A stretch of 64,000 nt of DNA from Yuukianura sp. NJ FZ-2021 (lineage: Eukaryota). How positions within the stretch are numbered: position 1 is the stretch's first letter; every line of letters begins with the position of its first letter. The stretch covers positions 14,384,001 through 14,448,000 of the forward strand of contig CM102285.1 in the NCBI GenBank assembly GCA_046563655.1, written 5' to 3'. Of the stretch, positions 1 through 64,000 are shown piece by piece. Under the pieces are notes generated by a model. That model saw only the letters and a list, made by a program, of their open reading frames with translations. It did not search any database and had not been told where the DNA came from. Both the position numbers and the translations under genes were made by a program.

Positions 1-588
1 TCCAGTTCGATTCTCTTTTTACAAGTTGCCATATCCTGAATCAAACAAAATGTGAATTTAACATTGTAGATTGAAGACTGAGAATTACACATGAGATTGT
101 AAATGAATAAAGAAAACCTCGGACTCGATCGTTGCGAGATTCAAAGTGGCGAATCTAATGAATTGGTCTGACGCAGATACGACTGCAAGCTTGCACTTTC
201 CGGCACCCTTCCTCAAAATATCTACGGTTTCTTTCAGTTCCTGTGCCAGATAGTTGACAGTTGATCCTGAGCAAAATTTAAAAGTAACTCACAATTTATG
301 CAATTGGACATCCGAAACAGAAATCGGTAAGGAAACTCTACCTTCTGAAATTCCAATAAAATATATTAGGGTTCTGATGGCGGAAATTGCTGGAGACTGA
401 GTTTTGTACTGGTTTTTGAATTCTTCGAATTTCTTCAACACGACTTCAACCCGTTCATCTAAATCAAGAAAATACAATGCACAATGAAGCAAATAGCCAA
501 TGTTCGTATATTAGTTTTACAGTCGAGCAGTAGTTTGGTATTCGTTAGCAAATACAATCCATGAAAACCACTTACCGGTGCCACCCAT
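1..588 (-). CDS. EIF2B1: Translation initiation factor eIF-2B subunit alpha, 5' part (runs off the window start)
   Basis: Spliced exons 576-588, 342-458, ~118-266 and 1-36 give MGGTDERVEVVLKKFEEF...AISAIRTLIYFIGISEGSTVNYLAQELKETVDIL...AVVSASDQFIRFATL...DMATCKKRIE. This resembles the eIF2B-alpha N-terminus (AAIRTLLEFL...AVSSGGELFLRFISL...DYSKCKK). All introns are GT-AG. Confidence 0.8.
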
Positions 589-1461
589 TGCTACTAAAGC
601 TGTGACAGATTAATCAATTAACGACTGTTGGAGTTGCTTGTTATGAATCAATTAATCTGAAATCGGTTAATTAGAAGTTAAGTGGCACTCCACACTCCAG
701 TGTTTTGAAATTTCAACAAAACTAAAAAAAAATATTACGTTGGAGTAAGGTAGAACGGACGTCATTGTAACCTCATAATGTAACCACTTTGCGGATACAA
801 AAAATTGCTTCGCCAATTGGCTACTTATGCTGCCATTTCTGGAGAGATTTGGTGATCTTAGAACGGCTGCAATTGTTGCCACCAAATTGTGGGTGCCTAT
901 TGTAGCCACATACGATGACCGAAGTGGCTACATTTTCGAATACAATAACTTTACTTAAACCTTACGTCAACCAAATCTAAAAATGTCAAAAACATAATTT
1001 GAAATTTAAAACTGCCAATCCCGCTCCCGCCCGTTCAAAAAATTTGCCACTGTGAGACAACTCTTTAGCGAATTGTGTAACAGTAAGTAAAAATAAAATA
1101 TTAAATAGATATTTTATTTTTTTACTTTAATTGGAGTAATTAATCACAAATAAAACGAAGTAACTAATTAAACAATTACATTGTTTTATTTATCAAAGCC
1201 ATACGAATAAACAAAATGTTCAGAAGATTTGCAAAACTTAGCAACTATAATTTACAGTGTGCATGAAAATGGAAAGTCTCACTGGAATTTAAACTGGTAA
1301 TTGTGTTGTTGTGATGAATGTTGAGAAAGACAATTAATTGTGGAAGATTTCCTTAATTCCTTTGAACAGTCTTCTGGATGCTTTTGTGCTTGTGGCAATT
1401 GTTATAATATTGGCAGATCGAACTCTACGAATGGTTGACATTCGGTAGTCAGTTGGAAAAA

Positions 1462-2173
1462 TCATTTGATCTTAGACTGGAGCCACTCTTCCGTCAGTTC
1501 CTCCAGTTCCCGGATTTCGTAGACCCTGGTAAAATTTAGTTCACGTTGCAGATGAAGTTTACTTCCAGCGTACATCATTTGTAGTTCCGGATTGCTGTCT
1601 CTTGGTGTAATGTAAATGAAGCATAAGGGATACGAAATACGTCCATCCGGATGGTTCATCCGATAAGACAGAACGAGAAACCGAGGCTGATGATCCGGAA
1701 GTTCTTCCAATAGTTCGGGAATCGTCGTATCCTGCAAAACCCAAAAATTAGAGAGTTTGAGTTTATGCAATGACTAGTCAATTTCTTAATTTCAGTAATT
1801 AAGAATGTGCTGTTGTGGTGGGTCATAAAAGTTCTCGTACATCCAACGTCTGGTCGATGACTATCGTCTGTTTCTCACGGTCCACCTTCACTACAAACAT
1901 ATAATTACACAAACGTTTATCATTTTGTTAAAAAATCATTCATAATTTTAATCTTTGCTTTGGAAATTACTTATAATGGCCGAATTTCCTGTCAAGTCTT
2001 TCCGAAAACGAAATGCCTGAAGAGAATCCTTCAACTGCGGATCAATTTCACATACTTGCATATCACCCGACTGCAAACAAATAAAAACAACTTTTACAAC
2101 TAATCTAGTCAAAGATAAATGAAAACCGGAAGTTTACTTTTATGAGATGACAGTGTTAGAACGTCCTTACCAT
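1462..2173 (-). CDS. GMF: Glia maturation factor (ADF-H domain)
   Basis: ATG-only first exon (2171-2173, followed by GTAAG), then MSGDMQVCEIDPQLKDSLQAFRFRK...SAIIMKVDREKQ...LPDHQPRFLVLSY...DGRISYPLCFIYITP...QMMYAGSK...EIRELEELTEEWL. Characteristic GMF sequence. Confidence 0.95.
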
Positions 2174-4102
2174 GTTAAGGGGTATCCTCTCGTCCGTATT
2201 CGTTATGTTTCTGAATCTGAACGTGTTAAATGTCGTTTTTAGTTGAGTTGGACAACTTATAGTTGACGACTGGCCAAATTTAATTTCCTGGACAGCAACA
2301 GCTGATTAGTGACGATGATTAACGTTGACGTTGTTTGACAGATCAGAGATCCACCCCGGATTCAATGGAAATCATGAGTTCTCGTTCCACTCCAAATTCA
2401 AGGCGTCTCTTCCTCTTATCAACATGAAAAATTCTCCCCCGTTTTTGTATAATGTGAATTAAATAAGTTTAGCTCTTATTTTATGCATAATTTTTATAAT
2501 TTTTGTTTTTACATTTGATAAAAACAGGACGAGGATGTGGTTTTTGGATTTATATCGGTTTTTAGGGTGCGGGTTGCAGCAGTCTAAAACCAATTTATCA
2601 CCTCGACCAATCAAAAAAATTGATTAATCGTCCCACCTCAATTTCCGTAACAGTCATTGCCCATTGTTCTAAAATGCTCAATTAAGAATCTAGTTCCGCT
2701 CCAACAATTAAACCTACTGCCTTCAACGCATCTTCCACTCCCTCTTCTATTCATGTTAACATTATTCATTCAATTCAAATTCAACTGAATTGAATCACTT
2801 GATCTCAATCCTTTAGGAAACAAAAGTGAAGTGACATCTAGGGCGACACACCCTCTACACAAAAATTATAATTGTTCTCATTCCGTTTCAATTATAAACC
2901 ACAACGTAACTATGTATATATTGTAACATACTATGTATTCTACTAATATGTATAATGTAAAATAATGTAACAATGTTAGGCTAACATCATATGCTTTTTC
3001 ATAGACTACCGTAGCAGGTTATCATAACATGAATTGTTGTCAGACAGCATAAACTTATTTGTCGAATCATTTGATATTAACGCATGCTCCACACCTCTTC
3101 AAAAGACTGTTACCTCACAGTTTACAATGCGGTAGGACTACTTAAAAGCGTAAAGTTAATCTAACTTAACAAGTTAACTTAACAACTTAAATAGAATCAA
3201 GTTATTTTACTTTTAATCATACTGTAACACAAGGAGTAATGGAGTGGAGGGCAGACAGACAAAGGGGGTACTTAAGGGCCACTTAATGAGATTAATTACC
3301 CCTGCAGCATCTTCCCCAATTTCACAGGTCAGAATTCATAATTAACTTGGTTACATGGTCACGCGGCCAAGTTGTTACTTTTTAGCAAAAAGTCGCAATT
3401 GCAAAGGAGTTGTGCAAAAATTAGCATTCTTTGGGCCGAAATCACTCACGATTTCGTGTTACTACTGTCAATATAAAGTGTTGCGTTAAAAAGGCTTAGC
3501 GTGTTTAGAATAATAAAATTACTTTAAGTAAATACTATGGTTTAAGAGGTATCACGCAGAAGGTCAACGAGGTCAGACATTAAACTTCTAACGTGTCATG
3601 TCACGACTGACACTAAAGTTCTCTGACATACAAAAATATTACGTTTTACGTTAGGCTTGCAATAAAATACAGTAACATACTGTGCATAATGTTACGAAAA
3701 CGACTTAATTTTGACAGTTGCCAATTACACTGTCATTTCACTTTATGGACTAATCAAATTCAAGTTAAAAACGACCAATAGTCACGCATTTCATTGTTCA
3801 AATACTAAATTCCTTTTTGGCAAGATTTTGTCTTCAAATTGAAAGAAAAATTGGAAATTTTGGGAATTGGCGTGTGAGAAACGGAAGTGCTAAAAATTTT
3901 GCCAATTTTATGCGAAAAGTGTGTGGGCGGAAGGGAACTTGTTAAGGGAGAGAATCTTCCGGTGGAGATAACCAATTAAGGGTGGATCCACCTAAATTCC
4001 ACCCCTCACCACCCCCTTAATCCTTGATTGCGTAATTCCTGATTAAAATCATCACTCTTGTCCTTCCTGATTAATAATTAAGGAGTAACCATATTCCATG
4101 AA

Positions 4103-4495
4103 TGTGGCAGGTGAAATGGTCAAAATAATTTGGTCAATAAGTGAAAAGGTCAAAAAAGGAAGAATGTCAAAATGTGAAAATGCCCCCAAAAATGGCCAAA
4201 TAGCGCGAAGAAAAGATCAAAAGTAAAAATGAAAAGGTCAAAATGTGTTCAAAGCAAAAAGTAAAAAGGTCTAAAAGTCCGAAAACGGAAAGGTCAAAAA
4301 GTGAAAAATCTTTTTTTAGACCGTGTTCACATTTATCGAAATGAAAATGGTGAAAAAGAGAAAAGGTCAAAAAGTGAAAATGTCAGCTACAAATTGCAGG
4401 CTAGGTAAAGGGTTCGTTTCATTATGTTTGATCTTTTCACTTTTTGACCCCTTCACTTTTTAACCAAATTGTTTTTGACCATTTTACATGGAACC
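4103..4495. mobile_element. Degenerate foldback/MITE-like element built of AAAAGTGAAAAGGTC sub-repeats
   Basis: Left end ...caggtgaaatggtcaaaataatttggtca with repeated aaaagtgaaaaggtc; right end ttttcactttttgacc...gaccattttacatggaacc forms an imperfect inverted repeat. Related copies lie at 5152-5477 in the opposite orientation. No clear target-site duplication (TSD). Confidence 0.55.
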
Positions 4496-5021
4496 GTCCG
4501 CGTATGATTATTAATTCCTTTGTCTCTTTTTACTCAAGGAGGAGAGGGAGTTTTTGAATTTTTGTAACAATGGACCATTTCGCATCTTCATCTTTCTTAT
4601 TGATCTTCTAATTAGTAATTGACGTTTGCTCATTCCAAGGTATACTCCCTTGAACAATCAATTGTCTAAGCATTTGAATCCCTTAAGTGTATGTGTGATT
4701 GCGTAAGAACGATAAGGAGTCCCTTTCAGACTTTATCACTCGATTCCCTCCATCCACTTAGAATTGCAAATTCGAATTTCAAATTTGCACAAAGGCTCCC
4801 CTTCGAGGGCACTTTGCAAATTGAGTGTTTTTGCAAAAGTAAGAAGCCAAGAGCGTATGTGATCCTGTGGAATCAGTTCAGTTAAGTCAGTGACAGCGGC
4901 AACAAGTTAACTGGTGACCTGCGTCCAAAAGTTAAACTTGTTCTTGTGTATTGCGCAACTCAAGTCAACTTTGTGTCAAAACGTCAAAAAGGTGTCATCT
5001 GGGGCGCCAAATTTCGCAATC

Positions 5022-7672
5022 ATGGTGGCTCGCTTCTTTTTCTTGAAAGGAACGGTCACGGTGGTGCTGATTTTCCTGGTTTCGGCTGGTGGAGGCCAAG
5101 AATCGGGTAAGTTCTGAACAAAAAAAAATTGGGTTTAGGTCAGGGTTAGACGGTTCCATGCAATATGGTCAAAAGCAATTTGCTCAAAAAGTGAAAAAGT
5201 CAAAAAGTGAGAAGATCAACAATTAGAAAACCTTACGTAACAAAACATAACCTACTATTTGTCATTTTCACTTTTTGGTCATATATTTTGACCATTTCAG
5301 CGACTACATTGTTCCATGTAAAATGGTCGAAAGCAATTTGGTCAAAAAGTGAAAAAGTCAAAAACTGAAAAAAATCAAACATTAGAAAACCTGGCGTAAC
5401 AAACTTTAATCTACTATTTATAACTGTTGATATTTTCACTTTTTGATCAAATTATGTTGACCATTTCACCTGCTCCAAGTTTAACCCATGAAGTTTAAGT
5501 AATTGAGCATGTTGTTTCAGATGAAGTGAACCCTGACACTCCAGAACCCACGATGTACCCAGACGGAGTGAACAACATTCCAGGAGTGGCTGACATCCAT
5601 TACCCCATTTACCAAAAGATCTTCAAAACTTCGTTTTCGTGTACTGGGAGACTGGCTGGGTTCTACGCAGATATTGAAGCGAGGTGTCAAATCTGGCATA
5701 TCTGCGACGTTGACGAGCGGATGCAGTCCTTCCTGTGTACAAACGGAACAATATTTTCCCAGGAAACACGCGTCTGTGAATGGTGGTACAACACGAACTG
5801 TGACGCCAACTTCGTGCGCAGGAACTACGAACACAACAGAGATCTCTATGTCACTTTCAAGGAAGGAGACTTCGGCACTACAGAAAAATACAATGAGCAA
5901 GGTCAAAGGTCAAAGGTCAAAGAGGGTCAAAGGTCAACCCAACAATTGCTACAACAAGCTCCAACTGTACCTGTCTCAAGGGCGTTCGAAAATCCAACAA
6001 AATCGACTCCACCGCAAGCACCAACTGCAGCGTCGAGGTCAGCTAAAAAGCTGGAAGCTCGCGTTCCAGCGCCACCGCCAGTTGGATTCAGACCTTTTGA
6101 GGAGAATCAGCAGCAGCGATCTGAGGTCAACAATCAGCGATCTCATGTCAGCAATCAGCGATTCGATTTCAGCAATCAGCGACCTGATGTCAGCAACCAG
6201 CGATTCGAGCAGGTCAGCAATCAGAGACCCAATCTCAGCAATCAGCAATCCAGTTTCAGCAATCAGCGATCTGATATCAGCAATCAGCGCAGCGTCCAGA
6301 AAATGTCGCTCGTCCGCGTGATCCTCCTTCCACTTCCAGCCCTCAGCGGGAACTGACGAGAGAGGAACTGGAGCAGCGTCGTCAAGCGGCTAGAGCCGAA
6401 TTCTACTCCATTCCGGCTAAAATAGAACAAGAAAACAGAATCAATCAGCAGCGATTTCAACAAGAGCAGCGCTCTAAAGGTTTCGAACAACCGCAGAATC
6501 AGCGTCCAGCACCAACAGTTGCCACTCCAGTATCATCCAGCAGCACTCAGCGTACTTACCTTTTCACAACATTTCCACCGCTTGTACCGAACCAGAATCT
6601 GGATTCCGTCGGGAAGAGTCCGAAACCGGAAACCGGACCGAAAAATAAGTTTCGGCACAGCACTCCGCGGAAGCACAACGTCAGTTTCCGACCATCTCCG
6701 ACTGAAATCGAAGAAGAGCGTCAAATTCCTGAAGAATCAAAACGAGAACCGTATGCAGCATACTTTGATAACAAAATAGTAGCTCAGAAAACCTTGGAAG
6801 GTCAAGGTCAAATGTGCTTCCCATTCTTCATGCCTGGATACTTGCCAACTTCCAATGAGCCAGTAGAAGTTCATCCGACTGTTCAAGACTTGCTTCGTGA
6901 ACTTCCTGAGACGAGTACCACTGAAGCACCCAAGGTTACTAAACGGAAGCGACGTCCAACGAAGAAATCGCTGCAAACGGCTCCAACCGTGCCGCTTCCA
7001 GTGCTAAATTACAGACCACCTTATCCCCCCGCTTCACCAATCCTAACAAACTTGGACGAAATTTATACTGGACAAAAAGTTTCAAAACTTACAAAAAATT
7101 ATACCGGACAAAAAGTTTCCACCGTTACAGAAAATTATAGCGGACAGAAAGTTTCAACAGCTACAGAAAATTATACTGACCAAAATGATTTTACAGTTAC
7201 AGAAAACTATACTGAACAAAAAGGTTCAAAAGTGACAGAAAAATATACGGGACAAAAAGATTCAAAACCGACACCAACTTATACTGAACAAAAAGCGCCA
7301 AAACTTACAGAAAATTATACGGGACAAAAAGGTTCAAAACTTACAGAAAATTATACCGCACAAAAAGTGTCCGGAAAGGCAACAAAAACGAAAGAACCGC
7401 GGATCGTCGTGAAACGGAGGTTTCTTTTCCAGCATCCCCAACAGCAGCAGCAGCAGTATTCCGGAAGTACAGAAGTTGACTACTCTAACAAAAATGAGTT
7501 TCCGGGAAACCCACATTTAGAGCACCCAACAGCTGAAAGTGTATCTAAGCCAGAGCATGGAGCACAAAAACGTGAAGACCCAACTGCTGCAAGCATATTT
7601 AAACCAGAGCATGGACCACAAAAACGTTGTGCTGTTGTTGGAACAGGAAATGTATTTAAAGTCTTCTGCTAA
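5022..7672 (+). CDS. Secreted chitin-binding (CBM14/peritrophin-A, CPAP1-like) protein with long low-complexity tail; frame break near 6275-6290
   Basis: Exon 1 (5022-5106) encodes a signal peptide MVARFFFLKGTVTVVLIFLVSAGGGQ. Exon 2 from 5521 encodes FSCTGRLAGFYADIEARCQIWHICD...SFLCTNGTIFSQETRVCEWWYNTNC (6-Cys CBM14). Frame A ends at 6356; a second frame is open from 6275 to 7672 with matching composition. Confidence 0.8.
5152..5477. mobile_element. Two tandem units of the same foldback/MITE family, in intron 1 of the chitin-binding gene
   Basis: Units start ggttccatgcaatatggtcaaaagcaatttg (5152) and gttccatgtaaaatggtcgaaagcaatttg (~5311); each ends ttttcactttttg...gaccatttca. Reverse-complement similarity to 4103-4495. 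Confidence 0.55.
6105..6290 (+). repeat. Coding tandem repeat, ~21 nt (xxx-SNQR)
   Basis: About 8 imperfect copies of cagcaatcagcga within the chitin-binding gene. Confidence 0.85.
7060..7370 (+). repeat. Coding tandem repeat, 36 nt (ENYTGQKVSKLT)
   Basis: About 9 imperfect copies of acagaaaattataccggacaaaaagtttcaaaactt. Confidence 0.85.
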
Positions 7673-7854
7673 TAAAATTCAAGTATCTCTGACATTTAAC
7701 TCAACCTAATTCATTGAAGGGAGTCACTTTATGCTAAACATGACTGTCAACAGTCACATAAAAACGAAAACAAAACTATGTACTAACAATTGAATACTAA
7801 TTTAAATCAGTCACCAAAAATTGTCAAATGCTGAAATTCCAAGTACAAGTTGGA

Positions 7855-8147
7855 CTGTAGAACTGGATGTCATGTCGTCAGTGCATCTCCAGAAAAAATA
7901 TCTCCATGAAAGAGCGGGAAACTATCTTATCTCCACGAAAAGAGCGGAAACTATCTCCATGAAAAGAGCGGGAAAAGTGTATCTACACGAAAAGAGCGTA
8001 ATCACACACAACCTTAAGATAATATTGCACCTTGAGATATTTTTCATGGAGATATTTTTGACAAGGCTATTTTTCAAGAAGATATTTTTGACAAAGATAT
8101 TTTTCATGGAGATATTTTTGACGGAAATACAAAATGGGTTTGTACAG
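7855..8147. repeat. Inverted (foldback) repeat between the convergent chitin-binding and TUT genes
   Basis: Left arm has repeated (aaa)tatctccatgaaa(a)gagcgggaaa; right arm has repeated ttttcatggagatatttttgac. Ends actgtagaac ... gtttgtacagt. Confidence 0.65.
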
Positions 8148-8187
8148 TAAAACTTGAGGGCTCCGTACGTGATGGTTTTGTGTCTTG

Positions 8188-11176
8188 TCAAAACAATTGG
8201 AAATTCGATGGCGGAATTTGTTGAACTCTTGGATACAAATATGATCCTCGACCGCGTCCGAATCCAAAATCTAAAAAAAAAACGATCAACCATAAAAATC
8301 TTTACATTCCCAAACAAAAGCATTTAGAAAAGTTCAACAATTTTCAAAAAAAAGTACATACGTGGTACAAATACTGGAGGATTAGGAGGTCCTGGAAGTG
8401 GACCCAGAAGCGACACACTGCTGTTAGTCTTTGGTTGGATGACTGGTGGTCGAGCCACAAGTAAGTCACATGGCAGACCAAGATCTTTAAGGCAATTGGT
8501 CAATCGGAACAAAACGTACTTTTCGTGCATGTCTTGTAGTACACCGGACAATATCTTGATTGCTGTCTTTGACCTTGTAAGATCCCGTTTCGTTCCACTT
8601 GCCGCTTTAAGTATCATCTGAACTACCAAGTTCTTCGGAGAAGGTTCGAACGTCACTTCAGCATCAAACTGGAACACGAATGGGTTTCCTTGAAGTCTCT
8701 TCGTGATTTCAGCTTCGATGTCCATGGGGTCAACAATGGGGTCAGTTGGTGACCTGACGACTCCTTGTCGAATTTGTTTTAACGCCAAGACTCTTCCTTC
8801 CCACGTCACTTTGTCTCCAGAACAGTGCAGAATCAGCTGGAACGGTTTGTACTGCTCTTCATCGATTGTCTGTAGTTTCTGAAAAGCGGGATCTTTCGTT
8901 CCTTTGTCGTCCGAAATCGTTTTAGAATCGTTTTCGTTTCGTCTGTTTTCAGAATCAGGACCTCGGTAGAGTTTCGTCGGTGGTGGTTTTGATGAAGGAC
9001 TTAAAGGTTGTAAGTCTCGACTTGACGATGAACGTTTTGTTGTCGTTTGCGCCATGTTGGTCGGTTGGTCCTCAACTGTCCAACTTGTAGTTGCTGTTGA
9101 AGGTGATTCGGTTGGAACTGGAAGTAGAAATGGATTTGGATAAGAGCTGGCATTGGGAATCTTGAGAAAAGCAAGGTAGTCGACGTTGTCGTCTGGTGAA
9201 GTGTCCAGCACTTCTGTTGCTACTGGAAACGCTTGATCCTGTTTCTCGACTACTTTTGAATCGTTTGATTTCGTCATTTTGTCGTTTTGAACCGTTGCGG
9301 AGTCCTTGGACGACAGTGGGCTTATTTCTTCAATCTGGACGTTCAGTCCGTAGCACTTTGAGAAAAATAGGCGGAAGAAGTCTTTCATAAAAGTTATCCA
9401 GAGGACTTTCCCTTTCCGGACAATGAGACTACTGGTGTCAGGACACGCTGCAAATTTTTCGTAAAAAGCATCTTTGAAACTCTGCGGAGGCTGGAACTCC
9501 AATCGTTTTTGGTATTCATATCGACGAACTTCGGCAGCGGCGGTTGGTTCCACTGGATTTCCGGTTTGATCACCACCTTGGTCAGTCACTTGAGTTGCGC
9601 CGTTGTCATTTTCAGCTCGGCCAGCCTTTGGCACTCTCTGAACCAACTTCATCTGTTGTGTTCGATTCTTTGGCAAACCGGTAAAGTCAACTTCACAGAA
9701 CATGTTCAGCATATTTGCTGAGGCGGTACTACTTTTCCAGGATTCCAGAAGAGCTGATAGATTAGTAGCAGTGGCAGCACAGGCACGCAGGAATCTGGCC
9801 AGTATGTTATCCTTAGTCACAGCACCGACATTGAAATTGAGAGCAAATGGATCCTGGATGATCCAAGTCATACGGGGATTGACATTGAGTCGTCGTACTT
9901 CCGTAGTAGCATTAGCTTGCGCATCACAGTCGAATTCTGAAGCACAGTACAGTTTGTAGTCATTGAGTTCTTCTGGAAGTTGAGACTCGCGAACTTCTTC
10001 AAATAGTGACCTCGGGATAAACTGACCAGTAAGAGTACAAAGAATGTGAGTGTCAGCTGGAAAATTTTGGTAGAATTGAAAAAATCCTAGTGCCAATTCC
10101 AGAATGGACAGAGCCGAAGGATGTCCAAATTCGTCATACTCCACTGGTGGACGTCCATGGACATCCAAAGTGTTCAGAATGTCTTCTCTGTTGGTATAAA
10201 AAGAGGCGTTCCAGAAATCGACTCTGAACGGTGGCACTTCTGCGTTTGGCCAATGCTGAAGTTGGTACACCGTTGGTAAAATGCGTTTGTGTGCTAGGAA
10301 GACCAGAACGAGGAGAGTGATGGCGTAGTTTTTAACTTTTAGTGAATCGGTCAATTGATGAAATTTGCCCCAGTAGCGAATGAGACATGTCAAAGGACGG
10401 ACACGCGGATCGAGTTGGACAAGAAACTGGACCAGTTGAGAATTGCGAATTGACAGCATGTTTTCAAAAGATACGTCGCAGTGGAGGGAGGTGTACGAGT
10501 GGATGAACTTGATAATGGGAACACGAGCTGCTGGAATCTGGATCACTTGCTGAAAGTACTGGTGACCACGGTACTGATTTTCCCGTAAAATCCGAAGAAC
10601 TTGTTTGAAGATTCCAACTTTTTCGTTTCTGGATTTTGACCTTCCACCATACATAGAATCACCTAGAAAAATCAAACCAGAATTCAGTAAACTTAAAACA
10701 TTTCGATTAAAACTGAAAACCGACGTATTCAAAACGTTCTGGACTTGAATCAAATCAGTACCGTGACAGTCAACAAAAACGTCTAAATCGGAGTCCTTCT
10801 CTCCAAGTCCAGAAATTAAGGAACCGAAGGGATGGAGTTGGACGTTCCAGTAGTACGGTTTTAGCACAGTCATCAAGTCATTTAGCACCCTCTCACGGAG
10901 TGCCATGTCTCCAGGGCCCAGGGTCACTGTGGACACAAACTCCTCCATTTGTCGTTCCAGTGTCATTCCGTCGAAACTCTCATGTAGGATTTCATGACGT
11001 TCTTTGAATCGCTGATATGCAATGGCTGAGGCAGTCAGCTTGGGGGTTTTAGCATCGGCTGTGGAGGGTGTCTCGGTTTTATCCCGTTCTCCAGTCATTC
11101 TTCTTGGTCGCTTGTAGCTTTCCGTGTCACTCCGGAACGATTTTCTTTTCATTTGGGTACGGTTGACCTGTGACAT
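8188..11176 (-). CDS. Non-canonical poly(A)/terminal uridylyl transferase, TUT1 (Star-PAP)-like, Cid1 family
   Basis: Pol-beta NTase motif FGSLISGLGEKDSDLDV, ARVPIIKF, third Asp in CDVSF, WGKFHQL...NYAITLLV, PAP-associated IQDPFALNFNV. C-terminal TWEGR...EAEIT segment recalls the TUT1 KA1 domain. Likely introns 10663-10761 (99 nt, in frame) and 8271-8361; last exon ends at TGA 8188-8190. Confidence 0.85.
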
Positions 11177-11379
11177 AAAAAATGAGTTCCATAGTCATCA
11201 AAACATGTTGGGTAATTCCCTCCGTTTTAAAAGTAGGTACACCAATCATTAAGCGTTGTGTGTATGTTAAAAGTCTGTCGTACTTTAAGCGGGTTAAAAG
11301 TAACGTCGTACTTTAAAAGCATGTTAAAAGCACGCCGTACGTTAAGCGTGTAAAATGTACTGAGTAAAAAAGCGTGTTA

Positions 11380-11510
11380 AAATTACCAGGTAAATTAGCG
11401 GGCTTAAATTACCAGATAAATTAGCGGGCTTAAATTACCAGATAATTTAGCGGGCTTAAATTACCAGATAAATTAGCGGGCTTAAATTACCAGGTAAATT
11501 AGAGGGTTAA
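11380..11510. repeat. 26-bp minisatellite x5 upstream of the TUT gene
   Basis: aaattaccag(a/g)taaattagcgggctt at 11380, 11406, 11432, 11458 and 11484; degenerate related units further left (11250-11380). Confidence 0.9.
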
Positions 11511-12035
11511 ATGTATCGAGTAACTTCCCATAAAGCTTAACTGACCTCTGTCCTTGACGATCACGGCGCAGTGGCAGTGGTCGTTCACGATCACGGCGCA
11601 GTGGTCGTTCTCTCTGTTAATTTTCCATTTGATTGTTAATCCCTGTTAATCTAATGTAGTAGCGTCACGAACACGAAATAATCTACATGTAAATTAAAAT
11701 TGTAACTTAAAAACAGTAAAAACGTGTCTAAAGTCCCTGTTTTCCCTTTCCTTTTGTTTGTGGACCAGTGTGGCGCGCTCCTGACGCCACATGTCTTTAC
11801 AACGCCGAGCTGGCTGCGGCTAAATGCTAAATTAAAAATTGATATCAATGTAAGATCACCCATAAATTTACCGAAATACTTTATTATTTTATTGCAAAAA
11901 ATCGGTAAAGTTACATAAATGCAGTAGGAAATTACGAAAGTTTAATTTAACATATTCCTCCATCGTAATTTAACATTAATCCTTAAAGCAACTGCGGATT
12001 GTGGAACTTGCGATTCACAAGTTGTGAACGTTAGT

Positions 12036-12885
12036 TTAGGAGAGCTTCTTTACGTCTTGCCAGCGTAGAGCACCGCTGAGGAAGGAATTTGCGTCGTATG
12101 TCCGAAACGGAGTTTCACCAACCCTAGAAATTAAATTTAAAAAAATTAAAATTACTTTAATTAAAAATTATTTTAAACTTTAGCACATTCAAGATTAAAG
12201 TTAAATCTTGATTGAATTTGGAGTGAAAACTCACCGGTATTCATTCAAATCACCGATAGTTCCTCTGTCCAGAATATCCGTAATAAAACGTTCACTGAAA
12301 ACGTCTCGTGCTACCCGTTTTTTGTTGGCTTCGTTCTCCTTCCATTTTGTAGCCACTTCAACATTGAATTCGTCAACATGAGTTTCAAAAAGAAGTGGAA
12401 TTGCCTTTGAGATCTCCGAAGTTGGCAGCATTGTTGTTCTTCCTCCGAGTGCCTAAAACAAATTCGGTTTTAGTTTTAGTAATAAATAATACATTTTTGG
12501 AACCAATTTTTATAAGAATGTTGGATGTATAAAATATGTTTAACTTTTGAACTCTTACCTCAATTACAGTTAAGAATGTTTTAAACTCGGAGTGTTTCCT
12601 ATCCCTGCTCAGCTGCTTTGATCCGGCTGTTCTTGCGTAGAGTGGACAATTGATGATTGTAAATACAGGTCGATATGCGGAGTCGTGGATTTTAGTAAAA
12701 ATGTCTGCGACGGATTGATTTGAATCGTGGAATTTATCAACGTTAAATTGCTTTACAAATCCGGATTTAGGTCTCTCAAAAATGTCTGCATTCCATTGTT
12801 CTTCATCTTGATTATTCATCTCTTCCTCCAACAGCCTGCTCCTCCTTCGCAGCGATTTTGCAGTGGTTCTGGTTGGTTGAACCAT
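12036..12885 (-). CDS. Uncharacterised 210-aa protein (3 exons)
   Basis: Exons 12559-12885, 12235-12452 and 12036-12123 join in frame through canonical GTAAGA/GTGAGT donors and AG acceptors (633 nt). No family recognised. Confidence 0.65.
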
Positions 12886-12927
12886 TCTTCAAAATCATCT
12901 GAAACAAACAGCTTGATTACTTTAGTT

Positions 12928-13197
12928 GGTTCCATGCCATTGTGTCAATTGAATTGTATCAACTACTATTGCATCAACTGAATTGTGTCAATTTGAATTG
13001 TATCAACGCTCGATTGTGTCAACGGCCACTTGTATCAACCAACGTAACCTAACCTAACCTGAGCTAAATTAAGCGTTACACTCGTTGACACAATTAGTCG
13101 TTGATACAATTGACCAGTTGATACAATTCTAGTTGACACAATTTAATTGATGCAATGGCAGTTGATACAATTCAATTGATACAATGGCGTGCTAACC
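12928..13197. mobile_element. Foldback-type MITE, 270 bp, with 8-bp TSD CTTTAGTT
   Basis: Terminal inverted repeats ggttccatgccattgtgtcaattgaattgtatcaact / agttgatacaattcaattgatacaatggcgtgctaacc; subterminal attgt(a/g)tcaa repeats; central (aacct)3; identical flanks ctttagtt at 12920-12927 and 13198-13205. Confidence 0.85.
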
Positions 13198-13372
13198 CTT
13201 TAGTTTTCCAAATTATAGTTCTTATTTAATCTATCGCTTTCCAAAGCTGTGAATCCAAACCTACTACTAAAGTACCGAAAAACTCAAAATTCGTCACTGA
13301 AATAACTGAAAACTCAAATCCAAAACAACGATTTTCAACGATTCCTTTTTCAGAAATTCTCTGAAATTCGGA

Positions 13373-13700
13373 AATTCCAGAAATTTTATATTTTGACAGA
13401 CCTTTCAAGAGGATTCATGTGACCGCCAAACCCGCTGCAATGATTGGCACCCAAACTATTTTCTTAGTCTAACTATTTTTGTTCATCATGCCCCACGGAG
13501 TGTGTAGTATCATTTATAAAATTGTAATAACTTAATTAATTAAAATACTTATCAAAATATATTTTATTACCATTAGTTTAATTACTGTTATTTTAAATAA
13601 GTATTTACTAAAATACGCCCAACACTATCGTCGCAGGGTGTCCTCCAGCGGTGCAGAAACCGCTAGACAGATTTCAAAAATTTGATTTCGCGGGCAAATT
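13373..13700. repeat. ~325-bp diverged duplicated promoter-region segment, copy 1 (copy 2 at ~17367-17692)
   Basis: Colinear blocks shared by both copies: aattccagaa, tttgaca(a)gacctttcaagag, ttagtctaactatt, catttataaa, aaaatacgccca, gctag.caga.ttcaaaa, atttcgcgggc. Confidence 0.75.
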
Positions 13701-14050
13701 TTTGATTGAATTTTGACATCAACAGACAGGGCTCAAACAAGAATTATTATTAGTTTAATTAATTAATATAATTATAATTATATTAATTAATTATAATTAA
13801 TAATATACGCCCACAAGGCACTGTGCACGCAATACACTTTACGTCACCGAAGAAAGGTCGCTTGAAATCCTGTTCGTTAAAACGACACAATCACTCCCTA
13901 ATTAACACCAACAAATTGCTAATTGTAGGTCATTCTTATTTCAGTCATCAAGTTTGATTATTGTCTGCGATTGACACATAACCTAACTTATTGTAAAAAG
14001 GTAGAAAAAAGGAGGTATAAAATTTATACTGCTGAGTTAAGTAGCCATAT

Positions 14051-17000
14051 TCAGAATTTGAGCGGAAGACTTGATCGCTGAAACTGCCTTGGAGTAATAC
14101 TGGACGGCATTGGAGATTCGAGATGGCGTAGAGTCTCGGCTACGAATTCGGCTGCCTGGAAAAGAAAACATCAGTGCTTGGATTGTATCACACAATTTTT
14201 ACTTTTACCCTTAACAATTGTTACGAATGTCTACACTTACGGATGTAATCCTCGGCTCGCACTGAGTGCTAGCATTCCGTAGAATTGTCCACAGCTTAGC
14301 AGGATTACTACGCAGAAGAAGATCTCTTATTTTTTCGGAGTGTACTAGCAGGTAACCGATTACTCTCAAAGCAGAAGATTGAATGCCAGCGTCGGTATGA
14401 GCGATCAGTCTCCATAACTCGTCTCCATTATCATTTTCTGCAACAATAACATCACAAGTTAGTTACTAAAGTTGTTATCTGATATTGTTCAAATAAGTTG
14501 GACATACCGATCAAGATTTCTTCCAGCATATTGAAGTTTCCTGGAAGCGTTCTCATTAGATGACATAGAATACTTAGTGCATCTGAAGTAATCTGCGTGT
14601 TTTTTTTATCCAGGCGAAGATACAGTTGGAAAAGCACTGAAGCTTGGAAGCCCACAATGCTATCACACAATTGGACCACGAACCGTTGCTCAGAGTGAAC
14701 CAGAAAACATACCTGAACATAAAGTACAAATTTTAGTTATAGCTAACCATTTTAGTAACTAACTGCTAACCAATTAAACTCTTATTAATTGAATTACCAA
14801 TCGAAGACATTTATCCATGGCATCAATGTCGTTGTCTGTGAGGATATTTGGGATATCGTGGCAATCTACTGCTCCCGCTCCGCCATTTTCTGTTCTTCTC
14901 CGAATCACAATGAGTTTGGAGGCGTAAATTAGATTTGCTACAACTTTTGAGTCCAAGTAAACGCTTTCCAAACTTCTAATCGCTGGTTCTTTCTTATTTT
15001 CTAACACAAAGGGGAGTGACAGTAGAAACCCAATTTTGTCCACAACCACGACGCTTGTGTGCTGATTTCTAAGTGGCTGAACTATCAGTCGAAAGGAATA
15101 CTTTTCACAAAGACTCTCCGGGTTCCGTATTACTTCCTGAAATTTCCAACGAAATTTTGAATTCGTCATCTATTATTCTAATCTTAATGCAAAATTTAAA
15201 ATGTACCGTCGTCAATTTCATTTATACCTTAATATTTTTGTGAAGATAATCAAGCCATTCTTCTTCGATTTCCATAGGATCATTTTCTCCATGCAACCCA
15301 AGTGCGAGTCTCGTTCCAGAAATCCAGGGATCCAGAGCGGAGTGTCTAACTGAATCTAAGTTAATTAAAATATATTAATAATATTACATATTTTATATTA
15401 TAATAACATGATTATATATAAATATATTAGACCTCTAATGTCAGACTTGACCGAAGACCCTGAGTCCACAACAACTGTTGCCTTTTCATCTTCGCTTTCA
15501 TCCTCATCAGAGCTGGATGTGAGCGTATCCAGCGAAGAATCACTCGAATTCAATGAATTCTCATCGTCTTTCGGATGTAACGTTTCTTGGACAATCCCAT
15601 TTTGTGCACATTTCTGGGGCTGGGGCATGGCTCTTTCAGTTAGTGTTGGGCGAGCAGCAACAATTTTTCCATTTTGCACAATAACATAATTTGAGGGATG
15701 CGGATGACGCGGAGTGCCATTTGCTGGGTTACAAAACTTATTTCTCAAATTCGAGATTCTCTTGTCAACTTCAGCTTTGTCGCGGAATTGCATGTTCTGG
15801 ATTCGTCCACGTTCCGTTTGCTTAGCCAATGTCTGGGACGGACTTAATGCTTTAGTCAACTTTGCAATATCCTCCTTGTTGTAAACAACTCTGCTGGAAA
15901 CGTACGGGTGCTCAACTATTTGTTCCAAGTTAAAACGTTTCTGACTTTCTTTTTCCAGCAGTCCCTGAAAGTATATAACAAAGCGATTAATCAACTAGTT
16001 GATAATTGAAGAAGGCTTCGAGTTGAAAGGTTCTGAAATACCTTTAGAAACGTTAAACAATCGCCTTTGATCCGAACATCCCATTTGATAGGTTGTTTGA
16101 CCATCTGAAATAGCTCATAGAATTGGTCTGTTTGGTAGGGAGGAGCGCCCACCAATAACTCATACAAAATACATCCAAATGACCTAATCGTAAAGTAAAA
16201 CACGTAATTCGTTAGATGTTGAATTGACGCAAGTGAATATTGTTTTACTAGAATATCCAATTCATATTACCAAAGATCCGTCTTATAGTCATAAGGCTTT
16301 CGATTCATTATTTCCGGTGCCATGTAAAGTGGTGTCCTACAATTCAAAATTCAATTTTGATTTTTGAACAATTTTAAAAATTCTCAAAATGTAACATGAA
16401 AAGTATCAATTCAATTGAAGCCGCACCCTTTGACAGAAGTTAGTAACAAAGTATCCACTGCCGTATCCTTCGCAAATCCAAAGTCGCAGAGCTTCGTAAC
16501 ATCATCAAATCCGACAAGGACGTTATGAGGCTACAATTGCGTAAACACAAACAGTGATTAATTGCTTATCGGATATTTTGCTTTGATTTACTACCACAAA
16601 AAGCGTTTCTGAAATGGTTGGGTTTGTAACGTCGGTGATTGATAAAGTTATGGAGCCTTAATTACCTTTAAATCACGGTGCAAAATATTTTTTGGGTGTA
16701 AGTAACATAAAGCTGATGCGATTTCGGACGCAATTTGCTGAACACGCTCGTAGCTTGGTCTCTGATTGGTATCGGGAGGGCGGGGGATTAGGTCGGCCAA
16801 TGAACATTTGGCGCATTCTAAAACAAGTACCACCTAAAAAAGAACAGAAGGAAACAATACAACAATGTGAGTACTACATTGGTTAAAATTTTCTTACCGT
16901 TGTTTCCGTTGAGTATTCATGGATAAACTTGATAATGTTGGGATGGTGAAGCGTCTTATGAATTTCAAGTTCCCGGCGAAGATCCTCGAGATTTTTAGGC

Positions 17001-17222
17001 TTATGTAGGTCCTAGTAAACCGAATTAAAAGCAAAGATTAAATTTCGCCTTAAGCATTCGAATCATCGAGTAAATACTAAAATTCTTGTACTGAAAAGTT
17101 ACCTTTTTTATTGACTTCAAGGCTACAATTTCTCCAGTTTCCACGTTGCGTGCCTTGTAAACCTTTCCAAAGGAACCTTCTCCTAAGAGATCCCCAATTT
17201 CGTACTTCTCATATACAGTCAT
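14051..17222 (-). CDS. STK36: Serine/threonine kinase Fused/STK36
   Basis: MTVYEKYEIGDLLGEGSFGKVYKAR...VALKSIKK, HRDLKPHNVL, KLCDFGFAK...LTSVKGTPLYMAPE, WSFGCILYELLVGAPP; C-terminal helical/ARM-like region; multi-exon; stop TGA 14051-14053. Confidence 0.88.
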
Positions 17223-17366
17223 ATGGAAGGTCAATTCTTTACAACGGTATCAGGATTAGGATGCCACAACCCGCTGCTCCTCGTTATAATATTAATCGGT
17301 AATCGTTCCGAACACAAGAAGTTAAAAAAAGATGTCAACTTTAAATTTTTCACAAACTCTCGGGCA

Positions 17367-17692
17367 AATTCCAGAATTTGTTTTGTTTTGACAAGACCTT
17401 TCAAGAGAATCCATACGGCCACCAATTTCGCTGCTAGTAATGGGCTCCCAATATATTTATTTAGTCTAACTATTGCTGTTCATAAGGGCCAGAAAGTGTT
17501 TGAAAGCATTTATAAATTGTAGTAACTTAGCTAATTAAAATATGATATAATTATATTAATAGGAATAATTAGTTTGATTATTGTTTCTTTAAATAAGGAT
17601 GTTCCAAAATACGCCCATCACAGCTTTTATATGGTGCACTTCCATCATAGACCGACAGCTAGTCAGACTTCAAAATTCCATTTCGCGGGCTT
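17367..17692. repeat. Duplicated promoter-region segment, copy 2, in the STK36/USP14 divergent promoter
   Basis: Same colinear blocks as 13373-13700, same orientation. Confidence 0.75.
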
Positions 17693-17994
17693 CAACTTCA
17701 AAATTTTTCTTTCATGTTGTAAAGAAGGTGAGTTTGCTACTTTTTCTTTCGATTTTTTGACAATTTACAAATTTACTTTAGGCAGTGTTTTTTTTTAGAA
17801 GATTCTGTTTATTTCTCAAACTTAATTTTTGGTTTTAGTCATCTGTAATCGGTTTCGGCTAACTACGAAGTCTACGAGACGGTTAAGTTTGCTTACCGAC
17901 AAGAGTCTCTGCAAATAATCACTTTTCAGATCAGTTGATCTTGCTCCTCCGGAAGTGGACATAGGAAGACGTGTTTCTGAATCCTCAATCCACA

Positions 17995-19849
17995 ATGCCT
18001 ATCTTGAACGGTAAGTTTAGATGTTGATTGCTAGTGAAAAGTGAAAAAGACCGCTAAGGTTAAAACATTTTTGACAGTTGCCATCAAATGGTTGCGGGAG
18101 ACTTACAAGGATATAGAATGTAACACGGACGAGGATCCGGCTTTGTTCAAAGCCCAACTGTTTGCTCTAACTGGAGTCAGTCCAAGCCGGCAGAAGGTAT
18201 GAACGTTGTTGAAGTTTTGTATAAACGATGAATGATAAGTTGACTTTTTATGATTTCAGGTGATGGTGAAGGGGAAGACGTTGGGTGATGACTCTTGGGC
18301 GACATTCCCGGTGACTAATGGATCAACACTCCTTCTAATGGGAACGAGGGACGAAGATTTCCAGGCCGCTCCTGTCGAGAAAGTCAAGTTTCTTGAAGAT
18401 ATGAACGAAACTGAGCTGGCTTCTGCTGTAAACTTCATTTTTAAGTTCAATCAAATTCGTTTTTCTAACGATTTTTCTAAATTACAGCTGGAGCTGCCTG
18501 TGGGCTTGGCCAATCTAGGGAATACTTGCTACTTGAATGCGACTGTTCAATGTCTCAAGACTGTTCCACCGTTGTCTGAATCTTTGAAGAAGTTTTCTGG
18601 TGCTAGTAGTCTGAGTGCTACGGATACTTCACAGTCTATTACTGCCGCTCTCCGTGACTTATACAATACAATGGACAAGAAAATCTCTTTTCCGCCAGTC
18701 GTGTTGCTCCAGGCAGTTCATACTGCCTTTCCACGGTTTGCTGAGCGGGGAGAAAATGATGTCTGGATGCAGCAGGATGCCAATGAATGTTGGACCGAAA
18801 TTGTCCGAATGCTGCAGCAAAAACTACCACCACATGTTCCAGGAAAGTATAGTTCAGTGGTGGACCAGTTTTTTGGCGGGAAACTGGCAGTGGAATGGAA
18901 AAATAACGAATCTGCTGAAGAGCCTTCCACTTCTTCATCCGAGGGATTTCTCCAGCTGAGTTGTTTCATTGCACCCGAGACGCGCTATCTCCAATCGGGG
19001 CTTCTCCATGTTCGAAATTTAAAACTTTAAACTTTTTTTTGTTCAAAATTCTAAACAATTTTTTGTTTTCAGAAATTGGACGAAGTTGTGACCAAGAATT
19101 CGCCGACTTTGGGACGAGATGCAGAGTACCACAAGAAAGCAAGAATTGATAGACTTCCGGCTTATCTTACTATTCAAATGGTCCGCTTTTACTACAAGCA
19201 ACGAGGTGGCAACAATGCCAAGATTCTCAAGGACGTCAAGTTTCCACTTATGTTTGATGCCTTTGACCTCTGCACGCCACGACTTCAACAAAAACTGCTC
19301 CCAATGAGACAAAAGTTCAAGGAATTGGATGACGCCGTGGCAGAAGGGAAAGGAAAACTTCCAAAGTCGGGTGATCAGAAGAAGGGGAATGAAAATACCT
19401 ATGACGTTCCATTTTCGTTTCAAGATGGTAAGTAAATTGATTAATTGTTAACTTAATTAATCAAAGTAAAGTTAATTGTGTGATTGTGATTATTTTCAGA
19501 TGTTGGATCTAACAATTCCGGATTCTATGAGCTCCAAGCTGTGTTGACTCACAAGGGCCGTTCGTCTTCTTCTGGACACTATGTGGCTTGGATCAAGCAC
19601 TCAGAAGGACTCTGGTTGAAATGTGATGATGACAATGTCACTGGAGTTACGGACGAAGATGTTCTCAAGTTGTCCGGTGGTGGAGACTGGCACATTGCCT
19701 ATGTTCTTCTCTATGGTCCCAAAATCCTAAAACTTCCAGAAGGAGAGCAAATGGCGCCTGTTTTCTGTGAGGAGTGTGAAACGAGCAGCACAACGGCGGA
19801 AACTGAAGCTGAAACGGAAATGGAAGGTGTCACTTCTCAAGACGAGTGA
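17995..19849 (+). CDS. USP14: Ubiquitin carboxyl-terminal hydrolase 14
   Basis: N-terminal UBL (FKAQLFALTGVSPSRQKVMVKG...LLLMGT), Cys box GLANLGNTCYLNATVQCL, QQDANECW, RLPAYLTIQMVRF, His box THKGRSSSSGHYVAW, LSGGGDWHIAYVLLY. Confidence 0.97.
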
Positions 19850-19899
19850 TTGGCACACAAAAAAATAAGAAGGAACATAAGGTTCCATTACATAATCAT

Positions 19900-20131
19900 C
19901 TTTCCACCAATTAAAATGAATGCTATCTAACTAAACTTTATATTTGAGGTAAACCTAAACTGCATTGATTGTAATCATACGGTGTAACCGTCGAATCCAT
20001 TTTTGTATCCACCGTGATGTAACGACAGCGTGGTTTTCAGAAATGTAGTAGCTTCTGTTTGATACTGGTACCCTACAATAGATGCAGTTCAGGTGTACCT
20101 CAACCCTGAATTTGACTTTTTTTTGGTCCGG
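19900..20131. repeat. ~230-bp direct duplication, copy 1 (USP14 3' region); copy 2 at ~20691-20916
   Basis: Shared blocks tttcc.ccaattaaaat, tgaggtaaac.taaa.tgcattgattgtaa, tcgaatc.atttttgtatcc, agcgtggttttcagaaatgt, atagatgca, cctgaatttgact...tttttggtcc. Confidence 0.8.
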
Positions 20132-20922
20132 TTTTTTCTTTTAAATTCTCTTAGAACAAATTGGAGAAATCTGTTGAAAATTTAAATTACAAGCAGTAAG
20201 GACGTAGAAGATAATTTTCTTCTTTGTTTGTGGTGTGTTGGATACTGAACAAAAATAAACCCACAACAACTTTTTTATGATCCAGAGGCTGTGCTGTTGG
20301 TTTGGAATTGGATGATGCATTTGAAGACGGAGGAAGTTCACTACAGCAACCGTCGGAGCACAGCCTCTCTCCTACAGGCTATAAAAAGGGATGCGACGCA
20401 TACATTTCCTGCTCATAAGCAATTTCAGTTTTGTTTTAATCCTATTGCTCGAACGGCAACATTTAAAAGAAGTTTTACGGTACGTTTTCAAAAGGTCATC
20501 CAAGACAGCGAATTTCCAATGTCCACCATGACAAACGCAATCGTCTTTGTGACACTCCTATTGTGTAAAATATCAAAAATTCTTAAATATTTAATCATTT
20601 TTATTCTACATATTGAATTATGTGAGTCATTAATTGTTGGATTACTTCTCAGGTGTGCTGGGCAATGGTGGTGGCGTTCTGGGAAGATTGATTTCCTCCA
20701 ATTAAAATTTAAGCTATGAATGCGATCTAATTAATAACTTGCTGCGTACCAGAGTTCGGTTGAGGTAAACTTAAATTGCATTGATTGTAACCATCGAATC
20801 AATTTTTGTATCCCCCCTGAGGTAACCCCATAGCGTGGTTTTCAGAAATGTGGTCGATAGATGCAATTGAGGTGTAGCTCAATCCTGAATTTGACTCTTT
20901 TTTTTTTTTGGTCCAGTTGATT

Positions 20923-22300
20923 TCACTTGTCGTGAAGTATAGAATTTATTCTTTCTTGTCGGTCGTAATCGCTTAGATTTTTTAGAAGACTGGCTAAAGC
21001 CGCTTCTCCGCTGAGGACACCCAGAAGGTTGTGCACAGTGACACCAATACGGTGGTCAGTGATTCTGTCCTGTGAAAAATTGTACGTTCTAATTTTTTCG
21101 TTTCGATTACTACTCCCAACTTGAAGTTTCCGTGTGGATCGGATGAGATTTTGTTGGTCTTCGACTAGTCGTTCGTATAGCCTTGCCCGGAGCAGTGTCA
21201 TTGCAGAAGCTTTGTTCTGGATTTGTGATCTTTGAGTTTGGGAGTCAATTGAAATTCCACTTGGGATATGGGTAACACGAACAGCACTTTCCGTTTTGTT
21301 GACATGCTGACCTCCGGCTCCTGTGGCTCGTTTGGTTTCTATTCGAAGGTCAGCTGGATTTATGACGACTTGGATTTCAGAAGGCATTGGAAGGATTGCT
21401 ACTGATGCGGTACTGGTGTGTACTCTTCCAGCTCGCTCGGTCTTGGGAACCCTCTGGACACGGTGGACACCGGCTTCATATTTTAGCAATTTGTATGCGT
21501 CTGGACCAGTTATGGATCCACTTGCAAGTCGAACGCCGCCTGTAGCACATAATTCAGGTTGAAGAATTGTGAATTCATGAAAAAATTCTGATTTTTTTTT
21601 GAATTACCGATATCCGTTTCAGCGTATGAGAGTTCTTCGAATTCCCATCCGCTGTAAGCAGCAAAGGATTTGTACATTTGAAATAATTCTTCTGCAAAGA
21701 GCATCGCTTCTTGACCTCCGACTCCAGCAGACACTTCTATGACCAATCCATCGCTGTTGTCCATTGGATCTCCTTCGCTGTTTACCAGTACTTCCAAGAG
21801 CTGTTACAAATTTTCGAAAAATGCTTAGCAATTTTATAAAAACTGAAAGATTAACATTGGAAATCGTTTCTATTTGACCTCTTCACCCAAATGAGTCAAA
21901 GACGTTTTCAATTTTTCAGAATCCGCCACTGCCATGTCTTTCAGCTCCTTGTTCTCTGGAAAAAACAATGTTAAGTTGTTAGCTACCGTCAGAACTAAAA
22001 GTAATTACAGAAATTGTCACCTTTTGCTAAAATTTCCAGTTCCTGGAGCTCCAGTTGCTCATTTTCGATAGATTGTAAAATGTGGGCCAATTTAGTATTG
22101 TTTGAGTTCTTTGGATTGTCCATTTTCTGATTAACCTTTTTAACAAGTGTTTGAAGTGTCCTGTCATCCAGTAATTGCTGATGTAGAAATCTACTGCCTT
22201 GTGATTGTTTTGCAAATAAATTCCAACTCCATGCATTGGATTTTAAAATATGAACGGGTATACTTTTGTAACAAAAATTGCTAAACTTGGTACACAGCAT
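20923..22300 (-). CDS. MTRF1L: Mitochondrial peptide chain release factor 1-like
   Basis: Presequence-like N-terminus, IEVSAGVGGQEAMLFA, LKYEAGVHRVQRVPKTE (PxT motif), ATGAGGQHVNKTESAVR (GGQ), KIRTYNFSQDRITDHR. Confidence 0.95.
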
Positions 22301-22731
22301 GACTGTCAATGATTAGGATTTCAGCGAGTCTTAAACAAGCAAGTCGTTAAAGTAAAGTACGACTTTTAAAGGTCAGAGGTCAAAGGTCACAGTGAAAGCT
22401 AAACGCCGAACAATGCAAAAGTCAATGAAAAAATCTAATAAAATTCTGGTTTCAGAAAAAATAGAATAAATAAAACCGCCAGTTATTTTCAAAATGAAAA
22501 TTTCAAAATTTGGGGAACGTGAGACGAAAAAAAGCTAGTGGCGCGAATCGTGTTTCCGAATTTGAATTTATTCGAACTTTCGGTTTTGTTTACTTTTTTT
22601 TCCCTAATTTTTGTAAATCTTGGAGGAAACGAGGAAAGTTAAGTTAATTGACAGATTTTTAATTAATAGTATTATAAACTGTTTGAAGGAAACTTAATAA
22701 GTTTATTGCAGAATCGAACTAAAGCAGGAAG

Positions 22732-25700
22732 ATGAGTGTTCTAACTTCGGTGAAGATCAAAAAGCCGGAGACTGGACCGGCAGAAGAAAGTGACCAGATG
22801 ATTATCAGACCACTGTAATGTTAACCTTCATGTCCATTTTCTATTAATTGATAATTTCTAACTGTAAAGTTAAATAGCTAAAGTTGTAGTCAATCGAATA
22901 TTCTACAGGGGAGCGGGTCAAGAGGTGGGACGATCCTGCATCATGCTCGAATTCAAGGGAAAGAAAATTATGGTAATGGAGGAACAATCGTTAGTGACTG
23001 GAAATGTATCTAGGTATTATTATTGTTACTAAACATTCCTCATGTTTTCATTTTGTGTCGTTTAGCTGGACATTGGCATTCATCCGGGACATGTTGGGCT
23101 GGAGTCCTTGCCATACGTGGATTTCATAGATGCTGATCAAGTCGATATTCTGCTCGTCTCACAGTAATATTCTTTTTAGCCTATTTTTTAACCTTCGATA
23201 AAACGAATCAAAAACATTCTATATTTTGTAGTTTTCACTTGGATCATTCCGGAGCCCTGCCTTGGTTTCTACTCAAAACGGCATTCAAAGGACGCTGCTT
23301 CATGACACATGCCACGAAGGCCATTTACCGCTGGCTAGTGTCCGATTACATCAAAGTGTCGTAAGTTAAACTTAAACTTACTTAGCTGAAACGTTATTTT
23401 GCTTTGTATTTCACCATTTTGTGCCTGAACAGGAACATCTCAGCGGATCATATGCTTTACACTGAAGCAGATCTTGAAGCGTCCATGGACAAGATCGAAG
23501 TACTGAATTTCCATGAAGAGAAGGAAGTCAAAGGAATCCGATTCTGGGCGTATCATGCTGGCCATGTCCTTGGTGCTGCGATGTTTATGATTGAAATTGC
23601 CGGAGTCAAAGTTCTGTACACCGGAGATTTTTCACGCCAAGAAGATCGCCATTTGATGGCCGCAGAAATTCCGAGTGTTTCCCCACATGTCATGATTGTC
23701 GTAAGTAAAAATAAACTTGTATGCAATCGGCATTTGAAATCTGACTTGTACAATTTTTGTTTGTTTAGGAATCCACTTATGGGACTCACATTCACGAAAA
23801 ACGGGAAGAACGAGAAGCTCGATTCACCGGAATCATTCATGAGACGGTTGGACGCGGTGGTCGCTGCCTCATTCCTGTATTTGCTCTCGGGAGAGCTCAA
23901 GAACTGCTACTGATTTTAGGTAACAAACAAACAAAAAAAAAGTGCAGTTTTCGAAAAAATTTCAACTTCAAATTGATTTTTTGATAGATGAATACTGGAG
24001 TCAGCATCCAGAACTTCACGACGTTCCGATTTACTACGCTTCGTCACTCGCCAAAAAGTGCATGGCAGTTTTTCAAACTTATGTCAATGCAATGAACGAA
24101 AGAATTCGAAGACAAATTGCCATCAGCAATCCCTTTGTCTTCAAACATATTTCCAATTTGAAGGTTTTTCAAAAATAACTCAACATAAAATGAAAAGTGC
24201 AAGTTTTCAAAGTTTTGATTTTTTTTTCTGGTCCAGAGTATTGAACATTTTGATGACGTTGGTCCCTGTGTCGTGCTGGCTTCTCCTGGAATGATGCAGA
24301 GTGGTTTGTCTCGTGAACTGTTTGAAATGTGGTGTACAGATCCCAAGAATGGAGTGATCATTGCTGGATACTGCGTAGAAGGAACACTGGCGAAACAAAT
24401 TCTGTCTGAACCCGAAGAAGTTACGCTCATGAGTGGAATCAAAGTGCCTCTGAAGATGTCTGTCGATTATATTTCGTTTTCAGCTCATACTGACTATGAA
24501 CAAACTTCAGAATTCATTCGGACACTAAAACCACCACATATCGTAAGTTTTCAAAAAAAAAAAGTATTGTGGAATTTGAGAAATAGTTGAAACTTTCTTT
24601 TTCCTGGCAGGTTCTGGTCCATGGTGAGCAGAATGAAATGAGTCGCTTGAAAGCAGCGTTGATTCGAGAATATGAAGGAGACTCACAGCAAATGCAGATT
24701 TACAATCCCAAAAATACTGCTGCTGTTGAGCTTCATTTTCGTGGAGAGAAAATGGCAAAAGTAAAACTCCATTTGAAAATAATGTTAAAATCCTATTTAA
24801 ACCTGTGTTCTTATAAGATATAGTTCTCAATTTTTTTAAGTCCGCTTCGTTTTTAGCATGTTTTGGGTTTTTAACATGGCTTGCTTTGTTGCTTGCTTTT
24901 AACATTTTAGATTTTAATGTTTGGTTTTTCTTTTTAGTTTTAACTTTGATTTCAGGTTAAAATCAAAGAATGTTAAAATCAAGTCATTTTAAAATCAAAG
25001 TTTATGCTAAAACTAAAACTCTTAGCCATAGCAAAATTCGTTGATTTTAACATGGTTTGTTTCTAACATTTAAGGTCATGGGGAGCCTAGCAGCAGCAAA
25101 ACCGGGAAAAAGTGACCACATTTCAGGAATTCTCGTTAAGCGCAACTTTAATTATCACATTGTAGCACCATCAGATCTTGGAAGTAAGAAAATTCTTGAA
25201 GAATTTCTGAAAATCTGTTGAAGAGTTTCTTGTAGAATTTCTGAATGTTACTTTCATAAGTTTCTTGTTGTTTTTTTTTAGAATACACTGATCTCACCAC
25301 CAGCATCGTAACTCAAAGACAAAGTGTTTCCTTTTCGGGAACCTTTGATCTCCTCCAGCACATGTTGGTTCAAATGGCAAAGCAAGTGGAAGTTCTAGAA
25401 GGGAAAACAAAAGAGAAGCGAATTCTGCGTGTTTTCGATGCAGTTGATGTCATTTATGAACCGAAACTGGTGACGATCGAGTGGGTTGCTTCTCCAGTCA
25501 ACGATATGTTCTCAGATGCTTGTCTAACGGCCATTCTGCAAGCAGATTCCATCGAACATCATACAGGAGACTTCCCTCCTCCGCCGGATATTGACGATGA
25601 GCATTTCAAAGTAAAACTTCAAAATTTTGAAACTCACATAATGAAATTTTGAAACTAACTTTGCATTTTTGAATCCAGGAATGTGTAATTGACACTCTCC

Positions 25701-25897
25701 AGGAAATGTTCGGTCGAGACTGTCTCCCGAAGACGTTCAAGGGAAATGACCTTAGTGTTGTCGTGGCTGGAAAAACGGCAAAGGTCAATCTCAAAACTTT
25801 GCAGGTCAAATGTGAAGATGACGAAAGTTTTGAGCATGTCATCAAGTCTGTGGTATCCAGACTCCATGACACTTTGACCCCAATTATGCCCAGCTAA
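22732..25897 (+). CDS. CPSF3: Cleavage and polyadenylation specificity factor 73 kDa subunit
   Basis: [21 protein letters not shown], metal motif SHFHLDH (split by an intron), [65 protein letters not shown]73-100 C-terminal region. Confidence 0.97.
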
Positions 25898-26062
25898 ACA
25901 CTTTTTTTTAATGGTTCCCCGTAAATCTAACTTTTGCAATTTACACTTGAAATTAATTGAATTACCAATTACTTTTAATAGTTCAATTAATTTATAGATG
26001 TAGTAGCCGTTTCTAAAAAATAATAATTTGTGAGGATGGATTTGTCCCAGTTTTTTAATCGT

Positions 26063-27809
<1,747 letters not shown>

Positions 27810-28257
27810 ATCCAATTACTTCCGAAATTAATCAGTGAAAGTGACGATTAACGGAACGCCTACTACCGACCGGTTAGTACTGAACGGAGCTCCTCTTTGA
27901 TATAAAATGAGAGGAATTTGTGTGGACTGTGACAGGAAAATAAAAACTTTTGTGGACAGGCAAACACAATCACCTGACAGAGAAAATTGGACTTTGACCT
28001 CTACATCACATCGTCCCACCCAAATTCTGGTACTTTCAAAGTCAAAAAGATAGAAATAAACCAAATGCAACTTGGACTTCGACCTTTGACCTGTTAGCAG
28101 TCTCCATCTTCGTTCAACATATAATCTTTCACCTTTTCAATATGGATTGTTCATTATGATTAATTGAGCAGAGTAATGTTAACCATTGATTACTTTTAGA
28201 ACATTCTTTATTAAACTTAGGAAGGGAGCAACATTTGGAGCGACAAAGGTCAATGAC

Positions 28258-29637
<1,380 letters not shown>

Positions 29638-32600
29638 CTAATTACCCCAAGTCTGGATTTGTTGTAAGTGATCAAGGATTAATCAATCCACAACTACAAT
29701 TAATTAACTGTAATTAATTAACGAAAACAAAACCAAATCCAGCTGCAAGTCTAAATGAAATTGCAAATTGAAGATTGAATGAAATGAATGAATGGGAATA
29801 CACTTGCCAAAAAAACAGGTTTGTTTATTTGAAAATTCAAATTTTATTCCCGCCATATGCAATCAACATTGTCTCACCTCGCCCTATAACAAAAGTGGAA
29901 TTATAGAACTTAGAACAATAGTGAAAATCCAAAGACAATAACAGACGTACTTTCTCCACTTTCACTCTCTATAATATAAAAATTGAGGAGTTTTATTCCG
30001 CTCAAGTAATTTTGGAAAAATTTTATTGCAAATGCAAATTTTGTTAAAAATTCTTCGCTTTCTCATAACTTTCAGCGTTCTTCGAAGTTTAAAACATGAA
30101 AAACATATTTTTTTAAGTGAAGCTAAAAATAAGCATCGTTTTTTCGGTTATGACTGATTTGGAATTTGATTTGTTGGTTGGGAGAGCAAAGATTCCAAAC
30201 CTTCCAGAACTGAGATCCAACGTTCTGGAAGAAAAAGGGGGAACTCTGGCCAATTAGCTTCTTCTTCCAAGTCCATATGGGACTAATTACGGATTCTGCG
30301 GACAGATTGGGACTTTGGAATGCCATATACTGGCAGTACTGGTGGTAATACTGCCAGTACTACCTGCTTCCATCCACATCTGCTTTCCAGTGCAGCGTCA
30401 GGAAAAATGAAGACAGGAGACATAAATCCCGGTTTTTTTTTTCTTCAAAAAAGAAGTTACCCGGATTTCAGAGTCACCGGATACAGAAGAAGTTAAAGTT
30501 CTTGTTACATGGTAGGTTAACCAATACAAACAAATCATGGCGATAAATTGTGATTGACGGCATTCCTTCCTTAAACTTGACTCTCCCAAGCTACAAACTC
30601 TGTCTTTCTCGTGTCACTTGTTCCCAATTACCCCGGGAATAGTTAAGTCCAACTCTTAATTTTTTGACACCTCCAGTGTCTCCCTTGTCCTCATCCGTCT
30701 TTGACCACTTATCTCCCAGTTGATTAGATTCGGAACTCTCTGGTTCACTGTACTTTTTCAAATTTAACCGCAACTTGTGGTCGGTTAGCCCAACTTTGTT
30801 AAGTTAAGTTTAGATTTTGCTCGAATCTCTAATCAGCTCAACCGCAAATCCTAAATCTTCAACCAGTAAACACATTTTTTAAAAATCAAAACCAACTCTA
30901 GACGAACTTCAGCCGACAATCTTTGGTTAAAATCTTGTCCAAAGAAAAAACTTTGCTCTGGCTGCTCCAAATTTCGAAAATCATTAAACCAATTTTTTCA
31001 AATTCGCTAATCAAAACATTTTTTGCATGAGTTTTTTACGTATCTTTTTTCAACACTTTTTTGCTACTTGGGTTAACTTTATTGACTTAGAAAAGGACTT
31101 TAGGGTTAAGGCAGGTCACGGTTGACTGAACGTGTAAAGAAAAGGACGAAAGTTGAATTTGAAAAGACGTTTTTAGTTTTTTGTGCTTTTCTTTTTTTAG
31201 AAAAGATGACATGGAATGACAATTTATTTTAAAAAGGGAAAAGGAAAGGGTTAAAAAGCTAAACAAATAATACAAGCATAAGTCAGTTTTTGAAAGTTTT
31301 TTTAGTACATTTTTTTTTGTTTAGAAAAATTAAAGCAACAGGTAGAACAAAAACTTTTTTCAAATTCCATACCTTGTTGAACACCTTAAAAAACTTCAAG
31401 TTCAAGCAGTGCACTTTTAGTGTTTTCGAAAATTTTAAATCGGAAGCTGAAAGCATGAAAATGTTTACAGCTTGAAGGTCATTGACCTTTGCCCGAAAAA
31501 CAAAATTTGTTTTGTTCTTTGTCAGTTTTAGGAAATAGTTTACAAAATTTTTGTACTTTTTATGAAAAGCATACTTTTTGTGTATTTCAGGGATACTTTT
31601 GGTTGATTTTTGTGGGATGTTAGGGTAGGTTGCGTTTTTTCATTTTGGAATCAATAAGTGACGGTAATTGTTTCACCGATTATCCAATTCAGCTGAAAAT
31701 GATAGGTTTCCGCTCGTGTTTTTTTTAAACACACGCAAAGAAATTTAGAAAACGTTGTTATTTATTTTTCACCTGTTGAAAATAATTTGCACCCTCTGGG
31801 ACACCCAACAAACACAAGAAGGTGCAACACACGTTACCACCCCGCCCCCAACTTAAAACAAGAGCAAACCTCATTCAGTACCCCCCCCCCCTCATTGTTT
31901 AGGGGGGGGGGGTATTTGGATCTTGTGGAAGGGAGACACAAGGATTGTTGGCATTTATCAAGTGAACTGCGAGTTCCAGCTGACACATTCCCAACCAACC
32001 AACTCTTATTTTTTAATGTTTCAAAGAGTTTCTTTCTCAAAAAACCAGTCTTTTTATCAAAGTCCCGAATCTCCTCTGGTTCCACTTGAAAAGAGAGCAA
32101 TATAAAAGTAGTTTTGGTTTTTACCTTTACCCCCCCCCCTTAGGTAGAGGGGGGGGGGTATGTATAAGAATCTTATACATACCCCCCTTAACTCCCCACC
32201 TTGTATCTTCTACTTATGAAGAAGTCAACAAGGTCACCTCACAAACTTCCAACTTAACAAGATCCCAAGAGTGAAAAAAAAGTTTTAAAAAAAGGGAACT
32301 GGTTCACTTTTGACTTTTTTTGTTGACTTTTTACTTTTTATGGATCTTCTTCTGCCGTGTGGAATGCGGGCATTCCTCTCGTGACATGTTAAGGACGGCT
32401 CGTTCATGACAATTGACAACTGAATTTTCTCAAACAAAAAACAAACACGGAATTCAGGATCACAAACTTAGAAAATTTTAAAAACTTAACTTTTTAATTT
32501 CTACTTTGAAAAACCCAAATGTGGTCGGTAGGGTCAAAGACCAAAAGATTCTCCGCCTATTCCATTTTGAACCACGCGGCGGCGGTATCGCGGAGAAATA

Positions 32601-33004
32601 TCAAAATCAAAAATGTTTTTTTGAAAAACCACAACACAAGAACCGCACAACACATTTTTTTGAAATCGGATACCGGACTTTAGACGATACTTTGGTTGTT
32701 TGGGGACTGAACAAGGAAACTGACTCTGTCCAGGAAAAACCATGTCCAAATATCGGTCCACTGACTTTTGTAGAAGAAGAATTTGACTCTTATAAGTTAC
32801 TTAAGGGGGCCCTTAAGAGACTTAATTACTTCTAAGGGTCCCTCCAGGAAGGGGACATGACAATATGACACTAATTAAGGCACCATGGGCCCTTCAAGTA
32901 TCCAGGAATCAAGTATCAAGTTCACCAAGTCTGACGCACCCTTGGGCTTCTCACAAAATCCGAATTTCAATTTTCAATTTTTCAATTTTTACAAATAAAA
33001 AATA

Positions 33005-33180
33005 AATATTTTTTTGAGCTCTCATTTTAAAATATTTTTTTGAGCTCTCATTTTAATATATGTTTTCCACCTCTGATTTTTAAAAAATTTTGCGAGCTCT
33101 AATTTTAAAATATTTTTTTCACCTCTGATGTTAATATATTTTTGTGAGGTCTGATTTTAAAATATTTTTTGAGTTCTGAT
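33005..33180. repeat. Degenerate ~27-bp tandem repeat
   Basis: About 6-7 copies of aaatatttttttgagctct(c/g)atttt. Confidence 0.75.
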
Positions 33181-36100
33181 TTTTTTCAAAGTTAAGACAA
33201 GCGTTGAAGGTGAGTTTTTAAATCTTTGATTTACAACAAACATTTTTTTAAACTTTTAAAATTTTTAAAATTTTATTTCATTTTGAAATTTATGTAACAG
33301 CAGAATGACGTAAATTGACAAACTATTTAGATTTTTGGAATGTCCAAACTGCAATAAACATTTGTTTTGTTATTGACTTTTGCTTTTTTCATTTCTTGAA
33401 ATTGGAAGTCACAAATCAACCAAAGGTCATCACAGGTCACCCAAACCTGATTTTGACTTTAAAAAAGTTGAACTTATGCATGTAAGTATGTCTCTCATTG
33501 TTTTAGAAAAATTGTGTTTGTTCATAAACATAAATCCCAAAAAGTTAATCACAAGACAAGTTGAGAAAACAAGCAAATTGACTGGTCCAAAATTTACGAC
33601 TTACCATTTCAAAAACAACCAAAAACAAAAAGGAAAAGATCATTTCAACTTCTTTCGTTTCAAAATTTATTGTTTTCAATCTCTCCAAAAGTTCTAAACA
33701 TTTCAACACTGATTTCCAAATTTTTTAAACACAAAAATTATTACCATCTCCAAATGCAAATCGCACTTTTTTCAAATCAAAATGGTTCAACTTTTTCTGA
33801 AAGAATTCCACTAACTTTCGAAAACGTTTTTGAAACGTTTTTTCCAAGTTCATTTAACCGTAGACTTTTTGTTCGTAAAAAACGTTTTTTTAAGTATATT
33901 TCGTAAAAGCGTTTTTAAAAAAAGCGTTTTATGGAAAAGTGACAACTTTGAAAAATTAGCTATGCTTATTTGGCAAAATTGAGCGTGAGACTTTTTGAGA
34001 CTTTTTCTCTTTTCATTTTGAGAAGGTTGGAAGTCAATTGAAAAATTATTAACTAAAAAGTACCCCCGTCATCACAGTTTCCCAAGGGCCCGTGACAAGA
34101 TCAAAGGTAGGGGGTCCCTTGATGTATCAAAAAGTGTCCCTTAAGTCCCCCTGGACGAAGACATCATCATCTAAGGACCAAGGGGTGACCGTGACAAAGT
34201 AGCGATAACCTTAGAACTTGAAGAAAACCGCAATCTAATCATCTGTCAGGCAAACGGTGGGAAGCCGCAGAGTCAGCTGCTTGCACCTTCTTCGTCAATC
34301 GGTCACTTGTCGCTGTTGGTCGCAGCAGTACTGCTTATGGTCATCGCTTCATCGCTTTTACTATCAGCTCAAGCCAAACGTAACCAGAAAACCACGAAAA
34401 CAAACGTTAGACTCTACTTGGGCCAAGAGATTCATAAAAACGTAAGTATACTACAAAAAATGAACGAGTTAAAACGAGTTGTGTAGTTCAGCCACTTTAT
34501 TTTTTCCCTTTGTTTGGTCTTTGGACAGGTTTTGCCTGCTGTTGCTGCTGAACTTGACGTTGTTTCAGGTTCACCTTATAAACTTACTATGAACGAGAGG
34601 GATGAACACCACCACCACCTCAGTGGGCATGAAGATCCAAATCGGTCAGTCGCCAGTCGACAGTCATCCGGCAAGGAAGCTCATCCGACGATCCAAACTC
34701 TGTCAGTGGTCTAACCTGTATCTGTCAGTTTAGCCGCCTTTAGTCGGTCTCAGCACGATACTCCAGTTCCGGAGACCTCCACGGCCACGGTCATTAGTCA
34801 CTTGGTTTGAAAAGTGACCGGCACCGACGTTAAAAGTCACGACTACGGTGAGAATTGGGCAGATTCCAGAGATGAGCTGACGCATGGTCCTTTGTTGAGG
34901 CAAAGAAAGTGTGCAGCCCGTCAATTATCCAATTCAACATCATCTCCAGGAACTTCATCTTTTTTTTCTCTTATTAGGAAGTGTCTGTGTGTATCAATTA
35001 TCCACTTGGGCCATTGTGTGACAGGACACTAAGGAGCCAACGGAATTGCTAACCAGAGGTGTCCAGCCCCCCACCCTCAAGGAACATTCCAAGACTCGCG
35101 TGATTGAAGAAAGACACAGACTTAATAAGTACTTTAAAAAGTTGGTGATCTAAGACATTCGTCAACCAAGGATTCAAGAAAGGTCTTGAACGTTAAGGTC
35201 AACAGTGTAGACTTATCCGTTCATAACTGACCTCGCTGTGTCATACAGTGACCAAGGTGACGACAACGAATCGTCACTCTGCCCTTGATTCTTCATACAC
35301 CAGGAAACAGGTATGTCCAGGGAAAAAAACGTTTTAAAAATGTAACATTCGATACAGCGACAGGAATACTAAAATTTGCAACAAGTATTTCGAGTTTTGA
35401 CTTTGAACGAATCAAAGAATGTCGTTTGTCATTGGAATGTCAATTGACAATTTTATGTTAAGTGTCAAAGTGTCAACCAATTTTTTATGTTGGGTTAGGT
35501 AACTGTTGAGGAACGCAGAAGTTGAAAGTTAAAATTCAAAAGTTAAAAGAAAAAAGAGTTAAAATTCTGAAGTTAAAACAAAAGCAATTGAAGAAAGATT
35601 AAAAAAAAGATGTCGCGGAGACATTTTTAGAACACGGCAAAACTTTGTCGATTATTTTCGCAGAAAAAACTTCAAACTTTCTCCAGGTATAAGTAGAAAG
35701 CGACTAATTGGACTTATTTTGTCTTGTTTTTTTGCAGGAAGGCCGTTCTGGAAGACATAAGCTCCACTTTTTCTGTTTTTCCGAACTTTTACTTGCAACT
35801 TGTCTACTTCGGAATTTTTTGGTCGGTAGAAACAGGAGCCGTTTCTGGCAACGTTCGAAATATTTTGGGAAGCTTCGGCGCAAAAACGAAGTACGGAGGT
35901 GACTTTTCTACTAAAGAAGAAGCTTTTCCTAAATTCTTATATACACTTCCTTGCCAAATCGGATTCACACAGTGGATTCCTGTCGCCTTCGTACCTAAAC
36001 CAGCACCAGCTTAAAACTGAGGGAAAAGGAAGGCGGAGTTTGGAGGCGGAGCAACGACATTTTTTGCCGTCCCACTTTGCTCCCACTTCTAAAACAGAGA

Positions 36101-36289
36101 TTTTGAAGAGCTTCAAGATCTGAGCCACAAAAAGACATTGGAGCAGAGATGAAGATCGATCAGTCAGTGGACAGGGACACCTCTGCCTAAAACCTTCCAC
36201 GTCTCAAGTACCCTGTCCAAGTACCCTCCCTGTCCAAGGGCCCTGTCCAAGTACTCCTTCGAAGTTTGACCTCTGACCTGGAGTTGACG

Positions 36290-39200
36290 ATGATGATGGA
36301 CGTGCAGGGCGTGGAGCCTTCAGTGCCGGTCAACTGCTCAGGTCCACCGAGTTCCATTTGTTCTGGCTGTGGACTCCGGATTCTGGACAGATTCTACTTG
36401 CAAGCAGTGGAGAAACAGTGGCATGACGACTGTTTGCGATGTCACGTCTGTGGAATCGTCTTGTCCAATGAACTCACTTGTTATGCCCGTGATGGAGTCA
36501 TTCTATGTAAAGAAGACTATGCCAGGTAAGCTATTTAAAAAATTTCTGAAAATTTTCGAAATTTTATGTTATGTTTTTGAAAAAGTCGGATTCAAGTTTA
36601 ATACGCCTATTAAGCCCTTGTAAACTGGAAAAAAGTTCGGTGTGTGTCCATTGTTCGTTGTGGATTTTGACGAGGTCGTGTGTCGTGACCTTAAGGGCTC
36701 CCCGTGTCCCCTTAAGGGCTCCCCCTCATTACAAAAACGTGAAAACCTAAACTATTATTTGCCTCCCAATTTCTATTCATTGACTATCCTTGAGAACATG
36801 GATTTTGGTCCATGTTTTTCTATTGTTTTTTGAAACGTCGTTCGCTGGTCACGTGGCGCTGTCCCTTATATAAACTTGTAAATCAGAGTCGATTGAGCTC
36901 CGGTTTTTGAAAAGAAAACCGAATCCGGGTAGACACGTCGTCATCTTCATCAAGCCGTTTTGATTTTTGGAAATCTAGTGGCTTTGGATTGCAATCGACC
37001 GCCGTTAGCTTAGCACAAGACAGCAGCAGGTCGTGTGATCCCTTGAGAGTCGTTTGTAGACACACAACACAAATGAAGGGCCCTCTGGAATCGGATTATG
37101 CCCGGGAAAATCGGATCATGTTCTTTGTCATTTCAAATAAATTTAGGATCACATTTCAATCTCACGTCTCAAGTGATAAATCTAGATTTTTTGAGATTTT
37201 TTTTTCACAAAAGTTCAACTTTCTCCGCTCATTCTTCACAGCCATTCATATTTTTTGAAAAATTCGGCGAGATAAAAATTTCATTTTTAAAACTTTTTAG
37301 TTTCGACAAACTGGGTTTCCCTGAATGAAATTATTGTAGGTATATGTCAAATTGCATAAACCCATGTTAAGGGTGAATGTTGCCCGGTCGAGGGGCAATA
37401 TTGCCAGGTCAATGACCAATATCACCGGGTGAATGCACAATATTTCCCGGTCAAGAGTCAATATTTCCCGGTAAAGAGTGAATATTTCCCGGTCAAGGGT
37501 CAACAATACCCGGGAAATTCATGTTTTCCACTATTTTTGGATTGATTTGTACTAAAAGTTGGTGAGTTGGCATGAAATTTGTGCATTACACACCTGTGAT
37601 TTTGTGTCATATTCCACCCCTTTGACAGAACAAAGCAACAAAGCGGGTAGAATTGAAGCGTGGCAAAGGGGTATTAAGGGCCCCCTGTTTTTGGGGGTCC
37701 CTTAATACCCCTCTGCCTTGAATACTTAATGTCAAAGGTAGAAAGTAAAAGTATAAAGGTGAATTTTTATGTTTTTGTGAGGATTTGATAAATGAAGCGA
37801 CTAAGCCGTTTGGTTCGAAAAGAAAGCGGCTGAGCCGATAGACAATTCAATTGGGAGGAAAAGTTGGCTGGTGAAAGAAAGTTTTTCTCTGTCCTTGTTA
37901 GCCTCTCCTGCTGATAATTATTAATGAAGTGGAACAGTTTAGTTCAAAAGCACTTTTTCTATAACATAACCTTATGCATATAGTTACTCCCTCCACTTTT
38001 TTTTGTGTAGTTACTCCCTCCACTCAGGTGATTTTCGTGGAAGGGTGAAAGTTGCTAATGATTTTTTGGGGAAAAGTGAACATTTGTGAGGGACGAAAAG
38101 CACCTGTTCCAGCACTTCAAACAATCAATTGACATTTGACATCCAGAAATAGACATGTCAGTGTCAACAATTTTCAAAAACAGAAAAAAATGAAAAAAAT
38201 AAAAATAAAAAAATAAATGAAAAAACGAAAAAAAATCATCCCCGACTTTTTGTTGACATCAAAATCAATTTTCGATTGTTATCAATTTGTTAGTGTGCGG
38301 AGGACACGCTTGTCCAATTTATGCTCGATTTCTTTCTACCGAAAATCGATTTCTTCTACCCAAAAGCATCAGAAAAAAATCGCTTTCTTTTTTATTTTGC
38401 AAAAAAAAAAGTGGAAAACTGGAAAAAATTGCGACTTCGTTGAACATTTTTCATTGAATTTTTTTCGTCTTGGGTGAGATTTTGAGATTTTTTGAAATTT
38501 GGAGGTTAGCTTTGACGTAAGAAGTTAAATTTTTTTGACAGTTCAAGTTGATCTGTACGGAATGCGGTTTACCTTGGGCTTCGGATTAGAGCCATAGATG
38601 ATTGATTAATTTTCTTAATGAATTAATTAACTTTAACTTAAAAATTAATGAGTTAAGGTGTTAATTGATTAATTAACGATTACTTTCTGTTTTCAGACGC
38701 TACAGTTCCGTGGCAAGTCAAGGTCGTTGTGGGCGTTGCAGCGGTGGGATCGGATCTCAGGAGTTGGTGATGCGTGCGAAGGAGCTAGTCTTTCATTTGA
38801 ACTGCTTCGTCTGCGTCATTTGTCTTCGCGTTCTCAATAAGGGTGAGTCTAATCCTCAGATTCAGCAGAAAGTTATGTTTCAGCAGTCATGTGCAACTGA
38901 GAGACAGAGTAACTTCCCAGTGGTTATCTCGGTGGTTACATCTTGATGGTTACAGTGGGAAGGAAGAGGGGATGGAGATTGAGGAGATTAGCAATTCTTT
39001 TAGCACAAGAAACCTCTGTCTGCATTTCAAAAAATGAAACTTTTTTTCTGAAACTGAGCATCATGCGAAACCACCAAAACATTTTTCTAAAAGCGTTTGA
39101 GATTGGGAAGATAGCGGAATGTTCAGAATTAGAGGGCGAGGATGAGCTGGGGGCGGGGCTTTGTGTCGCTTTTAACTAAACATTTTAGAAAATACAAGCC

Positions 39201-42200
39201 GCAAATTTAAGAACGACTCCCCTAACCTATTATTTTCAAAAAAGTTTTTTGAAAGTTAAGTTTTTTCTATAAATTTCTGTGTTTCTGTGTTTTAGGGGAC
39301 CATTTTGGCATGAGGAACTCTGCTCTGTACTGTCAACAACACTACGAACTAGTATTAGATGAACCCTCCTGTGAGCCACCATCGCCCCACCAACTCAACT
39401 TTTTCAATGGGGCTGGAACGGGGCAAAAGGGGCGGCCGAGAAAGAGAAACAAAGACACCACGCTCATTCCTACGCCACCAATCGGTAAGGTCAAAGGTCA
39501 ACGCCATTTACTAAAAATTACACACAATACTTACTCAATTCTCAAAGAAAACTAGGTCCGAGAAATCCATCCGTGGAATTAACAATGTTATGTTATTGAA
39601 AAACCAAAATTAAGCTAGTCTGCGCTTTAAATATTTCTGAAATCAAAATTTTGTAATCGTTTAGTATTGCGCTTAGCAAAAGAAAAGTTGCACTTTGTTG
39701 ATTTCAAGGTCAAAGGTCAACGCCATTTACTAAAAATTATACACAAAATTACTCAATTCTCAGAAAAAAAAAACTAGGTCGGAGACAGGGTTTAAGGTAT
39801 CCATAGATGACATTGGCAATGTTATGTTATGGGTAAACCAAAATTAAGTTTGCGCTTTAAATTCTGAAATCAAAATTTTGAAATTATTGTTTAGTATTCT
39901 ATACCAAAAAAAAAGTTGCGCTTTTTTGATTTCAACGTCAAAGGTCAACGTCATTGAAAATTTTAGCTAAAAGTGCCTCAATTCTAACAAAATTTAAAAA
40001 CTAGATTCTTGAAATCTAGATGCGAGATTATATTGAAATGTTATTTTTTCTTTTATTCTAGACGAGAGTAAGTACTGTTCTGCATAAATTTTTTGGAATC
40101 AAAATTTCGGAACTTTTTTTTTGGTTTTGGAGGAAATCAAAAAATTTAGACAAAAGCTACAACGTATGCAGATAGAATCTACGTTGATTTTTTCTAAAGT
40201 TAACAATGGGAAAGACCTTGTACTTTTTCCCATTTTTGGATTTTTTTTTAATTGTTTTTTTGTAATGCAGTATTTTTAGCAGTGTCCTCTGTTTTCCCCT
40301 TAAAGTAAAATCCCAGTACCGTAAATTTTCGAATAATCGGTGTTACTGGAAAGAAGCGCCAGGCATAAACGCCGCTCTAATAACTTTCCGCTGTCAGCGT
40401 TCGTTCAAGCTGAAATTTGATTTGCAGTTGAAGAATTTTTTGGTTTGCACCGTAAAACTTCGCAGATACTTGGGCGCTTAAATCTGCTACAAGCACAATA
40501 TGAGTAGTTTTACGGTACTTTTGGAGTTTGTTTGTGGGAATGGAGTATTATGTTAATATTTTGCGTTGGTAATTGTGACAATGTCAATTGCGGGAAGCGT
40601 CTGATTGTTGGAAGAGGCTAACAGGACAAGTATGGAGAGAGTACTGGTGAATGCTGAATGATTTGCGTGTCTCCTTCCCATCACCGGAAACAGTTAACAG
40701 AAGTGGAGTGGAAAACATGTGCGTGTCACTTATAAGGTTGACTACCGTGAGGACGCCACTTCCACCGAACTCCTCATTACGAACACTGTTCCCTCCAACC
40801 ACTTATTCTAAACCACTAAAATTATAAATCAACATCCACTTTTTAAGAAAAATACACCAAAAGTTACAAAAAGTTGGAAAAGTCTTTGTTTTTTGGATTA
40901 AAAAGTGTCACTTTCTAAGAAAAACAAAAGTCGCTTTTCCTTTTTCCGTTCTTCGAAAAGTTCCAACTTCCAAATCATGATGAATTTGGTTGAACATTTT
41001 CTAAACATGTTTGAACTTTTGAACAATTTTTTAAAACATGAGCGTTTGAACAGCAGGGAGTTTTTAGTACCAAGTTAAAGAAAAGCGAATTCAATTCAAA
41101 ACAGCGTTTTTTTGCCGCTGAGCTTGCAGCGGGAGGTGATCGCTGCGATGTTTGTTGGTTTTCTTTTTCTTTCGGCTTGTTTAAGGAACCGCGCCCTCCC
41201 TTAAGTTTTGTTAAGCTTTTGATTCATGATCTCAAATAAATTACATCTGTGGAACAAGCAAGAGGAGAATAAGGGCCTTTCTGGGCAAGAGGGGGCCCTT
41301 AGATGGAACTTCCAAGGCTCCCTTAAGGACTCCCTGAAGTGGAAACAAGAAAAAACTGTTTGAATTTTGCAAACTTTACTAAAAATTCAATGAGAAGGTT
41401 TTAATCCCGGAATGATCTGAATTTTTACTTATGTCAACAAGTGCGACGGAGAGAAGTTATTGACTGGCGTCAAAGTTAACCTGCTGACTGAAGTGACCTT
41501 TGACCTTTGCGTGATGCAAAGCATTTAGGTACTGCGACTGCGCAGTATCAAATAAAAAAAAACTGATTATAGTGGTTGGTGAAGAGAATTTTACCCCTTA
41601 GAGCTTGATTGAAACGTTTTCATTAATCAAGTTGAAATTTTGAAGTTTTGAGAAAGTTCAAGTTTACTTGATGATCATTTTTACAAAAATCTTGTTTGTT
41701 TTTTTCAGATTTACTAACAAATCCGGATAGTCTGCGGATGGAAGGCTACGAGTCAAGTTCGAGTTCCTGTCCAGGAAATAATCAGCAGCGGACGAAGCGC
41801 ATGCGCACCTCCTTCAAGCACAATCAACTCAGGACGATGAAGACGTACTTCGGAATGAATCAGAATCCGGATGCCAAAGATCTCAAAAACCTCGCACAAA
41901 AAACCGGACTCAGCAAACGCGTTCTCCAGGTGAGTTCTTTAAAAAAAAGTTGAAAAGATTCAATTATCAATGCAAGTTGTTCAATCATCTTCAAAGATCT
42001 TGAAAGATCAGAGGAGGGAGTAACTTATTAAATACACTGGCGGCAGTATTTGAAAAGATGATGAAAGGATTTGACCTAATCTTTGACTTTTACCATTTCT
42101 CTTTACATGTTTCCACTTGTCAAGAACATTTCAATTCAACTTTTTACTTAAAAATAAAACGATTTTTCATTTCAATTTCGTGCTTTTTTAATGAAAATGA

Positions 42201-43147
42201 TGAATTTTCTAATTTTTTTTTAAATGAAAATGATGAATTTTGGAAATTTCATTTTTTCAATTCTGTGTTTTAGGTTTGGTTTCAAAATGCAAGAGCAAAA
42301 TTTAGACGGAACATGGTACGAAGTGAAGGTTCAGTGAGCGGAGGTAATTCATCATGTTTCTTACATAAATTTTTGATTTTCATCTTGTTCAAACAATTTT
42401 CTCAAACATTTTTCATTTTTAACATTCAAAAGTTATTTCCTCCACTTTAAAATATTTCAATTTCCAACGCCCTTGTTTCACTTTTTTTAAGAGAGAAGTT
42501 GAACTTTCTTCTGGTTCAAAAGTTTCGTTTTTTGGTCAAATTTCATTTCACGGTGGTTTGACACTTCCAAAACTTTTGGACTTTTTTGAAACTTTTTGAA
42601 GGATGAGTGGTTGATCTTGATCAATTTTGGAGCAGTGTACTCGAAAAGTAACTTTTGGAGACATTTCTTTCAATCTCGACTGAAAAAGTGACTTTTGGAG
42701 ACATTTTTTTTCAAACTGGACTCAAAAAGTGACTTTTGGAGACATTTTTTGAAACTTGACTCAACAAGTAACGTTGTGAAACATTTCTTTTGTTTGAGAG
42801 TAAAACTCGATTGATTGATGACAGAGTACGAAGGAAGACCAGAATTTCAACTATTTGGTCTGGCTCTTCTCAATGTCAATTGTCAAGATCTCTTCGTCTT
42901 GATCTCAATCTACTCCTGAACATTTTTTCTGACCATTTTTGTTTTGACAGAGTTCCTTAACTTTAATTGGTTAACTTTAACAAGTTTAAGTAAAACGTAA
43001 CATAACAAAACAGGAAAAAGTAACTTTTTGGAATTTTTATTTGGTTGAATCGTAGGCGGAACGACCCCAACGCGACCAGAAGATTTTACTACTGGAACAG
43101 AACTGTTGCATTCCGATGATGGTGGATTCTCTTCCGACATTTACTAA
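36290..43147 (+). CDS. ap: LIM-homeobox protein apterous (Lhx2/9 class)
   Basis: LIM1 CSGCGLRILDRFYLQAVEKQWHDDCLRCHVC (36290-36525), LIM2 CGRCSGGIGSQELVMRAKELVFHLNCFVC (~38697-38842), GQKGRPRKR linker, homeodomain TKRMRTSFKHNQLRTMKTYFGMNQNPDAKDLKNLAQKTGLSKRVLQ|VWFQNARAKFRR. Last exon ends TAA 43145-43147. The start codon is uncertain. Confidence 0.93.
37370..37515. repeat. 21-bp minisatellite in apterous intron
   Basis: About 7 copies of aatatt(t/g)cccggtcaagagtc. Confidence 0.8.
39487..40010. repeat. ~220-230-bp diverged tandem duplication (2-3 units) in apterous intron
   Basis: aaggtcaaaggtcaacgccatttactaaaaatta at ~39487 and ~39706, degenerate third start at ~39934; shared ctcaattct, aaactag, aaccaaaattaag, gaaatcaaaatttt blocks. 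Confidence 0.8.
40319..40515. mobile_element. Degenerate Tc1/mariner-type (CCGTA-terminus) MITE
   Basis: TA|CCGTAAA...TTTACGG|TA: short terminal inverted repeat flanked by TA on both sides; interior poorly palindromic. Confidence 0.45.
42640..42790. repeat. ~40-bp degenerate tandem repeat
   Basis: About 4 copies of act..aaaagt(g/a)acttttggagacattt. Confidence 0.7.
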
Positions 43148-46100
43148 AATCCTGGCGCCAAAACTCGTTTTTTGGAAGGTTCAAAAAAGTCAATTAATTT
43201 AAGCTTTTAAGGTTATTTAGCTAAAAGTAAAGCAAAAAACGGAGCGTGTCTGTAATTGTAAAGACAAAAGGCCCACCTTAACATATCCTAAAACTAAAAC
43301 GCTGTAAGCATGAAACAATTAACTTAATTGCAATTTAATTAAACCAAGATCAATTTTAACTTTTTTTGGAGTCTACGAGAACTTTACTTTTTTGCAGTTT
43401 CTGGATTTAATTACAGATGTACCCACGAGGGGTGCTTTTGCTTTAGTTCAACCAAAATAGAATATTTGAGTCAAAATCGATTTTGCGTTGGTTGACTTAA
43501 AAAAGTATTCTTTTTTCAATTTTTGGGTTGAATGACAAGTGTACCCGCCGGGTATATTTTTGCCTTACTTCAACCAAATAATAATGATGATCTGAAAAAT
43601 CGTGAATCATCATCATCATTACCAGCACCACGAAAACCCTCAGTTGAGTTGATTTGTATGATTTTCAAAGGAGGAAGTAACTATTCTCTCTTTTTACTAC
43701 TGCGTAAGTGCAGAGAAAGCAAAAATTGTACACAAGGAATGACAGAAGCACTCGACAGGAACTTGAGCTCTCTTTTCTTTTCTCAATTTTTTTTGAGTTT
43801 TTTTTTGAAAGTCTGTGAAGGATGAATCTCTCTCTCGAGATTCGGGGAGGGAAGTGTTGTTGCTTAATGAAGAGTTGCCCCTGACAACGGCCTTTCGTCT
43901 CCATCTCGCTCTCTGCCTCTCTTTCGGTGAGAAAGTATTTATATAAGTAATAGGCCCCACCCACCCTTGGAAACAGCGAGGGGAAATGGAAAACATAACA
44001 TTCTCGGAGGATTTTTTAGTGTAAGGGCCCACCCGCGCCACCCGAGTAGTGCTAAAAGTGGGGCCATGAATTCAATGTTTGAGGTGCTTTTCAAAGAAAA
44101 CAACTAAAATCGTAACAGGAAAATTTTTGAAGCGAAAATTCTGAAAAAACATTCGTTATTTCTTGGAAACTTTTCGGGTTGGACTAAGGGAAAAACAGCA
44201 TGTTTGTAACTTGTTAAAAAAATTTGTAAACCTGGGATTTTTATACAAATTGTGCGTAAAACTTTAAAGCAAACACTCATTTCTAAACATTTGGAAGTAT
44301 CATTTGCTAAGCAAACGTTTGCTCAAAGGATTTCAAAGGCGAAGCCGTTACATCAACATGCTAGGTAGAAAAAAAACCAATGCCATACAGAAAAAAAATG
44401 AAAACGTCTAAACTTTTGAAAATAAGTTTGTAGTTCCTTGGTATGGAATCATTTTACTTTCCAATTTTCAAAATTACGAAATCCGAAATCGTTTGTACGG
44501 AAAATGAATTTCATTTCTTGGACGAGTTTTTGATTTTCGGTTTCTAAAATCCAGTTTTTGAGTAGAAATTCACCACAATAAGATTTTTTTACTAAATTTT
44601 CCGAGGAACTACAAAAAAAAAAGGAGACAAAAAGTTTTTTCTTCTTCATGTTTTTTTTTGTTGATTTCGTGGGAATGCATTTTTTAAAGTCTGTGAAACG
44701 ATTGGTTCAAATGCATAATAAAGCCATAAATCCTTCTGAATTGTTCTGGATTTTGAAGTTGTGGAATTAACTTTTTCCTTACGTCAACCTTATCCTCTCT
44801 CATCATCAACTGCTTCTCATAAGACCTTATATGACTCTCACCAACAACCAAAACCATCTTCATAATCAAAAAAACTAAAATAAAGATCACAGATAACCGA
44901 TATTACAAAAGGAAAAGTGAAAAAAAAAAATGAAAAAAAAATCTGTGGAGTAATAAATAGTTTCGGCTAAAAAAAATACAGAGACGGAACTTACTACACC
45001 AAAAACAGTTTTTGTTATGTTAAAAGTGTACCGATTATGTTATGTTGAACTTATGTTGAAGTTATGTTTTTGATTACTAGGTTTAGAAGAATGAGAGTAA
45101 TTTGAAGATTTCGCACCGTTTCGGGCATTTGCCCCTCATAAGAACAGTGAAAATTAATTGAATGAGGCCTAATTACAGGCTATCAGAAACCATGAGGGCA
45201 CTCATGCTTTCAATTTCATTTTAAATTGTTTTTCTTATAAAATTTAAAAAAAAAAAGTATAAGTAGGAAACTGCGGTGGTCATCAAAACTTCCTTTGAAG
45301 AAGAAATTTGGCCGTTGAAGGTGTAAATCCTCTTATCATTTTTTTCCTGCCGTAAAGTGTGAATTAAATGAAACCAGAAGCTCACTTCAATTTTCCATGG
45401 AAGTTGAAAGAACTTGATTTAAATTAATGAAGAATTACAAAGTTGAAGAAAAATCAAGACAGCGAGACGAAGAGTTGGGGGATGAAAGAAAACTGGTTAA
45501 ACAGTAGCTCAACAACTTGAAACTTTGATTTTATAAGACAGGAACACAAAACAACTCACATAAAAATGAATGAAGTTCGTTTCAACTTAGGAAGTTGCAA
45601 CTTGCAAGAGAAAAAGTTGAAGTTTTATGGGGGTGAAATCTTAGTTCAAACAACTCGGTAAGGGGTGGGTGGGGGTGAGTTTTACTTTTGCATTATTGCA
45701 TTTCTTTTCAAGAAAAGTAAATAAAAACGACTTTTGCAAAAAAAAAAAAAGAAGAAGAAGCTATGTTTTGCATTTTTTTAGGCGGGAGAACATGAGAGGG
45801 TGGGTTTTGCTTTTGCATTTCAAGAAAAATGAAAACTTCTTTTGCGAAAAAAAATAGTTGCAAAAAAATTTCATACTAAAGTTTTGCATTGTTTTAAAGC
45901 AGGAGAAAGTTAGGAGGTGACGGTGAGTTCTACAAAATCAAGGGGGATGAAAACGAATTTTGCAAAAATGTGCTAAAACATTTTTTTTTTGAAGAGGTGA
46001 CTTTTCGAGGGGGTTGAATTTGTTTTTTCCGAAAATTGAAATCATTGACTGCGTGTGATAAAGGGGGATGAATAATTTTTTTCTCATGAAACTATATGCC

Positions 46101-46897
46101 AAGGGGGTGAGTTTTTGTCAGCAGTGGTTGTGGTCACCAAATTCGTTTTTTGAACCAGAGGTCATGCGGAGGACAAAGTGTCATTGAAGGGGGGATGAAA
46201 ATCCGGAAGAGAGGGGGGGGGGGGTTGAAAATCTGAGGGGGGGGGTTGAAATCGTGAGGGGGTGAGAATGAATGAGGAATCAAGAGGGTGAAAACAAATT
46301 GTTTTCCGGAGAGCACGTGCCTGTGCCGGTTCTTAATAGACTCCACGGTCCACGGTCCGCCGTGTTCTGCGTTTAGCCTTTGTTCAACTTTGTTCAAATG
46401 AGGCCTGACATGGACACGCGACTTCTTACTGATACTTCCTACTAAAACCAGCAACATGATCCGCTTGTTTGAACAAAGATTTTGAACAAAAAAGTTTTGT
46501 TCTAAAAACTTTGTGAAACAAAGTGAAAGCACAGTGAGTGAAAAGTGAGGATCAAGAGGGATTTCTCAGCAGTTTGAACAGCAGCAGCATCAACAGTAAT
46601 CCGGAATTTGAAATCGGCTTTTCTACTTTCGAAAAACTTTCAAAACACAATTTTTCAAAAAAAATTATGAAATAAAAACTCCCGGTTTCCACAGCAACAC
46701 TTGAGATCATACTGGAATTGGAAATTTGAAGCAAACTTAAATTTTCCAGAACAAAAACGTATATTGAAAGCCAAAAATAATCTTCGAGCAATTGTTACTT
46801 TACAATAGATTTTTGTATAATTTTTGTTTGGAGGAAAAGAATCGAAAGTAATCAAAAAATTGGAAGTAATCAAAGGTAATCGATTACTTTTGACACA

Positions 46898-49800
46898 ATG
46901 AGTGACGACTCTGAAATGGAATACGACGATGACGAGGACAGTGATGACGATTACGAAGATGCAGAAGAAGAGCCAAACATTTTGGAAATACTTGAAGCGC
47001 GTGCTCAAGCGGAAAAGTTCGAACCGGAAGAGCCAGAACAAGAAGAACCAGTACCGAAAAAAGTTCGACGCAAAACTCCCGAATACGATCCGATCCGCAA
47101 GGAACAAGATCTGGAACTGTTGGTACTACGGAAGCCGACTAAAAACGACCGAATCGCTGACGGTGTGCCGAAACCGGTCAAACCGGCTTTACCGACCAAT
47201 CCGCTTCCTAGATGGCGCCTTCTCAACTTGGATGAAAAAGTTCCGCTCGTTCCAGCTCCGAATGGAACTTTTGTCAACTTTAGAGCCGAAGTTTCTAAAC
47301 CTGTAAATTTTAAAATTGACTTTCCTGAAATTTTTGCAAGGTCAAGGTCACCTCGATTTAAATGTTATTTAGCTCTACGTCCAGAACAACTATGGTTTTG
47401 ACACCTCAGATCCATTCATGCATGAAACAACCACTGGCTACACGGCTCTGCACGATCCACACCTCAAGTACTTTTTTCAAACACAGCCGAATTTGTTCAA
47501 ACGGCTAATTGGCATGGGGCTGTTGACCCCCAAGGGGGAGGTCATCTGCACTTTAGCTGAATTGAACAAGTACAGACTCTACATGAGTCGAATTCACAAG
47601 CTTCAGTTGTCAGCCGAGAGGCAGAAACAGGTTTGTTGACCTTTGACCATTTTGATTTTTGACCATTTTAACTTTTGACCACTTTGACCTTTCAGACTTT
47701 GGTAACTTTAACCTTTGACCAACAGTTTGCCCCTCATCCTGGAAATTTCTATGATTATTTTGAACCCTTGGTATTGACAATTTTGGTTTTTGCCTATTTT
47801 GACCTTTTTGAATTAGGTCATTTTGACCATCTTGCCTTTGGCACAAACAGAGCACAAAACTCTGATCCTTGAAATTTCTAAGGATAATTTGACTCTGGGT
47901 TTTGACAATTCTAGTTTTTGACTTTTTTTTTTACCTTGGACAGCGCGACCATTTTGACTTTTGACCATTTTGACCATGGCTTTGACAAATTATGGCTTTC
48001 ATCTTAACTTAACTTGACTTTTGATTTATTTTGACTTTTGACATATTTTTTATTTGACTTTTGACAATTTTGACTTTTTGTCTTTGACCTTCTCTAACTT
48101 AATTTCAGGAAGAATGGGACAATTGCCAGAAAAAACACATCAAGAGCGTTGAAGATGCGATTCGAAGAGACATTCGGCTCAAGCGTAACGAATTGCGGCT
48201 TCTACGCAGACTCCAAATATTGCAAGACAATGAACGAAGGTAATCCTGATGACCTTGACCTTTGACCTTTCTTAAAATCACAGTAATTTTTGTAGAATAC
48301 AAGCACTAAGGGCCAAATGGAGAGAGCACCCAAGCAACAATTACGCTGAGACAAGAGCACATGAACAAAGCATGGCAAAGAGAATTCGCGAATTGAAACG
48401 AGCACATGTCGCCCGTCGCATCGCAGCTCTTCGCGAATCGCAACAAAAGAGAATCAAGCGTATCATTTTACACATTTTATGCGAAGAAGAATTTTCTGAA
48501 CAACTCCGAGCGTTCCTCTGCACTCAAAAATTTGTTAACCACCAAGCAGATGTAATTCAAATCACTAACTTTTACAAAAACCAAAATCAATTTTTTGAAA
48601 AACCGTTTTTTGAAATTTCAGCTCAAAAGTTTTTCAGAGAATAAGAGACGCTACCAAGAAGACAAGATACGCTACCACACTGCTCTTCTGCGTCGAAATG
48701 TCATCGAACGGAAATGTCGCATCAGAAATCGCGAATTGGGCTACACGTTAATTGCACAAAGAGAAAAAGAACTTGCGACAAGAAAAAAAGTTCAAAAAAA
48801 GTTGAAAGCTGAAAGGGAAATGTACTTGATGGAAAAATATGGACGTCATTGGCTCCGATTAGTAAGTTTTCAAAATCCAAAATTTCGAAAATCAAAATTT
48901 TCAAAATTTTGAACTTTTCTTTTTTAGACAAGACGATACCACCAAAACGAAGCTCACCAAAGTCTGTGGAAAGCTCGCAATGTACTGGTGGAAGGAAACA
49001 AAACGTTGAAGGAATTTGCACAATGTGAAGGCATTGGACTCGGAAATCTGATGCAGACTTTACTCGGGAAAAAACTTGGAACAACGACCAATATTCGAAA
49101 AAATTTGGTAAATTTCAAAATTTTTTCAAAAATTTTGAAAAGGAAATCCTGATAATTTTTTGTATTTTTGCAGGATGAAGCAGCAGACGACACTTACGCA
49201 GAGATGCTTGAAAAATTGTCGCAGTGCGTCATAAATTATGTCGTAGAGGAGGCGGGAAAGAAAATTTTAGATTACGTTTGTCGTGAGGGCATTGACCCCA
49301 AAGACTTGGTCAAACCGGTAATTCCGAACCGAAAACGAAACCAAATTCAACTCGAACCGCCGCACCGACCTTGTTCCGGTCCGTGTGCACAATTCGGTCG
49401 TGGAGAGGAATGGGCACGTCGATGCGGGAAAATGACGCAGGAACTGACGAGTTTGAAAACTGAACTGAAAAAGAATCTGAACAAAAAGTTATCAGGACTT
49501 TTACGACGCGGACTGAAATCGGATGATGACTGGAGTAAAACTTCAACAAAAATTCCAAAATTTTGAACTTTTTTTTAATTTTTTTTTTTTTTTGAAACAG
49601 AGAAATTTCGAGACAATGTGTCCCGGGTTGAGAGTAACGCTGACATTGTCACAGCAATTGACACTGTCGCTGGAATTACGATGGACCGAGCAAGTCCGAA
49701 TCCAGCCAATCCAAAAATGCAAAAAGATTTCCAAGATTACGCTACAACGAAAATCGCCAAATCTTTAACGGTACAATTTTTGAAAAAAGTTTGAAAAAAT

Positions 49801-52800
49801 TTTGATTCAAAAGACTTTTTTGAATTTTTTTTTTTTTGAAACTTGCTTTGCAGGATGGACTGGACACAGATGATATCACGAAGGTCAGAAAACCGAGTCG
49901 TGAAATTCCGAAAAAATCTTCAGTATCGAAAGGATCCGAACAACTGAACGAAATTGAAACGGTCAGAAAAAAATCAACTCCTTCTGGAATTCCCAAAGAC
50001 GCAACAAGCAAACCATCTCCAGGTTTTTTCAAAATCCAAAGTTTAAATTCTGACACTTTTTGAAATTTCGTTTTTTTTTAAAGATGATTCTAAACCGGGG
50101 AAGAGCACTGAGAAATCTGATAAGGATTCCAACTTAACTGTTTTGAATGAGCCAATCGCCGATGAGGAAGGCCAACCGCTTCAAGATTCTGGGCAAGTTC
50201 CAGCACCATCTTCTGAAATTCCAATCACTGCAAAAACCAGCGAAGTACCAATCGCAGAGCAACCAAAAGATGCAAGTCTCATGCCTGAAAAATCCAAAGA
50301 AGCAGGGCCACTCGCTGAAAAGACAAATGAGGCAGCCCAAATTTCTGAAAAACCGAAAGAAGCAGTGCCAATTTCTGAAAAACAGAAAGAAGCAGTGCCA
50401 ATTTCTGAAAAACAGAAAGAAGCCGTGCCAATTTCTGAAAAAGCGGGAGAAGCAACGTCAACTACTGAAAAACCAGGAGAAGCGCCAATCACAGAACAGC
50501 AAGGAGAAGGCGGGCCAATCACTGAAGAAGAAACAGATCAAACTTCTTCCCAAGTTCTAGCCCCGGCAACCGAAATTCCTGTCGCTGAAAAACCAAAAGA
50601 AGCTCCAGTTACAGAAAAGCCAAAAGACGAAGCTCCAGCTACTGAAAAGTCAAAAGACGAAGCTCCAATCGCTGACAAGTCAAAAGGAGTTCCAGCTACT
50701 GACAAATCAAAAGAAGCTCCGATCGCTGAAAAATCTAAGGAGCCCGTCAGTGCTGAGTCTGCCCAAGTGCCAGCACCATCTTCCGACATTCCAATTGCCG
50801 AAAAGCCTACTGAGGCACCAGTTTCCGAAAAACCAGCAGAAGCAGTTCCAATCGCTGAAAAACCAGCAGAACCAATCAGCGTTGCAGGAGAACAGCCAGT
50901 TCAAGGACTTGTGGACGTCCCACGGCCATCTTCCGAACTTCCAGTAACTGAAAAAGAAAAAGAGGCTCCAATCTCTGAAAAACCAACAGAAGCAACATCA
51001 ATCCCCGAGACAGCAGAAGAGCCAATCAGCGTTGGAGAAGATCAACCGCCTCAAACTTCTGGACAAGTTCCAGCACCGACGTCTGAAACTCCTGTAACTG
51101 AAAAGTCAACAGAAGAAGCACCAATTACTGGAAAAGAAGAAGAAGGAGCACCAATTACTGAAAAACCAAGAGATTCAATCACTGAGAAGGAAAAACAAGG
51201 AGAGCCAATCAATGAAAAGGAAAAAGAGCCAATCAGCGGCGAGGAAGAAAAACCACCTCGAGGTTCTAAAGAAGTTCCAGCGCCATCTTCAGAAATTCCA
51301 GCTACTGAAAAACCAACTGAAGGAGCACCAATTTCTGAAAAACCGCTTGGAGGTACTGAGGAAGAACAATCCGCCGAAGGTCCAGTGCCACCTTCCGAAA
51401 CTCCAGCTACTGAAAAAACAAAAGAAGGTGAGCCAATCGCTGAAACTCCAACAGAAACAGCTCCAGAAACTGACAAACCAACAGAACAACCAGGAGAGCC
51501 AACCGCTAAGAAGTCAACAGGAGAGGAGCCAAGTACTGAAAAACGAACATCAGAGGAACCAATCAAAGAAAAAACAGAAGAACAGCCAATCGCTGAAGGA
51601 TTTACAGAAGAACAGCCAATCACTGAAGGAACCCCAGAACAACAGCCAATCACTGAAGGATCTCCAGAACAACAGCCAATCACTGAAGCATCTACAGAGG
51701 AACAGTCAATCGCTGATTCAGCAGCGGAGGGAGCCCCGATCGCTGAAAAATCGGGAGAACCAATCGCTGAAAAGCCGATTACTGAAACTTCAAAAGAAGA
51801 AGAATCGATTACTGAAACTTCAAAGGAAGAAGAATCGATTACTGAAACTTCGGCACAAGAAGAGCCGATCACTGAAACTTCAAAATCAGAAGAACCAATC
51901 ACTGAACAGCAAACAGCAGGAGAGCCAATCACAGAAAAACAAGGACAAGAGCCAATCACTGAACCACAAACAGAAGAAGCCGCAATCGCTGAAAATGAAG
52001 AACAAGAACAAAGAATCGCTGAAAACGAAGAAGATGAACAGCGAATCGCTGAAAACGAGCAAGAGGCAGAGGGAATGGGTGAAAAACCACCAAAATCAGC
52101 GTTTTCAGGCGACTTATCAGAATGTGTCACCGGAAAAATCAGCGAAATTGTTCAAAGAGCAATTCGTGCCGCTTGTGGTCAGGTTTGTCCTGCACCAAAA
52201 TCAGCCCAACCGTGTAACGACCAGGCAATTCTGGACAACTACGCAGCAAAACTGACTGCCCAAGCTCTCCAACAAGCATGCGCAACTCGCGATACCGGAT
52301 CAGGTCCAGATCAGCCCAGAGTGTCGTCAGGTGACTGGACACAATGCTTGGCCAACAAGGCAGGCGACATTGTCCGGAAAGCTATTCTGGAAGGAAGGGC
52401 AGATCAACTGGCTTCTGCAGCGCTGCAACACGCCTGTGCAACTCGAGATGCCGCCCAAAATCCGGAAGTATCTTCCGGGTACATATCGGAGTGTTTGAGT
52501 GCAAATGCCAGCGATTTGGTTCACAAAGCGATTTGTGCTGCTTGTGGTGAAATTCACACAGCGTCACAACCTTGCGACGAATCAAAAGTTCTGGAAGGCT
52601 ATGCAGAACAAATCGCTGCTGGAGCGCTGAAGCAAGCCCAACAAACAAAGGTGCTGGAGAACTATGCTGACAAAATCGCTGCTGGAGCTTTGCAGCGCGC
52701 TTGTGCAGATCGACCAGCAACTTTAGAGACATATGCAGACAAAATCGCTGCTGGAGCTTTGCAGCGTGCAAACGCAGATCGACCAGCGATTCTGGAGAAC

Positions 52801-54140
52801 TATGCAGACAAAATCGCTGCTGGAGCTTTGCAGCGCGCATGTGCAGATCGGGCAACGGGAGGTGACGTGTCAGAATGTGTCAGCGGTACGGCTAGTGAAA
52901 TTGTTCAGAAAGCGATTTGTGCTGCCTGTGGTCACATATCATCCCATCCTGATGATGAAACTGCAATGCTGGAAGGTTACGCTGATCAAATCGCTGCTAG
53001 AGCTTTGCAGCGCGCTCGTACAAGTACGGACCCCCAAGTTTCGTCAGGCGACTGGACAGAATCCGTCAGTGGCAAAGCAAGTGACATTGTCCAGAAAGCG
53101 ATTTGTGCCGCTTGTGGTCGCTTGCGAGACGCTTCAAAAGCGCCACAACTTAAAAACGAAGCGGAACGTCTGGAAGGCTATGCAGATCAAGTAGCAACTG
53201 GAGCTTTGCGTCAAGCGCAAGCGGTGAACGCTGCACAGCAGAAATCTGCCAAACCACATGTCCGCATTGCATCTCAAGATTTGGTACAGAGTAGAAGAGA
53301 TTTGGAATTAAGCAGAGCAGGTCAATCAGGTAAAATTCGAAATTCAAAACTCGCGATTTTTTATAACAAGATTTTCTATTTCAAAAATCGCTGATTTTTG
53401 TAGTGAACATTCGAATTCCAAGCAGCGATTCCTTGGGTCCTTCTACTGCTCAAATCCTCGTAGCTCCACGATTGTTGCCGACACAAAGTGACATGAGACG
53501 TGACATCACTCCATCCCAATTTCAAAATATGACCTACAATGTATAAAAAAAACGAAACTTTTTTTTTAAACTCCAATTTTTAAGTCAAATTTTGATTTTT
53601 TTTTGAAAATTCAACAGTTTGATCCCTCGGCCAGCATGGTAGGGATGGTTCGTGCCGAGGGAAAATTGGATGTTCATGAAGGTCAAGCTCCCATTCGTCC
53701 TTCCCTGGCCGCGTCTCAATTCTTTCCTCAAGTTCAAGGTCAAGGTCAAAGTCAAGGTCAAGGTCAACGACCTTTTGAAGGTCAAGGGCCCAGCGGTGGC
53801 TACCATGAACATTTTCTAACTCGTACGGGCCCTGGATCTGCTCCGACAGACGCCCCAGCAGCACGTGATCCAGGCCAGCAAGACTTTGCAAACCGGGGAA
53901 ACGTTTATCCAGCAGAAGTAAGTTCAAAATTTCAAAAAATCCTAAAAATATGTTCAAAATTTTGAAAAATGTTTTTTTATTTAAAATCAAAACTTTCTCC
54001 AGGTTCACACTGAAGTTCAAGGTCATCTGCGTCGTCTTCGGAGAGAACTGGACCAGTTGTCGGAAATGCTGCGTGATGCTGGAATTCCTGTCGACAATTC
54101 ACAAGCTCCGCCTCCCCCTCCACCACAACCAAAACCTTAA
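46898..54140 (+). CDS. Fibrous sheath-interacting protein 2 (FSIP2)-like large multi-exon protein with acidic repeats and AKAP-like helical repeats
   Basis: Exons 46898-47302 and 47373-47630 give LNLDEKVPLVPAPNG...YGFDTSDP...YTALHDPHLKYFF...KRLIGMGLLTPKGEVICTLAELNKYRLYM. This matches the FSIP2 N-terminal motif as recalled (LPLGVKLPVIPG...YGFNLTDP...YKSLHDPHLK...VVCTLRELNKYRQY). Coiled-coil exons follow, then a 3.2-kb exon (~50084-53329) and three short exons to TAA 54138-54140. Confidence 0.8.
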
Positions 54141-54438
54141 CAATTTAACAAAGTGACACTAACATTTTTAAAAAAGATAATTTTTATTTTTTAACAAAAA
54201 AATATTGTTCTCGTAAAACGATGAAATAAAAATTTCTGAAACTGAATCCCGTCAACTGTACAAGTGTGTAACCACGGACCTTGAGCTTTATTACCGCATT
54301 AACTTAACAAATCCATGGCAACGCAACTGGCGTTGAACCAAAATTCGTCAAACAACCGAATTTTTTTGTTTTTGGATTTCTGAAATTTTGGTTCCTCATA
54401 TGTAGTTTGTTTTTACGTTTTTGAATTCCGTCGTCAAA

Positions 54439-55720
54439 ATGTTTGGAGTAACGTCAAGTCCACACATTTCACGGCGCGAACAAGATTCGTCGTTGAATTC
54501 TGGAAATGACGGCGAACGGTATTCAGCGTCTACTTCTAACCTGCAGTCAAACGAGGCTCGGTAAGCTCTTCTAAACTTTCAAAAATTTGAAATCTTTTGC
54601 TTTTTTCTTCAACTTTTTGAAATTTTGAAGTTCCCGAAACCATCCAGTTCTGTTTGGTCTAAATGTGTACTATGAAGAGCCAATCGGAGTTGATCCCTGG
54701 GGCGTTCGGAACTCCACTGCTGCTGCTCTGGGTATCGGCGGAATGCTGCGAACATATGCTTCTGTGTATCACTCTTTTGATGCTCGACGGTACTTCGGAG
54801 ATAAGAACTACGATCACGAGTTGGATATAAACGGAAATGGACCAATCACAAGTAAGCACTTCAAAATTTCAAAAAAAAATGTTTAAAGAATTTAAAATTT
54901 CAAAATTTTAGATTGCTTTTCGGAAACGGGAGAGACGTCGTTTGACGTGAAATTTACGGAGGACAGAATTCACGTCCCGCGTTTTATAGAGCTCAAGACT
55001 CTACGTTTAGGCGCGAAAGCCGGATTCCGCGGATTTGCGTTTCTCCAGAACCGAACTGGACTCAACATGACGTTTTTCGTAATCTAACATGAAAAATTTC
55101 AAAAAATTGTTGTTGTTTTTTTTTTTTCAAAATTTCCTAAAAATTTTAGATCAAACCGTCTTCTCCGCTGATCCATGTAAAGGAGAGCGTTGATTGGTTG
55201 CTGCCAAACGAATCTTTCAAAGTCCACTTCAAGAGCTACACTTACTGGAAAGAGATTCGGAACGAATTTATTTTGGTCTATGCCGCTCCGATCTTCTTTC
55301 CGGAACAACTCGATCTTCTGAAACTCCGACAATACTGGAAAGTATGTTCTGAAAACACAAAATTTTCAAAAAATTTCTTGTTTTTGAAAATTTTGAACAA
55401 GTTTATATTGCCAGGGACTCGGAAGTGATCTTCTTCCGCTGGAACACGTCGAGTGTCACCGAATTCATAAACTCCGCCTCTCTCCAGAACTGGAAGGCAC
55501 TTACTCCATGATGGACCACGTGACTTTTGACAGAACTTTTTCAGCATCATCGCTGGTTCAATGTCACCCTTGTTCAGTGATAGCACAGCATCCAAGTTAC
55601 AGCGATTTCTGGAACTTCAAGGACGAAGACATGGAGGTCGCTCTGGTAGGTTCGCTCGATTCCATGCCATTGCTTCGGATAGAAATGTTTCGAATTGAAT
55701 TCTTGCGAAAAGCTCATTAA
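54439..55720 (+). CDS. Uncharacterised protein with probable divergent MSP (motile sperm/PapD-like) domain
   Basis: Five exons splice in frame (GT-AG). Central FAFLQNRTGLNMTFFIKPSSPLIHVKESVDWLLPNESFKVHF...NEFILVYAAP...LRQYWK follows the MSP pattern (L-x-N-x-T..FK.K...P....V......L.P.ES..V...F.V...AP...W). Confidence 0.65.
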
Positions 55721-55746
55721 TACACTTTACGGAACATACACCTTAG

Positions 55747-56681
55747 TTAGTGAATTTGTTAGCCAAATCCTGACTTTTTCCAAAAGTCCTTCTGTAGAAA
55801 GTTAGAAGGTGTGATGCTGTTTTTAAAAATCAATATTTTGGAATTTTTTAAATTTCCATAAAAAAGGAAAATGCACTTTAGTGAATTTGTTAGCCTAATC
55901 CTGACTTTTTCCAAAAGTCCTTCTGTAGAAAGTTAGAAGGTGTGCTGCTGGTTTTAAAAATCAATATTTTGGAATTTTTTAAATTTCCATAAAAAAGGAA
56001 AATGCACTTTAGTGAATTTGTTAGCCAAATCCTGACTTTTTCCAAAAGTCCTTCTGTAGAAAGTTAGAAGGTGTGATGCTGTTTTTAAAAATCAATATTT
56101 TGGAATTTTTTAAATTTCCATAAAAAAGGAAAATGCACTTTAGTGAATTTGTTAGCCTAATCCTGACTTTTTCCAAAAGTCCTTCTGTAGAAAGTTAGAA
56201 GGTGTGATGCTGTTTTTAAAAAACAATATTTTGGAATTTTTTAAATTTCCATAAAAAAGGAAAATGCACTTTAGTGAATTTGTTAGCCTAATCCTGACTT
56301 TTTCCAAAAGTCCTTCTGTAGAAAGTTAGAAGGTGTGATGCTGTTTTTAAAAAACAATATTTTGGAATTTTTTAAATTTCCATAAAAAAGGAAAATGCAC
56401 TTTAGTGAATTTGTTAGCCTAATCCTGACTTTTTCCAAAAGTCCTTCTGTAGAAAGTTAGAAGGTGTGATGCTGTTTTAAATATCAATATTTTGGAATTT
56501 TTTAAATTTTCATAAAAAAGGAAAATGCACTTTAGTGAATTTGTTAGCCTAATCCTGACTTTTTCCAAAAGTCCTTCTGTAGAAAGTTAGAAGGTGTGAT
56601 GGTGTTTTTAAAAATCAATATTTTTGAATTTTTTAAATTTCCATAAAAAAGGAAAATACACTTTAGTGAATTTGTTAGCCT
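55747..56681. repeat. 131-bp tandem satellite, 7 near-identical units plus a partial unit
   Basis: Unit starts (ttagtgaatttgttagcc) at 55747, 55878, 56009, 56140, 56271, 56402, 56532 and 56663. Confidence 0.97.
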
Positions 56682-56851
56682 GATCGCATTCGAAACAATC
56701 TTTTCGAAACAATGGCGAGCGCCACGTTTGATCACGTGACACGGTAACTTAATTCCAATAATCGCTTGAGATTTCGTCCGCTGATTCTCAAAACTGAGTT
56801 CGTAATCGCTGATTCTGAAAACTGAGTTTATAATCGCTGATTTTCTTCCAG

Positions 56852-57382
56852 GCTTGTCACTTACGCGAAGCCAAGAGAGCACTTCGGCGTAAACTCCAGA
56901 AATCCATTGTACCCCGATCCTGGAACAGCATTTTGCTCACTGGACTTGTCATACTGCTCTTCACGGCTGTCACTGTCAACTACTGCTTCAACTTGGCTCA
57001 ACTTCCAGCCGATCAGGACTGGAAGTCCAGCCTGGAAGAAGCTCTGCTGGAGACACTGCCACATCCAATGGAAGCCATCATTCAACCAATCGAAGAGGCT
57101 CCAGCTCCTCCGCCTCCACCAATCCCTGCTCAGGATTACGTCTACACCTACTTTGTTCCTGAACCAGAAGAACGGCTGCCATTGGACCACGAAGTTGTCT
57201 ATGGCGATCCTACCGCCGATCCAGAGGATCCTCCAGAAGAACTTTGCGCTGAACCCGATCCGGTGAAACTAGGATTCGGATCCTGCAACTTCTTCTCCAG
57301 CGATTTCCCGCGCTGGAATCTCTACATCGTCGTCAACTGTTTTTGGGCTAAACTCTGGGACGCTGTTGTTGAAATGTTCTAA
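56852..57382 (+). CDS. Terminal exon encoding a basic segment, a transmembrane helix and a Pro/Glu-rich tail; 5' partner unresolved
   Basis: After acceptor ttttcttccag: ACHLREAKRALRRKLQKSIVPRSWNSILLTGLVILLFTAVTVNYCF...PAPPPPPIP...VVEMF*. Confidence 0.55.
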   Translation, partial: ACHLREAKRALRRKLQKSIVPRSWNSILLTGLVILLFTAVTVNYCFNLAQLPADQDWKSSLEEALLETLPHPMEAIIQPIEEAPAPPPPPIPAQDYVYTYFVPEPEERLPLDHEVVYGDPTADPEDPPEELCAEPDPVKLGFGSCNFFSSDFPRWNLYIVVNCFWAKLWDAVVEMF

Positions 57383-57667
57383 AAAACGGAAATTTTTTGA
57401 AAAAAAAAATGTAAGTTTCGAAAAAGTTTTCAACTCTTGTGAACTTTTTACTAAAAAATGAATACTTTTGAGGTTACGGAAAAGACGTGACGGGAGATTC
57501 GAATAAAAAAGAGACAAAATATTTAAGATCTTTTGGTAATTTTGATAGTAAAAGTGGAACGAGTTGCTCCCTGGATGACACGACTGACAATGTCACCATG
57601 TTGACTAATTGAAGCAAAAGTTATAAAAGTGATTGGAGGTCAAAGGTCAAGCTAAAGCTACTTTTGC

Positions 57668-60600
57668 CTAATCTTCCTTCTTGCTAGTTGCCCTACAGGC
57701 ATTGATTTCTTTGTCCCTCGGAGGATACACATGAAGAAGTTCTCCAGCTTCCAGCGCATAGAGTCGCAGAAATTCCAGCCTCTTCTTCAACTTCTTGCTA
57801 AAAGTATCTGTTCAAACAACAAAATCACTTTCAAATTCAAAATTCACTTTTTTTCAAAAATAGCTGTTTCAAAAAATTTCAAAAACTGACCAAAGTCTAT
57901 GGAATCCGTGGGAGTATTGGCGGGAATTCCGGATTTGAAGAACTCTGTAGCCTTGTCGTTTGGCATTTTGAAAACGCATTCCATCAAGCGAACGAATCGC
58001 TCCAGCGATATTCTTCGCTGCCCTTCAGCGTACATCTGTAAATTAATCATGTTTTCGTTTAATTACAAATAATTAAATAATTAAAGTAAATTAAATAATT
58101 CAAGTAATTATAACTAATGAAAGTAATTGAACTACCAGAAAAATAACCGGCATGATTTTGTCCAGGCGAATACAGTGATTGAACAGGCAGGCGTAGATAA
58201 AGTACTCACGAATGTCGATAGTCCCGGAGTCCTGCACAGAACAGAATCATAAAAATCACTCACTTTACACAAACTTCGACTTTGAATTTTGAAAATTTTG
58301 AACTTACCTCCTTCCCCTGGAAAAGTTTGTACAATTTTTCAACAGTTTTCGGATCCTGCGACTGGATACCCAGAGCTTCTCCGAATCCTTGTAATGTCAC
58401 CGGCCACGGAGTTTCATTCACACAGTACTGTCTAACAGCATTCAGTTCCGTGATAGAGGACAATCTAAAATCAAAATTCCAATTTTCAAAAACTCCAAAA
58501 TTCAAAATTTTGAAAAAACTTCGAAAAACAGAATCATACTTGAGTGAGTTTCTTAAAGCCGAGATCTGTTTAAGTTTTGGCAGCAACTGCTCTCTGTGCA
58601 GCCGAACCATCGCTACTCCATCTTCATACGAATAATCAGACACCGGGATTCCAATGGCTCTGAAAAACAAAAACCAAAATACAAATTAAAATTTTTTCAT
58701 TTTTCAAAATTTTTGACCAAAATCCAGGTGCCATAATCATTCTTACTCTGCCATTTCCTGCCGAACATTGAAGGCATACAAGTTGGCATCAGCGATTTCC
58801 GCTGCCGTTGGAACATGTACTGGCAGAAACTCAATTTCGCAGTAGAGTCTGAACTGACACAAACTTCTGTAAAGTACTTGGAACCAACTGAGACCATCAA
58901 AAGTCCATGTGATGCTGTCGTAGTTGTTTGGATAGCGAATCACCACTGGCTGAACTGGAACTCCAGGAAAAAATGCACCCGGTTTAAAGCTAATCAAAGA
59001 CGATCTGTTTGTACAAGTTCCTTCTGGGTAAATATAAATCTGCAAACAATCAAAAATTCAATTTTCAATTCAATTTTCTCTTTCTCTTCCAAAATTTCAT
59101 CTTTCGAGTCTGCATTTCACCTGGGACCAAGGATCTCTGCTTTGTGCCCGTTCTTTGATCAAATTCAGAGAATGATTTCGAGATTCCTTTGACTCTCTGG
59201 TCACGTAAACAGCCTGAGTCATGTTCACAAGATCTACAAACACAAAAAATTATGATTCATCTCACAACAAAAAACAGTAAACAAAAAGATCATCGTCATA
59301 TAGAATCTTACGTCCAAAAAATGGTACGCCGGCTACCTCGGATTTGGCCTAAAACCAACAAAATTTTCATTTTGAGTTTTTCACAGTGATTCATGAAATT
59401 CAAAATGCAGGATACACTTAGCATTACTGTTTAGTGTGTTTAGGTTACAATAGACTTACAACAATGCTAGGAGCACTCATTTGCGTCAGTGGAAACGCAT
59501 CAAAAAATGACGAATGTGGAGCCACTACTAGAATCGGAGCTTCGTCACGCGTTGCCTGCCGCCCCTTCTTCTTCAACCAGTAAAATCCAGCAAAGAAAAA
59601 CAGCACGCGCATCACACGATACGATATGAAATTCTTCAGAGTCCTGGAAAAACAAAAAACGAAGTTAATTTTTTATAGAGTTTTGCGTAAATCCAAACAC
59701 GTCACATTTCAAACTCGTAAACAAACTTTAGAATTAAAAAAAAGTAAAACGAAAATTCTCATCTCGCAGATTAATTTGCGTATTGACATCATCTCCGAAA
59801 GAAAAGCATGTCAGAGGTCAGTAGGTCACGTTGACTCATTCATAATAAATCAGTCCAAGTAGTCGTTAATTAAGCTGAATGAGAGAATGACAAAGAAAAC
59901 TTTAAGTTCAGCCGAACAATACATTTTTACTACTCTACTCGACAGTTTTACTAAAACATTCCACTTTGCTTGCAAAAGTAGAAACTCGCCGAACGAGTTT
60001 TCAAGAGCACACCAAAACAAATCACACCTTGATCATGAAAAATGCATCGAGGCATTCACCAAAACAGTTTTCGCAACACATTGCAAAAATCTTCTAAACT
60101 TCATCTCGTTTACCTTGTCCAAAATAAAACTTCTCAACTTCAAAAAACAAAAACTGACAAATTCCAGATTGATCTCCTACGTCAATCAAAATGAGTTTCC
60201 CTAACTGAATATTTTTGCTCACCAATACTATAACATAGTAAATTCAAAAAATTGCGCAATTTGATGAATTCAAAACTTTTTTTTTGAAAAACTTGCCTTC
60301 TCCATCCAGCTAAGGGACGTAGACGCATATCTTCTTTGGAGACAAAAGCCGTTGCTATCCAAGCCAAGACCCAGGCCACGATCAAGATCACCAGGAGAAA
60401 AGGTATTCGGGCGATTGCCAAAACAGTGCCCAACGCTACCTAAAAATTTAAAAAACAAAAGTTAGAGCACCAATTTTTTTCAAAAAAGTTTCGTACAACC
60501 AAAAACCTTGGACAAAAATGCAAGTTTTTAGTTTTACCTTAGTTTTTTGATAAAGTGAGAAGCCCGTGCGATGAAAAAATGGATTGAGGGGTGCCTTGAC

Positions 60601-62414
60601 GATTGCCTCCGATCCAGGAACTGGCAGCGGCAAGCACACTCCGCCTTCCAGTGCTCCCTCCGTCGTGGCTGGAATAATTGATGACCAAAACTCTTCAGAA
60701 AAGGCGACGTGTTCGTCCTCAGTGTTGTTTTCACTGTCTTCGTCTTCTGAATCTAGCGAATCGTCGTCATAAAGTGCTCGATCGTCAGACACATCCGAAC
60801 TGGAATCTCTTCTTGGCGGATGATTATGATGCAAACGATCCGCAAAGTGAAACTTTTCTGTCGGATCTTTGATTTCCTTCTTAGTACTTATGAAAATGTC
60901 ATGGTAGTCTTCTGGACTAAGATCAAGTGAGTCGGATATGTCTACGTGAAGTTCGTCCGGCTTGATCAAGTTGACCATAAATCCTGTCTGGAATTTGGAC
61001 AAGTTCTCCACTCCGTGTTCATAGAACTTCCAGAGCGACGTGTTTCGGAGATTCGTTTTTATGTCTGGCAGATTAGGAAGGTTCGGCAGATTCGGAAGAT
61101 TCGGCAAGTTCGGGAGATTCGGAAGGTTGAGATTGAGATTGTTTAAGTAATTGAAGCCAAGGGAGTTCAGAAGAAACAGAAGTCTGTTTTGATTGTCAAA
61201 GTCATCTTCGTCTTCATCTGACGGTGGAGTTTGGTAGTCTTCGGAACTGTCTTCGTCGTCTTCAACGTCCGAATCGGTCAGACGATGACGTCGAGTGAAC
61301 ACTTCTTCCGGATTTTCGTACAGGATCTGAAAATAGAAATCAGACTAAGGTCAAGGTATCCAGAAACTGAAAATTTCAGACATCCCAGTCTCAAAATTTC
61401 AGACATTTCAGTAACTGAAATGTCATCGTTACCATTCCTGTCGTGAGCGTGACTACCACAAATGTATCAATTTCGTGACAGTCTGACAAATATTGGAATT
61501 CCGTTGTTCTAAACAAGCAATGTATTGTCCTGCATGTCACTTCCCGTGATTTGTAATTCATCTAAAATCACTAACATTACTAAAAACTAAAAAAGCTAAA
61601 AATACATAGTGCGTGACATTTGGACTACTATGCTGACGAGTCGCGAGCTGTTGTGTCCACGTTCCACGATAACACGTCCACATGACAAGGGCATGCCATT
61701 TGGATTCAAAAGTCATGAATCATTCAACTACGACTCATTTTAAGTAAAAAACGGGTCATTTACTCACTAAAATCTTATGGCCTTCATCAAAAAGTCAAAA
61801 GTGTATCTGTATTTTCATGAAACATTTAACAAAAAATGTGTTTTAAAAACATTGTAATCTGTGTCTTGAAATCTCAAAAGTCATCGAATGTCACAGCGTG
61901 TAAAACAGTTATTAACCCGGAAGAAACGTTAGAATTTGAAGTGTCAATGAACTTTGGGTTAAAGGGCTGTCGATATTGATTGATTAGTTTCTAGGAATGA
62001 CAGTTCACTGCCAAAAAATTAGTTCCTAGAAACATATACTAATAGTAATATGTTAGCTTGTTTCTAGGAACAGAACTTGTCATTTTTGTTAATTACTTTA
62101 AAGTTAATTAACTTCGTGAGAATGACAATGTCACTTTCTCACGACACAAGGTCACTCCAGATAAACGAAACGTTTCCCGTGAGAATTGCAGGCAACAAAT
62201 AAGTTGTAATTGGATGTGAAGAAGCCGTAATTCGTTATCAAACGACGACACAAAAATGGTTTACCACAGTTGCTAAATTATTGCAAAACGGATTGCTCAA
62301 ACTTATATTAATTCGGTTTAGCTGAAATACCTTTGCTTCCTTCTCTTTGTCCAGGTTTTCAATAAAATCCTTAAAAATGCACTGAATTTGCTGGAATTTT
62401 TGATGACTTACCAT
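57668..62414 (-). CDS. LPCAT: Lysophosphatidylcholine acyltransferase (LPCAT1/2-like) with long acidic N-terminal extension
   Basis: VAPHSSFFDA (HxxxxD), QIYIYPEGTCTNRSSLISFKPGAFFPGVPVQPVVIRYPN, EIEFLPVHVP, YAFNVRQEMA, IPVSDYSYED, degenerate EF-hand region (DSGTIDIREYFI); stop TAG 57668-57670. The start exon 62331-62414 is tentative. Confidence 0.9.
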
Positions 62415-64000
62415 TTTGGAAGGCGATGTTGATGTTTTTTGATGTTGAGTTGCGATCTTCAACTGAAATTGTTGTAAGGTTTCTCACGTTTCTATGAGAA
62501 AAGAGAAAGTAAAATTAATTGATATGCCAGGTTAGGTTACTGAAGGGTTAAGTAAACTCATTGTTCACCATATGCGACTAATGACAAATACAGTTCAAGT
62601 GTAGTAAAATGTTAAAAGAATACCACATTTACGAATATTCATACGAAATCAACATTAATAACTATTCCACTACTTAAAAATGTTACTGATATTATGCTGA
62701 ATTATTCCATAATTCTATCTTATTCTGTAAAAACCCACGTAACAAAATTTACCACAAAACTTGCCAAGAAATGGACTTTTTTCTTGAGCTCGTTTCTGTG
62801 CAAAGTCAAAACCACAACTCTTTACTAAAGTAAAGAGAACAACAGACTGCCGATTCCTTAAAAATAACAGAATCTTCAAGGTTTGTACTTCTCGAATGCA
62901 TCTTCGGAAGTGAATTGTCTGTGTAGTTGGCCAAAAGTGGAAATAGGAGCCCCCGCCCCCGGGTACGATTTACTAAAACCCATTGCCATTTACCACGCAA
63001 CCACCAGCACGTAATTCTTTCCCAAAATTCCAAATATTCCAAGGCCAAGGTCAAAACCCTCTGCCATAAAAATCTAAACCCAGACAACACAAAACAACTG
63101 AAAATAGACCAAGAACTTATAAACCCAAATGATACAAATCAATTACTACTCGAAAGCAACAAAATAACATAATGCACTTATCACTCACTACTTACTAATC
63201 ATAATCAATCAGCACCAAAGGGGTTACTCAGGTTAAGGTTAATTGTCGAACGGTTGAGCAACTGTAATAAGCTTACCTTGAAATTCTCAGCGTGCGTAGT
63301 AGAAGATTAATCGCACGTACATTCCTAACAAAACGAGTTATCAGTTCAAAAGTTAGCCAACTACTGATCTCAACTTGTTCTTCATGTAATGAAACTTCTT
63401 GAATTGGCAAAAACTCAACTCCCAAGATACAAGAAGGAGCGGAAGTTTCCCCCACACTTCGCATTTGTTGTTGTTTTTGCTAAGGGGAATATTGACCACC
63501 ACCTATCCGACCTACCTCACTTCGCACTTGCGCACTTAACATAAACAGTTAAGGTAAACAGTGCTATTTAGTATTTAGTTCATACTTTACAATTAGTTGT
63601 ATTTAATTAATTTAAATATTACCTAAAGTAAAGAAATTCCGTGTATAATGTGGGAATTGTTGTTCAGGGAGGGGTATTTCAATATAACGGAGGAGCGGGA
63701 TGTGTTTTTTTCATGTAAAAATTCCAATACTGTGGGTGGCCCGCCTTCTCCGGCAGCCAATCCCCACACACGGTTTGGCTCCGTTGAATTTGCCTATCTC
63801 TGAAATTAACGGTATTCAATGTTATTTTTCAGAAGAGTTCAACGGTGAAGGTCACAACACAAGGAGAGGCAGACTTCAGACAGCGTGGTGCCCTCCAAGG
63901 CAAATGAACTAAACCGGGCACTACTTTCAGCGTTTCAACCTTTCATCAATCCATAACCAGCCGAGCACTAAATATCGTCACTGGTCAACGTAAACAACTT

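Follow-up and report, generated by a model that had tools for sequence, protein, structure and literature searches.

How large flagellar assemblies could be built from anchoring motifs is hard to see, since the helices that anchor PKA or non-kinase D/D proteins are usually single short motifs. The window analysed here, a stretch of 64,000 nucleotides, raises this question in a particular form: what is the role of 13 short helix-like units of two classes, A and B, that lie in a row in one predicted protein? An earlier note on this DNA had read the protein as FSIP2-like and the units as AKAP-like helices.

A length-maximising script and an open-CDS check gave an unbroken GT-AG chain of 11 exons that starts with the ATG at 46898 and ends with the stop at 53546. 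According to this model, the gene product would be a cytoplasmic protein some 1,800 residues long with the array region as its distal third, and exons 1-11 would form a single transcript. The model has the following features:

46898..47302, + strand: model exon 1, an open frame with the ATG and an acidic N-terminus; donor CCT/GTAAAT
47373..47630, + strand: model exon 2, 86 aa; acceptor TTATTTAG, donor CAG/GTTTGT
48109-48239, 48284-48551 and 48622-48861, + strand: model exons 3-5, from the length-maximising script, with open CDS
48928-49107, 49174-49417, 49601-49788 and 49854-50022, + strand: model exons 6-9, from the same script, with open CDS
50084..53329, + strand: big exon (model exon 10), 3246 nt; acceptor TTTTTTTTAAAG, donor CAG/GTAAAA
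50285..52085, + strand: about 60 tandem, 10-residue, P/E/K/T-rich repeats of the P-I-x-E-K-x-K-E-A-x type (TRF, period 30 nt)
52093..53238, + strand: array of 13 helix units, arranged as A B A B A B B B B A B A B
53404..53546, + strand: terminal exon of the model, ending ...TPSQFQNMTYNV; stop TAA at 53544-53546, in frame with the donor at 53329

The predicted protein thus runs from an acidic N-terminus through a conserved N-terminal region, an R/K/E-rich stretch, the 10-residue repeats and the array to a short conserved tail. Model exons 3-9 (48109..50022, + strand) are rich in R, K, E and L and probably encode a coiled coil; the donors of model exons 7 and 8 are weak, agreeing with the consensus at 5 of 9 positions. 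The 10-residue repeats, with 22% E and 13% P, probably form a disordered acidic spacer of about 600 residues. The big exon sits inside a stop-free + strand frame of 1115 codons (50047-53394), and other frames across it are long and open too. Two candidate segments were left out of the model. The exon at 47696-47816, inserted by the splice script, is a translated TTGACC-type microsatellite, and the junction from exon 2 to 48109 is also in frame. The segment 53618-53917 can continue the big exon in frame via a weak donor at 53283 and was ranked below the conserved terminal exon.

Exons 1 and 2 may resemble the N-terminal ~110 residues of vertebrate FSIP2 in the motifs YGF-x-x-TDP, LHDPHLK and CTL-x-ELNKYR and in the R/K/E-rich, coiled-coil-like part that comes next; the putative likeness would begin in exon 1, past its acidic stretch, and exon 2 contains the stretches ...LHDPHLK... 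and ...CTLAELNKYR.... The FSIP2 assignment was not supported by the HMM check: at E ≤ 1 no Pfam family of any kind, FSIP2 among them, was matched by an exon, and the FSIP2 model also found nothing in the gene's open frames. For exon 2, a word-index search restricted to proteins of 152-2000 residues returned no relative, even with the threshold relaxed to E ≤ 10, and a search of the PDB by sequence gave nothing below E 0.1 and one chance row, a PUM-HD protein, at E 0.11. The ESM Atlas returned only leads of at most 0.90 for this exon (unnamed clusters, DUF5528 and FAM228), none of which was confirmed by hmmscan, and the exon-2 motifs had no match in a literature search. The splice model predicts about 1,823 residues, compared to 6,907 in human FSIP2 as given in PMC11276731.

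The description of the array itself was borne out at the level of the translation. All 13 motif strings listed earlier (5 class A, 8 class B) were found in the frame 50047-53394 on the + strand, from 52132 to 53217, and LENYADKIAAGALQRA is present twice, as had been stated. The units are located as follows:

52132..52173, + strand: A1
52231..52278, + strand: B1
52354..52395, + strand: A2, running directly into B2, with the CxxCG tail and the linker absent
52387..52434, + strand: B2, with a 3-residue overlap with A2
52501..52542, + strand: A3
52591..52638, + strand: B3
52654..52701, + strand: B4, the first of three tandem 23-residue copies
52723..52770, + strand: B5
52792..52839, + strand: B6
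52885..52926, + strand: A4
52969..53016, + strand: B7
53071..53112, + strand: A5
53170..53217, + strand: B8

The anchor positions of successive units are 35, 39, 13, 36, 32, 21, 23, 23, 29, 30, 32 and 35 residues apart, and the linkers are Pro/Ser/Asp-rich and irregular in length. Proline is found at none of the 221 core residues and at 12 of the 126 linker residues. A fixed period of 23 residues occurs in B4-B6 only (TRF over 52657-52850: period 69 nt, 2.8 copies, 85% matches). Neither a regular alpha-solenoid nor a canonical coiled coil was recognised in the array, which has no fixed repeat length or unbroken heptad and in which Pro-rich linkers interrupt the helices.

The 407-residue tail of the exon contains 12 occurrences of a skeleton derived post hoc from the copies, A..[ILV][VAT]..A[IL]..[AG]. 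In 2000 composition-preserving shuffles it occurred 0.02 times on average and at most once, so that 0/2000 reached 12. The 666 residues that precede the tail in this exon lack the skeleton, as do the 13,816 residues from 100 further open frames of the window. A relaxed regular expression recovers exactly the 13 units in the exon and nothing elsewhere in the + strand frames of 46898-54200. The a-priori pattern of three PhiPhiXX repeats followed by Phi was found 10 times in the tail against a shuffle mean of 0.52 (0/2000 shuffles reached 10), although such a generic pattern is not rare elsewhere, with 24 matches per 13,816 background residues of the 100 window open frames.

The sole relative found among 1.84 billion protein representatives is protein P0002 (phmmer E 1.4e-10), encoded on the metagenome contig L001. 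The array aligns with L001 at 26% identity in a largely colinear manner (BLASTP E 2e-16), and the tail exon aligns with 28 of 44 residues identical (E 9e-18) and with a stop codon at the end of both. The parts of L001 come in the same order as in the window: the short tandem repeats are followed by one class A unit, a class-B-like run (ICDESxNVExxAxEIAxKAL), class A, class B and the tail exon, which ends with ...FQNMTYNV and a stop and is followed by two more conserved exons; the three flanking exons keep their order. As judged from these alignments, the window protein and P0002 are members of one family, with orthologous arrays. The contig, 3,695 nt long, covers the array and the 3' exons, the N-terminal part lying outside it. 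L001 has 2 class A units, 10 class B units and one degenerate unit, compared to 5 and 8 in the window, its array contains at least one intron, and its anchor spacing is 32-62 residues instead of 13-39. The A/B order also differs between the two species, with three window A units pairing with B-like units in L001. A search for related loci from P0002 returned its own contig only. Two further proteins, P0003 (E 1.1e-6) and P0004 (E 7.1e-5), were rejected as relatives, their matches falling in an unrelated 'LTPALIEKYEDKL' repeat.

The units of the window and of L001 give 25 for comparison, 7 of class A and 18 of class B. They share a stripe of L/V(-4), A(0), I/L(+3), A/V(+4), A(+7), L/I(+8) and A(+11), with variable polar positions, that extends over ~17 residues or ~five turns. 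Three columns of the stripe hold throughout the 25 units in addition to the Ala at +7 (25/25), namely a hydrophobic residue at -4 (25/25), I/L/V/M at +3 (25/25) and L/I at +8 (25/25); Ala is found at 0 in 22/25 and at +11 in 17/25. The two helix classes proposed earlier are real and are preserved in the second species, and a profile comparison with hhalign aligns them in the same register (E 9.9e-5, probability 58%), as sub-types of a single repeat. Conserved caps precede the helices, SGDxSEC ahead of class A and CDES ahead of class B, and class A has a CxxCG tail. The cysteines that had been described as conserved beside the helices are partly so (C at +12 in 13/25 units, at -5 in 7/25 and at -10 in 8/25), but none of them is invariant. 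AF2 predicts one helix per motif with low confidence (pLDDT 39 for the 410-residue tail and 63 for one A-B unit), and a complex prediction of a class A with a class B unit, run without alignments or controls, gave no verdict (score 0.03, mark 0.34).

Helices that bind D/D domains are described as amphipathic, 14-18 aa long and made of 3-4 PhiPhiXX repeats, whether the partner is an RIIa or a Dpy-30 domain (PMC3494852), with five helical turns required for PKA-R and four for DPY-30 (PMC12203939). The units agree with this description, with a stripe at -4, 0, +3/+4, +7/+8 and +11 in 25/25 of them. When compared by eye with the array, the peptides AKAP-IS, RIAD and Ht31 listed in Table 1 of PMC4526808 all align without gaps in its register, including the E at -3, and 12/17, 12/18 and 12/18 of their positions, respectively, carry a residue seen in the matching array column. 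In the same comparison by eye, class A equals AKAP-IS at 0, +3, +4, +7, +8 and +11 (A, I, V, A, I and A), and class B has L-E-x-Y-A-x-x-[IL]-A...A in common with RIAD; position +7, always Ala in the array, is Ile in RIAD and Val in Ht31 (PMC4526808).

The designation of the two classes as AKAP-type helices can therefore be retained in part. PhiPhiXX periodicity, helix length and the gapless alignment with AKAP-IS and RIAD agree with it, but no Pfam AKAP family was found. Likewise, AKAP-motif scoring favours it with the 10 pattern matches, but the amphipathicity is modest, as the Eisenberg hydrophobic moments are 0.23-0.56 and exceed 95% of the units' own shuffles in 5/25 cases. With hmmscan against the whole of Pfam-A, the tail gave no family above cut-off, the tail and big exon gave no AKAP-type family, and at E ≤ 10 such a family was matched by 0/7 single class A units and 0/18 single class B units; the families that we take to be of AKAP type are the RII-binding helix, AKAP110/AKAP4, AKAP28 and radial spoke 3. 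Profile searches of all PDB chains returned no AKAP peptide. Their best rows are at chance level (E 0.65-7.6) and come from packed helices of an archaeal histone, Ypt7, ribosomal protein uS7 and adenylosuccinate lyase; since these are ordinary packed helices, the stripe is not specific to AKAPs. For the tail, the PDB searched by sequence gave 0 matches at E ≤ 10 and the ESM Atlas gave no usable match, and a search with the tail region of the 1115-residue frame found no homologue among proteins of 613-1952 residues. The AKAP79 peptide quoted in the earlier note had no match in a literature search. On the alignments above, it is fair to call the units AKAP-like in the sense of a resemblance.

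Known AKAPs have one to few such helices each. The array differs from them in having 13 helices in a row, with N-caps (SGDxSEC, CDES) and flanking cysteines. A likeness in layout is seen with RSP3, reported as a structural scaffold in which two helices of PhiPhiXX pattern hold RIIa-domain and Dpy-30-domain spoke proteins (PMC3494852); most DDIPs are characterised as architectural proteins of cilia or flagella (PMC12203939). The array would extend the same idea of a multi-helix scaffold, from 2 helices to 13, but the two have no sequence relationship (no Pfam match).

We consider it quite possible, if short of probable, that the array serves D/D domains as a multivalent docking scaffold. Each of 13 separate short helices would then be a docking site for one D/D dimer, with the stripe fitting the groove of dimeric D/D (RIIa/DPY-30-type) four-helix bundles. 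Candidate partners would be PKA regulatory subunits or non-kinase flagellar D/D proteins, e.g. ROPN1L and SPA17. The protein as a whole could be a multivalent AKAP/DDIP-like scaffold, in which the disordered spacer would distance the array from an anchoring N-terminal part. Helicity in vivo, D/D binding, any preference of a class for RI or RII, and a flagellar or ciliary location are what we infer for it. The irregular spacing and the class order that differs between species fit independent modules better than a single fixed fold. The caps and the CxxCG tail of class A, to our knowledge, are not AKAP features and suggest another or an additional function. If docking is true, the 13 helices in two conserved flavours would offer a test bed for D/D dimer choice, and the protein would make a candidate for the anchor that is missing from those invertebrate sperm or cilia that, on the distribution given in PMC11276731, have ROPN1/FSIP2-type proteins without AKAP3/4.

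A more specific form of the docking reading appears improbable to us. According to an OrthoDB-based review, FSIP2 and ROPN1 are found in most Metazoa, and AKAP3 and AKAP4 only where a fibrous sheath exists (PMC11276731); this distribution bears on the array only if the FSIP2 likeness of exons 1 and 2 is correct. Where AKAP3/AKAP4 are missing, an FSIP2-lineage protein could itself be the flagellar anchor, with a 13-valent array on a disordered tether whose two classes would recruit different D/D dimers (RI versus RII, or R2D2 proteins such as ROPN1L/SPA17) and set their order, and with the class A CxxC and the flanking cysteines gating or locking occupancy by oxidation. Of the D/D docking scaffolds known, such a protein would have the highest valency, and it would give a view of the origins of the fibrous-sheath AKAP system.

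The strongest alternative to docking, which we regard as unlikely but serious, is a self-packing structural repeat. The Ala-rich stripes would pack A on B, within or between chains, into hairpins or bundles cross-linked by cysteines, e.g. in a peri-axonemal fibre without docking. Ala-rich stripes are known to suit tight helix-helix contact, the top PDB profile rows are helices packed within ordinary folds, and A and B alternate across much of the window array. Cysteines flank the helices at +12, -5 and -10, and mammalian fibrous-sheath proteins are disulfide cross-linked; however, the flanking cysteines vary among the units. Some 13 units in largely colinear order in both species could also mean a fixed architecture. 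Against it, the spacing is irregular (13-39 residues), A2 and B2 merge without a linker, and the A/B order is not conserved, as three window A units lie opposite B-like units in L001. The AF2 models likewise lack confident tertiary packing, with a pTM of 0.23 for the tail of 410 residues and of 0.32 for the A-B unit, which is weak evidence given single-sequence or very shallow alignments. If the helices do self-pack, they would represent a new cysteine-braced helical repeat family with one detectable relative among the 1.84 billion representatives.

Metal- or redox-active helices are a decidedly remote alternative to the docking scaffold. The class A tail AIC-x-x-CG-x-(I/L)-H would bring Cys at +9 and +12 and His at +16 onto one face of a helix, where they would bind a metal or serve as a redox switch, and the array would act as a sensor or buffer. 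Cys is present at +9 and +12 together in 5/7 class A units of both species, with His three residues past the second Cys in 3/7. However, A1 has R at +9, A2 has no tail, and the CxxC is confined to class A, with such a pattern in 0/18 class B units. A treble-clef zinc finger row of Pfam points the same way for one class A unit, but it is weak and far under the cut-off (E 0.17, 1/7 units).

A fast-evolving low-complexity repeat without specific function, or a mis-read frame, is already disfavoured and very improbable: the exon is highly repetitive, its alternative frames are long and open, and there is a single relative, but the 1115 codons are open, the array, tail exon and flanking exons are conserved in L001, and the stripe columns stay fixed while others vary. 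The copies also bear the mark of purifying selection, with pN/pS ~0.45 among the paralogous cores; the B4-B6 copies differ by 3.5-8.3 synonymous changes per ~17 sites versus 4.5-7.7 non-synonymous changes per ~52 sites.

The big exon (exon 10 of the gene model) lies within the frame 50047-53394 (+), which runs for 1115 codons without a stop. The earlier note had read 13 AKAP-like amphipathic helix motifs of two classes, A and B, from it; all 13 strings were located in this frame by script, and the last ~400 codons match the text given there. The array occupies residues ~1,365-1,745 of the 1,823-residue model, with the units in the order A B A B A B B B B A B A B and an overlap of three residues between A2 and B2.

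Helix units of the array, located as strings by script
52132-52173, +, class A unit A1
52231-52278, +, class B unit B1
52354-52395, +, class A unit A2
52387-52434, +, class B unit B2
52501-52542, +, class A unit A3
52591-52638, +, class B unit B3
52654-52701, +, class B unit B4
52723-52770, +, class B unit B5
52792-52839, +, class B unit B6
52885-52926, +, class A unit A4
52969-53016, +, class B unit B7
53071-53112, +, class A unit A5
53170-53217, +, class B unit B8

The helix array far exceeds chance expectation. The skeleton A..[ILV][VAT]..A[IL]..[AG], which was derived from the copies themselves and not a priori, has 12 matches in the 407-residue tail (the C-terminal part of the exon, with the array) compared to 0.02 on average over 2000 shuffles, of which not one reached 12. 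Upstream in the same exon (666 residues) it has no match, nor does it have one in 100 further open frames from the window (13,816 residues). The a-priori pattern of three PhiPhiXX repeats plus Phi gives 10 matches in the tail versus 0.52 in shuffles, and is not generally rare, with 24 matches in the 13,816 residues of background frames. Within the array, Tandem Repeats Finder detected only the three youngest copies (52657-52850; period 69 nt, 2.8 copies, 85% matches). Directly before the array, the same program found tandem P/E/K/T-rich repeats of 10 residues, ~600 residues in all, in several sub-arrays with a period of 30 nt (50285-52085, +), probably a long acidic disordered spacer.

The 410-residue tail was searched with HMMER against 1.84 billion representatives (E<=0.001), and three rows came back, of which two were rejected as relatives, being chance matches in an unrelated repeat. 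The genuine third row is the protein P0002 (HMMER E 1.4e-10; BLASTP E 2e-16, identity of 26% over 372 columns), encoded on one 3,695-nt metagenome contig, L001. On this contig, short tandem repeats likewise stand before the first class A unit. That unit is followed by several class-B-like ones in a row (ICDESxNVExxAxEIAxKAL), by a second class A unit, by a class B unit and by a tail exon ending in ...FQNMTYNV-stop, with 28/44 residues identical to window 53406-53543 (E 9e-18); downstream come two more conserved exons (E 4e-7 and 6e-13). L001 is an orthologous locus with the same order of parts as the window. With a relaxed regular expression, the window exon yields exactly 13 units and L001 yields 12 (2 of class A, 10 of class B); one additional L001 unit is too degenerate to be matched. 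The BLASTP alignment of the two is largely colinear, and three window class A units pair with B-like L001 units.

For column counts, the 25 units from the window and L001 were stacked on the anchor alanine, numbered 0. Upstream of it, D is found at -9 in 16/25 units, L or V at -4 (hydrophobic in 25/25) and E at -3 in 13/25. The core has A at 0 (22/25), I/L/V/M at +3 (25/25), A/V/T at +4 (24/25) and A at +7 (25/25), followed by L/I at +8 (25/25), A at +11 (17/25), C (13 units) or R (7 units) at +12 and A/G at +13 (20/25). The columns between these conserved positions are variable. Both proposed classes exist and differ in their caps, SGDxSEC ahead of the helix and AIC-x-x-CG behind it in class A, (C)DES-x-x-[VL]E ahead of it in class B. 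However, they are not separate but sub-types of one repeat, as the profiles of the 7 class A and the 18 class B units align in the same register (hhalign E 9.9e-5, probability 58%). In both species class A ends in AIC-x-x-CG-x-(I/L)-H (52501-52560, 52885-52944 and 53071-53130; L001 435-536 and 1659-1760).

Proline is absent from the 221 core residues (-4 to +12), versus 12 in 126 linker residues, and the anchor-to-anchor spacing is irregular (13-39 residues in the window, 32-62 in L001). AF2 models weakly back the predicted helicity of the motifs. The tail as a single sequence (pLDDT 39, pTM 0.23) shows one helix per motif and one extra at the end, and one A-B unit with a six-row alignment (pLDDT 63, pTM 0.32) shows two helices with a low-confidence linker; nothing reliable on packing can be taken from these models. 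Among paralogous cores pN is 0.24-0.27 versus a pS of 0.53-0.59, and three young B copies keep their core peptide unchanged despite several synonymous changes, which together indicate purifying selection on single units. The first observation is confirmed and extended, by conservation in a second species, by the finding of one repeat family and by selection on single units.

According to PMC3494852, an anchoring helix is 14-18 residues long and often shows three or four PhiPhiXX repeats, a pattern in which RIIa and Dpy-30 binders are alike; PMC12203939 puts the turns required at ~five for PKA-R and ~four for DPY-30. The stripe of the array units spans 17 residues. When AKAP-IS, RIAD and Ht31 (sequences from Table 1 of PMC4526808) were aligned gap-free with the 25-unit column table by eye, 12/17, 12/18 and 12/18 of their residues, respectively, are also seen in the matching unit column. 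Positions common to the units and the published peptides include E at -3, A at 0, I/L at +3, V/A at +4, I at +8 and A at +11, and at 6/6 core positions class A agrees with AKAP-IS. The AKAP resemblance is real but is not proof: no Pfam family matches the tail or any single unit, the class A and class B profiles retrieved no AKAP peptide from PDB chains, and the Eisenberg hydrophobic moment is modest, with only 5/25 units exceeding 95% of their own shuffles.

The best reading, held tentatively, is that the array may be a multivalent AKAP/DDIP-like docking scaffold for D/D dimers (RIIa or DPY-30 type docking domains). The main rival, possible but somewhat doubtful, is a structural protein braced by cysteines, in which the alanine-rich stripes would pack against one another; the rows from the PDB profiles are ordinary packed helices only, at chance level (archaeal histone, Ypt7, uS7 and adenylosuccinate lyase; E 0.65-7.6). 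Ranked below both the docking scaffold and self-packing is an improbable metal or redox role of the class A CxxC tail, whose Cys, Cys and His at +9, +12 and +16 share one helix face and could possibly form such a site. Also below those two, a repeat without function, set beside the selection indicated for single units, is very improbable. The array is filed outside any named family.

Exons 1-2 are presumably similar to vertebrate FSIP2 over its first ~110 residues. The FSIP2 likeness proposed in the earlier note was not borne out by HMM, the Pfam FSIP2 model being matched by no exon, and searches with exon 2 among proteins of 152-2000 residues gave no relative. Human FSIP2 has 6,907 residues (PMC11276731). 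This OrthoDB-based review describes FSIP2 and ROPN1 as fibrous-sheath-associated and found in most Metazoa, and reports that AKAP3 and AKAP4 arose only with this sheath.

The + strand chain consists of 11 GT-AG exons, unbroken from ATG 46898 to TAA 53544-53546, with a CDS of 5,472 nt for 1,823 residues and most introns of 61-74 nt. It is to be read as a model, because it was built by a script maximising open length, one proposed exon that translates a microsatellite was removed, and exons 7 and 8 have weak donors. A TTGACC-type microsatellite-like repeat (47640-47930, +) makes up much of the 478-nt intron 2 and gives misleading open frames on both strands. Exons 7 and 8 hold two more helix-like stretches (49174-49300 and 49640-49700, +) with hydrophobic i/i+3/i+4 spacing, one starting DDTYAEMLEKLSQCVINYVVEE and the other containing SNADIVTAIDTVAGI; neither matches the regular expression of the array. 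The last model exon is well supported by its sequence conservation in L001. This short C-terminal tail exon (53404-53546, +; L001 2113-2262) ends in ...ILVAPR..PT.SD..R..TPSQFQNMTYNV-stop and, at 64% identity between species, is conserved far more than the helix array (26%). Just past the stop lie exons 53618-53917, 54003-54137 and 54629-54883 (+), whose order is kept in L001 (2130-2555, 3319-3639; E 4e-7 and 6e-13). They have no Pfam family. In the first of them an acceptor is present and a conserved start codon is missing, and the group may belong to this gene as alternative 3' exons or to another gene close by.

Other genes in the window, from Pfam
1465-1773, -, cofilin/ADF
5499-6353, +, peritrophin-A chitin-binding domain
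8327-11194, -, MTPAP-like poly(A) polymerase
18254-19846, +, ubiquitin hydrolase (USP protease)
20926-21803, -, mitochondrial-type release factor
23386-25649, +, CPSF73-like
26543-27214, -, thiolase
28342-29637, -, NOA36
36191-41950, +, upstream LIM-homeobox gene (LIM 36191-36526 and 38677-38943; homeodomain 41675-41950)

This Pfam gene content marks the window as animal DNA.
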